This document shows positions 1 to 64,000 of a stretch of 64,000 nucleotides of DNA, piece after piece. The number at the start of each line of letters is the position of its first letter. Within the stretch, counting starts at the first letter, position 1. Below the pieces are notes generated by a model, which saw only the letters and a program-made list of their open reading frames with translations, did no database searches and had not been told where the DNA came from. The DNA is from Archaeoglobaceae archaeon (GTDB lineage: Archaea > Halobacteriota > Archaeoglobi > Archaeoglobales > Archaeoglobaceae). Both the position numbers and the translations under genes were made by a program. The DNA lies in NCBI GenBank assembly GCA_027036775.1, contig JALWDS010000044.1, positions 6,260 to 70,259 on the forward strand. Direction: 5' to 3'.

Positions 1-507
1 GAATCCCTTCTCACCTTGCAAGATGCATCTTAGCTTCCTGTAAGTTGCGTATCTCCTCAAAGCTTCAAGCATGCTCGTAGTGTAGATGTTCTGCCCCGTT
101 GAGATGTCCGCATAGATTTCATCAATTCCAAGTTTTACAAGCTCCTTGAAGATGTACACAATCGTATTTTCCACAGAACCTTCAAATCGAACGGTGTATT
201 TCCTAGAGTAAACTCCAACCGATGGAATAATCAAAACTTCTGCATCTACGTCTAAAAGCTCAAGAATTCTATCCTTAAACTTCTCCCTATTTTTCAGCAA
301 TTCAACTGCCTCATCAATATCGTTTTCAATCTCAGTAATCAGGCTATCTGGAGCTAATAGAACAACTTTCGCATCTTTACGATCTTTCAACCATTTGTAA
401 ATTGCGAAAGCTGACAACTTCTCAAAGTATTCCTTCTCATCGATAACGAATCTAAGTTTCTTGTAAAATCTTGGAATTCCCAACACCTGAAGGATCGCAG
501 TAGTCAT
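1..507 (-). CDS. CARF-type CRISPR-associated protein (Csx1/TM1812-like), N-terminal 169 codons; gene continues past the window edge
   Basis: Absent from the ORF track because it runs off the window. Manual translation from ATG (505-507, minus): MTTAILQVLGIPRFYKKLRFVIDEKEYF...VKLGIDEIYADISTGQNIYTTSMLEALRRY. It has a Rossmann-like N-domain and a D-I-S-T-G-x-N motif resembling the DxTHG signature of CARF Cas accessory proteins. It lies 6 nt downstream of cas6 on the same strand. Confidence 0.5.
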   Translation of the reverse strand, partial: MTTAILQVLGIPRFYKKLRFVIDEKEYFEKLSAFAIYKWLKDRKDAKVVLLAPDSLITEIENDIDEAVELLKNREKFKDRILELLDVDAEVLIIPSVGVYSRKYTVRFEGSVENTIVYIFKELVKLGIDEIYADISTGQNIYTTSMLEALRRYATYRKLRCILQGEKGF

Positions 508-513
508 AACCCA

Positions 514-1287
514 TCATTCAATCCTAACGTATTTTATCTTTCCCAAACCCGATGTTCTCCCACCGCCGACATTTGAATACTCTCCAAAGCTGAGAAGTCT
601 TGACGTAATCCTCGCAAATTCCTTATTATACGTATCGTCTGGAAGCGAAAAGCTGACTTCTCCAACGAAACCAACCGACCATAACCCTTTCTTCAGCAAA
701 ACTTTCTCCGTTCTGATGTTGCAATCAGATACCGCAATACCCCATTTGTCGAGCCATTCCCTATACTCTTTCGGCAAACTTGAAACGTATGCTTCGTAAA
801 GCCTTGCCAAACTTCTGAATAGAAGTTGCGGGAGGGGTAGTGAAACGAACCTGTAATCCAAATTTGGAACTCTAAAATAGCACGGCGTTAGAAACTTTAT
901 TCTGAATTTTCTAATTTCTTCATCTTTAAAATCGTCAACGTATCTGACCTTTATCCTATCCAATTCGTTGAGCATGCCAAGAAAGGGGATTCGATCGATA
1001 CTTACTAAATATTCTTTTAGAGCCTCTCCAACCTCCTCAACGAACACCGAAATCGTAAAGGAGTATTTTTCTCCTTCTACAAGCTTTTCAATAGAGTAGT
1101 TATTGCTCTTGAATACTGGAGAGGTTGCAAAAGGTGAAAGCCCCTTACTGGTATGCAATTCTTCGGCTAAAATCCTATTTATCTTTCTTAAAGTCCAGTA
1201 TAAAAATCCCCTAACGTAAGCCCCGGAATACATCCAGAAGTACCTCGATTCCGATGCTATGAAATCAATGGTGAAGTGGACTATCAT
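514..1287 (-). CDS. cas6: CRISPR-associated endoribonuclease Cas6
   Basis: 257 aa RAMP-like protein with the typical C-terminal glycine-rich loop (FGEYSNVGGGRTSGLGKIKY). Directly upstream of the CARF gene. Confidence 0.85.
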   Translation of the reverse strand: MIVHFTIDFIASESRYFWMYSGAYVRGFLYWTLRKINRILAEELHTSKGLSPFATSPVFKSNNYSIEKLVEGEKYSFTISVFVEEVGEALKEYLVSIDRIPFLGMLNELDRIKVRYVDDFKDEEIRKFRIKFLTPCYFRVPNLDYRFVSLPLPQLLFRSLARLYEAYVSSLPKEYREWLDKWGIAVSDCNIRTEKVLLKKGLWSVGFVGEVSFSLPDDTYNKEFARITSRLLSFGEYSNVGGGRTSGLGKIKYVRIE

Positions 1288-1482
1288 TTCAACCGTAAAT
1301 AATCAAAACTTAAAAAATTCACTATGGTGGTTTCGAAAAATTATCAATTAAAGTATAGCTTCTCTTTTAACTACATAGAATAATATAATATATAGAATAA
1401 TATTTAGTTATACATATTTATTTTTTATTAACTATCAATTATCTCTTTAGCCAAAGCATATCTATCCAATCTTTTAGCATCT

Positions 1483-1503
1483 GATTAACTACGATAGTTA
1501 ATC
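1483..1503. repeat. Island palindrome copy 1: GATTAACT-ACGAT-AGTTAATC
   Basis: Perfect 8-bp inverted arms with a 5-nt spacer, 38 nt upstream of the HTH gene start. Confidence 0.9.
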
Positions 1504-1519
1504 AAAAGGTTGAAATAGT

Positions 1520-1540
1520 GACTAACCGTAATGGTTAATC
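1520..1540. repeat. Island palindrome copy 2: GACTAACC-GTAAT-GGTTAATC
   Basis: 7/8 arm complementarity. Ends at the base before the ATG at 1541. With copy 1 it flanks an AT-rich TATA-like stretch (1509-1516). Confidence 0.9.
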
Positions 1541-1837
1541 ATGGCTTTGGTAAACTGGCTCAAGGTTTTGAGAGCTTTACAGATGGCTGAAGAAATCAAG
1601 AGAAATCTCGACTACTGTACTAATCTTATACAGAGAAACGCATGCAACTGTAAACACGGTGAACTCTGTCAAAGAGCCTTAGCAATTGCCACAGGTTTAT
1701 CAGATAATGCCATCAAGAACATGTTGCTTAGACTCGAATTGTATAGAGAAGAGTTAGGAGACTGGTTCCCGTTCGAGATCAGAAAAATTGATGCCGGGAT
1801 GAACCAACCGAGAAAGTTCATAAGGCTAAGATCCTGA
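1541..1837 (+). CDS. Small helix-turn-helix DNA-binding protein, function unknown
   Basis: 98 aa. Has an HTH-like segment (QRALAIATGLSDNAIKNMLLRLE) followed by a basic wing-like tail. The gene is bracketed by palindrome copies 1-3. Confidence 0.55.
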   Translation: MALVNWLKVLRALQMAEEIKRNLDYCTNLIQRNACNCKHGELCQRALAIATGLSDNAIKNMLLRLELYREELGDWFPFEIRKIDAGMNQPRKFIRLRS

Positions 1838-1856
1838 TTAACCACTGTGGTTAATC
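1836..1856. repeat. Island palindrome copy 3: GATTAACC-ACTGT-GGTTAATC
   Basis: Perfect arms, extendable to 10 bp (CTGATTAACC/GGTTAATCAG, 1834-1858). Overlaps the TGA stop codon of the HTH gene. Confidence 0.9.
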
Positions 1857-1955
1857 AGATGTATAATAATTAAATCAACTGTTGAGCTAAGCCAAAGATT
1901 ATAACAACGACACTACCAACCACAAAGCATAGTAATTATATCGAGGTGGGAGGTA

Positions 1956-2539
1956 ATGTACTTTGATCCGAGGCCGAAGAGAAAGAGGGAAGGTTTATAC
2001 GATAGAGATAAAGAGCTTGAAAAGTGTTGGAAATATTCGATTACTTCAAGAGTAAGGATTTTCTCGTAAAGGGATTCGAGCAAGTTGGATTGGACGTTGA
2101 AAAAGATGTTACAAATTATGCTTGCGAGAAGCTCGACGGAATCGTCGGCTGGCTCGTTCACTTCGGCTTGAAATGCTTGGAGAAGAAGACTTCTAAGGAC
2201 GTGGTTGAGGAAGTTTTAGGTGAAGCCAGCAAAATTTCGTTCGAAGAGCTCAACAAGTTTTTAGAAAAGCACAGACCAGCAGAAAAAAGAATTTTTGAGA
2301 TCGCAAAAGCCATCGCAACGGGCAAGAAAACTTGGAGTGAGATTAAGAGACACTTGGAATCGGTGGATCAAAGATCTATTCCCGACGCTTCCTTAAACAG
2401 AGCTATCAAAACTCTAATTAAAGCCTCCTTCGTGGAGAAAATCGTCGATGGTAGAAATGTTTACTATCAGCTTACCGATCCAGTTCTAAAAATTCAATTA
2501 ATCGTTACGGTTAATCAAACTTCAAAATTTATCGAATAG
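1956..2539 (+). pseudogene. Remnant of an archaeal AAA ATPase (PF01637-type ATPase plus C-terminal wHTH) with the P-loop domain deleted
   Basis: A strong SD (GAGGTGGGAGGT) precedes an ATG at 1956 that encodes MYFDPRPKRKREGLYDRDKELEK, the typical N-terminus of this family (compare FHNREKEI in the intact paralog at 62534). The frame changes near 2018-2026. It then continues as FDYFKSKDFLVKGFEQVGLDV...GIVGWLVHFG...KKTWSEIKRHL...YYQLTDPVL, the C-terminal third of the family. No Walker A motif is present. Confidence 0.6.
2496..2516. repeat. Island palindrome copy 4: AATTAATC-GTTAC-GGTTAATC
   Basis: Left arm matches the consensus at 6/8. Lies inside the last codons of the ATPase remnant. Confidence 0.7.
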
Positions 2540-2559
2540 AGAAAAACATCGAGAGAAAA

Positions 2560-3142
2560 GTGATAACAGCTCATCTAAAGCGGGTGAGAACCATGCTGAT
2601 CGGGATAGGGGGAGCGACGCTCTCGGGAAAGACAACTATAACTCTTAAACTCTGCGAAGAGCTATTGAAGAGAGGTTTTAGGGTAGGGATAGTCCTGGAA
2701 TTTGCGGAGACCGTAGCGAAAGAAATGGGATACAGTAAAATCGAAGAAGTCAGAAGAAATCCTAAAAAATACTCCCAATTCGAGCTTGAAATTCTTTTTA
2801 GGAAGGTAACGCTCGAAGAACGATTAAAAGAGCGATTTGACTTCGTGATAAGCGACACCACTCCAGCAGAAGTTATCCTTATACTCTAAACTCTACTTAC
2901 CTTACGAATTATTAGAAATCGTGGAAGGTATAACTAGGAAATACCTTAACAGATATGACGTGGTTTTCTTACTCGAACCTCTAAACGTTCAATCTAACAA
3001 CGGATTCAGATCAAAACAAGACATAGCGAGCAGAAAAAAGCACTATGCAATTCTAAAAAACATTTACCCCCAATACGTAGAAATTCCAACGGCACCGATA
3101 GACGAAAGACTGAAACTAATTCTAAACAAACTACTATCATAA
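2560..3142 (+). pseudogene. P-loop NTPase/kinase (AAA_28-like) split by one frameshift
   Basis: ORFs 2560-2889 and 2921-3142 are in different frames. The first carries Walker A (GGATLSGKTT). The second frame is open from about 2868 (SLYSKLYLPYELLEIVEGITRKYLNRYDVVFLLEP) and continues the same fold. A single frameshift near 2865-2875 would restore a protein of about 185 aa. Confidence 0.5.
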
Positions 3143-3144
3143 GT

Positions 3145-3165
3145 GAGTAACCACTACGGTTATTC
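3145..3165. repeat. Island palindrome copy 5: GAGTAACC-ACTAC-GGTTATTC
   Basis: Starts 2 nt after the stop at 3142. The 21 nt TAACCACTACGGTTATTCAAT (3148-3168) are identical to 11461-11481. Confidence 0.85.
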
Positions 3166-3249
3166 AATTGCGGGTAGATCGTAACGTTGTCATATTATGA
3201 CACCTCCCATAACGGTAATTGTCAAGTCCTGACATCTACTATCGCGAGT

Positions 3250-3270
3250 GATTAACCACAGCGGTAAATC
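3250..3270. repeat. Island palindrome copy 6: GATTAACC-ACAGC-GGTAAATC
   Basis: 7/8 right arm. The left flank GCGAGTG (3244-3250) is shared with copy 7. A further half-site GTTTAATC lies at 3288-3295. Confidence 0.8.
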
Positions 3271-3661
3271 AACCTCTGGTCCATAGCGTTTAATCAATCA
3301 AGGATGGTAATCTACTTCAAGTTTCCAGCCTTTTCTTTTTCAATTCGATGATTTCATCAAGCTTAAGTTTCCTAAGCTCTTTTTCAAGCTCTGGAGTTCT
3401 TAGCTCCTCAACTTTCAACCTAGGATCCAACACTTTCCTCTCAAGTTCTTTAATCCTTTCTCATTATCTCTCAAGAAAATACCTCTCAAAGCCTTTAGAG
3501 CGTTCCAGTAATCGTATTAACGTGGTAGAATTTGGTGATTTTTTTTCTTCTTTCTTTTATCTGAGTGTGTTTAAGTACTACTTTTTAGGTTTAGTACATA
3601 TGGTATCTATCTCACATAGTTGGATAATTACAGGTGTAAGCGTATGTGAAAGGGGTGAAAG

Positions 3662-3811
3662 TTAAGCTTTTCTAATGACAATTTCGCCATTTTTCTCGTA
3701 GTAAACTAAGAGATCACCCTCTTTTAGTCCGAGCTTTTCGACTACTGCTCTTATGATCGTTGTTTTGAAGCCTTTGCTAACTTTAGATGTTCCCAATAAC
3801 TTTTCACCCAT
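3662..3811 (-). CDS. AbrB/SpoVT-fold antitoxin-like protein (orphan, 49 aa)
   Basis: Below the ORF-track size cutoff. Manual translation: MGEKLLGTSKVSKGFKTTIIRAVVEKLGLKEGDLLVYYEKNGEIVIRKA, a looped-hinge-helix pattern like the VapB at 11892. No toxin gene follows, only a start-less coiled-coil remnant (about 3325-3470, minus). Confidence 0.55.
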   Translation of the reverse strand: MGEKLLGTSKVSKGFKTTIIRAVVEKLGLKEGDLLVYYEKNGEIVIRKA

Positions 3812-3891
3812 GAGTTACGATTGACCGAAAAGTACTTATAGTTACTGGTTCTAAAAGTTACTAAAGTACTAAAAGTTCGAGAGGTGGCAAA

Positions 3892-4201
3892 ATGTTTAGA
3901 ATCCCTCGAGTCCTCACGAGCATTGAAACAATGAGAGAAATCTGCGAGGAGTTGAAGTATGGTAGTAAAAGTGCTAGAGAGCTGGCTGAAAAATTAGACA
4001 AGTCGGAAAATACGGTAAAGCAGTATTTGAACTCTATGAAGAGGTTTAAACTCGTAAGGTTCAACTCTAAAAGAAGGATACTTCTACGCAATTGGCGGTA
4101 AGTCTGTAAAAGTACCACAATCTCTCTTAGACTGGCTTAAGAGTAACGCAGAAATAAAGGAGTGCAAATCAGAGCCAACTTATTACGGAACTTGTAGCTG
4201 A
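3892..4201 (+). pseudogene. Winged-HTH regulator, probably frameshifted
   Basis: The 69-aa ORF (3892-4101) has an HTH (SARELAEKLDKSENTVKQYLNSMKRFKLV). The +1 frame continues from about 4075 as EGYFYAIGGKSVKVPQSLLDWLKSNAEIKECKSEPTYYGTCS and stops at 4199-4201, which looks like the missing wing and C-terminus. Confidence 0.4.
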
Positions 4202-4226
4202 GAGTTTTAATTTTTTATTTTTTATT

Positions 4227-6038
4227 TTAATAGATAATTCTAAGAATAATTGTAAGCACAAAACCAATTAAACAAAGCCATAGCAAGTTGACGAATGGTA
4301 TATATCTCAACAATATCATTGTAGGTTTGTTTTTGAAACAGCTAATGTTCTTCTCAAGCACTTTAGAGTAGTTTAGAGAAAATTGCGTAGCTAAGTGCTT
4401 AGCAATCGTAGGAGAGTATTTGTTAACAACTTTTATGCTCCAAACTATTAAGTCGAGCTGTTCTAACTCGTTAGATGGTATGACGAGATAGTACTGACCT
4501 AACAAATCGTTAACGATTACGGGATCCGTGTATATAGCTTCACTTGGCCGTTTTAGGGCTTTAATAACGTATAAATAGGTCGTAAACTTCACTTTAAGCC
4601 CGTCACAAGTTGTATATGTTTCTTTAGCTATCACATTGGGTATCTTTAGCCCATGAACATTCAAGTACTCGATAGGCTTTTCGTAATAGCGATGTGATTG
4701 GCAGATTTTATATTCCCACGATTCGTAAAACGCAAAGGGCCATGCCACGAAAAACGAAACTATAATCAGTCCAACTAATACGTGCATGACTAGCAAAACG
4801 TTATCTTTGATTATTACCTTCCTTCCGGATAACAATTTGAGAATAGTGTATACAACTGGGGGTACGATACCTAAAATCAAAGCGCTCGTAAGATTTGGTG
4901 CGGATTCTCTCGTAATATCTACTAACCATCCGAAGATAAAAGAGACAGCTGTAATAAATAGGACGACAGTTATAGACTTCTTTGAAGATTTTACATTCTC
5001 ATTAGGCGTTACTACTAAAATTATAGTTAGTATGACGAATGTAACAACCATGTATGCTAAAGGAGATATGGTTCTCCCGAAACTGGCTGTAAAGATAATA
5101 GCTATTGCATAAAGTATCGCAAGCATTAGTAATAGTTTTCCTCCGAATTTTACCCCCCGCTCGTCGTATAACTTTAGTAATTCGAGAACTTTACTTCTGT
5201 AATTTCTATATATATAATACGCAAAAATAAGAACGATAATTATGAAAACATAACTGGCTGGACTGATTTTCAAAAGACCATACCAATGAAGAGTCGAGAC
5301 GCCTATTCTAGTGAAGCAAGCGGAGAACCCGACGAAAAAACCTAACAGAGACAACACAGACTTATCTCGCACATGCCAATAGGACGTAAAAACCAGCCAC
5401 GGTATCAAAAGTGAAACCTCGACGGGATCCCAACCCCAAAAACCGCCCCATCCTAATGTAAAATACGCCCAAACTGCACCCATTACATTGGCAAGAGATA
5501 AGAAAAGGTATGCTAATCTTAATATCCTTAAACCTATGTTGTATCTTTGAGTAGCTAACAAAGCTACATAAAGACAAAAAGCGTAGGATAAAAATGTAAA
5601 GAAAGGATGTAATATTGCGTAGATGTTTCTAAATGTATGATCTAAGGATAGTCCATCTCCTAATATAGTTCTATTTAGGTAGTACGCTCCTTCCAAAAAC
5701 GCTGATAAAACGAGTAGTACACAGGTGATAACAAATACTCTATTTGTTTTTTTAGTGAATAAAGCCAACAAAGCGTAAACTAGGTAGCACCAAACCAAAA
5801 AACCGCTTGAAGTGCTCCACGAAGCTACAAATTTTAACGATATAGGTAGTTCTTTAGAAGAAGTTAAGAAAACATTGAGCAACGTAAAATCGTTAATCAA
5901 AAACGATAACACATATAGCACGGCACTTACGATTGCTAAGATGTATCCCGCATACGCTAAACGATTTTCGAGCATTGATAATGATAACAGTAATACAGAA
6001 ACAATAGCAATCCAGCCAGTGTAGTGAATTTCGAGCAT
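4227..6038 (-). CDS. CcmF/NrfE-like heme-handling membrane protein (WWD domain)
   Basis: 603 aa, polytopic. Contains a canonical tryptophan-rich WWD motif (LGWGGFWGWDPVEVSLLIPW, residues 195-214) flanked by conserved His (AILHPFF, YWH). Also has an ASWSTSSGFLVW segment as in CcmF. Low-GC codon usage. Confidence 0.7.
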   Translation of the reverse strand: MLEIHYTGWIAIVSVLLLSLSMLENRLAYAGYILAIVSAVLYVLSFLINDFTLLNVFLTSSKELPISLKFVASWSTSSGFLVWCYLVYALLALFTKKTNRVFVITCVLLVLSAFLEGAYYLNRTILGDGLSLDHTFRNIYAILHPFFTFLSYAFCLYVALLATQRYNIGLRILRLAYLFLSLANVMGAVWAYFTLGWGGFWGWDPVEVSLLIPWLVFTSYWHVRDKSVLSLLGFFVGFSACFTRIGVSTLHWYGLLKISPASYVFIIIVLIFAYYIYRNYRSKVLELLKLYDERGVKFGGKLLLMLAILYAIAIIFTASFGRTISPLAYMVVTFVILTIILVVTPNENVKSSKKSITVVLFITAVSFIFGWLVDITRESAPNLTSALILGIVPPVVYTILKLLSGRKVIIKDNVLLVMHVLVGLIIVSFFVAWPFAFYESWEYKICQSHRYYEKPIEYLNVHGLKIPNVIAKETYTTCDGLKVKFTTYLYVIKALKRPSEAIYTDPVIVNDLLGQYYLVIPSNELEQLDLIVWSIKVVNKYSPTIAKHLATQFSLNYSKVLEKNISCFKNKPTMILLRYIPFVNLLWLCLIGFVLTIILRIIY

Positions 6039-6097
6039 GGGTAGGCTAAACGCGCGTAACTTTAAAAAGCTGGCGCTTTAAATTGTCATCATGGTAA

Positions 6098-6179
6098 TTA
6101 CGAATAAAAATTGACAATGTTTTCTAAACTCAATTTAAATAAATCTTTCCACCCCGAAAACCAAACGAGGTGAGAAAAA
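6098..6179 (+). promoter_or_regulatory. Repeated promoter/5' module, copy A
   Basis: A 32-nt box TTACGAATAAAAATTGACAATGTTTTCTAAAC (6098-6129), a TATA-like TTTAAATAAA (6134-6143), and CCACCCCGAAAACCAAACGAGGTGAGAA (6149-6176), then ATG. Matches 9985-10060 and 10381-10431. Confidence 0.7.
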
Positions 6180-6668
6180 ATGAACGAAATGCGGATAAGA
6201 ATCCTAAGTAAATATAAAGGAGCACTATTTGTAATTTTGGTATTAACATACGCGTTAATTATGCTTATCCTAACAAAAAATTATCAATGCGTTGAGGGTA
6301 GAGCTGAAATTCTCGAACATTGTGTTAACTCGGGAAAAATACCTAAAGAAGTCTACGAATACGCTCTACTATTCCAACAAAAACACCCTAAAGCAGAATT
6401 TAAATTTTGTGAAAAGGGGAGATCGTGTATAATCTACATAATTCAAAAAAACAAAGAGGATCCATTACTATACACTCGATTCAATAAATCGAAAAATACA
6501 ATAATTATATTTTATGATAATAAATACACTAACAACTACATCATTTTAAATGCAAGCAAACCTAACGCAGTTCTAGTAACTATGAAAACAAATAACGGTT
6601 TTAAAACTTATAGCTTAAATGTAAGTTCCTCTGACCTAGATATTATTCTAAGTAGAATTAAAAAATAA
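6180..6668 (+). CDS. Membrane-anchored protein, unknown function (paralogous domain with 7054-8238)
   Basis: 162 aa with an N-terminal TM (GALFVILVLTYALIMLILT). The segment IPKEVYEYALLFQQKHPKAEFKFCEKGRS...IIIFYDNKYTNNYIILN aligns with LPECVLNFAKFYSELHPDVTFELVKEGDR...VVFFYEPYKARDYITIT in the neighbouring gene. Confidence 0.6.
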   Translation: MNEMRIRILSKYKGALFVILVLTYALIMLILTKNYQCVEGRAEILEHCVNSGKIPKEVYEYALLFQQKHPKAEFKFCEKGRSCIIYIIQKNKEDPLLYTRFNKSKNTIIIFYDNKYTNNYIILNASKPNAVLVTMKTNNGFKTYSLNVSSSDLDIILSRIKK

Positions 6669-7053
6669 TTAATAATTATTTTTAATAAATTAGATTTTTA
6701 ATTTTGTTTAATGTTTTTTGATCATTCATTATATCTAATATGGTATAAACGAGATAACAACATAATATTCCATTATAAGTTTTGAAAAATGATTATCGCT
6801 GTATCCCGTTTATATCTCCATAATAAATCACATAGTCATTTTGTTGTCGATAGTAACTTTCAGCAACTTGTTCTGCCAACCTAAATAAAGCGCAACTACT
6901 CCATGTGCCCACCTACCATAAAGCATTCGAGTTCTATGTAGATGACTACCACGGAATAGGTACTCCAATAGCTACGTGCAATCTACCATAATCTCTATTT
7001 ATTTATAATTTTTTAATTTTATATTTTTAAATTATAATAAAAATATATAATAG

Positions 7054-8238
7054 TTAACGGACGGTGTAGAATACAGCTTTTGAATTGCTTGGCATTGGGA
7101 TTGAGTGCCAATCTGGATCGGGAACTACGTCAAATAATGCATATTTAACAGTTTTTCCGTCTAATTTGATGATGACCCCTGGAATCTCCATGAAAATACT
7201 TTTAAGATTATCTACAGTGAAGGCCCTCTCATTTAAAGCTACTAAATAGGGATTCATAGCAACGAGTCCTCTTAGATTTGGAAACACGTCTTGGATAGGT
7301 GTATATTCAAACATTTTAGCATCAAATCCTAAATTCTTTAATACGAGAACTTCCGCCAATGCGTAGAGTTCATAGTACTTACGATAAGACAATGGACCTT
7401 CCTCTCCACCGCTAAGCAGTAATCCTTCTAGAATCCCCCCAACATTTACTTTGATCTTCTCTACCTTGGATCCTTTAAAAGCAAATGTAGTCAATTCGTA
7501 AGTTTTAAACCAATTTTCGTTTTCGCTAATCCACCAACCGTTATTAGTTAACACAGTTCTAAAGAATTCATGAAGGATTAAAAACTCCCCCTCTTTTCCC
7601 AATCCGTAATCCTTAGCAATTTTCCTAACTTGCTCTGCAATTTCTTTCGAGATTTTCTTATCTTCAGAGTTTAAAGTTACCGTCGCCCACTTAACTTCAT
7701 AAGACGATTTACTGGCTTTTACAGATACTACCCTTTGTGGACGCAAGATCACTGATACATTTTCAAGAAGAATTGGTCTCGTCTGTAAGAACAGAGCCTG
7801 AGGTTTTTCCACCCTCTTTGGCAAATCTACAGTTATTGTAATGTAATCTCTCGCTTTGTAAGGTTCGTAGAAGAACACAACTGTCTCTAAAACATCTCCC
7901 TTATCCTTAATGTAAACACCTCTCCAAACTTCCCAAAAATTATTCCCTTCGTAAGCGTAGAGTTTAGTTCTATCCCCTTCTTTAACGAGTTCAAAAGTCA
8001 CATCTGGGTGCAGTTCCGAGTAAAATTTTGCAAAATTTAGAACGCATTCTGGTAAATTTTTACTATACGTTTCTATATCTTCTAAGGAACCTTTTGCAAT
8101 AACCACTTTTGTTGCTGAACATGATAGCAAACTGAAATCATAAATAAAGAGTGCTAACAACAGTATTCCCCCTACTATGTAGAACGACCATAACTTTTTA
8201 TCTCCCGTTACATTTCCTTTCTTCTTTTTCATAATCAA
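7054..8238 (-). CDS. Membrane-anchored extracytoplasmic protein, unknown function
   Basis: 394 aa with an N-terminal TM (LWSFYIVGGILLLALFIY). Its N-domain is paralogous to the 6180-6668 product. Low-GC. Confidence 0.6.
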   Translation of the reverse strand: MIMKKKKGNVTGDKKLWSFYIVGGILLLALFIYDFSLLSCSATKVVIAKGSLEDIETYSKNLPECVLNFAKFYSELHPDVTFELVKEGDRTKLYAYEGNNFWEVWRGVYIKDKGDVLETVVFFYEPYKARDYITITVDLPKRVEKPQALFLQTRPILLENVSVILRPQRVVSVKASKSSYEVKWATVTLNSEDKKISKEIAEQVRKIAKDYGLGKEGEFLILHEFFRTVLTNNGWWISENENWFKTYELTTFAFKGSKVEKIKVNVGGILEGLLLSGGEEGPLSYRKYYELYALAEVLVLKNLGFDAKMFEYTPIQDVFPNLRGLVAMNPYLVALNERAFTVDNLKSIFMEIPGVIIKLDGKTVKYALFDVVPDPDWHSIPMPSNSKAVFYTVR

Positions 8239-8336
8239 AGATTACTATTAAACTATTAATAAAGTTTACTATTGATCTATATAGAAACATAACTATATTA
8301 TATATGCGTAGAGTTATAAACAATCTTTTTTAGTTC

Positions 8337-8590
8337 GACAACACCAAAATGGATTAGAGAAGATCTCACTGACCTCCTCCCCGCCCTAAAGGGCGAGAGT
8401 TCCCCACAGGGGAATCGGCTCACATCCGTCTCACGACTGCATTGCTTTCGGTTGGTGTCATTGGGCCGGGTCAGAGCGACCCTCTAAGGAGGTGTTAAGA
8501 TGGGGGAGAATAAAAACATTTCGGAAAGAGCGGGCTTTCCTTCCCGCCTTGAAAGGCGAGTCTTCCAGCCCGCAAACTCGGTGATGAGAA
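8337..8590 (+). ncRNA. GC-rich structured RNA candidate, family unknown (strand tentative)
   Basis: A GC-rich segment of about 250 nt sits inside an ORF-free, very AT-rich spacer. Hairpins: 8382-8395 (CGCCC/GGGCG), 8400-8414 (UUCCCC-ACA-GGGGAA), 8468-8482 (GGGUC/GACCC), and a nested helix 8530-8573 (GCGGGC/GCCCGC around CGCC-UUGAAA-GGCG). A possible closing helix pairs 8341-8347 with 8453-8459. There is an internal duplication (8375-8403 versus 8538-8566, 23/29). A TATA-like TTATAAA lies at 8314-8320. Confidence 0.4.
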
Positions 8591-8639
8591 AAAACACTAA
8601 AGAAGCTAAGCATATACTGAGCTTAATTCTTATGGGTAT

Positions 8640-9170
8640 TTATCTTCTTACAGTATCGATATAGGAGTTAATATTGTAGCGACCGGTGTAATAGACATAT
8701 AAGTAGTTTGGTTTGCCTACGTATTTTCCGGAAAATGGATTGAGGTATTTGTCTCTGTAGGATTTGCAATCGAAATTCTTAACAGTAACTATCATTGAAG
8801 GTGTGGCGAATCTTGGATAAGCTGGAGTTTCTACTGAAAATTTGTCATCTAATATTTTAGCGCAGTCCATGTACTCTTTTCTTAGTGGTAGATCCACCTC
8901 ATTGCCTCTGGCTATAATCTTGCAGAATGTTACATTTACATATTTCGTAAGATTTCTGGCAATCTTAAGTGCTTCTTTATCTGCGGGGGTGTTTGCATAG
9001 AAGAAATATACATGGATTGTTTGGTTTGGATAGAGTCTATCTCTGAGTTTAGGTGTTAAGGTTTGAGTTGGAAAATTGGTAATTATTTTTGTAGTTGTGC
9101 AAGGAGTTACAGTAAAATGTGGAATTGTTTTCTCGGTGTGGTTTATAGTAGGTGTTATTATCTTCTTCAA
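8640..9170 (-). CDS. Hypothetical protein, thioredoxin-fold-like without CxxC (paralog of 9245-9937)
   Basis: 176 aa with a TTG start and no ATG near the 5' end. LYPNQTIHVYFFYAN and PSMIVTVKNFDCKSYRDKY align with LNPNNVKMIIYADSR and PSIILIMKNGSYKTYSGLDSYKDY of the divergent neighbour. Confidence 0.45.
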   Translation of the reverse strand: MKKIITPTINHTEKTIPHFTVTPCTTTKIITNFPTQTLTPKLRDRLYPNQTIHVYFFYANTPADKEALKIARNLTKYVNVTFCKIIARGNEVDLPLRKEYMDCAKILDDKFSVETPAYPRFATPSMIVTVKNFDCKSYRDKYLNPFSGKYVGKPNYLYVYYTGRYNINSYIDTVRR

Positions 9171-9244
9171 CGATTATTGGTTTTCTGCACGTGAAATAGT
9201 AGATCCTATTCTACTGGGGAACAAATGAAAAATATACGGTACCA

Positions 9245-9937
9245 ATGTCAATAGACTGGCTATACGCTCAGATTACCGGCAAATTCCCCAAACCACCAGC
9301 TTACGCTAATAGAACATACCACGTTTACAACGAGGAATCGGAGAACATTACCGCTTTAGTCCTTGGCCCCAACTACATTCCAGAACCTATAACACCTCTC
9401 AACCCTAACAACGTTAAGATGATTATCTACGCGGATTCGAGAGGGATAAACGATGAATTCTTCATACCCTTGATGGACAACTACACGAAGAAAATAAGAG
9501 AAATAATACCAAATGCAAAATTCATCAAGATAGTAGACTGGAGCGCTTATTACCACCGCAAATACATAATCACTGATCCACCCGGATATGAGAACTATTG
9601 GGACAAGTATGTTATACCATGCACTAAATTTTACGATTATAGATCAAACAAATGGCTCCTAGACTTTCCAAGCATAATTCTAATTATGAAAAACGGTTCC
9701 TACAAGACCTACTCTGGATTGGATTCCTATAAAGATTACTTTGAAGTTGTAAGGAGTACTGGATACAGAGACAACCTAATAGCACACCCACCAATTGACA
9801 AGTTATTCTTAGATATTAAAGCATACTACGAAAAAAAGAAAGATACTGCCAAAGTCGAAATGATCAATAAAGTAATCAAAGAACTAAAAGAAATTAAAGA
9901 AATAATCAAAGAAAACTACGATAAACAACATCCATAA
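9245..9937 (+). CDS. Hypothetical protein, thioredoxin-fold-like without CxxC, with a Lys/Glu-rich C-terminal helix
   Basis: 230 aa. Divergently transcribed from its paralog across a 74-bp spacer. Confidence 0.5.
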   Translation: MSIDWLYAQITGKFPKPPAYANRTYHVYNEESENITALVLGPNYIPEPITPLNPNNVKMIIYADSRGINDEFFIPLMDNYTKKIREIIPNAKFIKIVDWSAYYHRKYIITDPPGYENYWDKYVIPCTKFYDYRSNKWLLDFPSIILIMKNGSYKTYSGLDSYKDYFEVVRSTGYRDNLIAHPPIDKLFLDIKAYYEKKKDTAKVEMINKVIKELKEIKEIIKENYDKQHP

Positions 9938-9984
9938 TTTTTTATAACTTTCAATATTTTACTTTTTTAATTAATTTAACTTTT

Positions 9985-10060
9985 TTACGAATAAAAATTA
10001 ACAATGTTTTCTAAACATTTTAAAATTTTTTTCACCCCGAAAACCAAGCGGAGGTGAGAA
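9985..10060 (+). promoter_or_regulatory. Repeated promoter/5' module, copy B
   Basis: The 32-nt box (9985-10016) is 31/32 identical to copy A. It is followed by TATA-like TTTTAAAAT and TTCACCCCGAAAACCAAGCGGAGGTGAGAA. The GTG inside GGTGAG (10054) is the start of the downstream ORF. Confidence 0.7.
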
Positions 10061-10353
10061 TTACGAGACTGCACGGTTTCGACGTCGAGGACGAGAAGTG
10101 CGACGGTTGCGGATGGAGAGTTAGCAAGCTTTACGTCCTCGAAGATTCGAAAGAGAATGCGAAAAAAATGCTGAACGAGATAGGATTGTGCGCTCATTGT
10201 ATCTGCGACCTCCTCGAAGAGAACGACTACCTCATAGTGCGAGACCTCGTAAAGCTCGAATGTCCGGAGTGCAAAAGAAGATTCCTTATCGAGACGAATT
10301 ACGAAGGAAACGTAACGTGTCCGTACTGCGGAGAGCTCGTCGAGTCCAATTAA
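10054..10353 (+). CDS. Double zinc-ribbon protein, unknown function
   Basis: 99 aa with a GTG start. Four Cys pairs: CDGC, CAHC, CPEC, CPYC. Confidence 0.55.
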   Translation: MRITRLHGFDVEDEKCDGCGWRVSKLYVLEDSKENAKKMLNEIGLCAHCICDLLEENDYLIVRDLVKLECPECKRRFLIETNYEGNVTCPYCGELVESN

Positions 10354-10380
10354 CTTATCACGATTTTTTATTTTACAATT

Positions 10381-10431
10381 TTTATTTATAGTTTTTTTCC
10401 ACCCCAAACCCGAGCGGAGGTGAGAAAAGAA
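10381..10431 (+). promoter_or_regulatory. Repeated promoter/5' module, copy C (lacks the 32-nt box)
   Basis: TATA-like TTTATTTATA (10381-10390) and CCACCCCAAACCCGAGCGGAGGTGAGAA (10399-10426). The following ORF starts MNEMWLRIS, compared with MNEMRIRIL after copy A. Confidence 0.6.
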
Positions 10432-11190
10432 ATGAACGAGATGTGGTTGAGAATCTCGGAAAGAGATTGGCAGAAGTACACGGGAGAAGTTAAGAGCGTC
10501 GAAGCGGGAGTGGAACTAACCCCGGAGTTCGTTAAAAAGGTGAACGAGATTTCGAACGGAAACGTGTTCTTCGTGGAAACGAGGGACGGGATTAAGATTA
10601 CCTACGCTTGCGGTCGCGGAAGTTACTACAAAGCGGAGGAGAAACTCAGAAAGTTAATAGAAAAATTCGTAATAGAACGGATAGCTAAGAACAACTACGA
10701 AAGAATCGGAGAGAACATGATTAAGATAAAAGAACCGATCACAACGGAGAACGTCGATCTAACTGAATTCAGCGAACTGATTAAGAAAATCGAAGAGGAA
10801 ATCAAGAGAGAGGAAGAAATTAAAAGGAAGATAAAAGAACTCAGAAAGAGGTTAGAGGAAAAACTTTCCCAGAAGATCGATAACTACGAGATTCGCAGTA
10901 ACGGGATCGACGTCACGATAAAGGGTGTAACGATCTATGTTCCGTTCAAGGACTTGGAAGAAGCTATCAAAGAGGTCGAAAACCTCGAAGAAAAGATAAT
11001 TGAGAAGCTAAAGAAAGAAATCGAATACCTCAAGAAGGAACGTGCGGAGATCGAAAGAAAGTACGAAAAGTTGTGCGAATTCGTAAGGAACAAGGGCTTA
11101 ACTAAAGATTTTCTCGAATTCTTAAAGGAAGAAAGGGAGAAAGAGGTCGAAGAGGACGTAATGGACGAGTTCGAGGAAATCTTCTACTAA
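10432..11190 (+). CDS. Coiled-coil protein, unknown function
   Basis: Start refined to the ATG at 10432 (the track uses the GTG at 10420). A globular N-domain of about 100 aa is followed by long Glu/Lys heptad-like repeats. Confidence 0.6.
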   Translation: MNEMWLRISERDWQKYTGEVKSVEAGVELTPEFVKKVNEISNGNVFFVETRDGIKITYACGRGSYYKAEEKLRKLIEKFVIERIAKNNYERIGENMIKIKEPITTENVDLTEFSELIKKIEEEIKREEEIKRKIKELRKRLEEKLSQKIDNYEIRSNGIDVTIKGVTIYVPFKDLEEAIKEVENLEEKIIEKLKKEIEYLKKERAEIERKYEKLCEFVRNKGLTKDFLEFLKEEREKEVEEDVMDEFEEIFY

Positions 11191-11207
11191 TTTTTTACGG
11201 AGCGAGT

Positions 11208-11228
11208 GATTAACCGTGGCGGTTAATC
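11208..11228. repeat. Island palindrome copy 7: GATTAACC-GTGGC-GGTTAATC
   Basis: Perfect arms, 17 nt after the stop at 11190. Confidence 0.9.
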
Positions 11229-11357
11229 AAACTGATAATAATAAGATACAAGTATAAATTTTACAGATTTACGAGGAGAAATTAACAGAACGAGGAGTTA
11301 ACGATTATTCAAGGAGTTTTTGATCTTTTAACCCCTTTTTAGTGGTTTTCGCAGAGT

Positions 11358-11378
11358 TATTAACTATAGCGGTTAGTC
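11358..11378. repeat. Island palindrome copy 8 (degenerate): TATTAACT-ATAGC-GGTTAGTC
   Basis: 5/8 arm complementarity but the same spacing and the same TTAAC/GGTTA cores. Confidence 0.55.
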
Positions 11379-11402
11379 AGAAGTTCGACGATTTCAAAAC
11401 TT

Positions 11403-11424
11403 TCGAGTGGTGTTCACCACTCGA
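11403..11424. repeat. 22-bp perfect palindrome TCGAGTGGTG-TT-CACCACTCGA flanked by a 12-nt direct repeat
   Basis: 10-bp arms. The direct repeat TCGACGATTTCA occurs at 11385-11396 and 11421-11432. Confidence 0.85.
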
Positions 11425-11457
11425 CGATTTCACGATTGTCGATTTGGAGTCGAAACT

Positions 11458-11478
11458 GGTTAACCACTACGGTTATTC
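11458..11478. repeat. Island palindrome copy 9: GGTTAACC-ACTAC-GGTTATTC
   Basis: 24 nt beyond the vapC stop codon. Confidence 0.85.
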
Positions 11479-11502
11479 AATGTAGTGTGGCTTAGGTGCT
11501 CT

Positions 11503-11895
11503 TCACCTTATCCAGAGTATGTCGGGATAAACACCCTCAAATTCTCTATCACCCGTGACTATAATTCCTTTTTTATCGATAGCTGTTGCGACGACGAAGG
11601 CATCCGCATAAGATAGACTATGCATAGCTTTAATCCTCCCGGCAGTTAAAGCTAAGCTCTCATTAACTTCTACGAACTCAATCGGCAACCTTTTTACAAT
11701 TGCTACGGCTTCATTAGCCTTTGCCATTCCAAATTCTCTTGCAACTATATAATAGACCTCTCCGAGATTAACGTAGTTCATGAACAGCTTTATTTCACCT
11801 TTCTCGGCCTTATCGATGATTTCTTCAACTTTATCTGCTCCTTCTTCGTTACCGAGATACGCAAGAATGGCAAAGCTATCTAAAACGTAATTCAT
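11503..11895 (-). CDS. vapC: PIN-domain toxin VapC
   Basis: 130 aa. Has the PIN acidic residues (N-terminal D in MNYVLDSFAIL, internal E, C-terminal D in YADAF and TGD). Overlaps vapB by 4 nt. Confidence 0.85.
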   Translation of the reverse strand: MNYVLDSFAILAYLGNEEGADKVEEIIDKAEKGEIKLFMNYVNLGEVYYIVAREFGMAKANEAVAIVKRLPIEFVEVNESLALTAGRIKAMHSLSYADAFVVATAIDKKGIIVTGDREFEGVYPDILWIR

Positions 11896-12122
11896 CTTTT
11901 CATCTCCCTCTCTTTCTCCTCCTTCTTATATTCGCTAATTATCTCATCTAACTTTCTCTTAAACTTTAGAAATCCTCTCCCTTTAGTCTTAGGAATAGGA
12001 ACGATAACTATTTCACCCCCAAAATCTAAAATCTCCACTTCGTTCCCAGCTTCAATCCCATACTTCCTCCTCAATTCAGCTGGCAGAACTATCTGTCCCT
12101 TAGTTGAAATTTTAACTGGCAT
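11892..12122 (-). CDS. vapB: AbrB/SpoVT-family antitoxin VapB
   Basis: 76 aa. MPVKISTKGQIVLPAELRRKYGIEAGNEVEI is a typical looped-hinge-helix N-terminus. Confidence 0.85.
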   Translation of the reverse strand: MPVKISTKGQIVLPAELRRKYGIEAGNEVEILDFGGEIVIVPIPKTKGRGFLKFKRKLDEIISEYKKEEKEREMKR

Positions 12123-12166
12123 ACCATCACCGTATAACGTTTTACCAATTTAGATATATGTTTTAC

Positions 12167-12182
12167 TTTACGGTTATTCAAG
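12167..12182. repeat. Island palindrome, right half only (TTTACGGTTATTCAAG)
   Basis: Matches the right half plus flank of copies 5 and 9. Lies 45-60 nt upstream of the vapB ATG. Confidence 0.5.
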
Positions 12183-12268
12183 GTAGAAAGAGCTATTCCG
12201 AGGGTTGATTAAGGGGTTGATGTCTGTTCTATTGAGAGTTTGGGGGGTTTAAAGCAGTTTCTGAAAAG

Positions 12269-13408
12269 CTATAGCGAGCTATAACATTTATATGCGTGTT
12301 TGATACCTTTTAAAGCGATAACGTAAGCGGAGGCGGTATGTTTATCCACACCTAACTTTTTCATCAGCTTTTCACCGATCTTACTCGTATTAGCTGGATT
12401 GACGTAAGAAGTTTTCAAACCGTATAAAGGTGCTTTCAATCTAGTCATTTCAATCACTCTGCTTCTAAAGGTTTGAACGGAGTAGTTGTAGTTTTTGCTA
12501 AATCTTCTACCGTTTTTAATCCAGAATAGCTTTAGCTTACCTAAAGCAGACAAATCTTCCAAGTATATTCTGTTTACTCCGTGATGGTAAGCGTACTTTA
12601 GCATTTCATGGATTTTCACACCTATCAAAGACCAAACTCTTCTTCTATGCATATTTCTCGATTTAACTTCTTTAAACCAAAACGTCTTATAATCTCTTAA
12701 TTCTCCGTTTTGATTGACAATTGCAAGGTTTATCCTATCTAAGTTTACGTCAACTCCAGCTACGTTTTTACCTTTCGGTTGATCGTGCCTTCTCATAATT
12801 TCCAAATAAAAGTCGTAGTCCACTGTAACTTGAACTTCACCATGTGTAAACAGAACTCCTTTGCGGTTACCAAATTGCTTCAATACAATCCTTGCATAAT
12901 AAGGTTGCATGTAGAACCATAAGTTTCCAAGTATTGGTTCATATCTCTTTGGAATTGTCGGTTCAACGATTACGTAGGATTTATTACCTTCAAAATCGAA
13001 TGTTAGAATTCTGAAGGATCCGTCTCCTTGGATCTTGATGTTCTGATTCATCTTTTTACTTTCCCCTTCACACTGAAACAATAACCAATTATTCCAGCTT
13101 ACGTCTTCTAATTTAACTTCGTCGAATCCAAATTCTTTGTACAATCGGTTCAACTCGTTGACAGACTCGATAACTCCGTAAACTAAATCTATCGCACCGT
13201 CAACGTATCTCCTGTTCGGTAGAATTTCGTAACCGACCTTTCGATACCTCTTATACATCGAAAATTGAGATAATGGTGGTTTACCATCTTTCAAAAACTC
13301 GTTAAAGACTTTCAGCGCTACCACTCTAAAAAGCTTAGCTGTTGAAATCAGTTTTCTCGCTATATCTCCAGATGCGTTGAACGGTAAGGTTAGGGTTATA
13401 TGTTCCAT
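12269..13408 (-). CDS. TnpB-like (IS605 OrfB-type) RuvC nuclease lacking the zinc-ribbon domain
   Basis: About 379 aa from the ATG at 13408 (the track uses the TTG at 13426). RuvC-I is VAGVDVNLDRINLAIV, RuvC-II is RIYLEDLS, RuvC-III is VNPANTSKIGEKLMKKLGVDKHTASAYVIA. No CxxC...CxxC is present between the TSK and DKH segments, where TnpB normally has its zinc finger. TATA TTTATAAA (13431-13438) lies at -30 to -23 of the ATG, suggesting a leaderless mRNA. Confidence 0.65.
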   Translation of the reverse strand: MEHITLTLPFNASGDIARKLISTAKLFRVVALKVFNEFLKDGKPPLSQFSMYKRYRKVGYEILPNRRYVDGAIDLVYGVIESVNELNRLYKEFGFDEVKLEDVSWNNWLLFQCEGESKKMNQNIKIQGDGSFRILTFDFEGNKSYVIVEPTIPKRYEPILGNLWFYMQPYYARIVLKQFGNRKGVLFTHGEVQVTVDYDFYLEIMRRHDQPKGKNVAGVDVNLDRINLAIVNQNGELRDYKTFWFKEVKSRNMHRRRVWSLIGVKIHEMLKYAYHHGVNRIYLEDLSALGKLKLFWIKNGRRFSKNYNYSVQTFRSRVIEMTRLKAPLYGLKTSYVNPANTSKIGEKLMKKLGVDKHTASAYVIALKGIKHAYKCYSSL

Positions 13409-13462
13409 ATTTGGATATTCCACCAAAACGTTTATAAATCTATCGGTTGTTAGTATTAACGT

Positions 13463-13506
13463 GCCCCGACCGTTCCGAGACCCGTAGGAGAACTGCGGTG
13501 AGGGGC
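13463..13506 (+). other. GC-rich hairpin (GCCCC..ACCG / CGGU..GGGGC)
   Basis: Pairings: 13463-13467 with 13502-13506, 13469-13472 with 13496-13499, and an apical 13473-13476 with 13487-13490. Starts about 23 nt downstream (plus strand) of the palindromic TATA at 13431-13438. Confidence 0.5.
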
Positions 13507-13527
13507 GTCGGGTGTCCGTGATGACTG

Positions 13528-13572
13528 TCTCCGCTACAGAAAGTTATAGATTAATACAATATGTAGCGGAGA
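13528..13572. repeat. Perfect 11-bp inverted repeat TCTCCGCTACA / TGTAGCGGAGA with a 23-nt AT-rich loop
   Basis: Arms at 13528-13538 and 13562-13572. It straddles the stop codon of the truncated thioredoxin ORF. Confidence 0.85.
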
Positions 13573-13747
13573 TCCAGAACGGTATGGCTACAACACCGAA
13601 ACTCCTTGCAAGTTCTCTGTTTTCCAAGACGTTTACTTTGATCAGTTCGACATCTCTAAAACCTTTCAGGACCTCTTCGAGGATATTTTCAACGTCTCTG
13701 CACGACTTGCACCTTGGCGAGTAGAACTCCACCACGACCTTTTTCAT
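13544..13747 (-). CDS. Small thioredoxin/glutaredoxin-like protein, C-terminally truncated or replaced
   Basis: Start refined to MKKVVVEFYSPRCKSC (ATG 13745-13747), because the track's N-terminal extension overlaps the tRNA. A CKSC redox motif and SFGVVAIP are present. The usual segment of about 20-25 aa after the cis-Pro is replaced by 11 unrelated residues (FWISATYCINL) encoded by the inverted repeat. Confidence 0.6.
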   Translation of the reverse strand: MKKVVVEFYSPRCKSCRDVENILEEVLKGFRDVELIKVNVLENRELARSFGVVAIPFWISATYCINL

Positions 13748-13818
13748 GTCGTTCGTTAGGTTCCACCATATAAAACTCAACCGAAAACGATATATTTTCT
13801 CCGAATTACTAATAATGA

Positions 13819-13891
13819 GCGGTCGTAGTCTAGCCTGGCAGGACACGGGCCTCCCGAGCCCGTCGCCCGGGTTCAAATCCCGGCGGCCGCA
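13819..13891 (+). tRNA. tRNA-Gly: tRNA-Gly (anticodon CCC)
   Basis: Manual cloverleaf. Acceptor GCGGUCG/CGGCCGC (one G-U pair), anticodon stem CGGGC/GCCCG with loop CUCCCGA, T arm CCGGG-UUCAAAU-CCCGG, discriminator A. No encoded CCA. Confidence 0.9.
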
Positions 13892-13953
13892 TATCGAGAG
13901 TTCTTCTTATTACCACCAAAACAGATATCAAGTCGTGAGTTTAATAGAGGTAA

Positions 13954-15792
13954 GTGGTAACCTTCGGCGTTGACGTCGTTGGGAACAACAGGTATGCGTT
14001 GTTCGTGCTGGAGAGCGAAGAGGGGAAGGTGGTATCTCAGGTAAAACTCTTCAGACTTATCAGGAGGTGTAGACCGGAAATAATAGCGGTAGATAACGTT
14101 TTCGAGCTTTTCAAGTCTAAAGAAGAGCTCGTAACGTTTCTTAGAAACGCACCACCGAATACAAAGCTGATTCAAGTTGCTGGAGAACACTCCCTGCCAG
14201 CCCTATCTAAGAGGTTCGGTCTCTCTATAAACCCGAAGAATCCCATGGACGAGGCAAGGGCCTGTGCTTACCTCGCAAAGCTTGGAGTCGGTTACGAGGT
14301 TTCTGTTTTCATGGACAGAACTACGATAACCGTTTCAAGGAACAGAAGTCTGGGGAGGGGAGGTTGGAGGCAAAAGAAGTATAAGAGAAAGATTCACAAC
14401 TCCGTAAGGCAGGTTTTCAACGAGATAAAGAGAAAACTCGACGATCTCGGCTTTGAATACGTTGAAAAGGTTAGAAAGGGATTTGGGGGAATTTCGAAGG
14501 GTGTTTTACTCGTCAACGCTCCGAAGTTTAAAATCCCCATAAACTCCTTCAGATTCGGGGACGTTCAGGTCAAAGTTGAGGCGGTAGAGAAGGACAGGAT
14601 AGAGTTCATACCCCTGAGAAAATCCAAACCCTTCGTCATAGTAGGTATAGACCCGGGAACGACAACTGCGGTAGCTTTGCTCGACTTAAACGGTAACGTG
14701 CTCGACGTGAGGAGTAAGAAGGGTTGGGGATTTGGAGATGTCGTTGACTACATAACTTCTATAGGCAAGCCCGTCGTCGTTGCAACGGACAAGTCCAACC
14801 CACCCGAATTCGTCCTAAAACTTAAGGCCTCTTTCAACGCGGTTTTGTGGTGTCCGAAGGAGGATATGAGCGTCGAGAAGAAGAGGAACTTGACGTCCAA
14901 CTACAACTACCTCAACGATCACGAGAGAGATGCCATTGCGGTAGCCATCTCTGCCTACAACTCCTACAAGAACAAGATAAAGAACGTAGAGAAGAGGGTT
15001 CCCGCCGGAATAGATGTCGACTTCGTCAAGGCGGAGGTTATAAAGGGTAACTCCCTCAAGGAGATTCTTAAGGTCGAGAGGGAAGAGAGGAAGGAGAGGG
15101 TTGAGAAGAAAAAGCAGGAAACACACTCGACAAACTTGAAGGTCTTGGAGGAACTGAGAAGGGAGAATGAGATGCTTAGAAGAAAGGTCAAGGAGCTAAG
15201 CGAAGAGGTTGAGAGGTTGAGGGGCAAGATAGTCGAGATGTCCAAGGAGAGCTACGACAGGATTAGGAGGGACAACTTGGTGAGATCTCTCAGAAGCGAG
15301 ATTTCAGAGCTTAGAAGAGCTTTGAAGGAGAGGGAGGAGAGGATAAGGGAACTCGAAAGGGAGGTTGAAACTCTGAAGAAGATGAGGGTGCTCGAACTTA
15401 AGGGATGGAAGGGAGTTAAGGTGTTGAAGAAGTTCACGAGAGACGAAATAGAGGAGCTTGAAAGGGAGTTCGGAATAGAGAGGGGAGACGTTATACTCAT
15501 CCTCGATGCGAGTTGCGGTGGAAAGAGCGGTGCGGAATACCTATGCAAGAAGGAGGTAAAGGCGGTTATAGTTAAGAACGAGATGTCCCACTTGGCAAAA
15601 TCCGTTTTCGAGGAGAGAGAGATTCCGGTCATCGATTTCAAAGACGTCGAGGTCATGGAAAGCTATCCCATATCTTTGATCAACTACGAGAGCTTCGAAA
15701 GGGCTTACAAATTGGCTAAGGAGAACTTGAGGATGAGCAAGATAGATAGAATAGAGAGGCTACTGATAGAATACAAACGTAGAAACCTTTAA
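13954..15792 (+). CDS. DUF460/COG2433-type protein (RNase H-like fold nuclease domain plus long coiled coil)
   Basis: 612 aa with a GTG start. FVIVGIDPGTTTAVALLDLNGN is a RuvC/RNase H-like first motif. Central Glu/Arg/Lys coiled coil, then a C-terminal globular domain. Confidence 0.65.
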   Translation: MVTFGVDVVGNNRYALFVLESEEGKVVSQVKLFRLIRRCRPEIIAVDNVFELFKSKEELVTFLRNAPPNTKLIQVAGEHSLPALSKRFGLSINPKNPMDEARACAYLAKLGVGYEVSVFMDRTTITVSRNRSLGRGGWRQKKYKRKIHNSVRQVFNEIKRKLDDLGFEYVEKVRKGFGGISKGVLLVNAPKFKIPINSFRFGDVQVKVEAVEKDRIEFIPLRKSKPFVIVGIDPGTTTAVALLDLNGNVLDVRSKKGWGFGDVVDYITSIGKPVVVATDKSNPPEFVLKLKASFNAVLWCPKEDMSVEKKRNLTSNYNYLNDHERDAIAVAISAYNSYKNKIKNVEKRVPAGIDVDFVKAEVIKGNSLKEILKVEREERKERVEKKKQETHSTNLKVLEELRRENEMLRRKVKELSEEVERLRGKIVEMSKESYDRIRRDNLVRSLRSEISELRRALKEREERIRELEREVETLKKMRVLELKGWKGVKVLKKFTRDEIEELEREFGIERGDVILILDASCGGKSGAEYLCKKEVKAVIVKNEMSHLAKSVFEEREIPVIDFKDVEVMESYPISLINYESFERAYKLAKENLRMSKIDRIERLLIEYKRRNL

Positions 15793-15816
15793 AATCTCGA
15801 AGGATACTTTTCGGAA

Positions 15817-16557
15817 ATGCTGATAATCGTCGCATCGATTTTAATGTTACTATTCTTAGCGGTTAAGAGGAGAACCCTCGGACTGATAGCTTGGATTTCG
15901 ACGGGAGTGGCCTTTCTTCAGAGGGTCCCCTACTTTCTATCGATAGGAGATTACTTCAACGCAACCGTGTTTGCACTTGCATTCTTTTTCTTCGTCCTTC
16001 TCGGATACACGACACTCAAGGGAGACTTGGACGTTATGGTGCAGGTCACGAGGTTCTCATTTCTGGCAATGCTTTTCTACTTCCCCTTCGAACTCTACGA
16101 GCCCTTTAGAAGGGCTTTGATAAGAACCGTGGTTGATCAGACTTTCATGCTGGGTAGAGCCATAGGATTCGACTTCGAGAGGTTGGGTTGGGACGAGATA
16201 ACCCTGAACGATAGAGGCATAAGGATCATACTGCCGTGCACAGGAATCGAAAGCATGTCCCTCTACGCCGGTGCGTGTTTGGGAGTTAAAGCTGATTTAA
16301 GCAGGAGACTGAAAGCTTTCCTCGTTTCTGTTCCCACAATCTACGTCCTAAACCTATTCAGGGCGGTTTTCGTTTTGGCCTCTTACGGATACTCCTGGTT
16401 TGGAGAGAACAGCTTTTACATAGCACACAACGTAGTATCTAAGTTTTTAGCTCTGGCGTCTCTGATAGTCATAACACTGGTGGTTTTCAAAATACTGCCT
16501 GAGCTCGAAGACCTGATAGTCAATCTAAAAAGGGAGATAGAGAGGGTGGTCAGATGA
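15817..16557 (+). CDS. Archaeosortase-family transpeptidase
   Basis: 246 aa, polytopic. Has the Cys (LPCTGIESMSLY), Arg (LNLFRAVFV) and His (YIAHNVV) triad typical of exosortase/archaeosortase. Confidence 0.75.
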   Translation: MLIIVASILMLLFLAVKRRTLGLIAWISTGVAFLQRVPYFLSIGDYFNATVFALAFFFFVLLGYTTLKGDLDVMVQVTRFSFLAMLFYFPFELYEPFRRALIRTVVDQTFMLGRAIGFDFERLGWDEITLNDRGIRIILPCTGIESMSLYAGACLGVKADLSRRLKAFLVSVPTIYVLNLFRAVFVLASYGYSWFGENSFYIAHNVVSKFLALASLIVITLVVFKILPELEDLIVNLKREIERVVR

Positions 16558-17120
16558 TAGTTAAGGAGGGGATTAAGTTTATAGCCCTCGAAATGGCACT
16601 GATACCTCTCACACTGATCTTAAAACCCCTCCTTCCCGTTTTGGCATTCTTTTTGGTTTTGACCCTTCTGTTCTTCAGAGACCCATACAGGGAGATCGGA
16701 GATGGAGTTGTTTCTCCAGCCGACGGTAGGATAGATCACGTCGAGGGGAACAGGATAGAGATATTCATGAACGTCTTCGACTGCCACGTCAACAGGAGTC
16801 CCGTGAGCGGAAGGGTTAGTAAAATAGTTTACAGTAGGGGTTCGAAGCTCCCCGCCTTTATTAGATGCGGAAATCCCGAGAGGAACGAGATATACATAGA
16901 GAGCGAATACGGAACGTTTAAGGTCGTCCAAATCGCGGGTTTCTTGGCGAGGAGGATAATCTGCTTTTTGAGGGAGGGTCAAAAGGTTGAAAAGGGTGAG
17001 AGAATTGGGATGATTGTGATGGGTTCCAGAGTAGTCTTGGAGGTCCCGAACGGGTTCAAGTTCGTCAAGGGGGTTGGAGATAAAGTGAAAGCGGGTGAGA
17101 CGATTGCGATCAAAACTTAA
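16554..17120 (+). CDS. psd: Archaetidylserine (phosphatidylserine) decarboxylase proenzyme
   Basis: 188 aa with an N-terminal TM. GERIGMIVMGSRVVL contains the G-S self-cleavage motif. Overlaps both neighbours. Confidence 0.8.
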   Translation: MIVKEGIKFIALEMALIPLTLILKPLLPVLAFFLVLTLLFFRDPYREIGDGVVSPADGRIDHVEGNRIEIFMNVFDCHVNRSPVSGRVSKIVYSRGSKLPAFIRCGNPERNEIYIESEYGTFKVVQIAGFLARRIICFLREGQKVEKGERIGMIVMGSRVVLEVPNGFKFVKGVGDKVKAGETIAIKT

Positions 17121-17694
17121 GGTTGCCGACCTTTTCTCGTTCCTCAACGCCCTCTCTGGGACGATCGGAATTTACTATGTAAATGATGTAAATTTATCTA
17201 TAAAATTTATTTTAATATCTGCCTTGATGGACGGGTTGGACGGTTTCTTCGCGAGGAAAAGGGGTTGCAGTGACCTTGGAAGGGAGTTGGATTCCCTTGC
17301 GGATATGGTATCTTTCGGAGTTCTACCATCCCTAATCCTCCTGAAGTTGGGATACCTCTACTCCGCAATTCCTTTCCTGCTCGCGTCGATGTATAGGCTT
17401 GCGAGGTTCAACGTTCTCAAATCGGAGGACTTCGTCGGGCTACCAACGACAGTTTCCGCCTTAATCGTTTCCTGCACGGTCGCTCTAAACTTTCCCCGAA
17501 TAGACGTCTTCGCACTGATTTTATCCCTCCTGATGGTCAGCGGATTGAGATACTTTAGAGTCAAGAACAGGACTTTAACTGTCATCTTCGGTTTAACCTT
17601 GATACTTGCTGTTTTTTCGAAGGTCTTTTACATCGTCGTCCTCTTAATGCTCACGGCTTACGTTATAAGTCCGGCGTTCAACGTTAGGTTATGA
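17095..17694 (+). CDS. pssA: CDP-alcohol phosphatidyltransferase (archaetidylserine synthase-like)
   Basis: 199 aa. Carries the D-G-x2-A-R-x8-G-x3-D-x3-D motif (MDGLDGFFARKRGCSDLGRELDSLAD). Confidence 0.8.
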   Translation: MRRLRSKLKVADLFSFLNALSGTIGIYYVNDVNLSIKFILISALMDGLDGFFARKRGCSDLGRELDSLADMVSFGVLPSLILLKLGYLYSAIPFLLASMYRLARFNVLKSEDFVGLPTTVSALIVSCTVALNFPRIDVFALILSLLMVSGLRYFRVKNRTLTVIFGLTLILAVFSKVFYIVVLLMLTAYVISPAFNVRL

Positions 17695-18026
17695 CGTGCA
17701 AAGCCTGCTTCGAACTCGGAATAAAGCTCGGTGCCCTGTTCCACCAGTTCTTGGGGTTACCGATCTCTTTGAAGAATGTTGAGATTGTCGAGAGGGCAAT
17801 TGAGAGCTGTGTCTCGCTTCAGCCTTACGTGGAGGACGTTAGAGTGGAGATAGACAGGGAGGTTTTGAAGAGGAGGGAGTCGAGTTTCGGATACGCAACA
17901 CTCGATCCTGAGATGCTCAAGGCTGAGGTCGTTGTCAACGTGGACGGGGTTAGAGTAAAAGGTTTGCTGAGATGGGTTGAAGAAATGAGGTATCCGCTCA
18001 TGAGCTTCGAACTCGTAAACGTTTAA
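17691..18026 (+). CDS. Probable archaeal dihydroneopterin aldolase family protein (MptD-like)
   Basis: 111 aa. FELGIKLGALFHQFLGLPIS resembles the conserved N-terminal motif of the archaeal DHNA family. Assigned from memory of the family only. Confidence 0.4.
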   Translation: MTCKACFELGIKLGALFHQFLGLPISLKNVEIVERAIESCVSLQPYVEDVRVEIDREVLKRRESSFGYATLDPEMLKAEVVVNVDGVRVKGLLRWVEEMRYPLMSFELVNV

Positions 18027-18050
18027 ATTCTTCGAGTTCGAGTTGAGAAT

Positions 18051-18230
18051 ATGAGAGAGGTGAAGGTTAGGATACCGACTTTGGACGACATCCTGCCGAA
18101 GGAGTTCAAGGAGCACATGGCAAACGCATACAAGGAAACCCTTCTGGCCCTGAGAAGCCTAATAGACGCAAAGATAAAGAAGATTGAAGAGGGAAGGGAA
18201 AAGAGGCTCAAGAAGATAGAGATTCAATGA
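18051..18230 (+). CDS. Small hypothetical protein (59 aa)
   Basis: Below the track cutoff. MREVKVRIPTLDDILPKEFKEHMANAYKETLLALRSLIDAKIKKIEEGREKRLKKIEIQ. Its stop overlaps the surE ATG (ATGA). The annotated antisense ORF 18023-18211 is low complexity. Confidence 0.45.
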   Translation: MREVKVRIPTLDDILPKEFKEHMANAYKETLLALRSLIDAKIKKIEEGREKRLKKIEIQ

Positions 18231-19009
18231 AACCCAAGATACTGATAACGAACGACGACGGATTGTATTCTCTCGGTCTCAGAGCGAGTTACGAAGCTCT
18301 AAAGGACTTGGGAGAAGTTTACGTCGTCGCTCCAATGATTCAGAGGAGCGGAGTTGGAAGGAGCATATCCATAATGACCCCGATAAGGATGCACAGGGTT
18401 AGGGTTAACGGGATGGACGTTTACGCTGTTGACGGGACTCCCACGGATGCGGTGATAATTGGCATATACGAAGTCGTGGGTGACGTTCCAGATCTCGTCG
18501 TCTCTGGAATCAACCTCGGTGAAAATCTTTCAACGGAGGCTGTAACCACATCTGGAACAGTTTGCTCAGCTTTGGAGGGAGCGACTCAAGGTAGTAAGGC
18601 TATAGCGATCTCCCTTGAACTTCCAGACCACGAGAAGTTCGAAGTATTTCCAAAGGATTTCGACTTCAGCTTGGCCAAGAGGGTTTTGAGGAGGATTGCC
18701 GAAAAGGTCTTGAGAGACGGATTGCCAAAAGGAGTGGACGTTTTGAATGTCAACGTTCCGTCCAAAGCGGTAGATGAGAGGATAGTCGTCACGAGGTTGG
18801 CGAGGAAGATGTATAGGACGAGGGTCGAGAAGAGGTTGGATCCAAGGGGGAGGGAGTATTACTGGATTTACGGTGTGGAGGTTGAAAACGCTTTGGAGGG
18901 AACGGACATACACGCTTTGAGAAGGGGTTTCATTTCGGTAACACCCATAAGCGTTGATTTAACGGCGAACGTCGATTTCCAGTCAATTGAGAGGTGGTTG
19001 AATGAATGA
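18227..19009 (+). CDS. surE: 5'/3'-nucleotidase SurE
   Basis: KILITNDDGLYSLGLRA N-terminus, plus GINLGENL and the S/T-GTV motifs. Confidence 0.9.
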   Translation: MKPKILITNDDGLYSLGLRASYEALKDLGEVYVVAPMIQRSGVGRSISIMTPIRMHRVRVNGMDVYAVDGTPTDAVIIGIYEVVGDVPDLVVSGINLGENLSTEAVTTSGTVCSALEGATQGSKAIAISLELPDHEKFEVFPKDFDFSLAKRVLRRIAEKVLRDGLPKGVDVLNVNVPSKAVDERIVVTRLARKMYRTRVEKRLDPRGREYYWIYGVEVENALEGTDIHALRRGFISVTPISVDLTANVDFQSIERWLNE

Positions 19010-19670
19010 GAAGGAGATGGTTGCGATTGAGGCTGTAAAGCTCGTTAAAGATGGGATGGTTTTGGGTGTGGGTAGCGGAACTACGGTTGCCATCTTTTTA
19101 AAGAAGCTCGGTGAAAGAATTAGGGAGGAGGAGATGACTGTTTACGGAGTTCCGAGTTCGTATCAATCTCACTTTCTCTGTATAGAGGCTGGTGTAAGGG
19201 TAGTTGACCTTTTGGAATTCCCAGAGCTCGATCTCTGCATCGATGGGGCGGATCAAATAGACGAAAATCTGAACTGCATAAAGGGAGGAGGAGGGGCTTT
19301 GACAAGGGAGAAGGTGGTTTCTCAAGCCTCTAAGAGGTTCGTGATCATTGCGGAAGGCAGAAAGTTCTCGAAGAGGTTGAACTCCCAAGTTCCTGTAGAG
19401 GTCCTTCCCTTCGCATACGGTTACGTTAAAAGGAAACTGCAAGAGATGGGAGGAATTTGCACTCTGAGGGAAGGGAAAGGTAAGCTCGGCCCAGTTGTAA
19501 CGGACAACGGAAACTTCATACTGGACTGCAACTTCGGAGAGATCGAAAATCCGAGAGAGCTTGAGGTGGAGATAAACGAGGTAGCTGGGGTTGTCGAGAA
19601 CGGCATATTTTGCAATGTGGATGAGGCTATATTGGGTTATCCGGACGGTGTTAAGTTCTTGAAGCGTTAA
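19002..19670 (+). CDS. rpiA: Ribose-5-phosphate isomerase A
   Basis: GVGSGTT, DGADQID and KGGGGALTREK motifs. Confidence 0.9.
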   Translation: MNEKEMVAIEAVKLVKDGMVLGVGSGTTVAIFLKKLGERIREEEMTVYGVPSSYQSHFLCIEAGVRVVDLLEFPELDLCIDGADQIDENLNCIKGGGGALTREKVVSQASKRFVIIAEGRKFSKRLNSQVPVEVLPFAYGYVKRKLQEMGGICTLREGKGKLGPVVTDNGNFILDCNFGEIENPRELEVEINEVAGVVENGIFCNVDEAILGYPDGVKFLKR

Positions 19671-19789
19671 TCCAGCCTTTCGAAGTCCCTACTCCCGCAG
19701 ATCGGACATTGAAATTCGAACCTCTCAAACCAAGGGCAACCCTCTTTTTCATCGTAAACGTAACCGCAAACCCTGCACTGGTAGAGCAT
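19667..19789 (-). CDS. Rubredoxin-like zinc-ribbon protein (40 aa)
   Basis: Below the track cutoff. MLYQCRVCGYVYDEKEGCPWFERFEFQCPICGSRDFERLD has a two-CxxC-knuckle rubredoxin pattern. Confidence 0.55.
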   Translation of the reverse strand: MLYQCRVCGYVYDEKEGCPWFERFEFQCPICGSRDFERLD

Positions 19790-19812
19790 GGGGGTAGTTG
19801 GCACTTGGAATT

Positions 19813-20430
19813 TCAAACTTTCTTTCCAGAAACTATAACCACGAGCTTACTCCAAAATCTGTAGGGGCCAGTTTCAACGTATCTTATGTCCTCAAGTCCC
19901 GCTTTTAGAAACCAAGCCACGCACTGTTGAGTTGAAGGGAAGAGCATTATCGATTCTGCAATCTTTCTAAAGAAGGGGTTGTCCGGTTTCCTCGGAGCCA
20001 AAATAACGACCCTACCTCCCGGCTTTGTAACCCTCGCCATCTCCTGAATTCCCAAAGCTGGGTGTGGCCAATACTCTATGCTTCCAGCAGAAATCGACGC
20101 GTCGAAAACGTCGTCTTTAAAGGGCAAGCTTTCCGCATCTCCCCTCAAGAAGTTCGCTTTTGGAAACCTCCTTACTGCTTTAACCATCTGCTCCGGAGTT
20201 AGGTCGACGGCAACAACTCTATCCTCTCCAACCCTTCTAACTATCTCGTAGGTAGTGAAACCCGTTCCGCACCCCACCTCTAAAACGAGATCGCCCTCCT
20301 TCACGTTCGCCATGTCAACGACGATCTTTCTCATCTCGTTCGAGTAAAAGAAGGGATTGATTAGGTCGTATACCTTTGAAAAGTATTTGTAGAAGTGCCT
20401 CGCCCTCTTCTTGTCGTCGAGCAGAGCCAT
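19813..20430 (-). CDS. Class I SAM-dependent methyltransferase (UbiE/MenG-like)
   Basis: VLEVGCGTGFTT motif I and the acidic loop VVAVDL. Confidence 0.8.
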   Translation of the reverse strand: MALLDDKKRARHFYKYFSKVYDLINPFFYSNEMRKIVVDMANVKEGDLVLEVGCGTGFTTYEIVRRVGEDRVVAVDLTPEQMVKAVRRFPKANFLRGDAESLPFKDDVFDASISAGSIEYWPHPALGIQEMARVTKPGGRVVILAPRKPDNPFFRKIAESIMLFPSTQQCVAWFLKAGLEDIRYVETGPYRFWSKLVVIVSGKKV

Positions 20431-20431
20431 G

Positions 20432-20830
20432 TTACTCTTCTTTCTCCTCCTTCTTAAAGAATTCCTCTAAGGGAACCTTTCCGTGTTTAACGACCTTAAC
20501 GTTTATCTGAACTATGTCCGCGGATATAACCCTTCCCCTAACTGTTTTCCTCCTTCTGACACCCTTCTCCTTCGGATTGTAACCTACTCCACCAGACAGC
20601 AGTAACCTCTTCCTTCCAGTTCCGGGCAGGTCGGGTCTCATAGGGAAACCATCCTTGTCGCTACCACCGGTTATCTGAAGTTCGTAGTCCGGAGGTAGGT
20701 CGACCAAGGTTCCGTTTATCACGTCTCCTATCTGCTTTCCTATGAGCTTGTTTGCGTTAGCTCCGCTTACCACCTTCTGGTAGGCCTTTCCAGTTTTAGG
20801 ATCGGATATAACCACCTTGAACTCGACCAT
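20432..20830 (-). CDS. rps6e: 30S ribosomal protein S6e
   Basis: Start refined to [18 protein letters not shown]. Also has [16 protein letters not shown] and RRRKTVRG. Confidence 0.9.
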
Positions 20831-20900
20831 GCATGATGGAAGGGAACTCAATTTATAAACCTGACGACAACCCTATAAGCAGACACTCTCACCTGTCCCT

Positions 20901-21461
20901 ATGAGGTTCAGGTGGCTCGGCAACTCCTGCGTTGAGGTGTGGAACGATCTGCACATACTGATAGATCCGAACTACCTCGTGGAGCCCGAGGGGGGTATAG
21001 ATTACGTCTTGGTAACTCACGAGCACAACGATCACATAGACGTCGAAAAGCTGAGGAGGTTGGATTACAGAAAACTGATTGCTCCAGAATACACCCTAAA
21101 GCTTTACAAACTCGAAGGCATCAAAGCTGAGATCGGGAAGGAAGTTGAAGGTATAAAGATTTTGCCGAGCTGGTGCTGGAAATCTGAAGAGTCCGTGAGC
21201 TACTACTACGAGGGAGTTCTCCATTCTGGAGATTCGGCCAAGTTTCCAGATGTAGAGAACGTTAAAGTCGTCTTTACAGCATGTTTTCCCGACTTCTACG
21301 AGGAATACATAGAGGAGATGAAGAGGCTCAAGCCCGATTTGGTGGTTCCAATTCACTACGACGAGAGAAAGGTCAGAAACGCCGAGGGGTTGGTGGAGAT
21401 TTTGAAGAGCAATGGAATAAACGCGAGGATGGTTAAAGTTGGGGAAGTGGTGGAGCTATGA
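20901..21461 (+). CDS. MBL-fold metallo-hydrolase
   Basis: LVTHEHNDHID (HxHxDH motif). Confidence 0.8.
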   Translation: MRFRWLGNSCVEVWNDLHILIDPNYLVEPEGGIDYVLVTHEHNDHIDVEKLRRLDYRKLIAPEYTLKLYKLEGIKAEIGKEVEGIKILPSWCWKSEESVSYYYEGVLHSGDSAKFPDVENVKVVFTACFPDFYEEYIEEMKRLKPDLVVPIHYDERKVRNAEGLVEILKSNGINARMVKVGEVVEL

Positions 21462-22564
21462 TGGAGTTGAGGTATGCGAACACAAAACTATATTTCGGAC
21501 TGAAAGCGGTTGAAAGGTTGAGGGATCACTTGAACGGGTTTGAAAATGTCGTTTTGGTCACTGGGAAACATTCCGCAAGGCTGAGCGGTGCTTTAAAGGA
21601 TGTCGAGGAAGTTTTAAAGGATTTAGAAGTCGAATACAAGGTTTTCGACGAGGTCGTTCCGAATCCCACAACGGAGATAGCGGACGAGTTGGCCGAAATC
21701 ATTTGGAGAGACGGCTACGACTGCGTTATTGCGATAGGCGGTGGGAGTGTAATAGACACAGCAAAGGTATCATCCGTGATAGCCTTGAGCGGTGGAAGGG
21801 CGAGGGATTACTTGAGAGGTAAGAGAGCTAAGAGGTATCTACCTCTAATTGCGGTAAACCTAACTCACGGAACGGGAAGTGAGATAGACAGGTTTGCGGT
21901 TTTGACCGAAGGTAGGGAGAAGATAGGTATATCGATCAGATATCCGGACGTCAGCTTCGACGATCCGAAATACACGCTGACCTTACCGAGCTGTCAGGCG
22001 GTTTACACGACAATAGATGCATTCTTTCACGCATACGAGGCGGTAACCGCTAAAACCACTAACCCTTTCGTGGAGACCCTATCCTGCGAAGTCGCGAGGA
22101 TAATCGGTGAAAACCTACCCAAAGATCAAGGGCTTGAGGAGAAGACCAAACTGATGTATGCGTCGATGATTGCGGGAATGGCATTGGATTTATCTCCAGC
22201 CCACATAGTTCACGCAATAGAACACGCCCTGAGCGGTATAAATCCCAAGCTACCTCACGGTTGCGGTTTGGCTTTGATCGGGGCGAGAGCGATATACTGG
22301 ATTCACAAGCACTGCGAAAACTCAGCAAAGATCTTGAGATGCTTGACTGGAAGGGAAGTTAGATTGGCTGAGGAAGCGGAAAAGGCTTTTAGGGATTTCC
22401 TGATGGAAGTCGGATTTGTAGAGAGGTTGGGAGATTACGTAGGAAGGGACGACTTTAAAGAGGTCGAGAGAATCGTTTTCGGGCCGTTGAGGTATCTTAT
22501 CAGCAGAGTCAACTTCGAGTTCACGAGGGAGATGCTACACGACATACTCGAAAATTCACTGTGA
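21458..22564 (+). CDS. Iron-containing alcohol dehydrogenase family protein
   Basis: 368 aa. AIGGGSVIDTAK and the conserved His cluster (HAIEHALS). Confidence 0.8.
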   Translation: MMELRYANTKLYFGLKAVERLRDHLNGFENVVLVTGKHSARLSGALKDVEEVLKDLEVEYKVFDEVVPNPTTEIADELAEIIWRDGYDCVIAIGGGSVIDTAKVSSVIALSGGRARDYLRGKRAKRYLPLIAVNLTHGTGSEIDRFAVLTEGREKIGISIRYPDVSFDDPKYTLTLPSCQAVYTTIDAFFHAYEAVTAKTTNPFVETLSCEVARIIGENLPKDQGLEEKTKLMYASMIAGMALDLSPAHIVHAIEHALSGINPKLPHGCGLALIGARAIYWIHKHCENSAKILRCLTGREVRLAEEAEKAFRDFLMEVGFVERLGDYVGRDDFKEVERIVFGPLRYLISRVNFEFTREMLHDILENSL

Positions 22565-22918
22565 AAGTATCTTTTCTACTTCCTTCCTGATCCTCTTCCC
22601 CGCAACCCTGCACGCATCTGGCGGAGCTTCGCCCTTTGCAATAGCCAGCGCACACTGGTAGCAGTTGTCGTATCCGCACGCTCCGCAATCCCTCTTTGGT
22701 AACAGCTCGTATATCCTTTCGGCCTTTTCAATAACCTCTGGAGATTCTCTCGCAAACAAACTCTTGACTGCGGATATTGGCTTTGAGATCACCTGAGATA
22801 GACCTCCACCGAAACCAACGTTTCCTCTACCCCATCTACCCATTCCTCTACCTCTTCTCCATCCTAAACCCTTTCCCCACCTATGTCTTCTCCTACACCT
22901 CCTACCCCAACCGTTCAT
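22556..22918 (-). CDS. Fe-S cluster-binding protein (RnfB N-terminal-like CX2CX4CX16C domain) with an Arg/Gly/Trp-rich N-terminus
   Basis: LPKRDCGACGYDNCYQCALAIAKGEAPPDAC preceded by MNGWGRRCRRRHRWGKGLGWRRGRGMGRWGRGNVGFGGG. Confidence 0.55.
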   Translation of the reverse strand: MNGWGRRCRRRHRWGKGLGWRRGRGMGRWGRGNVGFGGGLSQVISKPISAVKSLFARESPEVIEKAERIYELLPKRDCGACGYDNCYQCALAIAKGEAPPDACRVAGKRIRKEVEKILSQ

Positions 22919-23002
22919 CTGCGAGGGTTGAACCGAAATTATATAGTCCTTTCGGTCAGCCTAAAATTGAAAGCGTTTAAAAGTGAAACCCCAACTACCA
23001 AC

Positions 23003-24229
23003 GTGAAAATAGCTATAGTGGGTGCTGGATTGACAGGTTTGAGCTGTGCTATGGAGCTTAGGGATTACAATCCGACGATTTTCGAGTGTTGTGACGTCGG
23101 AGGTCTTTTATCTTATTGCGACAGGGGTTACAGGATAGAGAAATTTTATCACCACTTCTTCAGGTGGGACGAGGACTTGCTCGATTTGATTAAAAGGTTG
23201 GGTTTGTCGAGCAGGGTCGTTTGGAAGGTAACGAGAACTGGATTCATGATAAACGGAAAAGTCCATCCTCTAAATACACCTATCGAGATACTCAGATACC
23301 CACACTTAAGCCTTTTTGACAAGTTGAAACTTGCGATTTTCACTTTAAAAAGCAGAGGGAGGGATTACACGTTCTACGACGACGTCGGAGTTTTGGATGG
23401 AATAAGGGATGAGCTTGGAGAGAGACTGCTGAACAATTTTTTCATGCCACTTTTAAAGGCGAAGTTCGGTGAGAACTACGATAAAGTCAGCTACGCTTGG
23501 CTTTTGGCGAGGGTTGCAATAAGGAGCAACAGAAAGCTTAGAGGTGAGGAGTTGGGATACTTGAAGGGCGGTTTCTGGCAGTTGGTGGAGAGAATGGCCG
23601 AAGGTGTTGAAGTGATTAAAAAGAGAGTAGATAATGTAGGTTACTTGAACGGAAAGTTTTACATACGCGGAACGGAGTTCGACGCTGTCGTTTGGACCGC
23701 CCCCCTACCCCTATTGGACAAAAAAATCGCGGAAATGTTGGAATTACCCAAAATAAATTATCAAAGCTCTATATGTGCCCTCCTCGGATGCAAAGAGAGT
23801 TTCAGCGATCTCTATTGGATAAACGTCGATAACGCGATTTTTGGTGCGATAATAGAGCACACGAACTTCATGCCCTTCGAGGATTACGGGGAGCACTTGA
23901 TATACTTGGCAAGTTACACGACACCTGAAGGCGATCTCTTCAAAATGAGCGAGAGGGATTTGGCCAATCTGTATCTGAAGGAGTTCGAGAGGTTGGGTAT
24001 GGACAGGAGAAAGGTAAGGTGGATAAAGGTTTTTAAAGCGAGATACTCCGCCCCTATTTACGAAACTGGGTATTTGAAAAAGATAGTCCCCTACAGAACG
24101 AAATTGAAGGGCTTTTACTTGGCCGGAATGTTCTCGAAACCCAACTACCCGGAGAGGAGCATGAACGGGAGTGTTAAGGCTGGGATCGAAGTTGCAAGGG
24201 TTTTAAAGGAGGATTTCGGGCTTAGCTAA
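23003..24229 (+). CDS. FAD/NAD(P)-dependent oxidoreductase (amine oxidase / protoporphyrinogen oxidase-like)
   Basis: Start refined to the GTG at 23003 (VKIAIVGAGLTGLSCA dinucleotide-binding motif). The track's upstream extension overlaps the convergent gene. Confidence 0.7.
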   Translation: MKIAIVGAGLTGLSCAMELRDYNPTIFECCDVGGLLSYCDRGYRIEKFYHHFFRWDEDLLDLIKRLGLSSRVVWKVTRTGFMINGKVHPLNTPIEILRYPHLSLFDKLKLAIFTLKSRGRDYTFYDDVGVLDGIRDELGERLLNNFFMPLLKAKFGENYDKVSYAWLLARVAIRSNRKLRGEELGYLKGGFWQLVERMAEGVEVIKKRVDNVGYLNGKFYIRGTEFDAVVWTAPLPLLDKKIAEMLELPKINYQSSICALLGCKESFSDLYWINVDNAIFGAIIEHTNFMPFEDYGEHLIYLASYTTPEGDLFKMSERDLANLYLKEFERLGMDRRKVRWIKVFKARYSAPIYETGYLKKIVPYRTKLKGFYLAGMFSKPNYPERSMNGSVKAGIEVARVLKEDFGLS

Positions 24230-25270
24230 CTTCAACACGTCACCTTCAACCTTTATTAAGGGTGTTAGACGTTCGAGAACTTCCTTAGACCTCAAACACT
24301 TCAAAAACAGCTTTTCGTGAAACCTCAAAGCCTTTTTAATAGGTCTTGGTAATTCGTTCAAATCTTCTCCGAAGAGGTAGCCTTCAAACTCGAGATCGTT
24401 CAAACTCACCTCGCCCCTCTTAACCAAAACCCTGTAAACCTCCCTCAAAGTAGGCCTTATCTTGCAATCTATCATGTGAAGTCCACAGCAGTTGGCACTC
24501 TCCAAGTGGAAGTATCCTTCTTTGCACAGACCGAAGTCCAAACCGAATTTCTTGCAAGCCCTACTCAAATCCTCAAGGATTTCGTAGCAATCCGCCTTCA
24601 GAAGTTCTCCCTCAAAAGAGTAGGGACTCCACCTATCCCAGAACTTGCTGTAGAAATCTATTTCACCCCTCTCGATTCTTAACGGTTCCGTAGTTATCTG
24701 ATCGACCGAATCTTTAACGCTTTCAACAAACCCGTGAGCGTCTTCGAAGGAGTAGTTCGGAATTAAGGGCTGTAGTCTGAGAACCTTGGGGGCGTCTAAA
24801 CCCTCCAAAGCCTTCAACCTCTCCCTCGGGTGCGGAGCTTTAGGTTCCAAATCGTTTCTCTCAAGCGAGCTTACGGAAATCTGAACTACAATCAAATCGT
24901 CCTTGGCCATCTCCTCTATCGTTCCTCTCCAAGGATTTCTTGCAATCCTGTCCGATTTCGTGCAGAGGACTATCGAAATTCCGTTTTCCTTGGCGATCTT
25001 CATTAGCTTGAGTGAAACCTTTGCGATCTCTTCAACATCCTGAAGGGGATCACTCAGAGTCGCCAACCTGAAGGGAACTTTTAAGTCCAACCTCTTCGCA
25101 ACCTTTGCAAACATCCCTATGGCTTTAGCCCTTGGCTTTATCCTTCCTCCCCTATACCATCTGGCGTAACAATATCTGCAAGAGTATCCGCAGTTCGTGT
25201 AAGGTTCAAGCCTCAAAACGGAGTAGCAGAGGGGACTTATTATCTTGGACGGATTTATTGCCAACTCCAT
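24203..25270 (-). CDS. Radical SAM protein (SplB/COG1533-like)
   Basis: CGYSCRYCY CX3CX2C motif near the N-terminus. No SPASM-type Cys cluster is visible. Confidence 0.75.
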   Translation of the reverse strand: MELAINPSKIISPLCYSVLRLEPYTNCGYSCRYCYARWYRGGRIKPRAKAIGMFAKVAKRLDLKVPFRLATLSDPLQDVEEIAKVSLKLMKIAKENGISIVLCTKSDRIARNPWRGTIEEMAKDDLIVVQISVSSLERNDLEPKAPHPRERLKALEGLDAPKVLRLQPLIPNYSFEDAHGFVESVKDSVDQITTEPLRIERGEIDFYSKFWDRWSPYSFEGELLKADCYEILEDLSRACKKFGLDFGLCKEGYFHLESANCCGLHMIDCKIRPTLREVYRVLVKRGEVSLNDLEFEGYLFGEDLNELPRPIKKALRFHEKLFLKCLRSKEVLERLTPLIKVEGDVLKLAKPEILL

Positions 25271-25271
25271 G

Positions 25272-25538
25272 CTAGGCGGGTTTTATGTCTATCTCAACGA
25301 CGTCTCCAACCTTCAGATCGAGCGTGCAGTAGGTGTCGTATTCGAGGGTCACGAAGCCGTCGAAGTTTAATGCCTCCTCTATCTTTCTCGCTATGTTCAT
25401 CCCCATCTGCATGCTGAACTCGATCATTCTCTCTGGTGAGTCTATCTTGGGTAAAACCGTTGCGTTGCTCTTCATCTTTTTGAAGTAAACGACAACCTCA
25501 TCGTCCTTCAGCTCTATTCTGACGATCTTATACTTCAT
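25272..25538 (-). CDS. Hypothetical 88-aa protein
   Basis: The stop (TAG) is separated from the radical SAM ATG by 1 nt. No recognisable motif. Confidence 0.5.
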   Translation of the reverse strand: MKYKIVRIELKDDEVVVYFKKMKSNATVLPKIDSPERMIEFSMQMGMNIARKIEEALNFDGFVTLEYDTYCTLDLKVGDVVEIDIKPA

Positions 25539-25562
25539 GAAGGGCTATCTTCCGCTTGACTT

Positions 25563-26564
25563 TTAAACGTTGAGTTTGAATGGAACGGGGGTGAAGCACG
25601 ACAAACCTATTGCGAACGTCACAACTCCAATACAAATCCTCTTGAAGTCGAGAGGGCTTTCGTCCTCCATCCTCGGATGAGGGTGCATTGCGAAAAACAC
25701 CGTAATTAGCCCCCAGAAGAACCATATCGGTGATCTCGTTAAAAAACCGAGGGCTATGAGTAGGAGAGGTATGAACTTCGAGACGTAATCCGCCTTTTCA
25801 CCTACCATGGCCCTCAAGACGTGACCCCCGTCAAGCTGTCCGACCGGGATTAGATTGAGGAACGTGACGAACATCCCCACCCATCCAGCGAAGGCGACTG
25901 GATGAATGAAGTATCCCTTGAAGTTTGCAAGTTTTGCTATGAAGTCGAATAGGGGTGGTATCCCGAGTATTATGTAAGTTCCACCGCCGTTGGCGACGAA
26001 CCTCATCTTCAAACCGATGTATGTGACAACAATCGACGCGATTATCCCAAAGATGGGTCCAGATACTCCGACGTCAAACAGAGCCTTTCTATTTGGAATA
26101 ACACCCCTGTGCCTTATAACCGCCCCGAGGGTTCCTATCAAACTCGGGAAGGGGATGAAGTAAGGTAGAGACGTCTTCATCCCCCACCTTCTCGCGAAAA
26201 TGTAGTGACCCATCTCGTGAAATCCCAAGACGAACATTATTGCCAAGGAGAACTCCATCCCTCCTATCAGATCGAACTTCCCGAACATCGTCGCTCCCAT
26301 TACGGTGGTAGAAACGAATGTCGCAATCAGTAAGGCTACGTTTACCCAAATCCTCTCCCTATACTCCTTCAGCTCGAGAACGAAACCGCTGGAAGTTGAA
26401 ATAACCCTTACGTCGTATCTGTCGCCCATCCTCCTAAGGAGTTTTTGAAGTCCCTCGAAGTCCACGGGGTATATGAAAAATCTGACGCCATCCTTAAATT
26501 TCTCCTGACCGTAAACGATTGCAAACCTTTCAATCTCCGATCTCAACGTATCCGTCATACGCAT
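25563..26564 (-). CDS. Site-2 protease family (M50) membrane metalloprotease
   Basis: HEMGHY (HExxH) in a TM segment and NLIPVGQLDGGH (the second zinc-ligand motif). Confidence 0.85.
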   Translation of the reverse strand: MRMTDTLRSEIERFAIVYGQEKFKDGVRFFIYPVDFEGLQKLLRRMGDRYDVRVISTSSGFVLELKEYRERIWVNVALLIATFVSTTVMGATMFGKFDLIGGMEFSLAIMFVLGFHEMGHYIFARRWGMKTSLPYFIPFPSLIGTLGAVIRHRGVIPNRKALFDVGVSGPIFGIIASIVVTYIGLKMRFVANGGGTYIILGIPPLFDFIAKLANFKGYFIHPVAFAGWVGMFVTFLNLIPVGQLDGGHVLRAMVGEKADYVSKFIPLLLIALGFLTRSPIWFFWGLITVFFAMHPHPRMEDESPLDFKRICIGVVTFAIGLSCFTPVPFKLNV

Positions 26565-26931
26565 TGACTATCACGTGATCTCCGCTCTTAAAAATACGTA
26601 GCGGATCTTTCTCCAACCTGTCCATGAGAGGTATCTCCGCTATTATAGCCCCCACCGCAATTATCGGCTCGGTTTCGACGTTTATTATGGCCTTTGGAGC
26701 TGTTCCCTTCTTCTTCATCCTCAAGAGAACGTAAGTTCCGACGGTCGAACCCCTTCCCTTTGGAAAAACGAAGATCTTTTTAGATATCCTCTCTCCGAAG
26801 ATGTCGCTGTCCTCCGCAACAACTTCTCCCGTTTCGACATCAACGTCACCCAAAAACGAAAACTTCCTTCCGCTCACGACAACCTCACCCTCGGCGTAAC
26901 CCTTTGATATAACCCTCCCCCTGACCTTCAC
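26530..26931 (-). CDS. DUF126 / aconitase X swivel-domain protein (small subunit of AcnX-type dehydratase)
   Basis: 133 aa. KGYAEGEVVVS...FVFPKGRGSTVGTYVLLRMKKKGTAPKAII pattern. No large subunit adjacent. Confidence 0.6.
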   Translation of the reverse strand: MKVRGRVISKGYAEGEVVVSGRKFSFLGDVDVETGEVVAEDSDIFGERISKKIFVFPKGRGSTVGTYVLLRMKKKGTAPKAIINVETEPIIAVGAIIAEIPLMDRLEKDPLRIFKSGDHVIVNAYDGYVEIGD

Positions 26932-26962
26932 AATCCGTAAAGACTTCGATCGTTTAAAACGT

Positions 26963-28108
26963 TTACTTGGTGTAAGCGTCGTATCTCGCCTTTACCTCCT
27001 CAGGTGTCAAGGCTCGATTCCAAACGTATACTTCGTCTATAACGCCTCCAAAAGACGGGTATCCGGGGGCACCACCGATTGCGGTAACGTAATCAGTCTT
27101 AACAGCTTTAGCTGGCAACGACTTCGAATCGACGAGCTTCCCGTTTACGTAAAGCTTAACTGACCTTCCGTCCGAAGTTAACACCACGTAATACCACGAG
27201 TCCCTCTTTAAGAGGTATCCGGTGTAACCGCCAACTCGACCCGATAACGTATAGACGTAGTAGCCCAGATCGGCGGAGTTTGGATCGCTTGTCCCAACGA
27301 ACAGCCACACCTTGTATCCGTATGTGTAGTTGCCAACGTAGATTATCGTCTTTCCCCATCCCGTTTCACCCTCCCACTTTATCCACGCTTCGTAGGTGAA
27401 CGTGTTTCCCGTCTCTATCGCGTGAACAGCGTTATCGTAGAACGAAAACAGATAAAGCAAACCCTTAGACGAGCTCCAAAACCTGTAAGCCATGCCGTTA
27501 ATTCCCCTTGCCCAAGCGGAATTCAAATCGTTCCAGCCAGCGATGTCCAAGTCTCTTCCGTTTCCGCTCAAGTCGAAAACTTCCCTCTTGTTCGCTGGAA
27601 GAGACGTGACCAACGTCCTGTTGAAACCTTCAAAGTGCCACTCCGCCATCAAACCGTTTTCCGCACTCTTGACGACCGACTTTTTAACCGTAACTTCTTT
27701 GCTGTAAATTACCGAACCCCATTCACCAGAAAATAGGGACATCCCACCCACACCGATTGAAATCCAAATCTCCTGACCAACCTTGCTCCCCACTGGAACT
27801 ACCTCTACCCCTTCGTCTCCAGCGTGCATGACACCCTTTTTTGTGAACGGATGGAATTTGAACGTTCTACCGTTGACGGTTAAGAACATCTGCTCGTTGT
27901 TAAAGATGAGAGGATCGCCTCCGAGATGTCTTACGTATATCTTGGTTGCGTTTGCTTTATCTACAGTGTATGCTTCGACATCAAGCATGACGTTTGGAGA
28001 GGGATGAAAGTAAACGTTCGAGAGTTTGAAAATTGCGGTAACGAGTATGACCGTTATCAAAAGCATCATCAAAATTCCGACAGTTTGAGAGATCGAACGG
28101 TTATCCAT
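26963..28108 (-). CDS. Secreted protein with an archaeal type IV pilin-like (class III) signal and a LamG/concanavalin-like domain
   Basis: N-terminus MDNRSISQTVGILMMLLITVILVTAIF (DUF1628-like). C-terminal FDLSGNGRDL...IDEVYVWNRALTPEEV is typical of Laminin_G_3 domains. Confidence 0.7.
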   Translation of the reverse strand: MDNRSISQTVGILMMLLITVILVTAIFKLSNVYFHPSPNVMLDVEAYTVDKANATKIYVRHLGGDPLIFNNEQMFLTVNGRTFKFHPFTKKGVMHAGDEGVEVVPVGSKVGQEIWISIGVGGMSLFSGEWGSVIYSKEVTVKKSVVKSAENGLMAEWHFEGFNRTLVTSLPANKREVFDLSGNGRDLDIAGWNDLNSAWARGINGMAYRFWSSSKGLLYLFSFYDNAVHAIETGNTFTYEAWIKWEGETGWGKTIIYVGNYTYGYKVWLFVGTSDPNSADLGYYVYTLSGRVGGYTGYLLKRDSWYYVVLTSDGRSVKLYVNGKLVDSKSLPAKAVKTDYVTAIGGAPGYPSFGGVIDEVYVWNRALTPEEVKARYDAYTK

Positions 28109-28188
28109 CGGCTAACATTCGATCCTAATTATTTGTATTTTACTCAACTGAGCGATGTTTTTATAATCAAATGGTCGAACGGGATGCG

Positions 28189-29763
28189 ATGAAAGTTTTG
28201 GTTGCGGATCCGATAGCGGAAGAGGCTATAGATTTCATGAGGAAGAACGGACTCGAAGTTGACGTTAAAACCGACATCTCTCACGAGGAACTGTTGGACA
28301 TAGTAAGGGATTACGACGCCTTGATAGTGAGGAGCAGAACCAAGGTTACGAGGGATGTTATAGAGAGAGCGGAGAAGCTTAAAATCATAGGAAGGGCTGG
28401 GGTTGGAGTTGACAACATAGACGTGAGCTTTGCAACGGAAAGGGGGATAGTAGTTGTTAACGCTCCGGGTGGAAACAGCGTTTCCGCTGCGGAACACACG
28501 ATCGGTTTGATAATCTCTCTCGTTAGGAAGATCCCTCAGGCTGATAGAAGCGTTAAGGAGGGGAAGTGGGAGAGAAAGAAGTTTGTTGGAATCGAGTTGA
28601 GGGGTAAGACATTGGGTATAATAGGTTTGGGTAGGATCGGTTACGAAGTAGCCAAGAGGATGAGATGCTTCGAGATGAACATACTGGCTTACGATCCCTA
28701 CGTTAGCGAGGAGAGGGCTAAAAGCGTTGGAGCCAAGTTGGTTGACCTTGAGGAGCTCTTGAAGAATTCGGATATAATAACGATCCACGTTCCAAAAACT
28801 AAGGAGACTGAGAAGATGATATCCTACAGGGAGTTCGAAATGATGAAGGACGGAGTTTACATAGTGAACGCTGCGAGGGGTGGGATAGTAGATGAAAGGG
28901 CCCTATACGACGCTATAGTGAGCAGTAAGGTTGCCGGAGCGGCTTTGGACGTTTACGAGAGGGAACCGCCAGATAAGGACAACCCCCTTCTGAAGCTTGA
29001 AAACGTGGTCACGACTCCTCACATTGGTGCATCGACGAGAGAGGCTCAGATGATAGTCGGAATGACCGTAGCAGAGGATATAGTGAACTTCTTCAAGGGA
29101 CTCCCCGTTAAGAACGCGGTAAACCTACCGAGCGTCGCTCCGGAGGATTACAGCTACCTCATGCCCTTCGTCGAATTGGCTGAAAAGATGGGTAAGATTG
29201 CGTGTGCGAGGTTGAACGGCGTTTTCAACAGGGTTAAGATAACCTTTAGGGGTGAGATAGCAAGGAGAAATACTGAAATAGTTACGAGGGCTTTACTCAT
29301 GGGACTTTTAAATCAAATCCTTTCGGGTGTCAACATAGTTTCGGCACCCATCGTAGCCAAGGAGAGGGGTATCGTGGTGGAGCAGAGTAGAATTGAGGAA
29401 TCTGACATCTATCCGAGTTTGATTGAAGTTACGGTTTCTAACGGGAAGGAGATATATTTGGAGGGGACATGCTTCGGTGAGGAGTGTAGGATATTGAAGA
29501 TAGACAAATACAAGGTTGACTTCGTTCCGAAGGGTCACTACATCATATCTCTCCACGAAGATAAACCCGGTGTAATAGGTAGGGTCGGAACACTCTTGGG
29601 AAGCTACAACATAAACATAGCGGGTATGATAGTTGGAAGGCACGGAGGTAAGGGGGGAATACAGCTCATGCTCCTACTTTTAGACGATCCGCCAAGTGAG
29701 GAGGTTTTGAGGAAGATGGTCGAACTGGAAAGTATAATAGACGCGACTTACGTCTATCTATGA
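28189..29763 (+). CDS. serA: D-3-phosphoglycerate dehydrogenase
   Basis: Start refined to MKVLVADPI, with TATA TTTTTATAAT at 28158-28167. Contains GIIGLGRIGYEVA, the catalytic R/E/H region and a C-terminal ACT domain. Confidence 0.9.
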   Translation: MKVLVADPIAEEAIDFMRKNGLEVDVKTDISHEELLDIVRDYDALIVRSRTKVTRDVIERAEKLKIIGRAGVGVDNIDVSFATERGIVVVNAPGGNSVSAAEHTIGLIISLVRKIPQADRSVKEGKWERKKFVGIELRGKTLGIIGLGRIGYEVAKRMRCFEMNILAYDPYVSEERAKSVGAKLVDLEELLKNSDIITIHVPKTKETEKMISYREFEMMKDGVYIVNAARGGIVDERALYDAIVSSKVAGAALDVYEREPPDKDNPLLKLENVVTTPHIGASTREAQMIVGMTVAEDIVNFFKGLPVKNAVNLPSVAPEDYSYLMPFVELAEKMGKIACARLNGVFNRVKITFRGEIARRNTEIVTRALLMGLLNQILSGVNIVSAPIVAKERGIVVEQSRIEESDIYPSLIEVTVSNGKEIYLEGTCFGEECRILKIDKYKVDFVPKGHYIISLHEDKPGVIGRVGTLLGSYNINIAGMIVGRHGGKGGIQLMLLLLDDPPSEEVLRKMVELESIIDATYVYL

Positions 29764-30338
29764 TGAAGGTCGTCGAATACTGTGACGTGTGCGACGATGA
29801 AACTGAGCACGAGGTTGTTAGGGAGGACAAGCACCTCTACAGGTGTAGGGTCTGCGGTAGCGTGAGGCAGATAACACCCGAGAGGGAGGTAAGCGTTAAG
29901 GCCATAGTAAGCACATCGGGCGAGAGCGAGGTCGGTAGGGTTAGGGTTAAGGAGAGCGAGGTCTTCAGGATCGGTGAAGAGATAGTCGTCGAGGTGGGTG
30001 ACGAGGTTAAGGTCGGTGAGATAAGGGCGATAGAGCTTAGAGACGGTAAGAGGGTTGAGTTTGCAATTGCCAAAGACGTTTACGCCCTGTGGCTTAGGAA
30101 CGTTGGAGAAGTCGATGTAAAGTTCAGTTTGCACAAGGGTGCGGTAACAACGCCCTACAAGATGAGAACAACTGGGGAAACGGAATTCGAGATCGGTGAG
30201 AGGATAAACATAGACAACTACGTGTTCAGGATAACGAGGATAAAGAGGTTGGACGGCAAACTCCTAAAGAGGAGGGGTGAAAAGGCGAAGGCCAAGGAGA
30301 TAAAGAGAATTTACGCCATGTTCGAGAGGAAGGTATGA
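29760..30338 (+). CDS. Archaeal zinc-finger protein (COG1326-like)
   Basis: CDVCDDETEH...YRCRVCGS N-terminal zinc ribbon. Overlaps serA by 4 nt. Confidence 0.5.
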   Translation: MMKVVEYCDVCDDETEHEVVREDKHLYRCRVCGSVRQITPEREVSVKAIVSTSGESEVGRVRVKESEVFRIGEEIVVEVGDEVKVGEIRAIELRDGKRVEFAIAKDVYALWLRNVGEVDVKFSLHKGAVTTPYKMRTTGETEFEIGERINIDNYVFRITRIKRLDGKLLKRRGEKAKAKEIKRIYAMFERKV

Positions 30339-31213
30339 GGTTCAGAGATTTTGTGGAAGTTAAAGATCATTACCTCTCGGTTCTTAAGGGTGGAAACCCG
30401 ATAGTTTGCGTTCTGAGATACGCTCCAAACGGGGATAGGGTTAAGGACGGAAAAAACTACGGGAAGGTTGACCACTCCGAAGCTGGTAAATACCTTTCAG
30501 AGTTTTACAGAGATGGACTGCACTACATTCCCTTGGAAATTGTTGATAGGCACTACGACGCCATGAAGATGTTGAGAGAAGTTTGCGAGAGGGACGAATG
30601 CGTTAAAAGGGTGGCCGATTTCTTCAAACTTGAAAAGATGGGTGTGACTGGTTCAAGACTCGTAGGGTTGGCCAAAGACGATTCGGATGTCGACTTCGTT
30701 TTGTATGACGAATGTTTTGATATTGGTAGGGAGATGATAAGGAGGGGAATTGAAAGGGGGATTTTGGACGAACCCGACTTCGAGGAGGTTTACAGGAAGA
30801 GGAAGGTTTCCCTACCATACGAGGTTTTTGAAGTTCACGAAAGGAGAAAGTTTAATAAAGCGGTTTTGAACGGAGTTAGGTTCGACATACTCTACGTCGG
30901 GGGAGACGTTAGGTTGGTGAGGGGCAAGAGGGTTGGGAAGTTGACCGTTAGGGGGAGAGTAGTTGAGGCGAAACCCTTCGATTACCCCGCGGTTTACAGG
31001 TTGAACGATTGCGAGATACTATGTTACACGCACACCTTCGTAGGTCAGGCCTTCGTTGGGGAATTTGTTGAGGCGAGGGGCGTTTTGGAGGTTTTGAACG
31101 GTAACAGAATCTTGATAGTGGGAAGTAGGAGGGACGTTGAAGACGAATATGTCGTATCTCTAACGCTTCTCGAGAGGGAGGGGATTTGGTATGATTTCGA
31201 AAGGCTCAAGTAG
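30335..31213 (+). CDS. Predicted nucleotidyltransferase (Pol-beta fold, COG1665-like)
   Basis: GVTGSRLVGLAKDDSDVDFVLY (G-S ... D-x-D motif). Confidence 0.55.
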   Translation: MRFRDFVEVKDHYLSVLKGGNPIVCVLRYAPNGDRVKDGKNYGKVDHSEAGKYLSEFYRDGLHYIPLEIVDRHYDAMKMLREVCERDECVKRVADFFKLEKMGVTGSRLVGLAKDDSDVDFVLYDECFDIGREMIRRGIERGILDEPDFEEVYRKRKVSLPYEVFEVHERRKFNKAVLNGVRFDILYVGGDVRLVRGKRVGKLTVRGRVVEAKPFDYPAVYRLNDCEILCYTHTFVGQAFVGEFVEARGVLEVLNGNRILIVGSRRDVEDEYVVSLTLLEREGIWYDFERLK

Positions 31214-31799
31214 GTTTAACAGACCTCTTGTGGTGGGTGAGAACTTGATAAGGTTTTTGGATAAGGTGGTGGAGCACATACAGGACGTTAAGAGAAACTT
31301 GGACTTCAAAAAGATAGAGGAGTTCATATCCGCACTGGAAGATGCGAGGAGTGTTTTCGTCATGGGTGCTGGGAGGAGCGGTTTTGTAGCTAAGGCGTTT
31401 GCCATGCGTTTGATGCACTTGGGATACAACGTTTACGTTGTTGGAGAAACCGTAACTCCGAGGATAAAGCCCGAAGACTTACTCATTGCAATATCGGGCT
31501 CTGGAGAAACACTGTCCGTTGTCAACATAAGCAGGAAGGCTAAGGAGGAGATAGGTTCGAAACTCGTGGCGGTAACCCAGAGACCCAACTCAACTCTTGC
31601 GAAGATGAGCGACATAGTTATAGTCCTAAAGGGTAAAACCAAAGACGACAGAAATCACGAGCTTTCAAAACTCGCGCCCCTCGGAACACTCTTCGAGCTA
31701 ACCGCTCTGATATTCTTGGACGGATTGGTTGCGGAAATAATGAACATGAAGGAGCTTACGGAGGAGGATTTGGCCGAGAGGCATGCGGTTTTGGAGTAA
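31191..31799 (+). CDS. 6-phospho-3-hexuloisomerase (SIS domain)
   Basis: VFVMGAGRSGFVAKAFAMRLMHLG and AISGSGET. Confidence 0.75.
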   Translation: MISKGSSRFNRPLVVGENLIRFLDKVVEHIQDVKRNLDFKKIEEFISALEDARSVFVMGAGRSGFVAKAFAMRLMHLGYNVYVVGETVTPRIKPEDLLIAISGSGETLSVVNISRKAKEEIGSKLVAVTQRPNSTLAKMSDIVIVLKGKTKDDRNHELSKLAPLGTLFELTALIFLDGLVAEIMNMKELTEEDLAERHAVLE

Positions 31800-32792
31800 C
31801 TAACCTCTCTGAATTTTGGCGTGCATCCCTATTATGGAGTTGCTCAGGTCTATACCTCTTATTTCGCAGTCCTCGTCTATTATGGACCTAAAAACCTTGG
31901 CGTTTCTTATTACGCTCTTCCTAAATATCACGGACTCGCTTATATCCGCATTTTCAACGATGCAGTTCTCACCTACGTAGGCGTATGGCCCAACGATCGA
32001 CCTGCCCCTAACCACTGCACCCCTTTCTATCACAACTGGGGGAATTATCTTGGCGTATCTGTCTATCTCCGCCTTTTCGTCAACGTAGTGTTCGATGTAG
32101 AACCTTAAAGCTTCGAGGTAGGAGTCCGCATTTCCCACATCGTACCACAAACCGCTGAAGGTGTATCCGTAAACGTCCGTTCTTTCGCAGAGCCAAGATA
32201 TGAAGCTACCCAAGTTGTCGCTGTGCATGTTTGAGCTTACGTAATCCTGCAGAAGATCCTTAACGTCCTTAGGTAGGATGTAGAGTGCGATACCCACCAA
32301 ACTCGATCTCGGCTCCTTCGGCTTCTCGTAAAATCTGACTATCCTATCCCCCTCCATCTCGACACTGCTGTACCTCTTAACGAGTTCCAAATCTCCAACG
32401 TCGTATAAACCGACGACGCAACTCCCCTTCTCCCTGTAGTAGTTCACGAAACCGTCGAGTTCGAACGAGAATATGTTGTCACCCGCAACGACGAGCATGT
32501 CGTCTTTCAAAATCTTAGAAACTTCAGCCAAAGCTCTTACAGCACCTAACTTCTCCTCCTCTCTCGTTGTGTTTTCAACAATGAGTTCCACATCCTTGCA
32601 TTCGGCCCACCTCTTGAAATCCTCCTCGAACCTCTTGTTTGTAGAAACGTAAACCTTCCCGAACTTCCTTACCTTTCTGTAAACGTGATCTATTATCGTA
32701 TCTTTGCCCACTGGTAAGAGGGGTTTGGCTTTGGTCATGGTTACGGGCCACAAACGGGTGGCGTATCCACCGGCCATTATTACTACATCCAT
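31800..32792 (-). CDS. Sugar-phosphate nucleotidyltransferase with a C-terminal left-handed beta-helix
   Basis: MDVVIMAGGYATRLWPVTMTKAKPLLPV signature. Hexapeptide-like repeats at the C-terminus. Confidence 0.8.
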   Translation of the reverse strand: MDVVIMAGGYATRLWPVTMTKAKPLLPVGKDTIIDHVYRKVRKFGKVYVSTNKRFEEDFKRWAECKDVELIVENTTREEEKLGAVRALAEVSKILKDDMLVVAGDNIFSFELDGFVNYYREKGSCVVGLYDVGDLELVKRYSSVEMEGDRIVRFYEKPKEPRSSLVGIALYILPKDVKDLLQDYVSSNMHSDNLGSFISWLCERTDVYGYTFSGLWYDVGNADSYLEALRFYIEHYVDEKAEIDRYAKIIPPVVIERGAVVRGRSIVGPYAYVGENCIVENADISESVIFRKSVIRNAKVFRSIIDEDCEIRGIDLSNSIIGMHAKIQRG

Positions 32793-32858
32793 GTCAAGAA
32801 TTGGCCAATCGATAGAAATAGTTTTTGTGACAGATTTATAATAATTACGATTAAATAA

Positions 32859-33572
32859 TTAGCATATGGTGCTATAAAATTTTATCCTAACACCAGTTTC
32901 GTCAATATCCAACTTAAACTTACCCTTCTTATGAGATGTTCTCGTTGTCTTTGTGACTTCTATACAAACATTACCGTTATCTTCCCTTCTTAGACTGATC
33001 GTATTCTCTAAGGCGTGTTGAATTGCTACCTCAAAGAATTGGCTGTGCCCACCTCTTACTGCATTTACTATACCTACTCCTTCGACGTCCCATATCCATC
33101 CGTGAAATCTTTGAATAAAATCGTAGGCTTTCCGTTCTCCTTGTAGAAACGCTATCGATGAAATCGAATCTAATACAAACACATGATGTTCAGACTCTAA
33201 AACGAGTTTTCTAACCGTTGATACGAGATCGTCAAAATCTCTCGGATTGCATAGATACACACCTTTTGAAGATTCTTCTTTTCCTATAAATAAATCTACG
33301 AATTTTATTAATCCTCTTTCTTCGAGGTTTGTGGGATCTATTCCCATACTTCTCATGTTCAGTTTAACATCTAAAGGCGGTCGATCTATACAGAGGTACG
33401 TGCATTTAAAACCTTCATTGGCTTGATGGTAGAGGATGTGCTGACACAAGACACTTTTACCAGTGCCTACATCTCCTATAATCAATAAAACAGATGGGAT
33501 GGGTAAACCTCCGTTTAATATGTTGTCCAATTCTTTAATACCTGTAGATACTCTTGTAAATTTTGGCGTCAC
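32859..33572 (-). CDS. KaiC/RecA-superfamily ATPase (single domain, COG0467-like)
   Basis: GGLPIPSVLLIIGDVGTGKSVL Walker A and HHVFVLDSIS Walker B. Confidence 0.7.
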   Translation of the reverse strand: MTPKFTRVSTGIKELDNILNGGLPIPSVLLIIGDVGTGKSVLCQHILYHQANEGFKCTYLCIDRPPLDVKLNMRSMGIDPTNLEERGLIKFVDLFIGKEESSKGVYLCNPRDFDDLVSTVRKLVLESEHHVFVLDSISSIAFLQGERKAYDFIQRFHGWIWDVEGVGIVNAVRGGHSQFFEVAIQHALENTISLRREDNGNVCIEVTKTTRTSHKKGKFKLDIDETGVRIKFYSTIC

Positions 33573-33587
33573 AAAAAGAATTGCTGG

Positions 33588-33639
33588 TACAGATATATTA
33601 ATGCTTTGGTTTTATTGATACAGATATATTAATGCTTTG
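33588..33639. repeat. Tandem direct repeat, two copies of 21 nt (TACAGATATATTAATGCTTTG) with a 31-nt period
   Basis: Copies at 33588-33608 and 33619-33639 in the divergent promoter region. Each contains a TATA-like ATATATTAAT. Confidence 0.85.
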
Positions 33640-33693
33640 AAAGCTTAAACGACCTAAATATATAAATCCTTTACCCCTAACTCTTCAGTTAGT

Positions 33694-34683
33694 ATGAAGT
33701 GTGCGATATGCGGTGGAGAGGCTTTGATAGAGGGAATGTGCCTCGAATGCTATCTGAAGAGAGATAGACTCTCGTGGGTAGGGGACGTTATAGAAATCGT
33801 GAAATGTCCGAAGTGCGGTAGGTATTTTGTAAATAAGGTTTGGAAGGATCTGGATTTCGATTCAGCTCTGTTCGAGTCCATAGTTTCAAGAATAAGGGTT
33901 CATCCCCAATTCGAAGTTGAAGACGTTGAAGTGGAACAGTTGAATTCTGGTAGATGCGTCTTTAGGCTGATCGGCAACGTCGAGGGACGTGAGGTCGTTG
34001 ATGAGCTGAGCGTCGAGGTTAGAGTGAAGACGAGGACATGTGAGAGGTGCGCAATGATTTCGGGAGGATACTACGAAGCTGTAGTTCAGATCAGAGCTGA
34101 CGATAGAAGGGTGGAGGATTTCGAGCTCGAAAAGGTTAAAGATGTGATTGAGAGAATCTTGGAAAAAGAAAGGGACAACGTGAAGGCTTTCGTCAGCAAA
34201 GTCGTTGAGAGAAGGGAGGGAATCGATTTTTACTTCGGAGATAAGAACGTGGGCAGGAAGGTTTCGAGGGAAATAGCCAAGGTCTTGGGTGGTAAGATAA
34301 TTGAGAGCAGAAAGCTCCACACGAGGAAGGACGGAAGGGACGTATACAGATACACCTTTGCTGTCAGACTACCGTGTTACAGGGTTGGAGACGTTGTTAG
34401 AGAGGGCGAAAGGATATGCGTCGTCGTAGGTGTGGGGAAGGGAGTGGATGTGACAAACTACGCTTCCGTAAACCTCAAGGAGCCTAAGGTTGTAAAGAGG
34501 AGGGAAGATTTGGAGAAGGGAGTTGTTGTAAACTACGACGACTACGTTGTAGAGATTGCGAGCGAGAGGGGTTTGGTTAAGGCTGTCAAATCCTTCGACG
34601 TCGATTTGGGTGAGGAGGTTTACTACTTCGAATACGGTTCCAGATGTTACGTTATCCCTTCAAGGTTTTATGAAGGCGGTTAG
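33694..34683 (+). CDS. NMD3-family protein (archaeal 60S-subunit-binding NMD3 homolog)
   Basis: N-terminal CAICGG...CLEC...CPKCGR Cys clusters and the length fit COG1499. Confidence 0.65.
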   Translation: MKCAICGGEALIEGMCLECYLKRDRLSWVGDVIEIVKCPKCGRYFVNKVWKDLDFDSALFESIVSRIRVHPQFEVEDVEVEQLNSGRCVFRLIGNVEGREVVDELSVEVRVKTRTCERCAMISGGYYEAVVQIRADDRRVEDFELEKVKDVIERILEKERDNVKAFVSKVVERREGIDFYFGDKNVGRKVSREIAKVLGGKIIESRKLHTRKDGRDVYRYTFAVRLPCYRVGDVVREGERICVVVGVGKGVDVTNYASVNLKEPKVVKRREDLEKGVVVNYDDYVVEIASERGLVKAVKSFDVDLGEEVYYFEYGSRCYVIPSRFYEGG

Positions 34684-35671
34684 AGTTCCGAAGTTGAAGG
34701 CTGAAGAGGTCAGGAGGTTTGCGGAAAGGATTGGTGCAAAGGATAAGGATAGATACGTGGTTTGCAGGGGCGATTACGTAGAAATCCCTATATACGACGG
34801 CTTTGAAAAATACTTCGAAGGTTACGAGATAGTGGAGCAAGAGAATCCCGTTTTCGCACCAAAATCAGATCTATTCGAGCTTCTGAAGAATAAAATCCCT
34901 AAAGAGCTTTGGGATTACATTCCGAGGAGATACAAGATCGTCGGAGACGTCATTCTGATCAAAATTCCTAAAGAACTTGAGGAATACAAGAAGTTGATAG
35001 GAGAAACCCTTTTGAGAATTCACAGGAGGTGCAAGTCCGTTTGGAGGGATTTGGGGAAGGAGGGAATGATGAGGAAGCCCAAGGTTGAGCTTATAGCTGG
35101 TGAGGGGAGCGAGACAATTCATAGGGAAAACCGCTGTCTCTTCAAGCTTGACGTTACCAAGGTTATGTTCAGCGTCGGAAATCAGGGGGAGAGGATGAGA
35201 GTAGTTAAGCTCGTAGGTGAGGATGAAATCGTCGTGGATATGTTTGCGGGGATAGGATACTTCACCATACCGATAGCGGTTCACACCAAGGCAAGAAGGA
35301 TATACGCCATCGAGATAAATCCCGACTCATACCACTACCTACTTGAAAACGTTGAGATCAACAACGTTGAGAACGTCATACCAATTTTGGGCGATTCCAT
35401 GCACGTGACACCAGAGGGGGTTGCCGACAGGGTGATAATGGGTCACATAAACTGTCACGAGTTCTTACCAAAGGCCATAAAGGCGTTGAAGGGTGACGGA
35501 TACGTTCACTATCACGAGACAGTTCCTGAGGTTATTTTGGAGAGACCGATTGAGAGGGTTAAAAGGGCTTGCGAACTCCTTGGGAGGGAAGTCAAGATCG
35601 AAGGATTTAGAAAGGTGAAGAACTACTCGCCTGGTGTCGTTCACGTCGTTGTAGATGCCTACATCCACTGA
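34670..35671 (+). CDS. Trm5/Taw2 (Met-10+) family tRNA methyltransferase
   Basis: Start refined to MKAVRVPK (ATG 34670). VVDMFAGIGYFTIPIAV SAM motif and an NxPxS-like region. Confidence 0.75.
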   Translation: MKAVRVPKLKAEEVRRFAERIGAKDKDRYVVCRGDYVEIPIYDGFEKYFEGYEIVEQENPVFAPKSDLFELLKNKIPKELWDYIPRRYKIVGDVILIKIPKELEEYKKLIGETLLRIHRRCKSVWRDLGKEGMMRKPKVELIAGEGSETIHRENRCLFKLDVTKVMFSVGNQGERMRVVKLVGEDEIVVDMFAGIGYFTIPIAVHTKARRIYAIEINPDSYHYLLENVEINNVENVIPILGDSMHVTPEGVADRVIMGHINCHEFLPKAIKALKGDGYVHYHETVPEVILERPIERVKRACELLGREVKIEGFRKVKNYSPGVVHVVVDAYIH

Positions 35672-35704
35672 AACCGATAAATACTTTTGAATCCAAATAT
35701 CAAC

Positions 35705-36328
35705 ATGGATTTTGGAGAATTGGTTGTTGAAAACGCGTCGAAAATAGTCGAATTCCTGAGAATTCTGCCGAAGGTTTTAGAGGAGCAGAAGGATAGAATA
35801 AACGCCTTCGTCGAAATGATAAGAAACGCTAAGGCCATTCACGTTTACGGGGTTGGGAGAAGCGGAGCGGTAGCGTTGTGCTTTGCGATAAGGTTGAAGC
35901 ACTTCGAAAAGGCTCTGGGTTGCAAGGTTTGGTGGGTGGGTGACGAGGTTAGGGAGAAGATCGAGGAGGGTGATTTGCTCGTAGCGTTTTCTGGCTCTGG
36001 AGAAACTGCAGAGGTTTTGATAGTTGCGGAGAGGGCAAAAGACGCCAACGCTAAGGTCGTAGCTATAACGTCCTTCGAGGATTCGAGCTTGGCAAAGATA
36101 GCGGACTTGGTTGTAAAGATTCCCGGGGGTTTGGAGAAGGGGAAGGGTTGGAAGTATCTTGAGGCACAGCTCGTCGAAGGGTTTTACGGCGGAGGAAAGT
36201 TCGAACTCCTCTCATACGTTTTTCAAGAGGTTTTGATAAACGCTATAGGAGAATACTTCAAGATTCCAAAGGATTTGGTTATAAAGGAGCACGAGAGGGA
36301 CTCTATACGTAAAAGACCATCCTCGTAA
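35705..36328 (+). CDS. SIS-domain protein (second phosphohexuloisomerase-like paralog)
   Basis: Start refined to MDFGELV. IHVYGVGRSGAVALCFAIRLKHF and AFSGSGET. Confidence 0.65.
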   Translation: MDFGELVVENASKIVEFLRILPKVLEEQKDRINAFVEMIRNAKAIHVYGVGRSGAVALCFAIRLKHFEKALGCKVWWVGDEVREKIEEGDLLVAFSGSGETAEVLIVAERAKDANAKVVAITSFEDSSLAKIADLVVKIPGGLEKGKGWKYLEAQLVEGFYGGGKFELLSYVFQEVLINAIGEYFKIPKDLVIKEHERDSIRKRPSS

Positions 36329-37091
36329 CGTCCCTCGTTGCCGGAGCCAAACCCAAGACGAGGAGAACGAACTTCACGAAGTTTCTCAGCTGGTAGTTCT
36401 CCTCCCTTTCAATTATCCACAGAATCGCCACGAAAACTGCGAACTTCACAGGTATTAGTATCCAAGCACCGAACTTGTTTACTAAAATTCTTGGAACAAC
36501 GTGGAGTTCCCAGTAACCCAGATAGGTTATCCCGTAAAATGTCGCACTCGCGTCGAGCATGTGGGAGAAGAAGAGAAGAATCCCCATTCCATCAGTTCCA
36601 ATCCTCCTCGAAATCGGATAAAACACGGCGGTAAGGGAGATCGCAAAGGTTAAGGGAATGAAGAGAGCATCTAAGTGCCTCACCCTCAGATTTAGGAGGA
36701 GAAAGGAGAGCGTAAACGTTGCGAGGACCGATCCTAACGTGCAGTGGAAAACCCAATACCTCTCCCCCCTGAGCTTGAGAGAAGTTAAGAGGGAAGCGAA
36801 GGTGACGAGGAATACCAAGACGTAGATGAAGGGGGACATCAGCATGTAAGATAGAGGGGGCTTTACGAATCCCGCATCCTCGAATATTCTGAGAAAGGAT
36901 CCGAAGAGGACGTATGGAACGTTCGATAGAAAGAAGCGTTCGTCGAATCTGATCCTTTTGGATAGAAATCTGTAGAGGTAGTAAACTGCAACTACGAGTA
37001 TGAGAGCCCAAGTTGCGGTGTTTACGGGATTGTAGCCCGTTTTGTAAACTATGGAGTCGATGTAATACTTCTTCACGAACTCCCAGATCAT
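36303..37091 (-). CDS. DUF63-family integral membrane protein
   Basis: Start refined to MIWEFVKKYYIDSIVYKTGYNPVNT. About 7 TM segments. Confidence 0.5.
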   Translation of the reverse strand: MIWEFVKKYYIDSIVYKTGYNPVNTATWALILVVAVYYLYRFLSKRIRFDERFFLSNVPYVLFGSFLRIFEDAGFVKPPLSYMLMSPFIYVLVFLVTFASLLTSLKLRGERYWVFHCTLGSVLATFTLSFLLLNLRVRHLDALFIPLTFAISLTAVFYPISRRIGTDGMGILLFFSHMLDASATFYGITYLGYWELHVVPRILVNKFGAWILIPVKFAVFVAILWIIEREENYQLRNFVKFVLLVLGLAPATRDVTRMVFYV

Positions 37092-37161
37092 CGTCCGCAA
37101 TTTGGTTCGGGATTTAAAGCGTTTTGCAAAACGTTATTTTAAACCTCGACTACGCTTGACG

Positions 37162-39042
37162 ATGATGTGCAAAGTCGTCGATAGGGAAATCCCCAAGTTC
37201 AAGCACAGGTGGTTCGGAACCCTTACCGTTGAATGCGAGGGGGAGAGGTTCGTTCTATATTCCGCTGGAATTTCGAAGTGGATAAAGGTTGGAGAAAAGG
37301 TAGAGTTGATTCCGAAGGCAAAGCCGAAGGAGATAAGGGGAATTAAAACGTTTTTGTTCGAGGATTACGAACTATACAAGTTCTACGAGGGAGAGAAGGT
37401 AAAGGTGTGGCCCTACTGGGTTAAGGAAGTAGAACTACCGAGATACAGCCCCTTCGGCAACGAGATATACAGATACAGAATAAGGGCGAGAGAAGCGGTT
37501 TTCGAATCGGATTTTGAGGCCATTGCGGAGCTCGAACAGTTTCACTATGCATCGGAGAAGGAGAAGGTTGCTATATGGAGATGCGAGAAGTGCGGGGAGA
37601 TAGTTGAGGCCAACACGAAGCCGAAATGTCCGAAGTGCGGAGAAGAGATGACAATTGCGGAGATAAAGGGTTCCACACCTGCATCCCGCTTTCTGATTCT
37701 CGAACTTCTGAACAGAGAGGAATACGAGCCGAAGTTCTTAGCCTACGTCAGGGTTGATCCTCCGATTCCCTTAATGCACCGCAGACTACCAGATGGAAGG
37801 ATTGAGAGGAACGTTAGGGAGAGGGTTTTTCCGAGGGAGTGGTTCTATCCAGTTTACAGCCCAGAACTGCTCATGAGGAAGATGTTTAGGGAGTTGAAAA
37901 AGAGGTTCAGCAAGAGGGTTGCGAGGCACAAGCTTTGGGAGATGGCGAGCATAAAGGCCTTAGATGTTAGCAACACCGCATGCTCGAGAATTGCGAGGGT
38001 TGTAGTCCATCCAGATTACAGGTCCGACGGTATAGGGGTTACGGCGGTAAAACTTGCGGTTGAGTGGATTGAAGAGAGGAGAGTTCCGGAGATGAGAAAG
38101 AGGAAGCATTTGGTTGAAACCATAGCTCAAATGGCGAGGTTCAATCCCTTCTTCGAGAAGGTTGGTTTCAGATACGTGTGGGATACCGCATCTGGAAGAC
38201 CAGTTCTTTACTATCCGTTGAGCGAAGAGGCAAGGAGGTATCTGGAGGAGTTCTTCGAAAGAGACGAGTATGCGAGAATTCACAGAGGTAGGCTCTGCGT
38301 TTCGAGATACGGAAAGGTCGAGGAGTTGAAAGGGCCGATAGTGTTCAGAAACGTTACGAAGATTTTCGAAAACAGACTCGACCTTTCGAACGTTAGCGAA
38401 GAGATAAGGTTTCTTTTGTCGGCATTTGGTGTGAAGTCGAGAGTAATTCAGCGTTGCGTCCTAAGGAACGCATCTTTCGAAATAAAGCCGAAGGAGGTTG
38501 TTGCGGTAATAGGTGCGAGCGGTGCTGGAAAGACGACACTCTTAAGGCTTATTTACGGTGCCATAACCGGTGGTGAAAAGCCCACGTCTGGAGAGATAGA
38601 GGTTGAGAGGTGCAAGGTTTCAGCTTTGATCCCTCAGGAGGTGGAGCCGGAATTCGGTGAAGAAAGCGTAATAGAACACGTATACAAAAAGTGCGGGGAC
38701 ATATACACTGCTGTAGAGATATTGAACAAGTGCGGTCTGTCAGATGCGGTCTTATACAGGGCGAGGTTCAAGGAGCTTTCAACGGGACAGAAGGAGAGAG
38801 CCAAACTTGCATCTCTCTTAGCCGAAAAACCGAGTTTGATACTCATAGACGAGTTTGCATCTCATTTGGATACGTTAACCGCCATGAGGGTAGCCAAAAA
38901 GTTTGGAGAACTCGTGAGAGGTGCTGGGATTACCGCTGTAATAGTTACCCACAGAAGGGAGGTCGTTGAGGCTATGGGCGTGGACAAGATAATTTATGTG
39001 GGATACGGTATAGCGAAAGTCCATGATACTTTTCGTGTGTAG
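37162..39042 (+). CDS. ABC-type ATPase fused to a GNAT-like acetyltransferase domain and a zinc ribbon (COG2401-like)
   Basis: Start refined to the ATG at 37162, with TATA TTATTTTAAA at 37133-37142. Zinc ribbon is CEKCGE...CPKCGE. GNAT motif A-like is VVVHPDYRSDGIGVTAV. Walker A is GASGAGKTT, the signature is LSTGQKERAKL, and Walker B is LILIDEF. Confidence 0.7.
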   Translation: MMCKVVDREIPKFKHRWFGTLTVECEGERFVLYSAGISKWIKVGEKVELIPKAKPKEIRGIKTFLFEDYELYKFYEGEKVKVWPYWVKEVELPRYSPFGNEIYRYRIRAREAVFESDFEAIAELEQFHYASEKEKVAIWRCEKCGEIVEANTKPKCPKCGEEMTIAEIKGSTPASRFLILELLNREEYEPKFLAYVRVDPPIPLMHRRLPDGRIERNVRERVFPREWFYPVYSPELLMRKMFRELKKRFSKRVARHKLWEMASIKALDVSNTACSRIARVVVHPDYRSDGIGVTAVKLAVEWIEERRVPEMRKRKHLVETIAQMARFNPFFEKVGFRYVWDTASGRPVLYYPLSEEARRYLEEFFERDEYARIHRGRLCVSRYGKVEELKGPIVFRNVTKIFENRLDLSNVSEEIRFLLSAFGVKSRVIQRCVLRNASFEIKPKEVVAVIGASGAGKTTLLRLIYGAITGGEKPTSGEIEVERCKVSALIPQEVEPEFGEESVIEHVYKKCGDIYTAVEILNKCGLSDAVLYRARFKELSTGQKERAKLASLLAEKPSLILIDEFASHLDTLTAMRVAKKFGELVRGAGITAVIVTHRREVVEAMGVDKIIYVGYGIAKVHDTFRV

Positions 39043-39403
39043 AGGTAACGCGTCGAGGTCTCAGATGGCCGAAGCGATAGCAAAACATCTGAGCAATTTG
39101 GAATTCGAGAGTGCGGGAATAAAACCAGCCGAAAGGATTTCGAGTAAGGTCAAGGCCGTCTTAAAGGAGATCGGGATTGAGTGGAACGGAAAGCCGAAAC
39201 CATTAACTGAGGAGATGATAGAAAGGGCGGATTTGATAGTTGCGATGTGCGATGGTGATTTCCCCAAGGATAAAACGATATACTGGGATATACCAGACCC
39301 GATGGGTAAGGATTTGGAATTTTACAGAAGGGTGAGGGACGAGATATACAGAAAGATTGAGGAACTTTTAAATATTCTCGATCGAAATCGGAAAAGTCCA
39401 TGA
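39023..39403 (+). CDS. Low-molecular-weight phosphatase family protein (LMW-PTP / ArsC-type)
   Basis: ILFVCRGNASRSQMAEA (CX5RS P-loop). Confidence 0.8.
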   Translation: MILFVCRGNASRSQMAEAIAKHLSNLEFESAGIKPAERISSKVKAVLKEIGIEWNGKPKPLTEEMIERADLIVAMCDGDFPKDKTIYWDIPDPMGKDLEFYRRVRDEIYRKIEELLNILDRNRKSP

Positions 39404-40203
39404 GGATAGCCTACAAGATTGCCTACATCGGAACGAACTTTCACGGCTTTCAGTATCAGCCCAACGTTAGAACCGTCGCTGGTGAACTCTTTAAAGCCTT
39501 CAAGGAATTGGGAATAGATCACAAGAAAGCAAAGTTCAGATGTGCTGGAAGGACAGATGCCGGAGTTCACGCTTTTGGTCAGGTTGTAGCTATAAACGTT
39601 GAGAAACCCATATTTCCGAGGGTTTTCAATGCACACTTGCCAGAGGATATAACGTTCTGGGCGTGGAGTGAGGTTGATGATGACTTCAATCCGAGAAAGG
39701 CGAAGAGCAGAACTTACATGTATGTGATGCCAGCTGAAGGTTACGACATCTCCGCAATGAGAAAGGCATCTAAACTCCTTCTTGGAACTCACGACTTCTC
39801 AAACTTTACCAAGAAGTTTGGAGAACGGAGGAGATGCATTAGAACTATATACAGCGTCGAGCTTAGGTTGGATGACGGCTTCATAGTTTTCGAAATAGTG
39901 GGTAACGCGTTCACTTGGAACATGGTGAGGTGTATAGTTTCCGCTTTGAGCGAAGTGGGGAGCGGTCACAGGAGTGTCGATTGGTTCAGGGACCTGCTTA
40001 ATCCAGAGAAGCATAGGGAGAGAGTTGAGCCAGCTCCAGCTTACGGGCTGATTTTGAAGGACGTGGAATACGAGAACGTCGAATTCGAGGTCGACGAATA
40101 CGCTTGGAAAACGTTGATGCAAAGAATAAAAGAGATTGTCGAGTTTCACGGAACGATATACAAGCTCTTCTCCCAGTTCAAGCCTTTATCTGGTCTGGAT
40201 TGA
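39400..40203 (+). CDS. truA: tRNA pseudouridine(38-40) synthase TruA
   Basis: [13 protein letters not shown] and the catalytic GRTDAGVHA. Confidence 0.9.
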
Positions 40204-40483
40204 AACCCTTCTTGATCAGAAGCTCCTTGACCCTTGCGACGTGATTTCCTTGAAGTTCTATGACGCCGTTCTTGACGGTTCCACCGCAGGCCAACTTGGT
40301 TTTCAAAAACTTGGCCAACTCTTCGAGGTTTATCTGACTTCCGTCTATCCCCTCTATTATCGTCACTTCCTTCCCGTATCTCCTCTTGACTACCTTTATC
40401 GTTATCTGCTGTTGCTCCTTCGCCACCTCCTCGCACACGCACAGGTCTTTAGGCAGACCGCAAATCGGACATATATCGCTCAT
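40178..40483 (-). CDS. Translation initiation factor SUI1 (aIF1)
   Basis: [15 protein letters not shown] zinc knuckle plus a SUI1 domain ([20 protein letters not shown]). Confidence 0.9.
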
Positions 40484-40561
40484 TCTCCCCCTATCCCTCC
40501 TAAACCTTTTTACATGATTTTAATCCGACAACCATTTTAAATTTTCGGTCGCCTTCCGTTC

Positions 40562-41080
40562 ATGGATATACCTTCGGACGTTTTGAAAGTCTGGGACAAA
40601 TACGGTTTACCAGAAAACGTGAGAAGGCACTGCGTGAAGGTTGCTGAAGTTGCCCTAAAGCTTGCGGATCGCTTCAACGTCGATAAAAATGCTGTAAAGT
40701 TGGGGGCTTTGTTGCACGACGTCGGAAGGGCGATAACGCACGGCTTGGAGCACTTCATTCACACTGGGGAGATACTCAGAAGGGAGGGGTTCGATGAGAG
40801 GATAGTCAGAATTGCGGAGAGGCACTTCGCATGTGGAATTACCAAGGAGGAAGCCAAAAGGCTGGGATTGAATGTTGACAGGGATTACGTGCCAGAAACC
40901 CTTGAGGAGAAGATCGTCTGCATGGCGGACAACTTGGTTGAGGGGGATAGAGAGGTCAGCTTCGAACATTTCATGAGAAAGCTTGAGAGGCTCAAGAGGG
41001 AGAAGCCAGAGACGGCGTGGTTTACCGAAAAAACTATTGAGAGGGCTTTAAGGCTTAAGGAGGAGTTGATGATCGATTGA
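40562..41080 (+). CDS. HD-domain phosphohydrolase
   Basis: H...HDVGRA...D motif series. Confidence 0.75.
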   Translation: MDIPSDVLKVWDKYGLPENVRRHCVKVAEVALKLADRFNVDKNAVKLGALLHDVGRAITHGLEHFIHTGEILRREGFDERIVRIAERHFACGITKEEAKRLGLNVDRDYVPETLEEKIVCMADNLVEGDREVSFEHFMRKLERLKREKPETAWFTEKTIERALRLKEELMID

Positions 41081-41114
41081 GAATTTATTTATTTCCTAAC
41101 TCCAACCCGATTAG

Positions 41115-42128
41115 GTGAAGATAGTTGAGGAGAACTTGAGGGGCAAGAAGGGGGAGATAAAGCTTATCCCGGAGAGCTTGGACGATCTTTGGCATCTGAA
41201 ATACATAATAGAACCCAAGGATGTAGTTTACTCTTGGACCAAGAGGGTAAGAGAAAGTAATGACAAGCTCAGGAGCGACAAGGAGAAGGTTACCGTAAGA
41301 CTGGGGGTGGAGGTCGAGAAGGTCGAGTTTCACAGATTTGCGAACAGGTTGAGGATAACTGGAAAAATAGTCGAGGGAGTTGAGGATTCCGGCTATCACA
41401 CACTGAACATCACCGTAGGCAAGGAGTTGAGCGTGATCAAGGAGTGGAAGGACGAGCAGTTGAAGAGGTTGAAGATTGCAACTCAAAAAAGGCCAGAGGT
41501 TGTCATAGTTACGATTGAGGAGGGTGAGGCCGTAGTTGGAATAGTTAGGGAGTGGGGAGTTGAGGAGGTTTTCGACGTTAGGAGGAGCTACGGAAAGGAG
41601 AGCGGTGAAAGGATGGAGTTCTTCCACGAAGTTATGAGACAGCTTGAGAGCTTGGAATTCAACTACTTGGTCGTTGCTGGCCCGGGATTTACGAAGGAGG
41701 ACTTTGCAAAGTTTTTGAAGGAGAAAAAGCCGGAATGGAAGGTTTTGACGAGCGACGCATCCACGATTGGCGTTAGGGGGTTTGTCGAGGTCGTTAAGAG
41801 GGGGATTTTGGATAGGATTGGAAGGGAGGTGAGGTTAAAGGAGGAGGCGGAGTATGTAGAGAGATTGCTGGAGGGAATTGCCAAGGGTGAAAGGGCCACT
41901 TACGGGCTTGAAGATGTGAAAAGGGCCTACGAATACGGAGCGATAGATGTTTTGCTCGTAGCGGATGAGTTTTTGAGGGAGGAGAGGGAGAGGTGGGATA
42001 TAGACGGCTTTTTGAGAGAAGTCGAGAGTATGGGTGGTAAAATCGTTATCGTCAGTTCCGAATTCGAACCGGGAAGGATTCTGATGAGTCTGGGTGGGAT
42101 CGGAGCTCTGCTTAGGTTTTCCATTTAG
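41115..42128 (+). CDS. pelA: Pelota (mRNA surveillance / ribosome rescue factor)
   Basis: GTG start. KLIPESLDDLWHLKYII N-domain and an eRF1-like C-domain (AGPGFTKEDF). Confidence 0.9.
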   Translation: MKIVEENLRGKKGEIKLIPESLDDLWHLKYIIEPKDVVYSWTKRVRESNDKLRSDKEKVTVRLGVEVEKVEFHRFANRLRITGKIVEGVEDSGYHTLNITVGKELSVIKEWKDEQLKRLKIATQKRPEVVIVTIEEGEAVVGIVREWGVEEVFDVRRSYGKESGERMEFFHEVMRQLESLEFNYLVVAGPGFTKEDFAKFLKEKKPEWKVLTSDASTIGVRGFVEVVKRGILDRIGREVRLKEEAEYVERLLEGIAKGERATYGLEDVKRAYEYGAIDVLLVADEFLREERERWDIDGFLREVESMGGKIVIVSSEFEPGRILMSLGGIGALLRFSI

Positions 42129-45034
42129 GTTGTCGGTAGATAGCCGACTACCACCTCGTCGAGTATCGGAGTCTCAGTGTTGTCGGTGGTGTTTAGGTAA
42201 ACCATCCATTGGACGTATCTACCAACGACGTTCTTTGAAGTTAGATCGAAGGTTTTTCCATCGCTCGCGTAACCGACGAATATCCAATTGGGTGTCGAGT
42301 CGTTGGGATCGAAGGATTGGTTGCTCGCCCTAACGTAGAAGCTCATCTCCGTTGATGCGGGAAGCGATCCGTTCCACTGTAGGAAGTAGATTGTGGAGTT
42401 CTGCCCCAAGTCTTCAACGTAGGATTTAACGTATCCGTTCGTCGAGTAGTTCGGGGTTTGTTCTCCGCCCACGCTCACGGTCGGTTCCGTATCAGCTTTC
42501 TTCCTCGGCCAAAACATTATGCTGTTGTGGTTGTTCCAGTTCGATGCGGATTCATCGTCGGACGTGGTAATGAGGGTGTAATGCGTTCCGTCACCGTAAC
42601 TGACACCTATCACTGGTGTGTCGTCTGTTGATGAATAACCTCTTATGCTACCGTAGTCGAACCTAATCAAACCGTTTTGATACAGAACGACCGCAAAGTT
42701 TTGCTCACCGTTGTATGATCCAAACCCAACCCAGTAATAAAAGGTCGTGTGCCACCTTATGTAAACTCCGCTACCGAACTCGTCGGAGTAGCTTGAATTT
42801 ACGTAGATGTCGTATCCACTAATATCGGTTCTCAGATCCGCCCAAAACGGAGCTATCATGTTCCTGCTCGTAAGCTCGTTTACGTAGCTCGACCAATCTG
42901 CCGAATTGTATTGACCGACGTAACCGTTACTGCACACGTATATCGTGTTGTATGCCGTTGAGTAGAACGGGAAGGAAAACGGTAAATCTAACGTCCAGAC
43001 CGCATCATCACCGTTCCAATTCATGGCGGTTCCCGTTGTCGTAAAGAGTTGGGAGGGCATGTACCACGGCTCGTAGTATATCGTGTAGCCTGTCCCGTCA
43101 CTTGCCGGTAGTTGCGTCATAACCTTCGTTAAACCGTAATGAGTTGAGTCAAATGTCGCATTTGGGTTACCGTAATACATGTAGATAGTTTTGTTCTCGC
43201 TTGCATTTATCAACGGCACTTTAACCCAAATTATCGCCTGCTGATTCACGGAATCCCACTCTTCTATCCAGTAGTTTAAGAGGGTTACGCCGTCCGAATC
43301 AGTAAACCTCACGTCGCTTCCGTCTGGGTTTGCCTTTGAGAAATCGAAGTTCGTAGAATCTAAAACGACCTTGATCTGGTAGTCCGTTAAGGTGTTACCC
43401 GAATTCTCCTGAACGTATATGGGTCTTCTGTAACTCCATCCTACAAGCCAATTCGATGATGGCTTGAGTGTAACGTAGGCGTCTCCACCCGTTTCGTTCA
43501 TCACGGTCGTGTTGAACAGGTAACACCTGCTAAAGTTCAGGTAGTCCGAAACAATCCAAACCAGGGTCTTGTAAGCCTTAACCACTGCGGTATCTCCGGA
43601 GAACCATGAGAGGACGTAGGCCTGAATTAGCTTGAGGTAACTACCACCGAATACTGTATCGTTGACAGTTAGATTCGAGGAAACCCAGCCACTATCGTTC
43701 GTTTGGCTTTCGCTGGGATTGAAAGATGCGTTTTCCAAGCTCTGATCCGTAGCGAATTGGACGTTCACGCCGACAACCTTGGGAGTAGTGTAGGCCCTCA
43801 TCTCCAAGCTCTTTTGAGTTTCCCAAGGCATAAACGTTAGAACGTATTCGTGATTCTCCCATTGAATCGTGTATGGAGTTGTGACGTTTCCTCCAGCGGT
43901 TGGAGTAACCGTTACGTTGTAAACGACCGTCAATCCGTCACACGTGAACTTCACTTCACCGGATAGGGTTGTTGACGTCCTATCAACTGCGTCGAATCTC
44001 ACGTAAAACTCTCCGTTTTGGTCGGTGTAACCGCTCGTTTTGTCAACAGTTCCTATACCACCCGAAACATCTACGCTAACGGAGGCGTTGCTTAAAGGAT
44101 TCAAAAATCTGTCCAAAACTCTAACTCCCAAAACAACGCTTTGACCGGGGGACACTACGATTGGATCAACGTCTTTGTATTCTCCGACCTTCACCATGTA
44201 TTTCGGATTCAACTTCTCAAACGTTACGCCTTCGTAGGATGAAACCGTCGTATGGAAACCCTTCAAAATGTAGAGGTAGTAGAATTTGACGTTGACGTCG
44301 TTCAACTGGACTGAAACCTTATAGTTTCCGTTCTCTTCAACTATCGTCGGTGAGTAACCCATACTCCTTAAAGTTCTCTCCCAATAGTTTGGAAACTTGG
44401 TGTAGAACTCAACGTTCACGTTTTGAACGTGAAGACCTCTAACACCTTTTGGAGTTGAAACGGGAACTACTATGAGATTTACGGGTCTGTTCGAGCTGAA
44501 GGAGTTGAACGTGGCGTTTATTATGTAAACGTTCAGAAATCCTTTGCCGAACGTCTTCTGATCGCTCAAGGTCCAATTTATTCTACCTACGACCTTGAAA
44601 ATTGCTGTGTTTTCGTAAACCAATTTAGCATTGGGAAAGGCAAAGTAGTTCAGAGTTATGTTTATCCTCGAACTCGTTTCGTTTAAAACGAAATCTCTAC
44701 CATCTACTTTGAATCCAGAAACGTTTATCCAAAACCTCTCAACCGAAATCGAACAGGCCCTACTTTGAGGTGTCAAAAGGAAGGGATACTTCGGATACTC
44801 AACGCCTAAATCTAAAGAAACCGAAGAAAGCTCTCCCTCAGTAATAACGCTATCGAGAGAGTATAGCTCTTGAGTGACTTTGTTTTCGTGTTTGAGCTCG
44901 ACATCCTTCAAAATCGAGGGAACGAGTCTGGTCTGAACTACCGCGAGGAAGATCATGCCTATGAGCATGAGCAGAATGAAACCCAAGAGGACCGAAACTC
45001 CCTTCGAGTTCACGAATAAAGTTGAACGGTTCAA
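42125..45034 (-). CDS. Large cell-surface protein with a class III (pilin-like) signal peptide, Ig-like repeats and a DUF2341-like domain
   Basis: 969 aa. N-terminus NSKG/VSVLLGFILLMLIGMIFLAVV. Central Big-like segment (VVSPGQSVVLGVRVLDRFLNPLSNASVSV). YRRPIYVQENSGNTLTDYQIKVVLDS...DVRFTDSDG...YWIEEWD is typical of DUF2341. No C-terminal anchor. Confidence 0.7.
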   Translation of the reverse strand: MNRSTLFVNSKGVSVLLGFILLMLIGMIFLAVVQTRLVPSILKDVELKHENKVTQELYSLDSVITEGELSSVSLDLGVEYPKYPFLLTPQSRACSISVERFWINVSGFKVDGRDFVLNETSSRINITLNYFAFPNAKLVYENTAIFKVVGRINWTLSDQKTFGKGFLNVYIINATFNSFSSNRPVNLIVVPVSTPKGVRGLHVQNVNVEFYTKFPNYWERTLRSMGYSPTIVEENGNYKVSVQLNDVNVKFYYLYILKGFHTTVSSYEGVTFEKLNPKYMVKVGEYKDVDPIVVSPGQSVVLGVRVLDRFLNPLSNASVSVDVSGGIGTVDKTSGYTDQNGEFYVRFDAVDRTSTTLSGEVKFTCDGLTVVYNVTVTPTAGGNVTTPYTIQWENHEYVLTFMPWETQKSLEMRAYTTPKVVGVNVQFATDQSLENASFNPSESQTNDSGWVSSNLTVNDTVFGGSYLKLIQAYVLSWFSGDTAVVKAYKTLVWIVSDYLNFSRCYLFNTTVMNETGGDAYVTLKPSSNWLVGWSYRRPIYVQENSGNTLTDYQIKVVLDSTNFDFSKANPDGSDVRFTDSDGVTLLNYWIEEWDSVNQQAIIWVKVPLINASENKTIYMYYGNPNATFDSTHYGLTKVMTQLPASDGTGYTIYYEPWYMPSQLFTTTGTAMNWNGDDAVWTLDLPFSFPFYSTAYNTIYVCSNGYVGQYNSADWSSYVNELTSRNMIAPFWADLRTDISGYDIYVNSSYSDEFGSGVYIRWHTTFYYWVGFGSYNGEQNFAVVLYQNGLIRFDYGSIRGYSSTDDTPVIGVSYGDGTHYTLITTSDDESASNWNNHNSIMFWPRKKADTEPTVSVGGEQTPNYSTNGYVKSYVEDLGQNSTIYFLQWNGSLPASTEMSFYVRASNQSFDPNDSTPNWIFVGYASDGKTFDLTSKNVVGRYVQWMVYLNTTDNTETPILDEVVVGYLPTT

Positions 45035-45048
45035 ATAAAAAAATATCG

Positions 45049-45258
45049 TTATCCACCCGATATGACCCTCATAACGGTTATCTCCCCCTCTTCGACGAAA
45101 TCGTCCACGGGAACGGGTTTGCCATCTTTAACGACGACGACCGTTTCGGGATTTATACCCAACCTCTTGAGGAGATCGTGGTATCTCATCCCTTTCTCAA
45201 CCTCAACCTCTTCAAAATCTTTCTCGAAACCGCCCAAAAATCTAATCTTGACCCTCAT
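45049..45258 (-). CDS. MoaD/ThiS-family ubiquitin-like small protein (SAMP-like)
   Basis: 69 aa ending in a diglycine (VMRVISGG). Confidence 0.75.
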   Translation of the reverse strand: MRVKIRFLGGFEKDFEEVEVEKGMRYHDLLKRLGINPETVVVVKDGKPVPVDDFVEEGEITVMRVISGG

Positions 45259-45418
45259 CTTCCTTCAAAACCTCATCCGCAACCTTTTCCAAATCCGTCT
45301 TGGGATTCTTTGCGTCTTCCTTGAGTTCTTCAAGTTCTTCAAGTATCTCCTTCTCCTCCTTCAGCTTCTCCTTTTCCAAGCCCTTGTTCTTCCAAGACTT
45401 CCAATCGAATGTTCTCAT
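45242..45418 (-). CDS. Small Glu/Lys-rich hypothetical protein (58 aa)
   Basis: Below the track cutoff. MRTFDWKSWKNKGLEKEKLKEEKEILEELEELKEDAKNPKTDLEKVADEVLKEDEGQD. Overlaps the start of the MoaD-like gene by 17 nt. Confidence 0.35.
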   Translation of the reverse strand: MRTFDWKSWKNKGLEKEKLKEEKEILEELEELKEDAKNPKTDLEKVADEVLKEDEGQD

Positions 45419-45448
45419 GCCCTTAGTTTGTATCGAAGGTTAATAAAC

Positions 45449-46873
45449 TTACTCCTTGATCTCGACACCCAATGCGTTCAGAAACCTCCTCTTTATAGCC
45501 TCTGTAACCAATTTAGCCAGAGCATCTTTATCCGTAACGTCTCCGAATATACCCAAGGGTATCTGTGCTCCCCCAGCGTGGGCATGTCCCCCGGCACTTC
45601 CGACGTCTCCAAAGGCCCTCTTCAAAACCTCACCTATGTTTATCCTCACGTCCTTGTTTCTCGCGGATATGAAGACCTTGTCCTTCAGTATTCCGAAGAC
45701 CAAAACGGTTGAAATCCCCTCCAACCTGAGCAGGAAGTCTGCTGCTTGAGGTAGAACGTCCCTGTTGGTTATGTATCCCGCGAAGGATATGAGGAAGCTT
45801 GAATAAATCTGTCTGTTCTTTATTGCGGTGGCCAAAACGTCCAAGGTTTCCGTTGATATGGCCGGTCCTTCCATCTTCTCTATCAACTCGTGATCTACGA
45901 AGGGATAGAGGAATGCTGAGGCTAAGAAATCCGCCGTCCTCGCGTTCTTCTTGAAGTCGTTGGTTTCCGTCTTTATCCCGAAGAAGAGGGCTGTTGCCAA
46001 CGTTCTGCTCGGGGTTATTTTCATCTCCTTCAAGTATTCCGTAAGAATCGTTGCACACGCCCCTACATCCGTTCTTATGTCGACGAACTCCGCCTCGACT
46101 TCTTCCGCTGGATGGTGATCTATGACGATGTCTATCTTGATCGTCGGCGGGATGGAGTTGTTCACTCCCGGTTTGGAACAATCCACTATCGCAAACTTGT
46201 CGTATTGGCTTAGGTCAACCTCGTTTGCCTTCAGCATCTCTATCTCGAGGAGGTTGACCATAGCTCTATTTTCCTGATGCATTATGTCGCCGTAGTAAAG
46301 GATGTCCGCATCTACACCGTAGTTCCTCGCGATCTCCTTCAAAGCCAGAGCGGAGGATATGGCATCTGGATCGGGGTTGTCGTGGGTGAATATACCCAAC
46401 CTGACCTTGCAGTTTTCTATAACCTTACCGAGCTTCTTCAACTTTCTAAAAGTGTCCGCCTTCCTGAGAACTTCGAGGACCTTGCTCTTCATAGCTTCGC
46501 TCGGAACTACGACGTAATCCGCCCCCAACTGTTCGAACTCCTCCTTCAACTTCGGGCTCTGGCATCTCGCAACTACGAAGACGTCCTTGCTAATCCCCCT
46601 TATGATTTCCACGGCCCTCTTGTTGGCGTTGGTGTCAGAGGTCAAAATTAAAACCGCCGAAACCTTGCTAAAGTCTATGTTTTCGTAAAGGGTTTCGTCC
46701 GTTGCATCCCCAACTATCGCGTCGTAGTTTTCGTCCCTGAGTATTTCAACCCTCTCTTTCGATAAGTCTATGGCCAAAACCTTCTTACCCTTCTTAACGA
46801 GCTCTCTAACGACGCCAAACCCCGTTGCACCGCAACCTATGACGATGTATTCGTGACTGAACATCTCTTCCAT
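45449..46873 (-). CDS. TrkA-N (NAD-binding) domain fused to a DHH/DHHA1 phosphoesterase
   Basis: Start refined to MEEMFSHEY. IVIGCGATGFGVVREL Rossmann motif, DNPDPDAISSA and DHHP DHH motifs, and a C-terminal GGHAHAGGAQ (DHHA1). Confidence 0.75.
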   Translation of the reverse strand: MEEMFSHEYIVIGCGATGFGVVRELVKKGKKVLAIDLSKERVEILRDENYDAIVGDATDETLYENIDFSKVSAVLILTSDTNANKRAVEIIRGISKDVFVVARCQSPKLKEEFEQLGADYVVVPSEAMKSKVLEVLRKADTFRKLKKLGKVIENCKVRLGIFTHDNPDPDAISSALALKEIARNYGVDADILYYGDIMHQENRAMVNLLEIEMLKANEVDLSQYDKFAIVDCSKPGVNNSIPPTIKIDIVIDHHPAEEVEAEFVDIRTDVGACATILTEYLKEMKITPSRTLATALFFGIKTETNDFKKNARTADFLASAFLYPFVDHELIEKMEGPAISTETLDVLATAIKNRQIYSSFLISFAGYITNRDVLPQAADFLLRLEGISTVLVFGILKDKVFISARNKDVRINIGEVLKRAFGDVGSAGGHAHAGGAQIPLGIFGDVTDKDALAKLVTEAIKRRFLNALGVEIKE

Positions 46874-46913
46874 TTCAGAGAAAGGCTGATAAAGGATATT
46901 TAAATGTAACCTC

Positions 46914-47198
46914 ATGGACTTGAAAGAGTTGAGGGAGATCATAAGGGAGAAATACTACGAGACGGACAAGAGGTCGGGCGAGCTTTTCCTCTTGGCGGTT
47001 CTGTTTGAAGAGGTTGGGGAGTTGGCCGAGGCCGTAAGAAAGAGGGATTTGAAGTCGATAGAGGAGGAGTTGGCCGATGTGCTCTTCATGGTCCTGAGCT
47101 TGGCTAACCTCTTCGACGTCGATGTGGAATCTAAGCTCTTGGAGAAGTTCGTCAGGGACGATCCGAGTTGGAAGTGGGACCTACCAAACAAATTTTAA
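46914..47198 (+). CDS. MazG-like nucleotide pyrophosphohydrolase (small, single domain)
   Basis: EEVGELAEAVRK...EELADVLFMVLSLANLFDVD (EExxE...ExxD motif). Confidence 0.75.
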   Translation: MDLKELREIIREKYYETDKRSGELFLLAVLFEEVGELAEAVRKRDLKSIEEELADVLFMVLSLANLFDVDVESKLLEKFVRDDPSWKWDLPNKF

Positions 47199-47219
47199 TC
47201 GGAGGTGGAATTTTGAAGT

Positions 47220-47660
47220 GTGAAGATCGAGAGGATAGTCGTTTCGGCTGTGGTTTACAGCACCGAAAACAGGGAGAAGGTTGCTACGGCAATGGCTACA
47301 CTGTTTCCCTTCGAATTCGAGATAGTTAGTGTCCCAGCTAAGGGTCACTTCGGAAACCCTATAGAGTATTTGGAGGTGGAGATAACGAGGAAGAGGGACA
47401 TAAAGGAGTTCTGGAACAACTTGATGGAGATTCTGGGCGATCAGAGGAGATACCTCGTAAACACCCTCGAAGAGAGGATAGACGATCAGGGACAGCTCTT
47501 CATAAGGTTCGACAAGCAGAAGGCCTATCTGGGAGAGGTGGTCTTGACCGAAAGCGGAGATGCGGTGGTTGTTAAGGCTAAACTCGTTACCTACCCATCT
47601 AAGAGGGAGAAGATAGTGGAGTTCGCAAGAAAAATCGTAGAGGAGGGGTATGAAGGTTGA
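47220..47660 (+). CDS. UPF0201/COG1931-type putative RNA-binding protein
   Basis: 146 aa with a GTG start. Placed directly upstream of the RNase P p30 gene, overlapping it by 11 nt. Family assignment is tentative. Confidence 0.45.
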   Translation: MKIERIVVSAVVYSTENREKVATAMATLFPFEFEIVSVPAKGHFGNPIEYLEVEITRKRDIKEFWNNLMEILGDQRRYLVNTLEERIDDQGQLFIRFDKQKAYLGEVVLTESGDAVVVKAKLVTYPSKREKIVEFARKIVEEGYEG

Positions 47661-48246
47661 CTTCGTTCGATTCAAACCATCTTTAACTTACGACTACGAC
47701 AACTTCGTCGTCTTCGATGAGAATCCTAAAAATGGTGAATTTTTAAAGGGATACGTTGTCAAAGCGAGAAGTTCGAAGGAGCTCCTTCAAAAGCTTAGAA
47801 GGGCGAAGATGGATTGGTTCGTCGGCGTTGTGGGAGATTTGAACGTTTTGAAGTATGCGGTGATGAGGTGGAGGGTCGATCTGATATTGGACTTCGAAGG
47901 TAGGGTTCTGGACTACTCCTTAATTAAGATGGCGAGGGAGAAGGACGTTGCGATAGAGTTCTCATTTGCGAGGTTTTTGAGGTGTAGGGGTTATGAGAGA
48001 TCAAAGCTATTCGAGGAGGTCGTTGAAACACTCAAGGTAATTAAGAAATTCGATACCCCCTTCGTCTTAACGAGCGGAGCAGAGAACGATTACGAGTTGA
48101 GACCCAAAAGGCAAATACTCGAGTTCTTCGAATACCTGGGTGCGGACGTTGAGAGGGCGGAAAGTTGGATAGAGAGGTTGGTCAGGAGATACACAGATCC
48201 GAACTACATCATGGACGGTTTGGAGATAGTCGGTGAAGACCCTTAA
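47650..48246 (+). CDS. rnp3: Ribonuclease P protein component 3 (Rpp30)
   Basis: TIM-barrel-like pattern VDLILDFE...DVAIEFSFARFL...FVLTSGAENDYELRPKRQ matches archaeal Rpp30. Confidence 0.7.
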   Translation: MKVDFVRFKPSLTYDYDNFVVFDENPKNGEFLKGYVVKARSSKELLQKLRRAKMDWFVGVVGDLNVLKYAVMRWRVDLILDFEGRVLDYSLIKMAREKDVAIEFSFARFLRCRGYERSKLFEEVVETLKVIKKFDTPFVLTSGAENDYELRPKRQILEFFEYLGADVERAESWIERLVRRYTDPNYIMDGLEIVGEDP

Positions 48247-48881
48247 AGGAGCATAATCGCAAACGCCCTTCCCAGTGGAGTCAGCCTTATCCTGACGTTC
48301 TTCCCCTCTCTCTTCATCTCTATCAATCCGTCCTCCTCGAGTCCCTTGAGATGGTAGCTCATCCTCGCCCTCTGAGCCATATACTTTCTGTGGTCTTCTA
48401 TCTTTCCTTCAGTCAGCTCTATCAACCTGTTTATGGATTCAACCTCTCCTCCGTTCTCTTCGATCACCCTTATGAGGTTGGCCTTGTCCTCACCTATCGT
48501 TTTGATCGGTGGAACCTTCAGCTCTATCACGTCGTTCGATACCGCCATGTAGACTCCAGCGTTGGCTATTTGGGCGGACATAACTCCCGCTATGCAGAGC
48601 TCCCTTGGAGCGTCCGATAGGTTCAGGTAAACGGAGTTACCCTCCCCAACCTCCCTCTTTATAACCTTCAGAATCTCCATTAAGGCGGAGTAAACTTCCC
48701 TCTCAACCCTGACCTCTTCAACCTCTATGAAGTTCTTCAAGGCGTTTTTAACATCCTTTATACAGCTCTTATCATCGCAAAACACCAAGTAAGCCTTCTG
48801 AATGGGTTTTCCGCACTCCTTAACGCTTTCGAGCACCACGTCGCACCTCTTATCCACTGGTATTATGTGAACGGTTTTCAT
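48243..48881 (-). CDS. CARF-like N-domain plus winged-HTH transcriptional regulator (Csa3-like architecture)
   Basis: 212 aa. The N-terminal Rossmann-like domain (MKTVHIIPVD...YLNLSDAPRELCIAGVMSA) is followed by a wHTH (SYHLKGLEEDGLIEMKREGKNVRIRLTPLG). Confidence 0.45.
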   Translation of the reverse strand: MKTVHIIPVDKRCDVVLESVKECGKPIQKAYLVFCDDKSCIKDVKNALKNFIEVEEVRVEREVYSALMEILKVIKREVGEGNSVYLNLSDAPRELCIAGVMSAQIANAGVYMAVSNDVIELKVPPIKTIGEDKANLIRVIEENGGEVESINRLIELTEGKIEDHRKYMAQRARMSYHLKGLEEDGLIEMKREGKNVRIRLTPLGRAFAIMLL

Positions 48882-49053
48882 GTTATCTCCGAAATCGTAT
48901 TTGTTATTAAAATTTTCTATAACTATACACGAAAAATTCTCAGAAAAATATTTATTAAATATTTATTTTTAAAATTGACAGTAAAAATTTCAATGGCATC
49001 GTTGCCAAGTTTGACACGGAATCGTTTTTAATAAACCTTGTGGATTCAACCTC

Positions 49054-49869
49054 ATGCTCGCAAAGAGGATCATACCCTGCTTGGACGTGACTTTGAACGA
49101 GAGGGGTGCGATGGTAGTTAAGGGAGTCGAGTTCGTCAATTTGAGAGAAGCTGGAGATCCCGTAGAATTGGCAAAGAGATACGACGAAGAGGGAGCTGAC
49201 GAGCTCGTTTTTTTAGATATAACAGCATCTCCAGAGGGAAGGAGGATGATGATCGACGTCATTGAGAGGACAGCGGAGCAGGTTTTCATACCCTTCACGG
49301 TCGGAGGTGGGATAAGGAGCGTCGAGGACATAAACGCAATTCTGTCGGCTGGAGCGGACAAGGTCAGCATAAACACGTCAGCTGTTAAAAATCCCGAGTT
49401 CGTGAGGGAGGCGAGCGAGATATTCGGAAGTCAGTGCATAGTTATAGCGATAGACTGCAGAAGGAACTACGACCTGAGTAGGGGTGAAAACATCGTTACG
49501 CTTGAAGACGGGAGAAAGGCTTGGTATGAGGTCGTGATATACGGGGGAAGGAAACCCACGGGAATAGACGCCATAAGCTGGGCCAAGAGGGTTGAAGAAC
49601 TCGGAGCTGGAGAGATACTGCTGACTTCGATGAACAGAGACGGGACGAAGTTGGGCTACGACATACCGATAACGAGGGCTATAAGCGAAGCGGTGAACAT
49701 ACCCGTTATCGCATCGGGCGGAGCTGGAAGGCCTGAACACTTCTACGAAGGTTTCGTTGAGGGAAAGGCCGATGCGTGCTTGGCTGCATCCATATTCCAC
49801 TACGGGGAGTATAGCATAGAGGAGATAAAGAGATACTTGGAGGAGAGGGGAATACCCGTGAGGTGGTAA
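49054..49869 (+). CDS. hisF: Imidazole glycerol phosphate synthase cyclase subunit HisF
   Basis: [17 protein letters not shown] and ASGGAG motifs. Confidence 0.92.
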
Positions 49870-49870
49870 T

Positions 49871-50161
49871 GTGGAGATAGGGGAGTTCCAGCAACTGATA
49901 AAGAGGCTATACTACGAAAAGGATTTAAAGAGGGGAAAGGAGAAAACACTCCTCTGGTTAGTTGAGGAGGTTGGCGAGTTGGCTGAAGCCGTAAGAAAGA
50001 ACGATTTGAATTCGATTAAGGAGGAGATAGCTGATGTCTTCGCATGGCTCGTTAGCTTGGCGAACCTATACGGTATAGATTTGGAGGAGGCTGTTAAAGA
50101 TAAGTATCCGAACGTCTGCATAAAGTGCGGTAAAGTTCCGTGCGAGTGTGATGAGAGATGA
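49871..50161 (+). CDS. MazG-like nucleotide pyrophosphohydrolase with a C-terminal Cys knuckle (paralog of 46914-47198)
   Basis: GTG start. VEEVGELAEAVRKNDLNSIKEEIADVFAWLVSLANLYGID. Tail is CIKCGKVPCEC. Confidence 0.7.
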   Translation: MEIGEFQQLIKRLYYEKDLKRGKEKTLLWLVEEVGELAEAVRKNDLNSIKEEIADVFAWLVSLANLYGIDLEEAVKDKYPNVCIKCGKVPCECDER

Positions 50162-51300
50162 GGTTTCTGATAGTGAGTGAGGAGGATATAAGGGCAGGAC
50201 TGACGACGGACAAATACTTCCTGTGGACCGAGCAGGTCTTAAAGAGCAAGGGGGTTAATCCAAGGGTTGTGGCGGAGGTAACTACGTCGAGCTGGGGAAT
50301 ATTCGTAGGGATAAACGACGTTTTGAAGCTTTTAGAGGGTAAACCAGTTGACGTCTACGCCATGCCCGAAGGTTGTCTGTTTTTCCCCCACGAACCAGTT
50401 GTAACGATTGTGGGCAGATACTTGGACTTCGCGAGGTTTGAAACCGCTATTCTTGGTTTCATATGCCATCCCTCAGCTGTTGCAACTCAAGCCTTCAAGT
50501 TCAAGCTTGCGAGCGGAGGTAAGAGGATTCTATCCTTCGGAACGAGGAGGATGCATCCCGCAATCTCTGCGGTTATAGAGAGGTCAGCTTACATAGGTGG
50601 GTGTGATGGGGTTAGCAACGTCTCAGCGGAGAAGTATCTCGGAATTGAGAGCGTAGGAACGATGCCCCACGCACTGATAATATGCTTCGGAGATCAGGTT
50701 AAAGCTTGGAGAGCCTACAACGAGGTTGTGGACGAGAGGGTTCCGAGGATAATGCTGATAGACACCTACTACGACGAGAAAACCGAAGCAATCTTAGCGA
50801 TCGAAAACGTTGAGAGGGTTGACGGCGTTAGATTAGATACGCCCTCATCGAGGAGGGGGAACATGAGGAAGATAGTTGAAGAGGTCAGATGGGAGCTCGA
50901 CATCAGGGGTAGGAGGGACGTGAAGATTGTTGTCAGCGGTGGACTGAGTTTGAAGGACGTAATGGAGCTGAGGGACTTGGTAGATGCCTTCGGTGTCGGA
51001 ACTGCGATAGCCGGAGCAAAGCCCATAGACTTCGCTCTGGACATAGTCGAGAGAGAGGGCAATTTCGTTGCCAAGAGGGGGAAGAGGGGTGGGATGAAGC
51101 AGGTTTACAGGGTCTGGGAGGAGTTTAGGGACAACGTAACCCTCTTCAACGAGAAGGCTGAAGGTGAACCTCTAATTCAAAAGGTGATGGAAAATGGGAA
51201 GATTCTGAAGACTTTCGACATGAAAGAAGCGAGGGACTTGGTTTTGAGGCAGATGGAGATAATAAGAAGTTTGGGAATCGAGGAGAGATTCCTCAAATGA
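50158..51300 (+). CDS. pncB: Nicotinate phosphoribosyltransferase (archaeal type)
   Basis: 380 aa type II PRTase pattern (FGTRR, GTMPHA, RLDTPS, VSGG). Confidence 0.75.
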   Translation: MRFLIVSEEDIRAGLTTDKYFLWTEQVLKSKGVNPRVVAEVTTSSWGIFVGINDVLKLLEGKPVDVYAMPEGCLFFPHEPVVTIVGRYLDFARFETAILGFICHPSAVATQAFKFKLASGGKRILSFGTRRMHPAISAVIERSAYIGGCDGVSNVSAEKYLGIESVGTMPHALIICFGDQVKAWRAYNEVVDERVPRIMLIDTYYDEKTEAILAIENVERVDGVRLDTPSSRRGNMRKIVEEVRWELDIRGRRDVKIVVSGGLSLKDVMELRDLVDAFGVGTAIAGAKPIDFALDIVEREGNFVAKRGKRGGMKQVYRVWEEFRDNVTLFNEKAEGEPLIQKVMENGKILKTFDMKEARDLVLRQMEIIRSLGIEERFLK

Positions 51301-52687
51301 TCTTCTCAACATCCACGTTCCTTTCAAAAACCTCCGCAAATCTGTCTATCCAATCCTTTGTTTTATCCATTTTAACACCCAAGTAATCGGATAAGGCCTT
51401 TAGAACGTTATCGTTGCTGAAAAGTCCGTGTAGGTATGTTCCCCAAGTCATTCCGTCTTCGCTCGCACAGCCGTCGTCTTCGAATATCGGGTTGTCTGCA
51501 AACGTTTTGCCCTTGTGAATCTCGTAACCCCAAACCTCCTGACCCTTTATTCTATCGATTATCACCGCATCCCCCGTGACTTTCTTAACCACCTGAACAG
51601 TTCTCTTCTTGAACTCGTCAAAGACGGTAACAGCATCGAGCAAGCCCAACCCCTTAGCTCTTATGTAACCGTGTTCCACACCTCTGTCGATCAGCTCCTT
51701 GCCCAACATCTGGTAGCCACCGCATATACCTATCACGGGTATCCTTCCGGCAATTTTCTTTATCTTCTCGTCGATCCCAGCTGACTTAAGCTCCCTAAAA
51801 TCCAAAACAGTGTTCTTCGTTCCCGGTAAGATTATTAAATCGAAGTCGGACAGATCGTCTCTCTTCCAAACGAACCTTACCCCAGCCGGTTTCAGGTGTT
51901 CGAAATCGGTCCAATTCGAAATCCTCGGAAACTTTATAATACCTATTCTGGCATCTTCGCATTTCCAATCTTCCAAGCTCAGGGAATCTTCGGGTGTAAA
52001 CGTTAAATCGACGAAGGGAATTACTCCCAAAACTTTTACGTTCGTTAAAGACTCCAACTTCTCGATTCCACCCTTCAAAAGTCTCAAGTCACCCCTGAAC
52101 TTGTTTATCACGAAACCCTTAACCATCGAAGCTACATCCTTTGGCAGAAGCTTGTATGTCCCGTAGAGAGAGGCGAAGGCTCCTCCCCTATCTATGTCTC
52201 CTACGATGAGAATGGAGGGCTTGGCTATCCTCGCCACTCCTACGTTTGCCAAGTCCCTATCGTATAGGTTTATCTCCGCAATTCCTCCCGCTCCTTCTAT
52301 CACGACGTAATCGAACTCCCTCTCGAGCTTCCTGTAAGCATTTTCAACGATCTCCCGTAACCATCCGATCTCCCTGTAGTATTCCAAAGCGGAAACGTCC
52401 TTTACAGCTTCACCCAGAACTACGAGCTGTGAAACCATGTTTCCCTTCGGCTTGAGAAGGATGGGATTCATAAGTTCGTTAGGCTCGATCCCGCAAGCCT
52501 TAGCCTGAAAGGCCTGTGCCGTTGCAATCTCCTTGCCATCCTTAGTTACAAAAGAGTTCAAGCTCATGTTTTGAGCTTTGAAAGGAGCGACGTTGTATCC
52601 CATTTTGCTGAGTATTCTGCACAGAGCGGTAACTATCACGCTCTTCCCGACGTGACTTGAGGTTCCCGCAACCATCAACGCTGGCAT
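51293..52687 (-). CDS. cobQ: Cobyric acid synthase
   Basis: [10 protein letters not shown]-loop and a C-terminal GATase domain ([11 protein letters not shown] near the C-terminus). Confidence 0.9.
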
Positions 52688-53091
52688 GTCAATCCGAATA
52701 CTGCGTTCAGAATTGCATAAGTTACGAATACGTCCCTACCTATAGGTTCGCACAGTATAACCCTCTTCCCTTCGATTTCACCCTCCACAACTCCAGTCTT
52801 TCCTTCGAAACCCAAATCCCTCGGCAGTTCCTCGGTAGTATGAACTCCGTAGGCTATGAAGAGGGGAACGACGTAGATAACATTCGACCTCATCTCCCTT
52901 ATAACTTCATCTACCCTTGGCCTCCTCTTGTGCGCCGCAAAAGCTATCCTAACCTCATCGAAAAGCCCAGTTTTCTCTATCCTCTCCTTGTGCAGTTCCA
53001 TAACCTCCCTGTAATACGGCAACTTACTCCCGTGCCCAACTATGACCAACCCTCTCACAATATCACCTCCTTTTTGCAAATAAAATGACAA
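52675..53091 (-). CDS. cbiX: Sirohydrochlorin cobaltochelatase, short form
   Basis: 138 aa. [16 protein letters not shown]. Confidence 0.8.
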
Positions 53092-53629
53092 GATCCGATT
53101 TTATTTCGCAATTCTCACAAATCCTCTCGCTTTCGTATCCCAAGTTCTCCAAAACCACGACGTTTGCAAGTTCACTCAACTTTTTAACATTGGACCTCGA
53201 ATTGGCCAGAATTAGGGCATCTCTACCCATCTCAAATGCCTTCAAAACGTCATCCATGCACTCATCCGTGTGCCAGTCTATAACGACAACTTCGGTAAGA
53301 TCCACCTTAAGCCTTGCGAGAGCAAGCTGGACCGAAGATATTCCCGGCTCAACTTCACCATCTATCCTCTTCCCAAGCCCCGAAACCATCGGGTCTCCAG
53401 TGGATAAAACCACTACCCTCCTCTTCCTACCCACCTCCTCTATTCTCCTGTATGTCTCGTGGTCGAACTTCGAGATGGTAACCTTCTCTCCCTTTATGTA
53501 TTTCTCAGCCAATTCTACCGCCCTCCTACTACCGTAAACCACTTCCGCTCTTTCTATCTCTTTAATGGCCCTCTCCGTTAGGTAGCCCTTTGCGGGACCT
53601 ACACCTACAATTTTAATCATTCCCACCAC
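53063..53629 (-). CDS. cbiE: Cobalt-precorrin-7 (C5)-methyltransferase
   Basis: A tetrapyrrole methylase of about 190 aa. [31 protein letters not shown]. Confidence 0.75.
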
Positions 53630-54524
53630 CCAGCAGAATCACGTCCGAAACGTTCTCATTTATCTGCATGGCCTTTTTAAGAACCGCCCTCCTTAAGTCT
53701 CCGTTCTTTCCGCCGACCCACCTCCTTAAGAGGGCGGGAAGTCCAACGATTATAACCTCACCTTCGACAGATTTGAGAGCTTCCTCCAAATAAACTCCAA
53801 AAACGAACGGCTGATAACCCTTTAAGTTCTCCAGAGCCCATCTCCAACCACTCCTACCTGTCGTTATCACCACCCTGTCGTATCTGTTCGCTACCATCGA
53901 TTTCACCCTAACCAGTTTTTCGCACCACGGCTCAACAAAACCAGTCGATCCCAGCAGAGATATACCACCTAAAACTCCCAACTTTGAATTTTTCGTTTTT
54001 TCAGCAACACTCCTACCTTCAGGAACGCTTACGACAACTCTTCCTTTAAATCCGTAGAGCTCCGCATATCTTTTGAAGTTTTCTTCGATCTGCTTTCTTG
54101 CGGAAGCACTAACGGCTTTTTTTCCGTTCTTAACGCCTATACCTTCCCCGAACTCCACACCCCACCCATCCTCAAAGGCTTCTGCAACTATTTCTATACC
54201 GTTCGTGACGTCGAAGCTGTGATCACCTGCAAACTTCTTCGCCGTGCAAATCCCATCCCTCGCCTTTACTTTGATCCTAACTTTCAATCCCACGGGCGTT
54301 TTTACTTCAACTTCTCTTACCTCTTCGTAGAGAGAAGCCACAGCTCCACATATCGCCGCACTCGCTGTCGTTGCGGTCGTTATTCCCCTTCTGAGCCAGT
54401 CTTCGGGTGTTAGTATGTAAAGTCCACTCCCTATTTTCTCAGCTACTTCTTTCTTACCTTCAATTCTCTCCCTAACCCTTATCCACTCCGAAGGATACTC
54501 GAAAAGCTCAATAGGATCTCTCAT
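53613..54524 (-). CDS. cbiD: Cobalt-precorrin-5B (C1)-methyltransferase
   Basis: RRGITTATTASAAICGA motif, and its length and position in the cluster. Confidence 0.8.
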   Translation of the reverse strand: MRDPIELFEYPSEWIRVRERIEGKKEVAEKIGSGLYILTPEDWLRRGITTATTASAAICGAVASLYEEVREVEVKTPVGLKVRIKVKARDGICTAKKFAGDHSFDVTNGIEIVAEAFEDGWGVEFGEGIGVKNGKKAVSASARKQIEENFKRYAELYGFKGRVVVSVPEGRSVAEKTKNSKLGVLGGISLLGSTGFVEPWCEKLVRVKSMVANRYDRVVITTGRSGWRWALENLKGYQPFVFGVYLEEALKSVEGEVIIVGLPALLRRWVGGKNGDLRRAVLKKAMQINENVSDVILLGGGND

Positions 54525-55104
54525 GGGCGAGATCTATCATGCTGTTAACTATTGCGACACACAAAGCACTTCCACCCCTCGAACCGATAGTCGTTATCGA
54601 CGGAACTTCGAGACTCCTCACCATCTCCTTGGACTTCGATGCGTTTACAAAGCCTACGGGAGTGGCTACGATTAGTGCAGGCTTATACCCTTTTTTAAAG
54701 AGATCGTAAACGGCCAACGTTGCCGATGGTGAATTTCCTATCGCGATGATACTTCCAGCAATTCTGTCCCTTAGGTTGTAGAAACCCATAGCGGTTCTCG
54801 TGATTCCAAGCTCTTTCGCACCTTCTGAGTGTTCAACTGCAACTACTACATTAGTCCACCTAATTCCGGCCTTAACCATGGAAACGTCCGCGATTATCTC
54901 TTTTCCGTCTCTTATCGCTTTAACTCCAGCCTTAACGGGATCGTTCCTAAAAACTATTATGTCCTTAACCGAAGGATCTCCCGTTGCGATTATGCATCTC
55001 TTCAATACGAAATCCTCCGGCGTATTCCCTTTAACGAACCTCTCGACTATTCTGTAGCTCTCCTCAACTATCCTTTCAGCTTCTTTCGTATAGGCCCCCA
55101 TCAT
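54508..55104 (-). CDS. cbiC: Cobalt-precorrin-8 methylmutase
   Basis: Start refined to MMGAYTKE, directly after the cbiH stop. AIGNSPSATL motif. Confidence 0.8.
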   Translation of the reverse strand: MMGAYTKEAERIVEESYRIVERFVKGNTPEDFVLKRCIIATGDPSVKDIIVFRNDPVKAGVKAIRDGKEIIADVSMVKAGIRWTNVVVAVEHSEGAKELGITRTAMGFYNLRDRIAGSIIAIGNSPSATLAVYDLFKKGYKPALIVATPVGFVNASKSKEMVRSLEVPSITTIGSRGGSALCVAIVNSMIDLAHERSY

Positions 55105-55105
55105 T

Positions 55106-55855
55106 CTACCACCTGTATTTTCTCGAATAACCCCTCGGCGTGACCATCTTCCCATTCAAAACTACGGTTTCAGAATTCGAGACGAACAAAATCGTATGCA
55201 TGTCTATCCTTTCTGGATTGTCCATTATATCTTTGGGAGACGTGATGAACACCTCCTCTCCACTTCTGCTCGCATTCTTCACGACTCCAATCGGAACGTT
55301 TCCCCTAACTTCAAGCACGATCTCCATGGCCTTCAAAAGCTTGTTAACCCTCCTTCTGCTCGAAGGATTGTATATCACAACGACGAAGTCCCCTTCCAAA
55401 GCCTTCCTAAGTCTGTTCCTTACCACCTCCCAAGGTGTGAGCAGATCGCTCAAGCTTACAACCGCGTGATCACCGCTTACCGCACATCCCAAAAGAGGTG
55501 AAGCTGAACACAGAGCTGTAACACCGGGAACGACTTCGAAATCTACGTTTAATCCTAAAGAATAAACGTATTCCGCTACGAGCGAAGCCATGCCGTATAT
55601 GGAAGGGTCACCCCCGCTGACGAGGCTGACGATGTGAGATTCGGCGAGCTGAACGGCTTTTTTGACCCTCTCCACTTCTTCGCCCATTCCGCTTTCGATG
55701 ATCTTTCCTTTAACTATATGGCGAATTCTATCTATGTATGTCTTATGACCCAAAACGAATTCCGACTCCTCCAAAACCCTCTTAGCTTTGAGTGTCAGCA
55801 GTTCTATATCTCCCGGTCCTGTGCCAACAACGTAGAGCTTACCTCGCGATCGCAA
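55106..55855 (-). CDS. cbiH: Cobalt-factor III (precorrin-3B) C17-methyltransferase
   Basis: LYVVGTGPGDIELLT, VLGHKTYIDRI, VSGGDPSIYGM. Confidence 0.85.
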   Translation of the reverse strand: MRSRGKLYVVGTGPGDIELLTLKAKRVLEESEFVLGHKTYIDRIRHIVKGKIIESGMGEEVERVKKAVQLAESHIVSLVSGGDPSIYGMASLVAEYVYSLGLNVDFEVVPGVTALCSASPLLGCAVSGDHAVVSLSDLLTPWEVVRNRLRKALEGDFVVVIYNPSSRRRVNKLLKAMEIVLEVRGNVPIGVVKNASRSGEEVFITSPKDIMDNPERIDMHTILFVSNSETVVLNGKMVTPRGYSRKYRW

Positions 55856-56519
55856 TCGTTACACCTCCGTAAACCCTCTTAGGCAAAATTAGCTCCTTCT
55901 TTTTGGAATAAAATAGAGCACAAGCCTCTGCAACGTTCTTTACGCCTATCTTAACGGCTTTTGTCTCTTTGACGTCCATCCTGTTTATATCCTCAACAGG
56001 AACGAACATCAGAGGCTTCTTAATTCTATCAACCGCTTCTATCAACCCCCTTTCGTTTCTCTTAAGTTCGATAGTCGCGATAAGTCTAACGTCATCCAAA
56101 TTAGCTTCTATTTCATCCAAAGCCGAGTTGATGGCCTTCAGAATATCGTCCGAACTCACACCCCTCCTGCAACCTACACCTACACACAATCCATCCGAAA
56201 ACTCAGCCGAAGTAGTTATAACCGGTGTCATTCCTAAACCTCTCAATTTTTCGGCAACGGCATTTGCTCCGTGATGTCCGCCAATCAGGGGGACGGCAAA
56301 TCTCATGAGTTTATCCAAAACGACCACAGCCGGATCCACCCACTTACCTCTTAAATAAGGACATATCGATCTTACAACCACGCCGATGGGCATGTAGGCG
56401 ACTACGCAGTCGAACTTGCCCAACACCTCTCCGAACACGCCCCGTCGATAGATTACTATATCCGCATTAAGAAATTCCGCAACTTTCCTAAGCTTCTCCC
56501 GATCCTTTTCAAACCCCAA
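55839..56519 (-). CDS. cbiG: Cobalt-precorrin-5A hydrolase (short form)
   Basis: CVGVGCRRG motif of the CbiG C-domain. At 226 aa it appears to lack the middle domain. Confidence 0.7.
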   Translation of the reverse strand: MGFEKDREKLRKVAEFLNADIVIYRRGVFGEVLGKFDCVVAYMPIGVVVRSICPYLRGKWVDPAVVVLDKLMRFAVPLIGGHHGANAVAEKLRGLGMTPVITTSAEFSDGLCVGVGCRRGVSSDDILKAINSALDEIEANLDDVRLIATIELKRNERGLIEAVDRIKKPLMFVPVEDINRMDVKETKAVKIGVKNVAEACALFYSKKKELILPKRVYGGVTIAIAR

Positions 56520-56524
56520 TACCG

Positions 56525-57232
56525 CTACGCGTATAGGACCGACCTCCTCCCCCTTCTTTCCAAAACCCTACCGATTATTATAACGGCGGTCCTTTTTATT
56601 CCGGCCCTCTTGACCTTCTCCGCTATATCTCCGAGGGTTCCCCTTATAACTTTCTCGTCATCCCTCGATGCGTGGTAAACTACTGCAATCGGTTCATCCC
56701 ATCCCCTTATCCTGCCTACCCTCTCCGCTATCTCTTCGATCCTGTCAACTCCGAGCAGAATTACGAGGGTGCACGGAATCTTCGCGAACTCCTCCAAGTA
56801 ATCCTTATCCAGCGTTCTTCCAGCTGGTCTAAGTATTGCAACCGCATGGGAGACGGAAGGGATGGTTAGCTCTGTCTTTAGGATGGCAGAAGCTGAAAAG
56901 ACGCTACTAACCCCGGGAACGACCTCGCACTCTATTCCCCTCCTCTCGAGTTCAACTATCTGTTCGTTTAAGGCTGAGAATATGGAGGGATCTCCACTTA
57001 CGACTCTCGCAACCATTTTTCCATCCCTAACGTTGTTCTCTATCAATTCTATTATCTCCTCAAGCCTCATTCCGTAGCTGTTGACCTTCTTCCCGCTGAA
57101 ATCTTTCAGAAGCTTTTCATCTATGAGGGAACCGGGATAGATTATAAGATCCGCTCGCTTGAGTATCTTGTAGGCTTTGATAGTCAGCAAATCGGTATCT
57201 CCGGGACCGAAGCCCACGAAGTATACCTTCAT
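56525..57232 (-). CDS. cbiF: Cobalt-precorrin-4 C11-methyltransferase
   Basis: VYFVGFGPGDTDLLT, IIYPGSLI, VSGDPSIF. Confidence 0.85.
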   Translation of the reverse strand: MKVYFVGFGPGDTDLLTIKAYKILKRADLIIYPGSLIDEKLLKDFSGKKVNSYGMRLEEIIELIENNVRDGKMVARVVSGDPSIFSALNEQIVELERRGIECEVVPGVSSVFSASAILKTELTIPSVSHAVAILRPAGRTLDKDYLEEFAKIPCTLVILLGVDRIEEIAERVGRIRGWDEPIAVVYHASRDDEKVIRGTLGDIAEKVKRAGIKRTAVIIIGRVLERRGRRSVLYA

Positions 57233-57233
57233 T

Positions 57234-57836
57234 TCACCTCACTCCAACTACGACGGTAAAGTAGTCGGACTTTTCTGGAGGTTCCTTTATTCTCTCCACC
57301 CTTTCTCCGTCCATAAACATTCTCTCCGCCAAGTAAAACTCACTCATTCCCATCTTTTCGAGTTTTTTGCATACCTCTCTGGGTTTCGTAGCCTTTAAGA
57401 CGACAACGCAACCGATTTCATCTTCTTTAAGCGTAGTTACGAGCATCGGGGTATCTATGAATATCTTTATCTTTGAGAATACGGTCGTAAAGCTTGGTAT
57501 TCCGGGAATTACCTCGACTTCAACATCGGGGTTTATTTTGTATATTTCTTCGACGAGATGCTGGAAAGTGGAGTAGAACATAGGGTCTCCCAAACACGCG
57601 AAGGCCAAGTCTTCTCTGACGCATCTATCCGCAAGCTCTTCAGCCAACTTTACCGTTACATCTTTACTCCTACCCATCGGAAATTCAACTACGCGAGGTT
57701 TAACTATCGGCTTAACGATGTATTCCGCAAGTTTACCCGGGACTATCACCTCATCCACGGCTTTGAGAACTTCCACCGCCTTAACCGTTACGAGCTTAGG
57801 ATCTCCTGGCCCCAAACCCACTCCGAACAGCATCAA
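57234..57836 (-). CDS. cbiL: Cobalt-factor II C20-methyltransferase
   Basis: LFGVGLGPGDPKLVT, LGDPMFYS. Confidence 0.8.
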   Translation of the reverse strand: MMLFGVGLGPGDPKLVTVKAVEVLKAVDEVIVPGKLAEYIVKPIVKPRVVEFPMGRSKDVTVKLAEELADRCVREDLAFACLGDPMFYSTFQHLVEEIYKINPDVEVEVIPGIPSFTTVFSKIKIFIDTPMLVTTLKEDEIGCVVVLKATKPREVCKKLEKMGMSEFYLAERMFMDGERVERIKEPPEKSDYFTVVVGVR

Positions 57837-58318
57837 CTACCACCCACTATTATAAATACCGGATTCAAATTTTTGAAAGCCGTCAATCCCGCCAACTCGT
57901 AGCTTTTCGAGATATTTACAACGATGGCCTCTCTGAATACGTTTAACTCCTTCATAGTTCTAATCACATTACACGCGACCTCTATCCTCGCAACGTTGAC
58001 AGCTAATCTTCTCGCCTTTTCACTCGCAACCCTCAGCATCTCCTCGATATCCTTGGTCCCTCCGAAGAAAACTATGTCGTAATCGAAATCTCTCAAAAAT
58101 TCCAACCCGTGAGCGTGAATCAGCTTTACGTTGGGCTTAACGTCGACGTCTCTAATTACCGATCCGTCTACATCGACCGCGTAAACGGTTTTAACGTAAT
58201 CCGCGAAGAAGTTGGAGACTTTGCATGTGCCACATCCTATATCGACGAAAACGTCATCGTTGTTCGGCTTAAGCTTCGAAAACAGAACCCCTATTATCTC
58301 CTCCTTTGTCTCCTTCAT
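57833..58318 (-). CDS. cbiT: Cobalt-precorrin-6B C15-methyltransferase (decarboxylating)
   Basis: VFVDIGCGTCKVS SAM motif, 161 aa, cluster context. Confidence 0.7.
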   Translation of the reverse strand: MKETKEEIIGVLFSKLKPNNDDVFVDIGCGTCKVSNFFADYVKTVYAVDVDGSVIRDVDVKPNVKLIHAHGLEFLRDFDYDIVFFGGTKDIEEMLRVASEKARRLAVNVARIEVACNVIRTMKELNVFREAIVVNISKSYELAGLTAFKNLNPVFIIVGGS

Positions 58319-59246
58319 CCCCTATCACCTCAACACCTTTTTCTCTCAAGATTCTTAGAAACCTGTCGTAAAGGCTCTCGGAAACCTTCACCTTAACGGG
58401 CCCGTGAAGACCCCGCAGGAGAATTAGATCGATGTCGATCTCAGGTATCACATCGTCAACGCCGTAACCAAATTTTCCATCTTCGCTTATTTCAACGACG
58501 GCACTCGATAATTCGAAATCGAACAAGGACATTATCGTTCTCTTTATCGGCTTTCTCATACCGAAACTTTCAAGCTCGTCGAGCAAGCTTCTGTCACCGA
58601 CTTTAACGCATCTACCCCGATGTAGCACCACTATCTTGTCCGCCCAACTCTCGACGAACTCCACATCGTGGGTCGATACGACTATCGTTTTTCCGTTTTC
58701 GTTCAACTCTTCGAGTATGTTGAACATCTCGAGTATCCCCCTGTGATCCAACCCGGCGGTGGGTTCGTCTATCAGTATTACCTCCGGATCCATTGCCAAA
58801 ACGCCAGCTATAGCAACTCTCTTTTTTTGACCTAAGCTCAGGTTGCTCGTGCTTTTGTCCGCAAGGTTCTCTATCCCCAAAAGCCTTAGAGTCTGCGTGA
58901 CCCTCCTTCTCACTTCACCTTCATCCAAACCCATGTTTCTCAGACCGAAAGCCACGTCATCGTAAACCTTCGGCAGAAATACCTGATCGTCCGGATTTTG
59001 AAAGACCAAGCCGACTATTCTCCTGATCGTATCCTCATTCTTTCGGTTTACCTCAATGCCCTTTATCAACACCTTCCCACTTCGTGGGCGGAGCAATCCG
59101 ACGATGCAGAGGAACAGCGTTGTCTTACCGCTACCGTTTTCACCTAAAATCGCAACCCTTTCACACCTTCTCACTTTAAAAGTAACGTTTGATAGTGCCA
59201 ACGTTCCGTCAGGATACTCGAAAGTTAAATTGCTAACATCGATCAT
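58269..59246 (-). CDS. cbiO: ECF/cobalt transporter ATPase with a C-terminal extension of about 50 aa
   Basis: GENGSGKTT, LSLGQKKRVAIA, ILIDEPTAGLD. The tail overlaps the cbiT start by 50 nt. Confidence 0.85.
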   Translation of the reverse strand: MIDVSNLTFEYPDGTLALSNVTFKVRRCERVAILGENGSGKTTLFLCIVGLLRPRSGKVLIKGIEVNRKNEDTIRRIVGLVFQNPDDQVFLPKVYDDVAFGLRNMGLDEGEVRRRVTQTLRLLGIENLADKSTSNLSLGQKKRVAIAGVLAMDPEVILIDEPTAGLDHRGILEMFNILEELNENGKTIVVSTHDVEFVESWADKIVVLHRGRCVKVGDRSLLDELESFGMRKPIKRTIMSLFDFELSSAVVEISEDGKFGYGVDDVIPEIDIDLILLRGLHGPVKVKVSESLYDRFLRILREKGVEVIGDEGDKGGDNRGSVFEA

Positions 59247-59980
59247 GAAATCACCCCGTCGAGGAGTATTAGGATAATTCCAAAAGCTACGGAAGCGAGT
59301 ATCATCAGTGAATCTTTAAGTTCGATACCTTCGGGTTTGATGATATCGGAACCTCCGTAACCTCTAAGGGTCATGGCCATGTAAACCCTACTCGCCCTAT
59401 CTATGGATTTAATTATGAGAGCTCCGCTGGCTATTCCCATATTGTAAACCTTCTTTCTCCAGCTTACGAATTTTGAAAAGGCGTTTTTCATCTTTAACGC
59501 GTGAATTAACGTTTGAAGTTCCTCAGCAAGGGTATCGACGTATCTCATCATTAGAACGGTCAAATCTACTACGACTTTGGGTAGTCTGATCCAGCACAGA
59601 GCTGTTATCATCTCGTGAATAGGCGTAGTCGCTATTAAAATTAACAGAACGCTCGTGCAGGCCAAGACCTTAACCATAACGAGAGATGCGAGTTTCAAAC
59701 CTTCCTTCGTAACGGTGAACACTCCAATCGGTTTCCCCCGAGTTGTGAATGCCAACACCATGAAGACGACGATGGAGATGTAGAAGGGATAGAGTAGTTT
59801 TCTGACGGGAACTCCGACGTAGACGAGCAGTGAGAGGTTTATCAAAAAAAGTGTAAGGGGTATGTAGGGTTCCCTCATCGAAACTATTGCAATCAGTAGA
59901 GCCATTGTCGAGACGAGCTTGACCCTTCCGTCCAACCTTTGCAGGCGGTTCTCCTTAACAGCTACGCTGAAGACCTCCAT
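59243..59980 (-). CDS. cbiQ: Cobalt ECF transporter transmembrane (T) component
   Basis: 245 aa with 5-6 TM. Conserved Arg-rich loop (ALKMKNAF...IDRASRVYMAMTLRGY). Confidence 0.8.
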   Translation of the reverse strand: MEVFSVAVKENRLQRLDGRVKLVSTMALLIAIVSMREPYIPLTLFLINLSLLVYVGVPVRKLLYPFYISIVVFMVLAFTTRGKPIGVFTVTKEGLKLASLVMVKVLACTSVLLILIATTPIHEMITALCWIRLPKVVVDLTVLMMRYVDTLAEELQTLIHALKMKNAFSKFVSWRKKVYNMGIASGALIIKSIDRASRVYMAMTLRGYGGSDIIKPEGIELKDSLMILASVAFGIILILLDGVIS

Positions 59981-60068
59981 CTCCTCAAATACCTCCCGAC
60001 TATCAAGGCCAAGAAAAATCCGATGGTAGTTCCCAACCCGTTTAGGGCGTCACCGCTGAGCCATTCCA

Positions 60069-60356
60069 TCATTTCCTCTCACCCGTTCCAAACATGTCCT
60101 CCCAGAAGTATCCGACGAGCAGGCCTCCCAAGATACCGGCTATCGTGAATCCGATAGGTTCCATGTCTTCTGGAATCGCTGGGACTATCTCCTTAGCCTG
60201 AACGTGTGTCGCGGATGTTGCCAAGTCCTCCACGATGTCGTCCGTTCCTTCAAGCTCTCCCTTCTTGTGTCCCACGTAACTGGCGACTATTATTGCCGAT
60301 GATATCAAAACGAGCAGGGCTATCGAATACACTACAAACCTATCCATGTGCAACAC
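60069..60356 (-). CDS. cbiN: Cobalt transport protein CbiN
   Basis: 95 aa with two TM helices. EGTDD segment. Overlaps cbiM. Confidence 0.75.
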   Translation of the reverse strand: MLHMDRFVVYSIALLVLISSAIIVASYVGHKKGELEGTDDIVEDLATSATHVQAKEIVPAIPEDMEPIGFTIAGILGGLLVGYFWEDMFGTGERK

Positions 60357-60990
60357 CCACCTTCAGAAGTTCGGGTCTGTTTTCCGCTATGTAACTCACA
60401 ACTCCTGCGGTGAAAGCGAATTCGGCCAAGGCTATTGGTATCTGCGTCGGTCCGTATCCCAAGAAGTAAAGCCACCAGTGGTAGACTACGGAGTGTGGAT
60501 TTAAACCCAAAGCCAACTCCAAAGCGGAAGTGACGTACGTCATTATATCACCCACGAACCCGGCAAGTCCCGCTGAAAGCCATACAGGTGCCCTGTTCTT
60601 TAGGAGGATGTATGTTAAGTATCCGGTAAAGGTTCCAACTACACCCATAGAGAAGGTATTTGCTCCCAACGTCGTTATTCCTCCGTGTCCCAAAAACGCT
60701 TGGAAGAACAGTGCTATGCTCGATATAACCACCGTTGCAAAAGGACCCACGATTATCGCTGCCATTGGTGTCCCTACGGGATGAGAGCAAGATCCCGTCA
60801 CCGGAACAGGTATGTGCCAAACCGATATCACGAAAACCGCCGCTCCTATCATAGCTAAGGTCGGTAGATACTTGGGATCCTCCTTGGTTCTCTTTCTTAT
60901 CTCTCTAACACCCACTATCCAAAAGGGAATGCACACCGCATACCAGATTCCGCACCAAACCAAAGGTAGTATTCCGTCCGATATGTGCAT
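60340..60990 (-). CDS. cbiM: Cobalt transporter substrate-capture component CbiM
   Basis: MHISDGILP N-terminus (metal-binding Met-His), 216 aa, polytopic. Confidence 0.88.
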   Translation of the reverse strand: MHISDGILPLVWCGIWYAVCIPFWIVGVREIRKRTKEDPKYLPTLAMIGAAVFVISVWHIPVPVTGSCSHPVGTPMAAIIVGPFATVVISSIALFFQAFLGHGGITTLGANTFSMGVVGTFTGYLTYILLKNRAPVWLSAGLAGFVGDIMTYVTSALELALGLNPHSVVYHWWLYFLGYGPTQIPIALAEFAFTAGVVSYIAENRPELLKVGVAHG

Positions 60991-61053
60991 GCAACCACCC
61001 CTGAATCAAATCCATTTGATCTAAAATCAAGTATATTTGACTCAAGGTTGCAT
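60989..61053 (-). promoter_or_regulatory. cbiM leader with a start-codon-sequestering inverted repeat and an internal 16-bp palindrome
   Basis: ATGCAACC (60989-60996, includes AT of the start codon on the other strand) pairs with GGTTGCAT (61046-61053). Palindrome ATCAAAT-CC-ATTTGAT at 61005-61020. An AT-rich TATA-like region lies at about 61075-61085. Confidence 0.4.
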
Positions 61054-61087
61054 AAAAACCTTACCCTCACTGATACATAAATTTAAT

Positions 61088-62380
61088 TTATTTATAAATT
61101 TTAAATTTGATCTTAGTTGAGTAGAAGTGTATGTGCGAGTAACCGGCTAAGGTGTTGTAAACGATTGCACCGTCGAATCCGTCTCTGATACCCTTACCGT
61201 CGGTTTTGAAGGCGAATTTAACGTCGTCATCTGCTATAGCGTAGCTGTAGTGAAACTCGTGTCCTCTAAAGCTTCCAGCAAAAAACGGATTTTCTTTTAC
61301 AACTTTCCCCCTAACGTAGCCCAGAGCTTGAAGTTTCCTCGTAAAAACTATGTCTATGTCGAGAATGCCCGCCATTTTTATTTTTTTACCCTCAACATCT
61401 ATACACCTCGAAAGAAACATCATTCCACCGCACTCCGCGTATACAGGCTTGCAGTTCTCGGCCTCCTTTCGCATGAACTTTCCGAAACGTTTAAGCTCCG
61501 GATACAGTTCAGGATACCCCCCGCCTATGTAATACGCGTCACATTCAACCCACTCACCCTTTAAGGGTGAAAAGAAAACCAAGTCTGCGAAATCCTTCAG
61601 AATTTCCAAGTTGTCTCTATAGTAGAATGCAAAAGCGTTGTCGAAGGGGACGCCTATCTGAATCCTTTTTCCTACATCTTTTCCTAAGTCATCCTCTTTT
61701 TCCGTTGAAAAATTTTCCGCTCTTCTAACTTCTGCTAAATCCACTATCCCGTCTATATCCAAGTATCTCTCTCCGAACTCTGCAAAGGTTTTCCAGTTTT
61801 TCTTGGCTTCATAGCCCAGAATCAATCCTAAGTGTCTGCTTTCAATTTTAAGTTCCTCGCTTTTTGGAATGTAACCGAAGACGCGGTATCTGTCCCCGAA
61901 TATCCTCCTAAGCTTATCATACTGTCTCTCGGAGCAACCGTTGAAGATCACTCCGACCAGATTTACATCTCTATCGAAGTTTCTGAAACCCTCAAAGATT
62001 GCCAGAGCTGAAAGGGATACACCTTTAACGTCCATCACGAGGATTACGGGAATACCTAAGATTTTTGCTACGTGAGCAGTTGAGGAGTGGTATGTGAAAC
62101 GGTAACCATCGAAAAGACCCATGACGCCTTCAACAATTCCAAAATCTTTGTCTTTCATCCACTTGGTAAACGATCTCAGAACTCCCGTTTCCCCCATCAT
62201 AAAAGCATCCAAATTGACGGCGTATCCACAAAAGCTGTAGTGGGTTGGATCTATGAAGTCCGGTCCGACTTTAAATGGTTGGACTCTAAATCCTCTCCTT
62301 TTTAAAGCCGAAGCTATGCACAAAGCTACAGTAGTTTTCCCGACTCCACTCTTAGTACCACCTATCACAATAGCCCTCAT
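61088..62380 (-). CDS. cbiA: Cobyrinate a,c-diamide synthase
   Basis: GTKSGVGKTT P-loop and a C-terminal GATase domain (ECGGMMFL). Confidence 0.9.
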   Translation of the reverse strand: MRAIVIGGTKSGVGKTTVALCIASALKRRGFRVQPFKVGPDFIDPTHYSFCGYAVNLDAFMMGETGVLRSFTKWMKDKDFGIVEGVMGLFDGYRFTYHSSTAHVAKILGIPVILVMDVKGVSLSALAIFEGFRNFDRDVNLVGVIFNGCSERQYDKLRRIFGDRYRVFGYIPKSEELKIESRHLGLILGYEAKKNWKTFAEFGERYLDIDGIVDLAEVRRAENFSTEKEDDLGKDVGKRIQIGVPFDNAFAFYYRDNLEILKDFADLVFFSPLKGEWVECDAYYIGGGYPELYPELKRFGKFMRKEAENCKPVYAECGGMMFLSRCIDVEGKKIKMAGILDIDIVFTRKLQALGYVRGKVVKENPFFAGSFRGHEFHYSYAIADDDVKFAFKTDGKGIRDGFDGAIVYNTLAGYSHIHFYSTKIKFKIYK

Positions 62381-62533
62381 AGTTGCAATTTGCCTAACTC
62401 TCGGATAAAGTATTCCTCCTATGCTTATTGTTTGTAGTTTTTAGCAACCACCTCTCGTAAAATAGCAAGTTCTTTTTCTCCTACCTCACCAGTTAAATAT
62501 CATTTCATCCCTAATCCCAGCGAGGTGTTAAGA

Positions 62534-63586
62534 ATGTTAGAGATCGAATTCCATAATAGAGAGAAAGAGATTCGAGAGATCATGCGAATTTTAAACAGTA
62601 GACCAGATCTAATCACATTCGTTTACGGGCCGATTAACTCTGGAAAGACTGAGCTTTTCCAGCACTTGATAAAAACCCTACCGAAGGACTTCGTAGTGTT
62701 TTACGTAAATTTGAGGCACGTTTACGTTAGCAAAGCGGACGACTTCCTCAAAATCCTATTCGACGTTAGGAGTAAGAGGGTTAGCGTTAAAACGATTGCT
62801 AAGGAGATTGTAGATACATACGTTCCAAGTGAAGTAGTAACCCCACTCGGTCGATTCCCCATCCCTAAAAACGTATTCAAAGAGTTATTTAAAGAGAAGG
62901 CTATTGAGAACGTTTTCGTTTACCTCGAAAACCTTCTAAGCGAGATCGCAAAGAAGAAAAAGCCCGTATTAATATTGGACGAGCTTCAAAAAATAGGAGA
63001 CGTTAAAATCGATGGACTACTCATCTACGAACTCTTCAACTTTTTCATTGGTTTAACTAAAGAAGCTCACCTCGCTCACGTCTTCGCCATCACTTCCGAC
63101 TCCCTTTTCATAGAAAGAGTGTTCAACGAGGCTATGCTCCACGGTAGGTGCAGATATCTATTGGTGGATGACTTCGATTACAACACCACCAAAGATTTTC
63201 TCAAAAAATACGGATTCAGCCGAGAGGAAATCGATCTAACTTGGAACTACTTCGGGGGTAAACCGGTCTACTTGGTTGAAGCTGTTAAGAACAGAGATAG
63301 ACTGAAAGAGTTCTGTAAAGAATCCTTAGAGGACAGATTTACCTTCATCCTCTATAGGATTAACGATCTAAAGCGTAAGAATCCCAACCTCTTTGAGAAA
63401 GTGATAACATTGTTCAAAGCTTTCGAAAACGAGGATAAAACGGAATGTCAAGAGATTAGTGATGAAGTTATCTGGACAGTCAAAAACAACGTCCTCTTCC
63501 TCGACCCACGTAAACGTCTCCTTAAACCTCAATCCCAATTGGACTTACTCGCCATCAGATCCATCCTCAAAGAGCTTATTGATTAA
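62534..63586 (+). CDS. Archaeal AAA ATPase (PF01637-type), intact
   Basis: Start refined to MLEIEFHNREKEI. Walker A is YGPINSGKT and Walker B is PVLILDELQ. A half palindrome GATTAACT (63581-63588) covers the stop codon. Confidence 0.75.
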   Translation: MLEIEFHNREKEIREIMRILNSRPDLITFVYGPINSGKTELFQHLIKTLPKDFVVFYVNLRHVYVSKADDFLKILFDVRSKRVSVKTIAKEIVDTYVPSEVVTPLGRFPIPKNVFKELFKEKAIENVFVYLENLLSEIAKKKKPVLILDELQKIGDVKIDGLLIYELFNFFIGLTKEAHLAHVFAITSDSLFIERVFNEAMLHGRCRYLLVDDFDYNTTKDFLKKYGFSREEIDLTWNYFGGKPVYLVEAVKNRDRLKEFCKESLEDRFTFILYRINDLKRKNPNLFEKVITLFKAFENEDKTECQEISDEVIWTVKNNVLFLDPRKRLLKPQSQLDLLAIRSILKELID

Positions 63587-63589
63587 CTA

Positions 63590-63958
63590 TTAAATCCATT
63601 TCGTCGAATTTAATATCGCCTTAGCTATCTTTAGCGTTATATTAGCTTCTATCCACGCCGCTATTACTATCAGAATTATCGAAATCAAAGCCATTGTTAG
63701 GTATTCCTTAATGTCTTCCTTCGTTAGCGGTTGTTCTTTCTTCCCTGCTAAATGCCTAACGATTTCGTAGGGAATTTTAAAGCCAGCTGCTCCCGCTATG
63801 ATTATAGCAGGAATTTCAAATATGCAGTGTGGAAGCGTTAATATTAATATTTTATTTATATTAAATTTATTAATACTATACTTAATAAGATACCCAAAAA
63901 ACACTGCGTTGTATAATTCGATCAAAAAAGTCGGAATCCCTAAAAAAAAGTCCTCCAA
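63590..63958 (-). CDS. SpoIIM/DUF95-like membrane protein (start uncertain)
   Basis: LPHCIFEIPAIIIAGAAGFKI motif. Near the window edge. Confidence 0.5.
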   Translation of the reverse strand: MEDFFLGIPTFLIELYNAVFFGYLIKYSINKFNINKILILTLPHCIFEIPAIIIAGAAGFKIPYEIVRHLAGKKEQPLTKEDIKEYLTMALISIILIVIAAWIEANITLKIAKAILNSTKWI

Positions 63959-64000
63959 GAATCTGTATCGCTAGTACTCCAAGTTATTTATTAAAATACA

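Follow-up and report, generated by a model that had tools for sequence, protein, structure and literature searches.

A low-G+C region of probable mosaic origin that ends in an insertion sequence within a split thioredoxin gene of an Archaeoglobaceae genome

Background

In an Archaeoglobaceae genome, DNA rich in mobile and defence-type genes lies next to an intact tRNA-Gly(CCC) gene. How did this DNA come to be there? A first-pass annotation described it as a 12.5-kb island between cas6 and tRNA-Gly, with the tRNA gene as a classic integration hotspot. Here the locus is followed in a window of 64,000 nucleotides (the whole stretch of DNA analysed, on contig C44) and in the rest of the genome. 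Note that the genome is a metagenome bin of 48 contigs, and that strain mixtures are present in the sample (variant L037). Features are listed in Table 1.

Table 1. Features of the low-G+C region and its right flank, in window coordinates
Feature	Position	Strand	Evidence or remark
csx1, N-terminal CARF part	1..507	-	Pfam Csx1_CARF, E 3e-14; continues on C44:5450-6766
cas6	514..1287	-	Pfam CRISPR_Cas6, E 1e-14
Cassette with 98-aa ORF (1541-1837)	1484..1905	+	84% DNA identity to C6:27500-27921
Decayed gene, C-terminal wHTH fragment of ATPase	2024..2539	+	fragment at C18:117769-118230, 92.5% DNA identity
Decayed, split P-loop NTPase (ORFs 2560-2889, 2921-3142)	2560..3142	+	
Orphan AbrB/SpoVT-like 49-aa ORF	3662..3811	-	ORF list; family by eye
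Small winged-helix regulator	3892..4101	+	HTH_24 / HTH_5, E 1e-4
CcmF/NrfE-like heme-handling membrane protein	4227..6038	-	Pfam Cytochrom_C_asm, E 8e-14
Promoter and 5' module, copy 1 of 3	6098..6203	+	direct-repeat families D2, D7, D8, 81-97% identity
Promoter module, copies 2 and 3	9985-10060, 10385-10455		
Four very low-G+C ORFs	6180-6668, 7054-8238, 8640-9170, 9245-9937	+, -, -, +	
HgcC-type miniature element, ~207 bp	8369..8575	-	Rfam HgcC RF00062
Zn-ribbon protein	10054-10353	+	Pfam Zn_Ribbon_TF
Coiled-coil protein	10420-11190	+	
VapB-VapC cassette	11457..12244	-	left bound is palindrome at 11461
VapC	11503-11895	-	PIN, E 1e-18
VapB	11892-12122	-	MazE_antitoxin, E 2e-12
IS-like unit, 1,336 bp	12245..13580	-	ends from solo and miniature copies and two empty sites
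IS unit, short right end	12245-12311		
TnpB-like gene	12269-13426	-	family PF27229
IS unit, left end with 11-bp perfect hairpin	13441-13580		
Thioredoxin 5' fragment (codons 1-55 and two bases of codon 56)	13581..13747	-	Pfam Thioredoxin, E 5e-11
tRNA-Gly(CCC), intact, site unoccupied	13819..13891	+	ARAGORN
att core, 42 nt (tRNA-Gly positions 32-73)	13850-13891		used by PF16795-integrase elements
DUF460 gene, first core gene on right	13954..15792	+	Pfam DUF460, E 1e-50

Composition and extent

G+C in 1-kb windows is 0.30-0.43 from window position 1 to about 13,500 and 0.45-0.50 beyond 13,500. The flank has 47% G+C versus 30-41% in window 1-13,500, and the whole genome has 44.9% (1-kb median 45.8%, 5th percentile 36.5%). 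When 558 genome windows of 5 kb are ranked by tetranucleotide deviation, those spanning 1242-13,700 fall at percentiles 90.7-98.9. GC3 of the island ORFs is 0.26-0.44, compared with 0.553 +/- 0.058 in the core, with ORF 10420-11190 (0.578) as the sole exception. For most island genes GC3 does not exceed the 5th percentile of core ORFs. The computed profiles thus bear out the deviation that earlier spot counts had indicated, and a mobilome/defence-type island of foreign composition is supported.

The proposed limits fare less well. Low G+C extends leftward through the 6.26 kb that precede the window, as far as C44:1, and the block is at least 19.8 kb long (C44:1-19,839). C44:1-6400 carries a leader and CRISPR array, csa1, cas1, cas2, cas4, a CARF gene, and csx1, which overruns the left window end and belongs to the same block as cas6. 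G+C is 0.36-0.43 on either side of cas6. This gene, taken before as the left edge, is neither a compositional nor a structural boundary; low-G+C DNA runs on to the contig end. The low-G+C block previously placed at 4.2-10 kb is no more than the lowest part of the larger one. On the right, the actual border is an IS end within a thioredoxin gene and not tRNA-Gly. The interval probably makes up the right-hand 13.5 kb of a low-G+C accessory region that is larger and specific to the strain, in this hydrothermal-vent-metagenome Archaeoglobaceae genome.

Gene content and palindromes

The 98-aa ORF is flanked by palindromes (TAACC-N5-GGTTA) at 1486, 1523, and 1839. It has no Pfam match. Local integrative and plasmid-like elements carry it as a hallmark gene. 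Its protein is 88% identical to a copy on C6, a plasmid-like contig of 47.5 kb, 76% to two copies in integrase elements on contig C1, and 41% to the copy in a tRNA-Gly element of the relative G005. The gene and the palindromes are both common to the island and such elements. The palindromes occur 46 times genome-wide versus about 8 expected, with 20 on C6, seven in this island, and seven in the C1 integrase elements.

The decayed genes noted earlier, the C-terminal fragment and the two ORFs of the split NTPase, are confirmed. The fragment at 2024-2539 may have been copied from, or be common to, its match on C18, which sits on a contig of core composition. This homology ends 6 bp short of the palindrome at 2497. 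A weak Pfam wHTH match to MCM_C is probably misleading for this fragment: by eye, the near-identical C18 ORF resembles C6 paralogs, and these proteins look like archaeal DUF234-type ATPases. In the split NTPase, weak Pfam P-loop matches are found on ORF 2560-2889 and no Pfam match on ORF 2921-3142. The orphan AbrB antitoxin is likewise present as an AbrB-like ORF, recognised by eye.

The CcmF/NrfE-like gene (GC3 0.367) matches NCBIfam nrfE far under the cut-off and has a paralogue of 29.5% identity at C47:21451-23211, on a contig of core composition. The four ORFs within 6180..9937 have GC3 values of 0.26-0.43 and no Pfam or NCBIfam match. Envelope-type genes without family assignment are likely among the contents of the island. 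The palindrome family and the duplicated promoter modules of the first-pass annotation are both there, the latter in three copies; the Zn-ribbon and coiled-coil genes are each driven by one copy.

The GC-rich spacer at 8359-8484 is not novel and matches the Rfam family HgcC (RF00062) with 69.5 bits (gathering score 50). The HgcC-type element has five more near-full copies in the genome (on C14, C47, C1, C37, and C8) as well as shorter pieces; the relative G003 has over 25 matches. On C46 and C27, the HgcC 3' hairpin region also accompanies canonical TnpB genes, at a distance of about 100-150 nt from their Zn-ribbon domain. A link of HgcC/sotRNA to TnpB-only elements and PATEs was made in PMC4615843. 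We lean toward reading 8369-8575 as an HgcC-type miniature transposon.

The reported VapBC pair is also present. Its cassette is 98% identical to two contigs from other metagenomes (L029 and L030), and the similarity stops exactly at a palindrome edge. Two further homology blocks begin or end at palindromes. Cassettes inside the island may therefore have been swapped at these 21-23-bp palindromes. The palindromes are operator-like, however, and may be operators only, which would just happen to be the one conserved sequence between cassettes.

The IS unit and the split thioredoxin gene

The TnpB-like nuclease gene seen before lies within an IS-like unit; its RuvC matches are weak (E 3e-4 to 1e-3). 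Comparison with a solo left end on C6 and with miniature copies on C36 and C32 delimits the ends of the unit, as do the two empty sites described below. The joint of the miniature form (12297->13457) is observed in three runs. ACC precedes all four of the four left ends. The left end folds with z of -3.1 / -4.1, while the right end, repeated over 52-68 nt, has no significant fold.

The right edge of the island is the left end of this unit, between 13580 and 13581. The unit follows ATACC in thioredoxin codon 56 without target duplication. A thioredoxin break beside tRNA-Gly had been recognised, and this stands; its position, given as 13575-13580, is corrected to 13580/13581. The 3' remainder of the gene is found at C37:36431-36529, beside a p309 homologue. 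In relatives (G007 and G005) thioredoxin is intact (92 aa) and the order is p309, thioredoxin, tRNA-Gly. The low-G+C block adjoining the 3' part on C37 carries Orc1/Cdc6, ParAB, and a type III csm module. Both junctions recur, with 99.9-100% identity, when the same sample is assembled a second time.

Two empty sites exist. In L029 and L030, C6:1667-2578 is connected directly to window 12251->11457; that is, in near-identical strains the VapBC cassette is joined to DNA found here on C6, and C6 keeps the solo IS left end at that very point. At the second site, a 6.7-kb contig of run X4, the thioredoxin 3' sequence continues straight into 13581. This contig is 99.6% identical to the window across the 2,420 nt compared, and run X3 has the same intact allele. 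Thioredoxin is whole in these near-identical strains from other vent metagenomes. The data show an IS200/IS605-like unit that sits in the thioredoxin gene after ATACC. A search of the genome for a Y1 transposase found none; the IS must have moved by means of a transposase now absent or unrecognised.

Could the join be an artefact of assembly or binning, with low-G+C DNA of a plasmid or another organism wrongly attached to the chromosome? The genome is a bin of many contigs, the join spans repeated IS ends, and in the second assembly the contig is interrupted at the IS right end. Yet the right-end repeat falls short of the 127 nt by which contig ends overlap in the genome assembly, and a Logan contig from the source run bridges VapB into it. 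The depth of the island contig is similar to that of the core (165-407 vs about 319 in the source run), compatible with a single copy. The junction of the thioredoxin 5' part with the IS recurs in an independent assembly, and the complementary 3' fragment is in the same bin. An artefact is very improbable.

The tRNA-Gly gene as an integration site

tRNA-Gly(CCC) is a genuine attB in the genus. In G005, an MCM element of 23.5 kb that carries a PF16795 integrase lies on the other side of the tRNA from the island, and a partial tRNA-Gly copy beginning at position 32 stands in front of DUF460. In our genome an exact copy of the 42-nt att core is kept at C1:78545-78586, within tandem 6.7-kb integrase-carrying elements (C1:71,832-85,244); these PF16795 elements are now located at tRNA-Asp. 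The earlier statement that no tRNA fragment is duplicated is thus right for the window and wrong for the genome. With the 98-aa gene and palindromes common to the island and such elements, one could imagine that an integrative element came in at tRNA-Gly through a site-specific integrase and then decayed, losing the integrase and one att copy.

We consider this origin highly unlikely. Such elements sit 3' of the tRNA, and here the 3' side is empty: the DUF460 gene, 62-81% identical in relatives, starts 62 bp past the tRNA, as in G007. The island is on the 5' side, past the thioredoxin remnant, where it is joined through an IS end whose target is ACC. The interval has no integrase, as already reported, and no integrase fragment was found on C44, C37, or C6, nor any tRNA-Gly repeat in the low-G+C DNA. 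The tRNA is whole and is not where the island entered.

Joining of the island to the chromosome

We favour a low-G+C mosaic with an IS border, joined to the chromosome at thioredoxin and not via tRNA-Gly. Its parts are CRISPR ancillary and adaptation genes, the 98-aa gene, palindromes, gene fragments, the HgcC element, VapBC, and the TnpB-like IS. This agrees with the earlier suggestion of a composite island assembled by another mechanism. Recombination between copies of the IS left end may have joined island DNA to the chromosome at thioredoxin, by plasmid co-integration or chromosomal rearrangement, and would have left the thioredoxin 3' part beside the second low-G+C block on C37. The reciprocal product of a simple exchange between IS copies (C6 flank, IS, thioredoxin 3' part) was not seen. 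On C6 the IS left end gives way to other DNA after about 140 nt, and the thioredoxin 3' part abuts not the IS right end but a degenerate HgcC-type element lacking about 6-7 terminal nt. At least one further event is therefore needed.

An alternative history would be a single insertion into codon 56 of one plasmid-like element of several tens of kb, comprising the Orc1/Cdc6-ParAB-csm block of C37, C6, and C44:1-19,839, with its continuity hidden by contig breaks and repeats. The two thioredoxin halves break off at one and the same phosphodiester bond and are flanked by low-G+C plasmid-type DNA, C6 and the island have the palindromes and the 98-aa gene in common, and the outward-facing ends both begin with GTT (compared by eye, they agree at about 9 of their first 15 nt). 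But the C37 block passes unbroken, on the same contig, into conserved core genes and tRNA-Gln, so the topology cannot be that of a single clean insertion. The TatD-array join is reproduced in the assembly of another sample. Sister strains join VapBC to C6-type DNA without the IS, implying that the IS-VapBC join is secondary. A single element is thus an unlikely source, and the IS-bordered mosaic is preferred.

Comparison with known systems

Like IS200/IS605 TnpB-only elements (IS1341 group), the unit 12245-13580 has a RuvC-type TnpB-like gene and a subterminal left-end hairpin, and is inserted after ACC without target duplication. Like PATEs, it has miniature copies consisting of left end and right end. 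Element 8369-8575, an HgcC RNA with a right-end-like hairpin, also resembles IS200/IS605 derivatives. Unlike in IS200/IS605, the protein is far below TnpB family cut-offs (it belongs to PF27229) and, by eye, lacks a zinc-ribbon segment; the right end has no significant fold and the genome no detected Y1 transposase.

Short imperfect palindromes at gene boundaries, with a between-strain mosaic breakpoint exactly at one of them, recall integrons. However, no integron-type integrase adjoins the array, and the palindromes may be plain operators. C6 holds the one serine recombinase that the genome has.

The island shares the 98-aa gene (41-76% identity) and the palindromes with tRNA-targeting elements of the PF16795 ("archaeal phage integrase") type, which in C1 and G005 use tRNA-Gly(CCC) positions 32-73 as att. 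Unlike them, it has neither integrase nor att repeat and does not adjoin the tRNA 3' end.

The closest precedent is found in Archaeoglobus fulgidus strain 7324, whose InsI and InsII are large strain-specific regions with G+C below that of the genome. They carry CRISPR arrays, cas genes including cas6, an extra orc1/cdc6, and a gene for hgcC RNA, and most of their genes are hypothetical (PMC5732400). Here, unlike in InsI and InsII, the disrupted gene is thioredoxin, the tRNA next to it is whole, and an IS end forms the junction. All of the components listed are also present in our genome, across C44, C37, and C6, and the island is of an ordinary archaeal kind.

Composition and content of the island

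Genome G000 (GCA_027036775.1), from which the window is taken (C44:6260-70259), comprises 1.53 Mb in 48 contigs, with an estimated completeness of 99.9% and a G+C content of 44.9%. The names of the nearest homologous proteins and the sequencing-run records indicate an Archaeoglobus-like archaeon of hydrothermal-vent metagenomes. The deviant composition suspected in the first-pass annotation is borne out by calculation. G+C is 0.30-0.43 from window position 1 to ~13,500 and 0.45-0.50 beyond. In tetranucleotide distance, 5-kb windows over 1242-13,700 rank at percentiles 91-99 among the 558 windows of the genome, and GC3 of the island ORFs is 0.26-0.44, compared with 0.553 +/- 0.058 in core ORFs. 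Only ORF 10420-11190 has a core-like GC3. In a DNA-level search against five related genomes, matches to the island were almost confined to cas genes, the insertion sequence (IS) and repeats, the exception being one 80-nt match inside the CcmF-like gene. The island therefore combines deviant composition with absence from close relatives, and sister strains keep the thioredoxin gene intact.

cas6 had been taken as the left edge, but low-GC DNA continues leftward to the first base of C44, the contig of the window (see Table). Other proposed contents are present: cas6 itself, VapBC, a 49-aa AbrB-like ORF (assigned by eye), a palindrome family, three promoter modules, and a broken thioredoxin gene beside tRNA-Gly(CCC). 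Three decayed genes had been claimed, while two are found. The GC-rich spacer at 8359-8484 is the Rfam RNA HgcC (69.5 bits). ORF 2024-2539 matches Pfam MCM_C and was considered as the remnant of an MCM helicase element. This reading was dropped because the ORF is 93% identical to the fragment C18:117524-118156, which by eye resembles ATPase paralogs on C6, a plasmid-like contig.

The CcmF/NrfE-like membrane protein of the island has a paralogue at C47:21451-23211 that is 29.5% identical; the island gene is therefore a second version with foreign composition. G+C also drops to 0.38-0.41 at window 32,000-34,000 and 61,000-64,000, which may be further small accessory regions.

Table. Coordinates of the island and of related features in G000 and G005
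Feature	Location	Content or remark
Left extension of island	C44, leftward to first base	csx1, CARF gene, cas4, cas2, cas1, csa1, leader + array
Degenerate fourth CRISPR leader copy	C44:4058-4276	
CcmF/NrfE-like gene	window 4227-6038	
HgcC element	window 8369-8575	207 bp, conserved ends
Other HgcC element copies	C14:27573-27786, C47:27085-27308, C1:66547-66731, C37:18217-18431, C8:46313-46434	
IS	window 12245-13580	1,336 bp
Thioredoxin, 5' part	window 13581-13747	codons 1-55 + two bases
Thioredoxin, remainder	C37:36431-36529	directly adjoins p309 homologue
C37 low-GC block	from C37:36530	in order: degenerate HgcC-type element (~6-7 terminal nt missing); Orc1/Cdc6 in two pieces; ParB-like gene + ParA; csm5, csm4, csm3, csm2, cas10; CARF-HTH regulator; leader + array, 90% identical to C44 leader + array
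C37 beyond array		TatD, DUF2148, nadC, aspartate-dehydrogenase gene, nadA, small genes, intact tRNA-Gln(CTG), conserved core genes
Orphan CRISPR leader	C4:26,650-27,343	mini-array of 3-4 repeats, in core-composition DNA
Tandem elements at tRNA-Asp	C1:71,832-85,244 (L034)	6.7 kb each; mutual identity 82-95%
Partial tRNA-Gly copy	C1:78545-78586	exact, 42 nt, tRNA positions 32-73
G005 integrated element	G005 C1:714,197-737,650 (L021, L035)	23.5 kb

An insertion sequence in the thioredoxin gene

In the related genome G007 the gene order is p309, an intact 92-aa thioredoxin gene, tRNA-Gly(CCC) and DUF460 (80% identical to that of the window). The left part of this order, from p309 to tRNA-Gly, is also found in G005. 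In G000 the thioredoxin gene is split between the window and a separate contig, C37, and both junctions recur in a second assembly of the same sample. The 5' fragment is adjoined by one end of a repeated unit. In miniature copies on C36 and C32, window 13410-13583 is fused to 12244-12311, and a solo end is also found on C6. ACC directly precedes GTTCTGG at all left ends (4/4).

Two empty sites place the ends of the unit at 12245 and 13580 and show no target duplication. At one, two loci from other metagenomes (L029 and L030) fuse C6:1667-2578 to window 12251->11457, which is VapB-VapC. Island DNA is thus physically continuous with C6-type DNA in sister strains. At the other, a 6.7-kb contig of sequencing run X4, 99.6% identical to the window over 2,420 nt, passes from thioredoxin 3' sequence directly into 13581, and run X3 likewise. 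The miniature-form joint 12297->13457 was found in three runs. A joint 11480->13850, whose shorter side is just 21 nt, occurs in run X1. Contigs of runs X2-X4 leave parts of the window uncovered.

As in the IS200/IS605 type, the unit is inserted 3' of a short conserved motif and no target site is duplicated. Its left end forms an 11-bp perfect hairpin (fold z -3.1 / -4.1); the right end has no significant fold (z +0.75). No Y1 transposase (PF01797) was found in the G000 genome, whereas canonical TnpB genes that exceed the family cut-off number eight. The gene carried by the IS, recognized as TnpB-like in the first-pass annotation, is only distantly TnpB-like. Its protein had no match in a local Pfam search or in a sequence search of solved structures. 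NCBIfam TnpB and Cas12f2 models gave E-values of 3e-4 to 1e-3, far under cut-offs and for residues 273-350 only, which is the RuvC region. Homologues of the protein carry PF27229, whose members occur across Archaeoglobi and Thermoproteota.

The other half of the thioredoxin gene

On C37, low-GC DNA resumes directly after the thioredoxin 3' part (see Table). The sequence there was considered as an IS right end, to which ~8/10 nt are alike, yet a 200-nt HgcC-type homology fits better. Since C37 runs on from this block into core genes, a single clean insert between the two thioredoxin halves is not a sufficient account, barring an undetected mis-join. The CRISPR array was suspected as the cause of the contig break or of a chimeric C37 join. 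This was rejected because the arrays lie within contigs, the C44 end overlaps the small contig C28, and the join of TatD to array and leader on C37 recurs in the assembly of another sample. The leader exists in three copies, on C44, C37 and C4, which are 90-99% identical, and a swap at the leader is therefore possible. No exact record of the Cas1 protein was found in other assemblies.

The C4 leader is an orphan, 98.8% identical to the C37 leader. In a strain variant from another assembly of the same sample (L037), TatD is separated from the C37 CRISPR array by a 1.7-kb insert, which encodes an AAA_15/AAA_21 ATPase of 354 aa and contains a 163-aa ORF.

Recombination between copies of the IS left end probably linked the island with the chromosome at the thioredoxin gene. 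That two IS copies merely underwent a reciprocal exchange was discarded, as the predicted second product was not found; at least one further event would have followed the recombination.

tRNA-Gly(CCC) and integrases

The first-pass annotation pointed to tRNA-Gly(CCC), a classic integration hotspot, beside the island. The island did not enter there: it does not abut the tRNA gene and no tRNA direct repeat flanks it. The island end at 13580 is 238 bp away on the 5' side of the tRNA, with the thioredoxin remnant between, and it is thioredoxin that is disrupted while tRNA-Gly(CCC) is intact. The absence of an integrase was upheld: C44, C37 and C6 yielded none of any kind, apart from a serine recombinase on C6 (PF00239, Pfam Resolvase), the only copy in G000. 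A PF00589 profile search of the G000 genome gave no tyrosine recombinase above the cut-off (best 16.7 bits, on C8); its Xer-type gene may have diverged or be missing from the assembly. PF16795 has five copies confined to C1, C8 and C31, and tblastn with the C1 integrases found no match on C44, C37 or C6. Near the tRNA-Gln at which the C37 block ends, neither an integrase nor a partial tRNA-Gln was found; this tRNA is intact and has no long partial copy.

tRNA-Gly(CCC) is nevertheless a true att site, not used by this island. The sole partial copy of the gene in the genome sits between two tandem elements inserted at tRNA-Asp on C1. Each of these encodes an integrase that matches PF16795 at 168.6 bits, has a 96-aa gene with 76% identity to window ORF 1541-1837, and contains the palindromes known from the island. 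Between tRNA-Gly(CCC) and DUF460, G005 has an integrated element that terminates with a partial tRNA copy from position 32. Its genes include those for an MCM helicase, a PF16795 integrase and a serine recombinase, as well as an ORF 1541-1837 homologue. In the window, DUF460 follows tRNA-Gly after 62 bp, and attB is therefore empty.

The far end of the C1 pair is a 59-nt tRNA-Asp fragment, and its middle junction is the tRNA-Gly fragment. The arrangement resembles the entry of a tRNA-Gly-targeting element into its tRNA-Asp-targeting relative by homologous recombination.

Palindromes and the plasmid-like contig C6

C6 is 47.5 kb long with 36.8% G+C. Judged by eye from N-terminal sequences, it encodes two ParA-like proteins and a full-length ORF with an Orc1/Cdc6-like start. 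Its copy of a 98-aa gene is 88% identical to the island copy. The genome has 46 copies of the motif TAAC[CT]-N5-[AG]GTTA where ~8 are expected (~six-fold). They are concentrated on C6 (20), in the island (seven) and in the C1 elements (seven). Similarity of the island to L029/L030 stops exactly at the edge of palindrome 11461, homology of the 98-aa cassette to C6 starts at palindrome 1486, and that of the captured ATPase fragment stops 6 bp short of palindrome 2497.

The island interior is inferred to have been built by cassette exchange at the palindromes. A bolder reading, which we consider improbable, makes the 21-23-bp TAACC-N5-GGTTA palindromes recombination sites of a cassette-exchange system in the Archaeoglobaceae mobilome and not mere operators. 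Such a system might be served by the C6 serine recombinase or by the 98-aa protein, whose gene always lies behind a palindrome pair. If true, single genes such as the 98-aa gene and VapBC, and also chromosomal fragments once captured, would be shuffled among plasmids, integrative elements and chromosomal islands, and this shuffling of single-gene cassettes at palindromes would be integron-like.

The HgcC element

HgcC (RF00062) scores well above the gathering score of 50, with model positions 1-130 matched full-length. The RNA is part of a repeated element, with CAGAG as left flank and AGGAGGTCAG as right terminus. On C46 and C27, canonical TnpB genes also have the HgcC 3' hairpin region ~100-150 nt away from their Zn-ribbon domain, which points to HgcC as a candidate guide-RNA scaffold of TnpB that miniature elements carry. 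Earlier literature already links HgcC with the ends of IS1341-type tnpB (PMC4615843); no literature on SSO2105 was found.

Comparison with known genomic islands

The hallmarks of a tRNA-adjacent island can mislead: a real att site of the genus is present here, yet the edge was apparently made by an IS and recombination of its copies. Exact ends, an ACC target motif and two empty sites are now available for a unit with a little-studied PF27229 TnpB-like protein, and an 'orphan' RNA, HgcC, is linked to a multi-copy miniature element. Type III CRISPR-Cas, Orc1/Cdc6-ParAB modules and toxin-antitoxin cassettes share one low-GC pool in Archaeoglobaceae, which extends the single published case, Archaeoglobus fulgidus 7324.

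InsI and InsII of that strain are low-GC regions with the same kinds of cargo as the island (PMC5732400). In both cases a low-GC, strain-specific region contains CRISPR-cas, orc1/cdc6 and hgcC. With the earlier link between HgcC and tnpB, the island thus adds to a type of archaeal genomic island that is already known. Its border is unusual and well defined. Unlike in InsI/InsII, thioredoxin is disrupted and tRNA-Gly is intact, as is the tRNA-Gln where the C37 block ends.

Follow-up and report, generated by a model that had tools for sequence, protein, structure and literature searches.

Several archaeal repressors control their own genes through operators in the core promoter, among them MDR1 of Archaeoglobus fulgidus, Phr and LrpA of Pyrococcus, and the TrmB family. 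Archaeal viruses and plasmids also encode lysogeny or master regulators with repeated promoter sites, such as F55 of SSV1, which has a ribbon-helix-helix fold, and ORF80/PlrA of pRN-type plasmids, which has a leucine-zipper-like fold and binds TTAA-N7-TTAA. In the window, the 64-kb stretch of DNA analyzed here, a family of palindromes accompanies the gene for a 98-aa protein. These palindromes are probably double-stranded DNA operators, for which a dimer of this four-cysteine winged-helix protein is the proposed ligand, and the best reading is that they serve a master regulator, itself autoregulated, of an archaeal mobile element that integrates at tRNA genes; we infer binding, dimerization, the sign of regulation, and any role that the four cysteines may have with metals or in redox chemistry.

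As in the archaeal autorepressors, the sites here are dyad symmetric and about 20 bp long, the size expected for a winged-helix dimer; at the gene of the regulator itself they are positioned between TATA box and start codon or on either side of the BRE/TATA elements, and extra sites occur at other promoters. Unlike those repressors, the 98-aa protein belongs to no detectable sequence family and has an invariant C-x8-C-x-C-x5-C motif, its gene is found on mobile elements and not in the core genome, and the stop codon of this gene carries a conserved site. The resemblance to F55 and ORF80 lies in a small DNA-binding protein, encoded beside a recombinase or replication module in an integrative element, whose cognate site is repeated at its own promoter and at others in that element. 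The TTAA-containing half-sites also resemble those of ORF80, although the spacing here is TTAA-N9-TTAA rather than N7; no sequence relationship to F55/ORF80-type regulators was found, and the winged-helix fold differs from the folds of both.

Archaeal integrons have been reported (PMC9668308). As in attC sites and integron cassettes, the palindromes are imperfect and lie at gene boundaries, toxin-antitoxin genes are among the bracketed units, the arm cores are one mismatch from RYYYAAC and GTTRRRY, and in some related loci a tyrosine integrase gene is divergent from the first site. However, the sites are 21 to 23 bp long as opposed to about 57 to 141 bp, have neither L boxes nor extrahelical bases, and are conserved in sequence, not in structure. 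The integrase, too, is different: it belongs to the archaeal phage type (PF16795), with tRNA genes as its targets. Genes occur in both orientations here and have promoter-like flanks.

A palindrome family in a low-GC island

A search for GATTAACC-N5-GGTTAATC with up to three mismatches returned nine matches, starting at positions 1483, 1520, 1836, 2496, 3145, 3250, 11208, 11358, and 11458, compared with 0.32 ± 0.53 in dinucleotide shuffles, and the alternative reading GATTAAC-N7-GTTAATC gave the identical nine sites against 0.41 expected. The same search at up to three mismatches found no site in 11479-64000, and all nine copies, together with one right-half copy, are confined to 1483-12186. 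This region is part of an island that is bounded by cas6 (514-1287) and a tRNA-Gly gene (13819-13891); the GC content is 31 to 43% at 1 to 13.5 kb, compared with about 47% across most of the remainder. The single half-site GATTAACT that the earlier note placed at 63581 is present but lacks a second arm and is no more than chance would provide, with 2.6 occurrences of this exact 8-mer expected per window.

The true site is 23 bp long, TGATTAACC-N5-GGTTAATCA, and in its complete form reads T-GATTAACC-RYNRY-GGTTAATC-A. The 80 unique copies from 32 loci have arms of conserved sequence and a center that is R-Y-N-R-Y in 72 of them, whereas complementarity within the center is found in only 34 of the 80 (N1:N5) and 36 of the 80 (N2:N4). 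Such two-fold symmetry at the purine/pyrimidine level would be expected of a dimer on duplex DNA and not of a hairpin. Outside ORFs, which cover 74% of the DNA, lie 73 of 76 nonredundant copies (P about 1e-38), and a start codon follows within 150 nt for 40 of the 73 copies that have a downstream ORF start.

The placement of the window copies at ORF boundaries was borne out. O3 (1835..1857) is a perfect palindrome over the TGA stop codon of the winged-helix gene (1541-1837); TATA-like ATAATAATTAAAT follows, and an ATPase_2 pseudogene lies about 100 nt downstream. The next copy (2496..2516) falls in the final codons of this ATPase_2 remnant (ORF 2024-2539) and is followed by AAAATTTAT, upstream of an NTPase pseudogene (ATG at 2593). 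Two nucleotides past the end of the latter, at 3142, is a degenerate copy with two mismatches (3145..3165) and no TATA-like flank, probably a relic; a one-mismatch copy (3250..3270) sits within an ORF-free interval, and a 25-nt deletion in two variants (L024 and L025) begins inside its right arm. The second part of the family opens with a perfect copy (11208..11228), 17 nt past the coiled-coil gene that ends at 11190 and followed by TATA-like ATAATAATAAG, and continues with a degenerate copy with three mismatches (11358..11378) and a two-mismatch copy (11458..11478) 24 nt past the vapC stop codon. The right half and flank of this last copy recur upstream of vapB (12169..12186), where TACGGTTATTCAAGGTAG matches 11468-11485 at 17 of 18 positions, so that vapBC is flanked by an 18-nt direct repeat. 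The copies at 3250 and 11208 each follow GCGAGTG, and the 21 nt TAACCACTACGGTTATTCAAT at 3148 are the same at 11461. Four of the nine copies (3145, 3250, 11358, and 11458) have neither a promoter-like flank nor a downstream ORF, which counts against an operator function. The earlier description of island-restricted palindromes at ORF boundaries is upheld, whereas its headline reading, in which the sites bracket cassettes and have the layout of a tyrosine recombinase or integron core, is not.

In three related loci (L021, L045, and L086), the order is tRNA, integrase (minus strand), O1, O2, winged-helix gene, O3, ydjM; a fourth (L068) has a looser version of this order, and in L090 and L091 a resolvase gene is divergent from the winged-helix gene. 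In related elements generally, the latter gene is usually divergent from or beside a recombinase gene, near the tRNA attachment site, and the PF16795 integrases target tRNA-Gly and tRNA-Asp genes. A screen of the window limited to those integrases found no relative of them. The NTPase pseudogene of the window has only subthreshold P-loop matches; its copy in L027 is intact (185 aa, AAA_28). The window is best read as holding a decaying, integrase-less remnant of a tRNA-integrating archaeal mobile element, a context that explains the restriction of the palindromes to the island. Against the operator reading, several multicopy contigs (L034, L039, L049, L062, and L079) lack the winged-helix gene; as these are short fragments, the regulator may act on their sites in trans.

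The winged-helix protein and its own promoter

The proposed binder and autoregulator, encoded at 1541..1837 on the plus strand, has no Pfam match. Its AlphaFold2 model (pLDDT 91) has three N-terminal helices, a helix-turn-helix, and a beta wing, from which we confidently predict a winged-helix fold. In a Foldseek search, every top match was a winged-helix DNA binder (TFE-alpha, MepR/MarR, SmtB/CadC, and Phr), but none reached E = 0.001; a sequence search of the PDB gave nothing significant (best E = 0.3), and no homologue was present in 72,556 plasmid and 50,697 phage records. About 40 relatives come from hydrothermal metagenomes and Archaeoglobus, and in two alignments the PRKF wing and the four cysteines (C26, C35, C37, and C43) are invariant. 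The protein is a conserved core gene product of a family of archaeal integrative elements and proviruses.

O1 (TGATTAACT-ACGAT-AGTTAATCA, 1482..1504) lies directly 5' of the BRE/TATA-like stretch of this gene, AAAAGGTTGAAATAG (1504..1518, plus strand), and O2 (TGACTAACC-GTAAT-GGTTAATCA, 1519..1541) abuts the ATG and spans the predicted transcription start region. In nine loci (L021, L022, L023, L036, L040, L051, L057, L072, and L078) O1 has the same position, and homology starts precisely at its left edge. The equivalent spacer in homologous loci is AAAAGGTTTAAAT, and the layout of the closer relatives runs from O1 through AAAAGGTTTAAAT and O2 to the ATG. The center of the spacer is about 26 nt 5' of the ATG, the canonical archaeal TATA-to-start distance for leaderless mRNA, and from this established promoter geometry we infer that 1504..1518 is the TATA region of a leaderless transcript.

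This arrangement is the usual one in about 17 distinct loci in which the protein is 59 to 99% identical, the recognition helix is the same, and TTAACC-N5-GGTTA stands at the promoter, while the DNA to the left of the promoter palindrome is unrelated. A palindrome lies 0 to 6 nt 5' of the start codon in every homologue locus whose protein has retained SDNAIKNM as its recognition helix. Often the 17 or so loci also have a third copy, at the stop codon; the O3 position is occupied in L021, L045, L047, and L057, and in L040, L051, and L078 by a variant, GATTATCC-N5-GGATAATC, which differs from O1 and O2 of its own locus and hints at a second binder. In L021 and L057, the next start codon follows O3 after only about 14 nt, so that O3 cannot be a classical promoter operator there. 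Also counting against operators, the Archaeoglobus profundus homologue is inside an operon and has no palindrome just upstream, and among close strain variants the palindromes are no better conserved than their surroundings (4 to 8 substitutions per about 120 nt compared with about 3% elsewhere). The sole position conserved across all lineages is the core promoter of the regulator itself.

The site also changes with the protein. Proteins with the SDNAIKNM helix go with TTAACC-type sites, and of four distant relatives with a different recognition helix, three have another palindrome in this place in the promoter. In L085 (LSSEAIRQM), GAGTCAAGT-N3-ACTTGACTC occurs in the O1-TATA-O2-ATG layout, with a further copy downstream of the gene; in L092 (VSDETIRKL), TATGACTCAA-N7-TTGAATCATA abuts the ATG; and in L090 (LSDTALKKM), the TATA box TTATATA is followed, after one base, by TGATTTAAC-N5-GTTAAATCA. 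In the fourth, L084 (VSKEAIRQF), the TTAACC-type site is absent, and unrelated TGACG-type inverted repeats were seen upstream by eye only. Such comparisons between loci weigh most: at the level of sequence, phylogenetic footprinting and this covariation strongly support operators for a dimeric helix-turn-helix protein encoded at 1541-1837, a reading that the earlier note had listed as one equally possible alternative.

At the promoter of the regulator, O1 sits immediately 5' of the BRE/TATA box, and O2 takes up the approximately 22 bp from the TATA box to the start codon of the predicted leaderless mRNA; with this placement, occupancy should block the recruitment of TFB and RNA polymerase and result in autorepression. 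O3 may serve as a loop anchor, as a roadblock, or as a site for the next promoter. The other intergenic copies, some with a TATA-like stretch at the same distance, could place accessory genes under the same regulator, a set that would include integrase, ydjM, orc1/cdc6, archaeal ATPase, and toxin-antitoxin genes. The window would then carry a decayed copy of such an element, without an integrase, with several pseudogenes, and with degenerate relic sites where ORFs are lacking.

Alternative roles of the palindromes

It is highly improbable that the palindromes act as single-strand hairpins, whether as REP/MITE-like selfish repeats that a Y1 transposase of the IS200/IS605 type would mobilize or as RNA hairpins with a part in transcript termination or processing. 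The best copies would fold as RNA at -11 to -14 kcal/mol at 37°C, copies stand at the 3' ends of several ORFs, and TnpB-type genes and a TnpB-less derivative are in or near the island; however, weaker copies fold at just -3 to -7 kcal/mol with z-scores near those of shuffled controls, arm mismatches are often uncompensated, and the T-rich sequence before the stem and A-rich sequence after it are the reverse of what an intrinsic terminator would need, whichever strand is read. The TnpB-less derivative (8359-8585) carries no palindrome, the far end of the TnpB-like ORF has no left half-site, and Rfam has no match at any palindrome. The center, which keeps R-Y-N-R-Y without complementarity, and the lack of any copy in 50 kb of core genome likewise leave the REP/MITE suggestion of the earlier note unsupported; like the terminator and attC readings, it fails on features that would define it. 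Tandem arrays with 33- to 60-bp spacing (four copies in L049 and three upstream of orc1/cdc6 in L079) and ParA-like genes in some related loci (L012 and L034) would suit centromere-like or origin-associated sites, with the winged-helix protein as a partition adaptor or origin-organizing factor of an extrachromosomal form, and small winged-helix centromere binders do occur in archaeal plasmids (AspA of pNOB8). We consider this very unlikely, since the window sites are spread over 10 kb and not clustered beside parA or orc1, parA is absent from the window, and what all lineages conserve is the position in the core promoter of the regulator.

Recombination would offer an unlikely but more serious explanation, in which the palindromes are crossover sites for site-specific recombination, or at least preferred joints, and genes or toxin-antitoxin pairs would be inserted, excised, inverted, and shuffled at them in a minimal integron-like cassette system, possibly through the tyrosine integrase of the element. 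The winged-helix module is found in varied gene contexts, with homology from the left edge of O1 to O3 or just past it, and a palindrome is no more than 10 nt away at 138 of 424 internal homology breakpoints, compared with 15 for random positions. Homology of L079 to the window (96.5%) stops exactly at the right edge of the 11208..11228 copy (11229), that of L062 (87%, 83 nt) begins at 11360, inside the 11358..11378 copy, and L034 and L039 have common DNA only from a palindrome onward. The direct repeat of right arm and flank around vapBC fits this explanation, as do the integrase genes of L021 and L045, directly beside and divergent from O1 in a geometry like that of intI/attI, and two hybrid sites (L040 at 3446, and L051) that combine a canonical with a variant arm and adjoin inverted remnants of winged-helix gene 3' ends. 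Once the conserved module is left out, however, only 10 of 199 breakpoints are at palindromes (3.0 expected); these represent about five independent junctions, 10 is also the maximum in 1,000 randomizations, and the excess is no greater than that expected for sites at gene boundaries, the usual place of mosaic joints. The largest rearrangement of the window has its breakpoint at 4059, away from any palindrome, and indels among close strain variants are mostly elsewhere. The integrases present target tRNA-Gly and tRNA-Asp genes, without a relative in the window, and genes in both orientations and TATA-like stretches after several sites do not suit cassettes. The integron-core comparison fails on an integrase that is not IntI and on sites that are far shorter than attC, conserved in sequence, and free of pairing constraint at the center. 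In remote homologues the promoter architecture is retained although the palindromes are quite different, as predicted for operators and not for a shared recombination site. Conserved boundary sequences occur at the mosaic joints of phage and plasmid genomes, and the palindromes resemble them as short conserved sequences between modules where homology starts or stops; the difference is that a primary role as promoter-embedded operators can tentatively be identified here from sequence, and outside the regulator module joints are only slightly in excess. With some mosaic junctions and the two hybrid sites on palindromes, the operators may have a secondary role as recombination joints.

Palindromic sites at the promoter of a winged-helix gene

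A pattern search of the window for GATTAACC-N5-GGTTAATC with at most three mismatches returned nine matches, at 1483, 1520, 1836, 2496, 3145, 3250, 11208, 11358, and 11458, against 0.32 +/- 0.53 sites in dinucleotide-preserving shuffles. The pattern GATTAAC-N7-GTTAATC recovered the same nine sites (0.41 expected), and neither pattern had a match in the window from 11479 to 64000. These counts bear out the island-restricted palindrome family that an earlier note had described from the sequence, and the copies fall into flank subfamilies and lie at ORF ends as that note gave them. Each side of the site gains one base, so that the extended site reads TGATTAACC-N5-GGTTAATCA. The right-half copy reported near 12167 was also confirmed: 12169-12186 and 11468-11485 form an 18-nt direct repeat (17/18 identical), which encloses vapBC. 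The half-site GATTAACT reported at 63581 is real, but it is unpaired, and its occurrence is no more than chance would give.

The key arrangement is found at the gene at 1541-1837 (plus strand), which encodes a 98-aa winged-helix (wHTH) protein. One palindrome (O1, 1483-1503) is followed by AAAAGGTTGAAATAG, a second palindrome (O2, 1520-1540), and the ATG at 1541; a third copy (O3) lies on the stop codon. The closer relatives keep the constant order O1, AAAAGGTTTAAAT, O2, ATG. Judged by its sequence, the AAAAGG-TTTAAAT stretch between the two sites looks like an archaeal BRE and TATA box, and it is centred approximately 26 nt ahead of the ATG. This is the canonical archaeal TATA-to-start distance for leaderless mRNA; by this established promoter geometry, the mRNA of the wHTH gene would be leaderless.

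Across approximately 17 distinct loci, in which the protein is 59 to 99% identical and the same recognition helix is kept, a TTAACC-N5-GGTTA palindrome lies 0 to 6 nt ahead of the start codon, and the DNA further upstream is unrelated between these loci. The stop-codon copy is conserved in the window and in the related loci L021, L045, L047, and L057, and is present as a variant in L040, L051, and L078.

More distant relatives fall, with the window, into five recognition-helix classes, four of which each have a palindrome class of their own at the shared promoter position. The helix SDNAIKNM (the window and its close relatives) accompanies the TTAACC-type site 0 to 6 nt before the ATG; LSSEAIRQM (L085) accompanies GAGTCAAGT-N3-ACTTGACTC in the same O1-TATA-O2-ATG layout, with an extra copy downstream of the gene; VSDETIRKL (L092) accompanies TATGACTCAA-N7-TTGAATCATA, which abuts the ATG; and LSDTALKKM (L090) accompanies TTATATA, one base, and then TGATTTAAC-N5-GTTAAATCA. 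The fifth helix, VSKEAIRQF (L084), occurs without a TTAACC-type site; the inverted repeats upstream of this gene are of an unrelated TGACG type and were identified by eye only. The exception is the Archaeoglobus profundus homologue, an internal operon gene that lacks a palindrome immediately upstream.

Such co-variation of helix and site is what one would expect if an autoregulated transcription factor coevolved with its operator; common recombination sites, selfish repeats, and terminators would not predict it. Together with the conserved promoter position, it supports what the earlier note had offered as an alternative, namely, that the palindromes serve as operators for an island-encoded HTH protein. 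We regard this interpretation as well supported, and we infer that the protein binds these sites. On this reading, the system would be a mobile-element transcription factor with its operators, from an uncharacterised protein family.

The anatomy of the site was derived from 80 unique copies in 32 loci, which gave the consensus T-GATTAACC-RYNRY-GGTTAATC-A with T-rich DNA upstream and A-rich DNA downstream. The R-Y-N-R-Y centre is kept in 72/80 copies; however, the outer central pair is complementary in only 34/80 and the inner pair in 36/80, which is about the level that the RY pattern alone gives. The centre is therefore constrained for the sequence or shape of a two-fold-symmetric duplex and not for hairpin pairing. 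The dyad symmetry extends to the purine/pyrimidine level, and the size of the site fits a dimer on duplex DNA. In nonredundant loci, 73/76 copies are intergenic, in DNA of which 74% is ORF covered (P about 1e-38), and the start codon is within 150 nt for 40 of the 73 copies with a downstream ORF start.

In the window, a TATA-like stretch follows the copies at 1836, 2496, and 11208 by 6 to 7 nt, as it does O1, so that promoter geometry is seen in five copies (O1, O2, 1836, 2496, and 11208). The other four (3145, 3250, 11358, and 11458) lie in ORF-free stretches without a TATA-like flank and look like relics.

Some sites depart from the canonical arms. The stop-codon site is a symmetric variant in L040 and L051, GATTATCC-N5-GGATAATC, and in L078, GATTATCT-N5-AGATAATC, despite canonical O1 and O2 sites in all three loci. 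Two hybrid sites combine one canonical and one variant arm, and in L040 two wHTH 3' ends survive as inverted remnants next to variant or hybrid sites. These features are at 2441-2527 and 3446-3530 in L040, approximately 1528-1585 in L051, and approximately 205 in L078; they could reflect either another binding specificity or earlier recombination events inside palindromes.

Several archaeal repressors regulate their own genes through operators that overlap the core promoter, and archaeal viruses and plasmids have master regulators that occupy repeated sites at a number of promoters. By analogy, the mode of action proposed here would resemble both. A full-text literature search for the arm sequences returned unrelated papers only. 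On present evidence, these data do not reveal a new kind of genetic mechanism. They give an unannotated family of approximately 40 proteins a likely role and a precisely defined DNA motif, and the operator layout, the helix/site pairs, and the four-cysteine motif described below are predictions that are directly testable with the 98-aa protein and short oligonucleotides.

The 98-aa protein and the elements that carry it

The 98-aa protein has no demonstrable membership in any named protein family. It had no Pfam family, and sequence searches of the PDB and of 72,556 plasmid and 50,697 phage records gave no family for it; PHROGs gave a marginal match only (E = 0.0066), to a family of unknown function. 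Relatives numbered 20 in a single-sequence search and 40 in a profile search, all of them unnamed and almost all from hydrothermal metagenomes, with one in the Archaeoglobus profundus chromosome. A genome scan for relatives yielded only three short MAG contigs (Hadarchaeota, Bathyarchaeia, and one unclassified).

An AlphaFold2 model built with the family alignment (pLDDT 91, pTM 0.80) comprises three N-terminal helices followed by a helix-turn-helix and a wing of two strands. Its best Foldseek matches in the PDB are all winged-helix DNA binders (TFE-alpha, MepR and other MarR proteins, SmtB/CadC/ArsR, and Phr), with E-values of only 0.02 to 0.2, so this is a fold assignment and not evidence of family membership. 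Invariant residues include C26, C35, C37, C43, E41, Q44, and the wing motif PRKF. All four cysteines are in a loop ahead of the HTH and may form a structural zinc site or serve in redox or Fe-S sensing.

The wHTH gene belongs to mobile elements, which explains the restriction of the sites to the island. In L021 and L045, the 3' end of a tRNA-Gly gene (98% identical to the window tRNA) is followed by a small ORF, a tyrosine integrase gene on the minus strand, O1, O2, the wHTH gene, O3, and a gene for a ydjM-like membrane hydrolase. L086 has the same integrase-wHTH-ydjM arrangement; in L068, the integrase gene and the wHTH-ydjM pair are approximately 5 kb apart in one element beside tRNA-Asp; and in L012, the wHTH gene directly follows tRNA-Asn. 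In L090 and L091, the gene is divergent from a serine resolvase gene and adjoins a family-B DNA polymerase gene, and the A. profundus copy has MCM, resolvase, and structural-looking genes around it. The integrases of the related loci match PF16795 (Phage_integr_3) and phrog_5127 and adjoin tRNA genes. The tRNA genes concerned are at 1-57 in L021, 1610-1654 in L045, 3763-3838 in L068, and 9722-9815 in L012.

Other palindrome copies in related elements lie between accessory genes: three tandem copies upstream of orc1/cdc6 in L079, four tandem copies before a DUF1922 gene in L049, pairs ahead of a DUF2551 gene and downstream of an ATPase_2 gene in L062, and further copies near radical-SAM, ParA, and toxin-antitoxin genes. 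An 18-mer scan of metagenomes found 56 loci, of which about half were unrelated singletons; all multicopy loci of the palindrome came from hydrothermal samples and had a mobile-element gene context. L074, which looked distinct, was left out, as were three freshwater contigs (L060, L073, and L083) with a different, GC-rich palindrome family. That family, GATTGACCCC-N-GGGGTCAATC, has three to eight copies per contig and much longer flanking inverted repeats, and it is unrelated to the TTAACC-type element. An exact-pattern scan of viral contigs gave seven singleton matches only, which is chance level.

Judged by these gene neighborhoods, the 98-aa family appears to be a central regulator of tRNA-integrating archaeal mobile elements and proviruses. 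If this is confirmed, the motif would be a convenient marker with which to find and delimit such elements in MAGs of uncultured archaea and would provide a handle on the control of their lysogeny-like state.

The island in the window has a GC content of 31 to 43% from position 1 to approximately 13.5 kb, compared with approximately 47% in most of the remaining window. It is bounded on the left by cas6 (514-1287), beyond which longer contigs of the same locus carry csx1, cas4, cas2, cas1, and csa1, and on the right by tRNA-Gly(CCC) (13819-13891). Besides the 98-aa gene, it contains a truncated archaeal ATPase_2 gene, a broken NTPase gene that is intact in the strain variant L027, AbrB/MazE-type and VapBC genes, a truncated HVO_A0261-type winged-helix gene, genes for membrane and coiled-coil proteins, an HgcC RNA, and a divergent TnpB-like ORF. 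The strain variants L001, L024, L025, and L027 are 95 to 99.7% identical to the window only as far as 4059, where the window diverges from them within a gene and away from the palindromes. Since all of these variants diverge there, the DNA from 4060 to approximately 13.5 kb is a different segment, joined inside an HVO_A0261_N-type gene. The 69-aa winged-helix ORF at 3892-4101 is the N-terminal stump of this protein, which is 175 aa long in L024 and L025 and 315 aa long in L027.

A tblastn search with the element integrase found no integrase relative in the 64-kb window, nor does the window contain ydjM; because the island also carries several pseudogenes, it is best seen as the decaying remnant of a mobile element. 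No second, partial copy of tRNA-Gly, which would mark an att site, was found. The related elements lie directly 3' of their tRNA genes; the window island is instead located 5' of tRNA-Gly.

Recombination, repeat, and terminator interpretations

The earlier note put first a different reading, in which the palindromes bracket genes like cassettes and have the layout of a tyrosine-recombinase or integron core. This interpretation was not supported: the sites are short and conserved in sequence, the window has no match to the element integrase, and the integrases of related elements are of an archaeal phage type that targets tRNA genes. When related loci were compared for gene gain or loss at palindromes, as that note had proposed, the 4059 breakpoint and most strain-level indels lay elsewhere, with the exception of a 25-nt deletion that begins in the right arm of the copy at 3250-3270. 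Identity with integron attC sites likewise did not hold, on the same grounds of size, conservation, and missing integrase match. attC sites are approximately 57 to 141 bp long, with R''-L''/L'-R' boxes and extrahelical bases, and are conserved in structure rather than in sequence; in contrast, the palindromes are only 21 to 23 bp long, with arms of 8 to 9 bp that are conserved in sequence over 80 copies and a 5-nt RYNRY centre that is noncomplementary.

It can also be envisioned that the 23-bp palindromes, besides being wHTH operators, are where crossovers occur in a minimal system of archaeal gene shuffling, in which regulator-bound palindromes would be used by the element tyrosine integrase or by host recombination and single genes and toxin-antitoxin pairs would be inserted, inverted, and exchanged between related elements. 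If true, this would amount to an integron-like cassette platform with a site much simpler than attC. Such a platform would explain the hybrid sites, the inverted wHTH 3' remnants in L040, the 18-nt repeat that flanks vapBC, and the junctions on palindrome edges: the wHTH module recurs in different contexts with homology from the left edge of O1 to O3 or just past it, the 96.5% match of L079 to the window stops at exactly 11229, that of L062 starts at 11360, and L034 and L039 have DNA in common only from a palindrome onward. Among 33 loci, 138/424 internal homology breakpoints were within 10 nt of a palindrome, compared with 15 for random positions. However, this nine-fold enrichment was mostly the regulator module itself. 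With the module removed, only 10/199 breakpoints remained at palindromes, compared with 3.0 expected; these represent approximately five independent junctions on contigs too short for whole arrays, and 10 was also the largest value in any of 1,000 randomisations. This residual excess is no more than expected of sites at gene boundaries, and the breakpoint enrichment was therefore dropped as support for cassettes. We consider the combined operator and gene-shuffling system improbable, and a secondary role of the palindromes as recombination joints likewise seems unlikely. A further proposal, that the half-site at 12169 arose by insertion of the neighboring TnpB-like element into a palindrome, was rejected, since no left half is present at the other end.

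The REP/MITE alternative also raised in the earlier note was not supported. REP/RAYT or MITE/PATE repeats would be dispersed along the chromosome, but the palindrome has no copies in 11479-64000, its centre lacks the hairpin constraint, and an IS200/IS605-derived unit in the island (8359-8585) has no palindrome. An intrinsic terminator was rejected because T-rich DNA upstream and A-rich DNA downstream is the wrong order on either strand. The stems are AU-rich (-3 to -14 kcal/mol as RNA at 37 C); the best copies reach -11 to -14 kcal/mol, whereas weaker copies reach only -3 to -7 kcal/mol with poor z-scores, and Rfam searches at gathering and permissive thresholds gave no match at any palindrome. 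With respect to a partition centromere, the window has no parA, and the ParA-like genes of L012 and L034 are not adjacent to palindrome arrays. Operators of the wHTH protein remain the preferred reading.

Neighboring features of the window

At the right end of the window (61000-64000), GC content falls to 38 to 41% and an intact archaeal ATPase-like ORF is present (62525-63586); this region may be the edge of a second island, and it contains no palindromes of the TTAACC type.

The HgcC RNA (Rfam RF00062) scores 69.5 bits in the window and 87.6 bits in L062. In L062 (238-1562), it is upstream of a divergently oriented TnpB gene (Cas12f1-like_TNB and OrfB_IS605), at a distance of 36 nt. In the window, HgcC (8359-8484, minus strand) is followed after approximately 40 nt by a 61-nt match (8525-8585) to the 3' end of the L062 TnpB gene, the gene itself being missing in between. 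The unit at 8359-8585 looks like a TnpB-less, MITE-like derivative, which suggests that HgcC RNAs belong to IS200/IS605-type elements.

A second repeat family, the approximately 42-nt leader TTTTTCACCCCGAAAACCAAGCGGAGGTGAGAA, occurs in the palindrome-free part of the island at 6135-6176, 10019-10060, and 10385-10426, directly before the start codons of genes for a 162-aa protein, a 99-aa Zn-ribbon protein, and a 256-aa coiled-coil protein. Two of these genes also share a 32-nt stretch (97% identical) upstream, at 6098-6129 and 9985-10016. The repeat, which also matches L079, is probably a shared promoter and 5' leader.

The half-site at 12169 adjoins a 385-aa ORF (12269-13426, minus strand) that has no Pfam match and only motif-level similarity to the L062 TnpB (VNPANTSK versus VSPRNTSK). 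Just upstream of its start is a GC-rich, probably structured stretch of approximately 75 nt (13460-13535), followed by a thioredoxin-like ORF (13544-13876) that is apparently cut at the island edge.

Follow-up and report, generated by a model that had tools for sequence, protein, structure and literature searches.

The window analysed here, a 64,000-nucleotide stretch of an Archaeoglobaceae archaeon genome, contains a TnpB-like protein gene on the minus strand (12269..13408) that encodes 379 amino acids counted from the ATG. This gene is the sole ORF of a 1335-bp IS-like element (12248..13582), in which the ORF has a short terminal segment on one side and a divergent promoter region and a predicted RNA gene on the other, and which has a GC content of 38% compared with 46.6% in the host flank. 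The element interrupts a thioredoxin gene, whose 5' part of 55 codons lies at 13583..13747 on the minus strand. As an earlier reading made from the sequence only had described, the protein contains the motifs GVDVNLDR (D220), YLEDLS (E284) and NPANTSK...GVDKHTASAYVIA, and a TATA box, TTTATAAA, is located at 13431..13438 (-23 to -30 relative to the ATG). The 64-kb window contains no canonical zinc-finger TnpB motif.

The protein was compared with known families by structure and by profile, as the sequence-only reading had proposed, and the two approaches gave different outcomes. An AlphaFold2 model of the 379-residue protein (pLDDT 87.5, pTM 0.81) was searched against the PDB with Foldseek and matched Cas12f, Cas12k, Cas12m and ISFba1 TnpB over its full length (E 3e-10 to 1e-4, TM 0.4-0.6, approximately 400-500 columns), the top match being AsCas12f (8j12_A, E 3e-10). 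In contrast, curated TnpB and Cas12 HMMs from Pfam (including Cas12f1-like_TNB) and the NCBIfam guided_TnpB and TIGR01766 models all scored below threshold; the best scores were 13.8, 18.1 and 20.3 bits against cut-offs of 26.3, 100 and 32, respectively. At the sequence level, neither the protein nor the family profile matched any PDB entry, and searches of PHROGs and a phage collection were likewise without a match. BLAST recovered weak matches to annotated bacterial TnpB-related proteins, one of which is adjoined by an IS607 transposase. A precomputed match to Pfam PF27229 (SSO2105_N) is present in the window protein and in nearly all of its homologues, which form a family of approximately 318 clusters from hyperthermophilic archaea. 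The predicted model has a WED-REC-split-RuvC fold, which supports the earlier placement of the protein, as a compact and atypical representative without a zinc finger, in the TnpB/Cas12 fold class.

To assign the active site, the family was aligned with canonical TnpB proteins using hhalign, a profile-profile match of low statistical weight when taken alone (E 0.06); it required an alignment of canonical TnpBs, since a single ISDra2 sequence was uninformative. Within this alignment, D220 and E284 are in register with the catalytic residues D191 and E278 of ISDra2 TnpB; E284 also matches the MEDL motif of Cas12f through a Peptoclostridium relative. In the family alignment D220 is nearly invariant and E284 is invariant. 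The sequence-only reading had proposed an intact D-E-D triad ending in D355, and here the alignment points elsewhere: D355-K-H357 is placed opposite D359-R-D361, such that D355, two residues before H357, corresponds to the first, non-catalytic Asp of the DRDxN motif, and H357 occupies the column of the RuvC-III catalytic Asp. Accordingly, neither a DRDxN nor an NADxN catalytic Asp was recognized at RuvC-III. H357 is invariant among close relatives, and family-wide this column holds His in most members, Asp in three distant ones and Asn in one. The predicted RuvC site is thus D220-E284-H357, D-E-H rather than D-E-D, and a His at the position of the catalytic Asp could make cleavage weaker or change it. 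The reported absence of a zinc ribbon, on the other hand, extends to the whole family: only about 12 residues separate the TS motif from the C-terminal helix, no member has a cysteine between the TS motif and RuvC-III, and the segment of about 30 residues that would carry the CxxC...CxxC C4 zinc finger (TNB domain) between RuvC-II and RuvC-III is missing.

The sequence-only reading had found no evident RNA partner. Comparison across the family, however, revealed a conserved block of 160-215 nt upstream of the gene in all 45 full-length members with usable flanks. This block is predicted to encode a structured noncoding RNA scaffold of approximately 125 nt, antisense to the gene (13460..13582, plus strand, with the 5' end placed from the spacing to the TATA box), and it incorporates the upstream hairpins that had been singled out for study. 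Four helices were identified: P1 (approximately 13464-13473 with 13503-13513), P2 (13482-13487 with 13494-13499), P3 (13517-13520 with 13579-13582) and P4 (approximately 13527-13539 with 13561-13573). A covariance model matched the window at 13439-13594 on the plus strand with 84 bits, and it detected the RNA beside 18 more gene copies that were outside model building, always antisense and adjacent to the gene. Pairing was observed in 94.4% of cells compared with 71% in shuffles, and the covariation score was 0.60 compared with 0.19 in shuffles (none of 500 was as high) and at most 0.10 when the partners were slid; the P2 helix is 97% paired. Several features appear specific to the antisense strand. 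One helix pair is U.G in 60 of 66 sequences, approximately 200 wobble cells would become A.C mismatches if read on the sense strand of the gene, and folding is better on the antisense strand in 43 of 45 sequences with a mean gain of 11 kcal/mol, an asymmetry that is also compatible with strand-specific single-stranded DNA hairpins, in which G.T pairs are tolerated. The unpaired stretches CGAGA, GGUGAGGGG and GAGACCGUGAUGAA are conserved, as are the internal loops, and variation is confined to the 3' flank; conservation falls sharply after GAACGG in all copies, which marks the element boundary. The putative RNA scaffold therefore ends at the transposon boundary, although it lies upstream of the gene and antisense to it.

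The TATA box is approximately 26 nt away from both the ATG (minus strand) and the predicted 5' end of the RNA (plus strand), and a second A/T-rich box is found at approximately 13450-13459. Between the TATA box and the start codon is a small palindrome, TGGATATTCCA (13412..13422), which occurs at the same position in most Thermoprotei members as GGGGATTCCCC and which may be an operator. At permissive threshold, Rfam identified only a tRNA-Gly between 11900 and 14100. On the other side of the gene, the sequence-only reading had seen no omega RNA, and the family comparison agrees: the element ends approximately 11-30 nt after the stop codon, and conservation does not extend further than approximately 21-27 nt past the stop. 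Nor was a sense omega RNA overlapping the 3' end of the ORF detected, and over the final 100 codons synonymous sites show no rise in conservation (0.46-0.48 compared with 0.456 overall). Together, these observations suggest that the RNA partner of the protein is most likely the upstream antisense structured RNA.

Element ends were placed where homology among copies at different loci starts and stops. The end opposite the RNA is formed in the window by the terminal segment 3' of the stop codon (12248..12268, minus strand, ...CAGAAACTGCTTTAAA), and in the family it comprises approximately 20-60 nt with no structure comparable to the RNA. Relatives of the element are multi-copy in other archaea, including at least eight copies in Caldivirga sp. 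MU80, and ORF-less mini-elements retain the RNA, the TATA region and approximately 60 nt of the opposite end. As noted earlier for this locus, no tnpA accompanies the gene: none lies near it in the window, the gene tables show no Y1 HUH transposase or IS607 serine recombinase, and neither a transposase, TnpA of the IS200/IS605 type included, nor a recurrent neighbour gene was found within 3.5 kb in 48 related loci. The best explanation for 12248-13582 is a non-autonomous IS200/IS605-like mobile element. The gene is not an isolated degenerate copy but part of a bounded mobile element for which an empty site exists.

That empty site is found in a strain of 99.7% identity, which carries an intact thioredoxin of 88 amino acids; in the window, the last 12 residues of the annotated 67-residue thioredoxin product are encoded by the element. 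The match to this strain breaks off at 13581/13582, exactly at one element end, and the empty allele reads ...AACGGG/TATGGCTAC at the junction (given also as AACGGG/TATGG; the slash marks the insertion point). Filled and empty thioredoxin alleles were found together in samples from one site. In a second exactly defined case, a mini-element at locus L070 is inserted at ...GCTAGGGGG/CATCC with no duplication. Both insertions are thus located 3' of a short motif without target-site duplication, each with a 1-2-nt G ambiguity at the insertion point, and both are preceded by GGG. In the window, a C-run (12242..12247; a G-run on the RNA strand) abuts the other element end and is a candidate target-adjacent motif, and nearly every copy has a G-run there. 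These alignments make GGG a candidate adjacent motif, on the strength of two exact insertion sites and a conserved G-run that is possibly part of the element instead. In a further pair of loci, L002 (empty) and L006 (filled), the RNA-side junction is defined and GGG is absent on the empty side, with the other flank too diverged to align and the pair saying nothing reliable on the adjacent motif. The 20-mer from the other element end gave only six unrelated chance matches in a metagenome scan. The other flank in the window is at least 12.2 kb of strain-specific DNA rather than the remainder of the thioredoxin gene, and therefore the window copy did not arise from simple insertion alone. We considered whether this 12-kb low-GC region is an integrative element that used the tRNA-Gly and set this aside, since no integrase was found and the tRNA is separated from the region by a host thioredoxin fragment.

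We consider the best explanation of the locus to be a divergent OMEGA-type guide RNA and a TnpB-superfamily nuclease carried by one mobile element, to which we assign a probability of roughly 60%. The element would contain two divergently transcribed genes, one for the nuclease and one for the four-helix RNA of approximately 125 nt. The RNA would begin approximately 26 nt from the central TATA box and run outward; its scaffold would stop exactly at the transposon end (GAACGG), and transcription would carry on into the flank. If the analogy with OMEGA systems holds, the flank reached by read-through would serve as a 3' guide, here the putative segment TATGGCTACAACACCGAAAC (13583..13602, plus strand), which is flanking thioredoxin DNA 3' of the scaffold, with an assumed length, and whose sequence comes directly after GGG in the empty allele. 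Alleles that lack the element but have GGG ahead of a sequence matching the guide would then be recognised and cut by the protein-RNA complex, the target here being the intact thioredoxin allele (GGG/TATGGCTACAAC), and the element would be restored or spread when the break is mended by recombination. From the comparisons above we infer transcription of the RNA, its binding by the protein, use of the flank as guide, the GGG motif, DNA cleavage and the catalyst of transposition, and likewise the values given for the start and 3' end of the RNA and for guide length. A more far-reaching version, in which the protein and the divergent RNA are a self-sufficient unit, namely an RNA-guided transposase that works without TnpA and performs both homing cleavage and the strand transfers, appears rather improbable; it would explain why no transposase is present in 48 loci even though full-length copies as well as RNA-only mini-elements have inserted at new GGG sites.

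The same upstream block can be read mainly at the level of DNA, as a subterminal hairpin end for a trans-acting HUH (TnpA-type) transposase together with a promoter, in which case there would be no guide RNA and the protein would use another RNA or none. We regard this as unlikely. Strand-specific hairpins are found at IS200/IS605 ends, the insertions lie 3' of a short motif with no duplication, mini-elements retain both ends, and DNA hairpins allow G.T pairs, with which the strand bias is compatible; however, a four-helix junction of approximately 125 nt with conserved unpaired stretches exceeds what known TnpA hairpin sites need, the opposite end has just approximately 20-60 nt and no similar structure, the TATA box is conserved at the correct spacing even in mini-elements, and no TnpA was found at any of the loci examined. 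Moreover, both roles coexist in canonical elements, so a hairpin function would be compatible with an RNA. Even less is to be said for the RNA as a cis-acting regulator of the nuclease gene, for example through interference between the divergent promoters or as an antitoxin-like RNA or antisense sRNA, rather than a guide. Antisense RNAs are known beside archaeal transposase genes, the RNA and the gene have a promoter region in common, and a palindrome is conserved at the gene start. Yet there is no overlap between the RNA and the leaderless mRNA, the conserved RNA structure stops precisely at the element boundary, which regulation would not need, and RNA-only mini-elements without the gene persist and transpose, which together make such a role very improbable.

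Doubt may also be directed at the protein, which, if the His abolishes cleavage, would be a nuclease-impaired RNA-guided DNA binder, a regulator or targeting factor resembling TldR or Cas12k. The replaced RuvC-III Asp fits this, as do the fold matches to Cas12k and Cas12m, neither of which cuts double-stranded DNA. Nevertheless, members of the family move and occur in multiple copies instead of staying fixed beside a target gene, D220 and E284 are strictly retained, and the third position holds only His or Asp, with one Asn, suggesting a working metal or acid-base site; passages of a 2023 census of TnpB and Cas12 (PMC10691335) hold that such conserved rearrangements are still active. This reading of the protein seems quite unlikely. 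Two other RNA-guided systems were tried and rejected. An IS110-type bridge RNA does not fit, as no IS110 recombinase is among the structural matches listed and the RNA loops are conserved, with only the 3' flank variable; an upstream omega RNA of the IscB/IsrB type does not fit either, the RNA being antisense, its conserved end being the 3' end, and the protein fold matching Cas12f and TnpB.

The proposed guide RNA and nuclease share much with the TnpB/OMEGA systems of IS200/IS605 and IS607 elements, such as ISDra2 TnpB with its omega RNA (reRNA): WED, REC and split RuvC domains, the RuvC-I Asp and RuvC-II Glu in register, a single-ORF multi-copy element, insertion 3' of a short motif with no target duplication, an RNA scaffold that stops at the transposon end, with read-through into the flank, and standalone RNA-only derivatives. 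They differ in that the protein lacks the C4 zinc finger, has His at RuvC-III and falls below every curated TnpB HMM threshold, that no TnpA or serine recombinase is present in cis, and that the predicted RNA is upstream and antisense with its own promoter, whereas in canonical elements a sense RNA overlaps the ORF at its 3' end. IscB/IsrB OMEGA elements likewise place the guide RNA gene 5' of the nuclease gene at the transposon end, but the IscB RNA is sense with a 5' guide, in contrast to an antisense RNA with a 3' flank here, and the fold is different, with no IscB or Cas9 among the structural matches listed. Type V-F Cas12f effectors are the best structural match and are of similar miniature size, but have a zinc finger, a D-E-D site, a CRISPR array and a tracrRNA, all of which are absent here.

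Loss of the zinc finger and the Asp-to-His change are already known for a major TnpB clade, RIIIr-4, which is described in the 2023 census as having both a RuvC-III Asp-to-His replacement and no C4 zinc finger (PMC10691335). Both features are present in the PF27229 family, which is comparable with that clade in these respects. According to its main text, the census sought RNAs by aligning downstream regions only and placed the TnpB omega RNA downstream; it also describes an archaeal branch linked to MazE/RHH, with a long 3' UTR and a small gene upstream, neither of which occurs in the PF27229 family. Our literature searches found neither this protein family nor an antisense, divergent or upstream TnpB RNA described. 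What is new here is the predicted RNA partner, which is antisense to the nuclease gene and located upstream of it.

If the upstream antisense RNA is a guide, this would be a TnpB-class system with a different gene layout, in which the RNA has its own promoter and is found on the opposite strand and at the opposite end compared with the canonical omega RNA; surveys that align regions downstream of tnpB alone would miss such an RNA. It would also mean that an enzyme of 360-380 amino acids without a zinc finger and with a His in its RuvC site is still RNA-programmable, which bears on the evolution of the TnpB/Cas12 active site and of its partnership with RNA. As very small proteins of hyperthermophiles, members of this family are candidate compact thermostable editors. 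The locus itself offers a natural test of this proposal, given that the predicted guide matches the empty thioredoxin allele beside GGG.

The minus-strand open reading frame 12269-13408 is a real gene, encoding 379 aa counted from its ATG. All of the motifs described in the sequence-only reading (GVDVNLDR, YLEDLS and NPANTSK...GVDKHTASAYVIA) were found in its product, and the segment from the TS motif to the C-terminal helix is cysteine-free, as had been stated. The gene occurs once within the window and has a GC content of 37 %, in a genome that is Archaeoglobus-like with ~47 % GC. A homology search collected 398 homologues of 360-380 aa, including Aeropyrum pernix APE_1276 and proteins of Thermoprotei, Njordarchaeia and Archaeoglobus; nearly all have a Pfam PF27229 (SSO2105_N) hit on record, these being precomputed assignments of a model absent from the local Pfam copy. 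Since an exhaustive profile search recovered only 318 clusters from 1.84 billion representatives, the family is small. Curated HMM libraries gave only sub-threshold matches to TnpB and Cas12f (residues 267-344), and sequence searches of the PDB with the protein returned no match. An AlphaFold2 model of the protein (pLDDT 87.5, pTM 0.81) produced full-length structural matches to AsCas12f, Un1Cas12f, Cas12k, Cas12m and ISFba1 TnpB, with E-values down to 3e-10 and TM-scores of 0.4-0.6. In addition, tblastn against plasmids identified bacterial "TnpB-related" proteins in Thermus oshimai and Peptoclostridium (24-29 % identity to the query, 516-524 aa) as the nearest annotated relatives, the latter adjoining an IS607 transposase. 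Together, the structural matches of the predicted model and the HMM, homology and tblastn results support membership of the TnpB/Cas12 superfamily at the level of the fold, the HMM scores being sub-threshold.

The catalytic site departs from the intact D-E-D triad originally proposed. Two of the acids stand: D220 and E284 show no variation, or almost none, across the family. The third had been assigned to D355, which is conserved, as is H357 two residues on. Profile-profile alignment to ISDra2-type TnpBs, statistically weak (E 0.06) yet in register from RuvC-I to RuvC-III, pairs D220 with D191, E284 with E278, and D355-K-H357 with D359-R-D361. The ISDra2 reference used is 96 % identical to a database protein, and its residues 191/278/361 are D/E/D as published. 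In distant members the H357 column holds Asp (P0136, P0247 and the Thermus protein) or, in one member, Asn; at the RuvC-III position the Peptoclostridium protein has His and the Thermus protein keeps Asp. This register and the His/Asp variation put H357, rather than D355, at the catalytic Asp position, and the site is thus D-E-H. The zinc finger is missing throughout the family and likewise from the Thermus and Peptoclostridium relatives. A protein of this type fits a clade from a 2023 census (PMC10691335): RIIIr-4 is described there as a major clade in which the RuvC-III Asp has become His and the C4 zinc finger is missing, two features that the present family also shows. Zinc-finger loss with a D-E-H site is therefore not new, and the same census argues that conserved rearrangements of such kind stay active (PMC10691335).

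Comparison of related loci indicates that the gene belongs to a mobile element with defined ends, here 1335 bp (12248-13582). Caldivirga sp. MU80 carries at least eight gene copies, whose nucleotide homology begins ~190 nt before the start codon and ends ~45 nt past the stop, and copies at different loci in the Archaeoglobus group are bounded likewise. Family-wide the upstream boundary is sharp, CCGTTC opening every copy on the gene's sense strand with unrelated flanks outside; a single degenerate copy without conserved ends is thus not what was found. The other end lies 11-30 nt past the stop codon and reads ...(T/A)(T/A)C(T/A)GCCC(C), except that copies of the Archaeoglobus group have ...GAAACTGnnnnRAAC(C). 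Within 3.5 kb of the gene in 48 loci there was no recurrent neighbour, and no TnpA (as noted before for this gene), serine recombinase or integrase was seen.

The insertion site could be read from an empty allele. The 67-aa "thioredoxin" beside the gene (13544-13747, minus strand) is a truncation, with its first 55 codons from the host and its last 12 residues (PFWISATYCINL) encoded by the element; a full-length protein of 88 aa, identical to it at the N-terminus, is found on contigs of a 99.7 %-identical strain. Those contigs align to the window between 19747 and 13581 and no further. In the plus-strand orientation of the window, the sequence is ...CAACGATAACGGG/TATGGCTACAAC... in the empty allele and ...CCAGAACGG/TATGGCTACAAC... 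in the filled one (slashes mark the junction). The element therefore ends at 13582, allowing for a 2-nt ambiguity among the Gs, and has inserted 3' of GGG. Samples taken at one site (JOHN19-1) contain both alleles. A tRNA-Gly(CCC) gene (13819-13891, plus strand), overlapped by a spurious long ORF and 237 bp from the element end, was rejected as the target, the insertion lying in the thioredoxin gene.

Beyond the other end, the window continues not with the rest of the thioredoxin gene but with strain-specific DNA (1-12241; GC 37 % vs 46.6 %) that the sister strain's contig lacks; the far end of this DNA lies outside the window, so that its 12.2 kb is a lower bound. Downstream in the sister contig come a 310-aa ORF, GATase, L7Ae, S28e, L24e, NDK and IF-2, none of which occurs anywhere in the window. 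The strain-specific region encodes Cas6 (514-1287), an MCM_C winged-helix protein (2024-2539), a cytochrome-c-assembly-like membrane protein (4227-6038) and a VapBC pair comprising a PIN toxin (11503-11895) and a likely AbrB-type antitoxin, assigned by eye (11892-12122), and no integrase was seen in it. It also encodes a small P-loop protein. A metagenome contig from ENA with the identical gene and the filled allele ends 3 nt past the C-run that abuts the element end, at window 12239, a break that suggests an assembly branch point with several alternative continuations in the population. Near one Archaeoglobus copy, a 631-aa NAD synthetase homologue (L002:7915-9810) seems, by eye, to carry an intein-like insertion.

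A conserved block of 160-215 nt lies upstream of every family member. On the strand opposite the gene it forms a four-helix fold. Hairpin P2, whose length varies, sits inside P1; another variable hairpin, P4, sits inside P3 (CCGU/ACGG), and P3 is completed at the extreme 3' end of the block, with CGAGA, GGUGAGGGG and GAGACCGUGAUGAA as conserved unpaired stretches. RNAalifold assigned 22 pairs, and 19 of these show compensatory changes. The resulting covariance model matched the window once (13439-13594, plus strand, 84 bits) and the fetched loci 66 times, including 18 gene copies outside the model-building set; except for two solo copies and two weak matches, all adjoin a gene copy in antisense orientation. 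In the 66-match alignment 94.4 % of cells are paired (71 % in shuffles), and the covariation score of 0.60, against 0.19 in shuffles, was reached by none of 500 shuffles and fell to 0.10 or less once partners were slid by 1-3 columns. P2 is 97-98 % paired, its two alignment registers counted apart. No Rfam family matches the block. A candidate for the RNA partner, previously described as not evident, is thus apparent upstream of the gene. Downstream of the stop the earlier impression holds, with little sequence there and no excess conservation at the ORF 3' end (synonymous-codon identity 0.46-0.48 over the last 100 codons, 0.456 gene-wide). The census places the TnpB omega RNA downstream, and its main text describes an alignment of downstream regions only (PMC10691335).

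The RNA also occurs in two mini-elements that lack the ORF. One (L031:7447-7672, 226 bp) retains the last ~60 nt of the ORF end, the TATA region and the RNA, with no gene copy nearby; a similar one (L070:~3419-3715, ~297 bp) is inserted within another gene copy. There, the target deduced from intact relatives is ...GCT AGG GGN CAT..., and the sequence after insertion is ...GCTAGGGGG/CAGAAAC...GATGAACGG/CATCC, again an insertion 3' of a G-run and free of duplication. The pairing in the conserved block has a strand preference: at one pair, 60 of the 66 sequences have U.G, and with the gene's sense strand ~200 wobble cells in total would turn into A.C mismatches. The antisense strand folds better in 43 of 45 members (mean 11 kcal/mol, single-sequence folding), at -63 vs -52 kcal/mol for the window copy and -24.6 vs -5.4 kcal/mol for the consensus. 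That the block acts purely as DNA, a transposon end recognised in trans, we regard as improbable, although it is the foremost of the alternatives. Slightly behind it stands a nuclease-impaired targeting or regulatory protein, for which the D-to-H change is the pertinent feature, and a cis-regulatory RNA, divergent from the gene it would control, seems the least probable of the three.

Transcription from both sides of one promoter region is plausible. The TATA box (TTTATAAA, 13431-13438) lies, as first reported, 23-30 nt from the ATG; this spacing of ~26 nt suggests a leaderless mRNA, and on the opposite strand the conserved RNA begins (~13460) likewise ~26 nt away from the box. The RNA would run from 13460 to 13582 and on into the thioredoxin flank, with a T-run at ~13621-13624 as a possible terminator. 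The interval from TATA box to start codon holds a small palindrome (13412-13422; TGGATATTCCA here, GGGGATTCCCC in most members from Thermoprotei), conserved at this position in most loci, which could serve as an operator or form a hairpin at the 5' end.

Read along the RNA strand, the order of target motif, left end, cargo, structured RNA, right end and guide-giving flank is that of an OMEGA element, but here the nuclease gene runs in the opposite direction from the RNA, which would have its own promoter. In the literature that could be searched, neither a divergent, upstream, antisense guide-RNA layout for a TnpB-type protein nor an RNA of this family is described. We favor, at a probability of about 0.6, an RNA-guided nuclease whose guide would be the read-through flank. 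The two exact insertion sites and the conserved G-run point to GGG as a candidate target motif, and the window copy would then be programmed against the intact thioredoxin allele (GGG followed by TATGGCTACAAC...).
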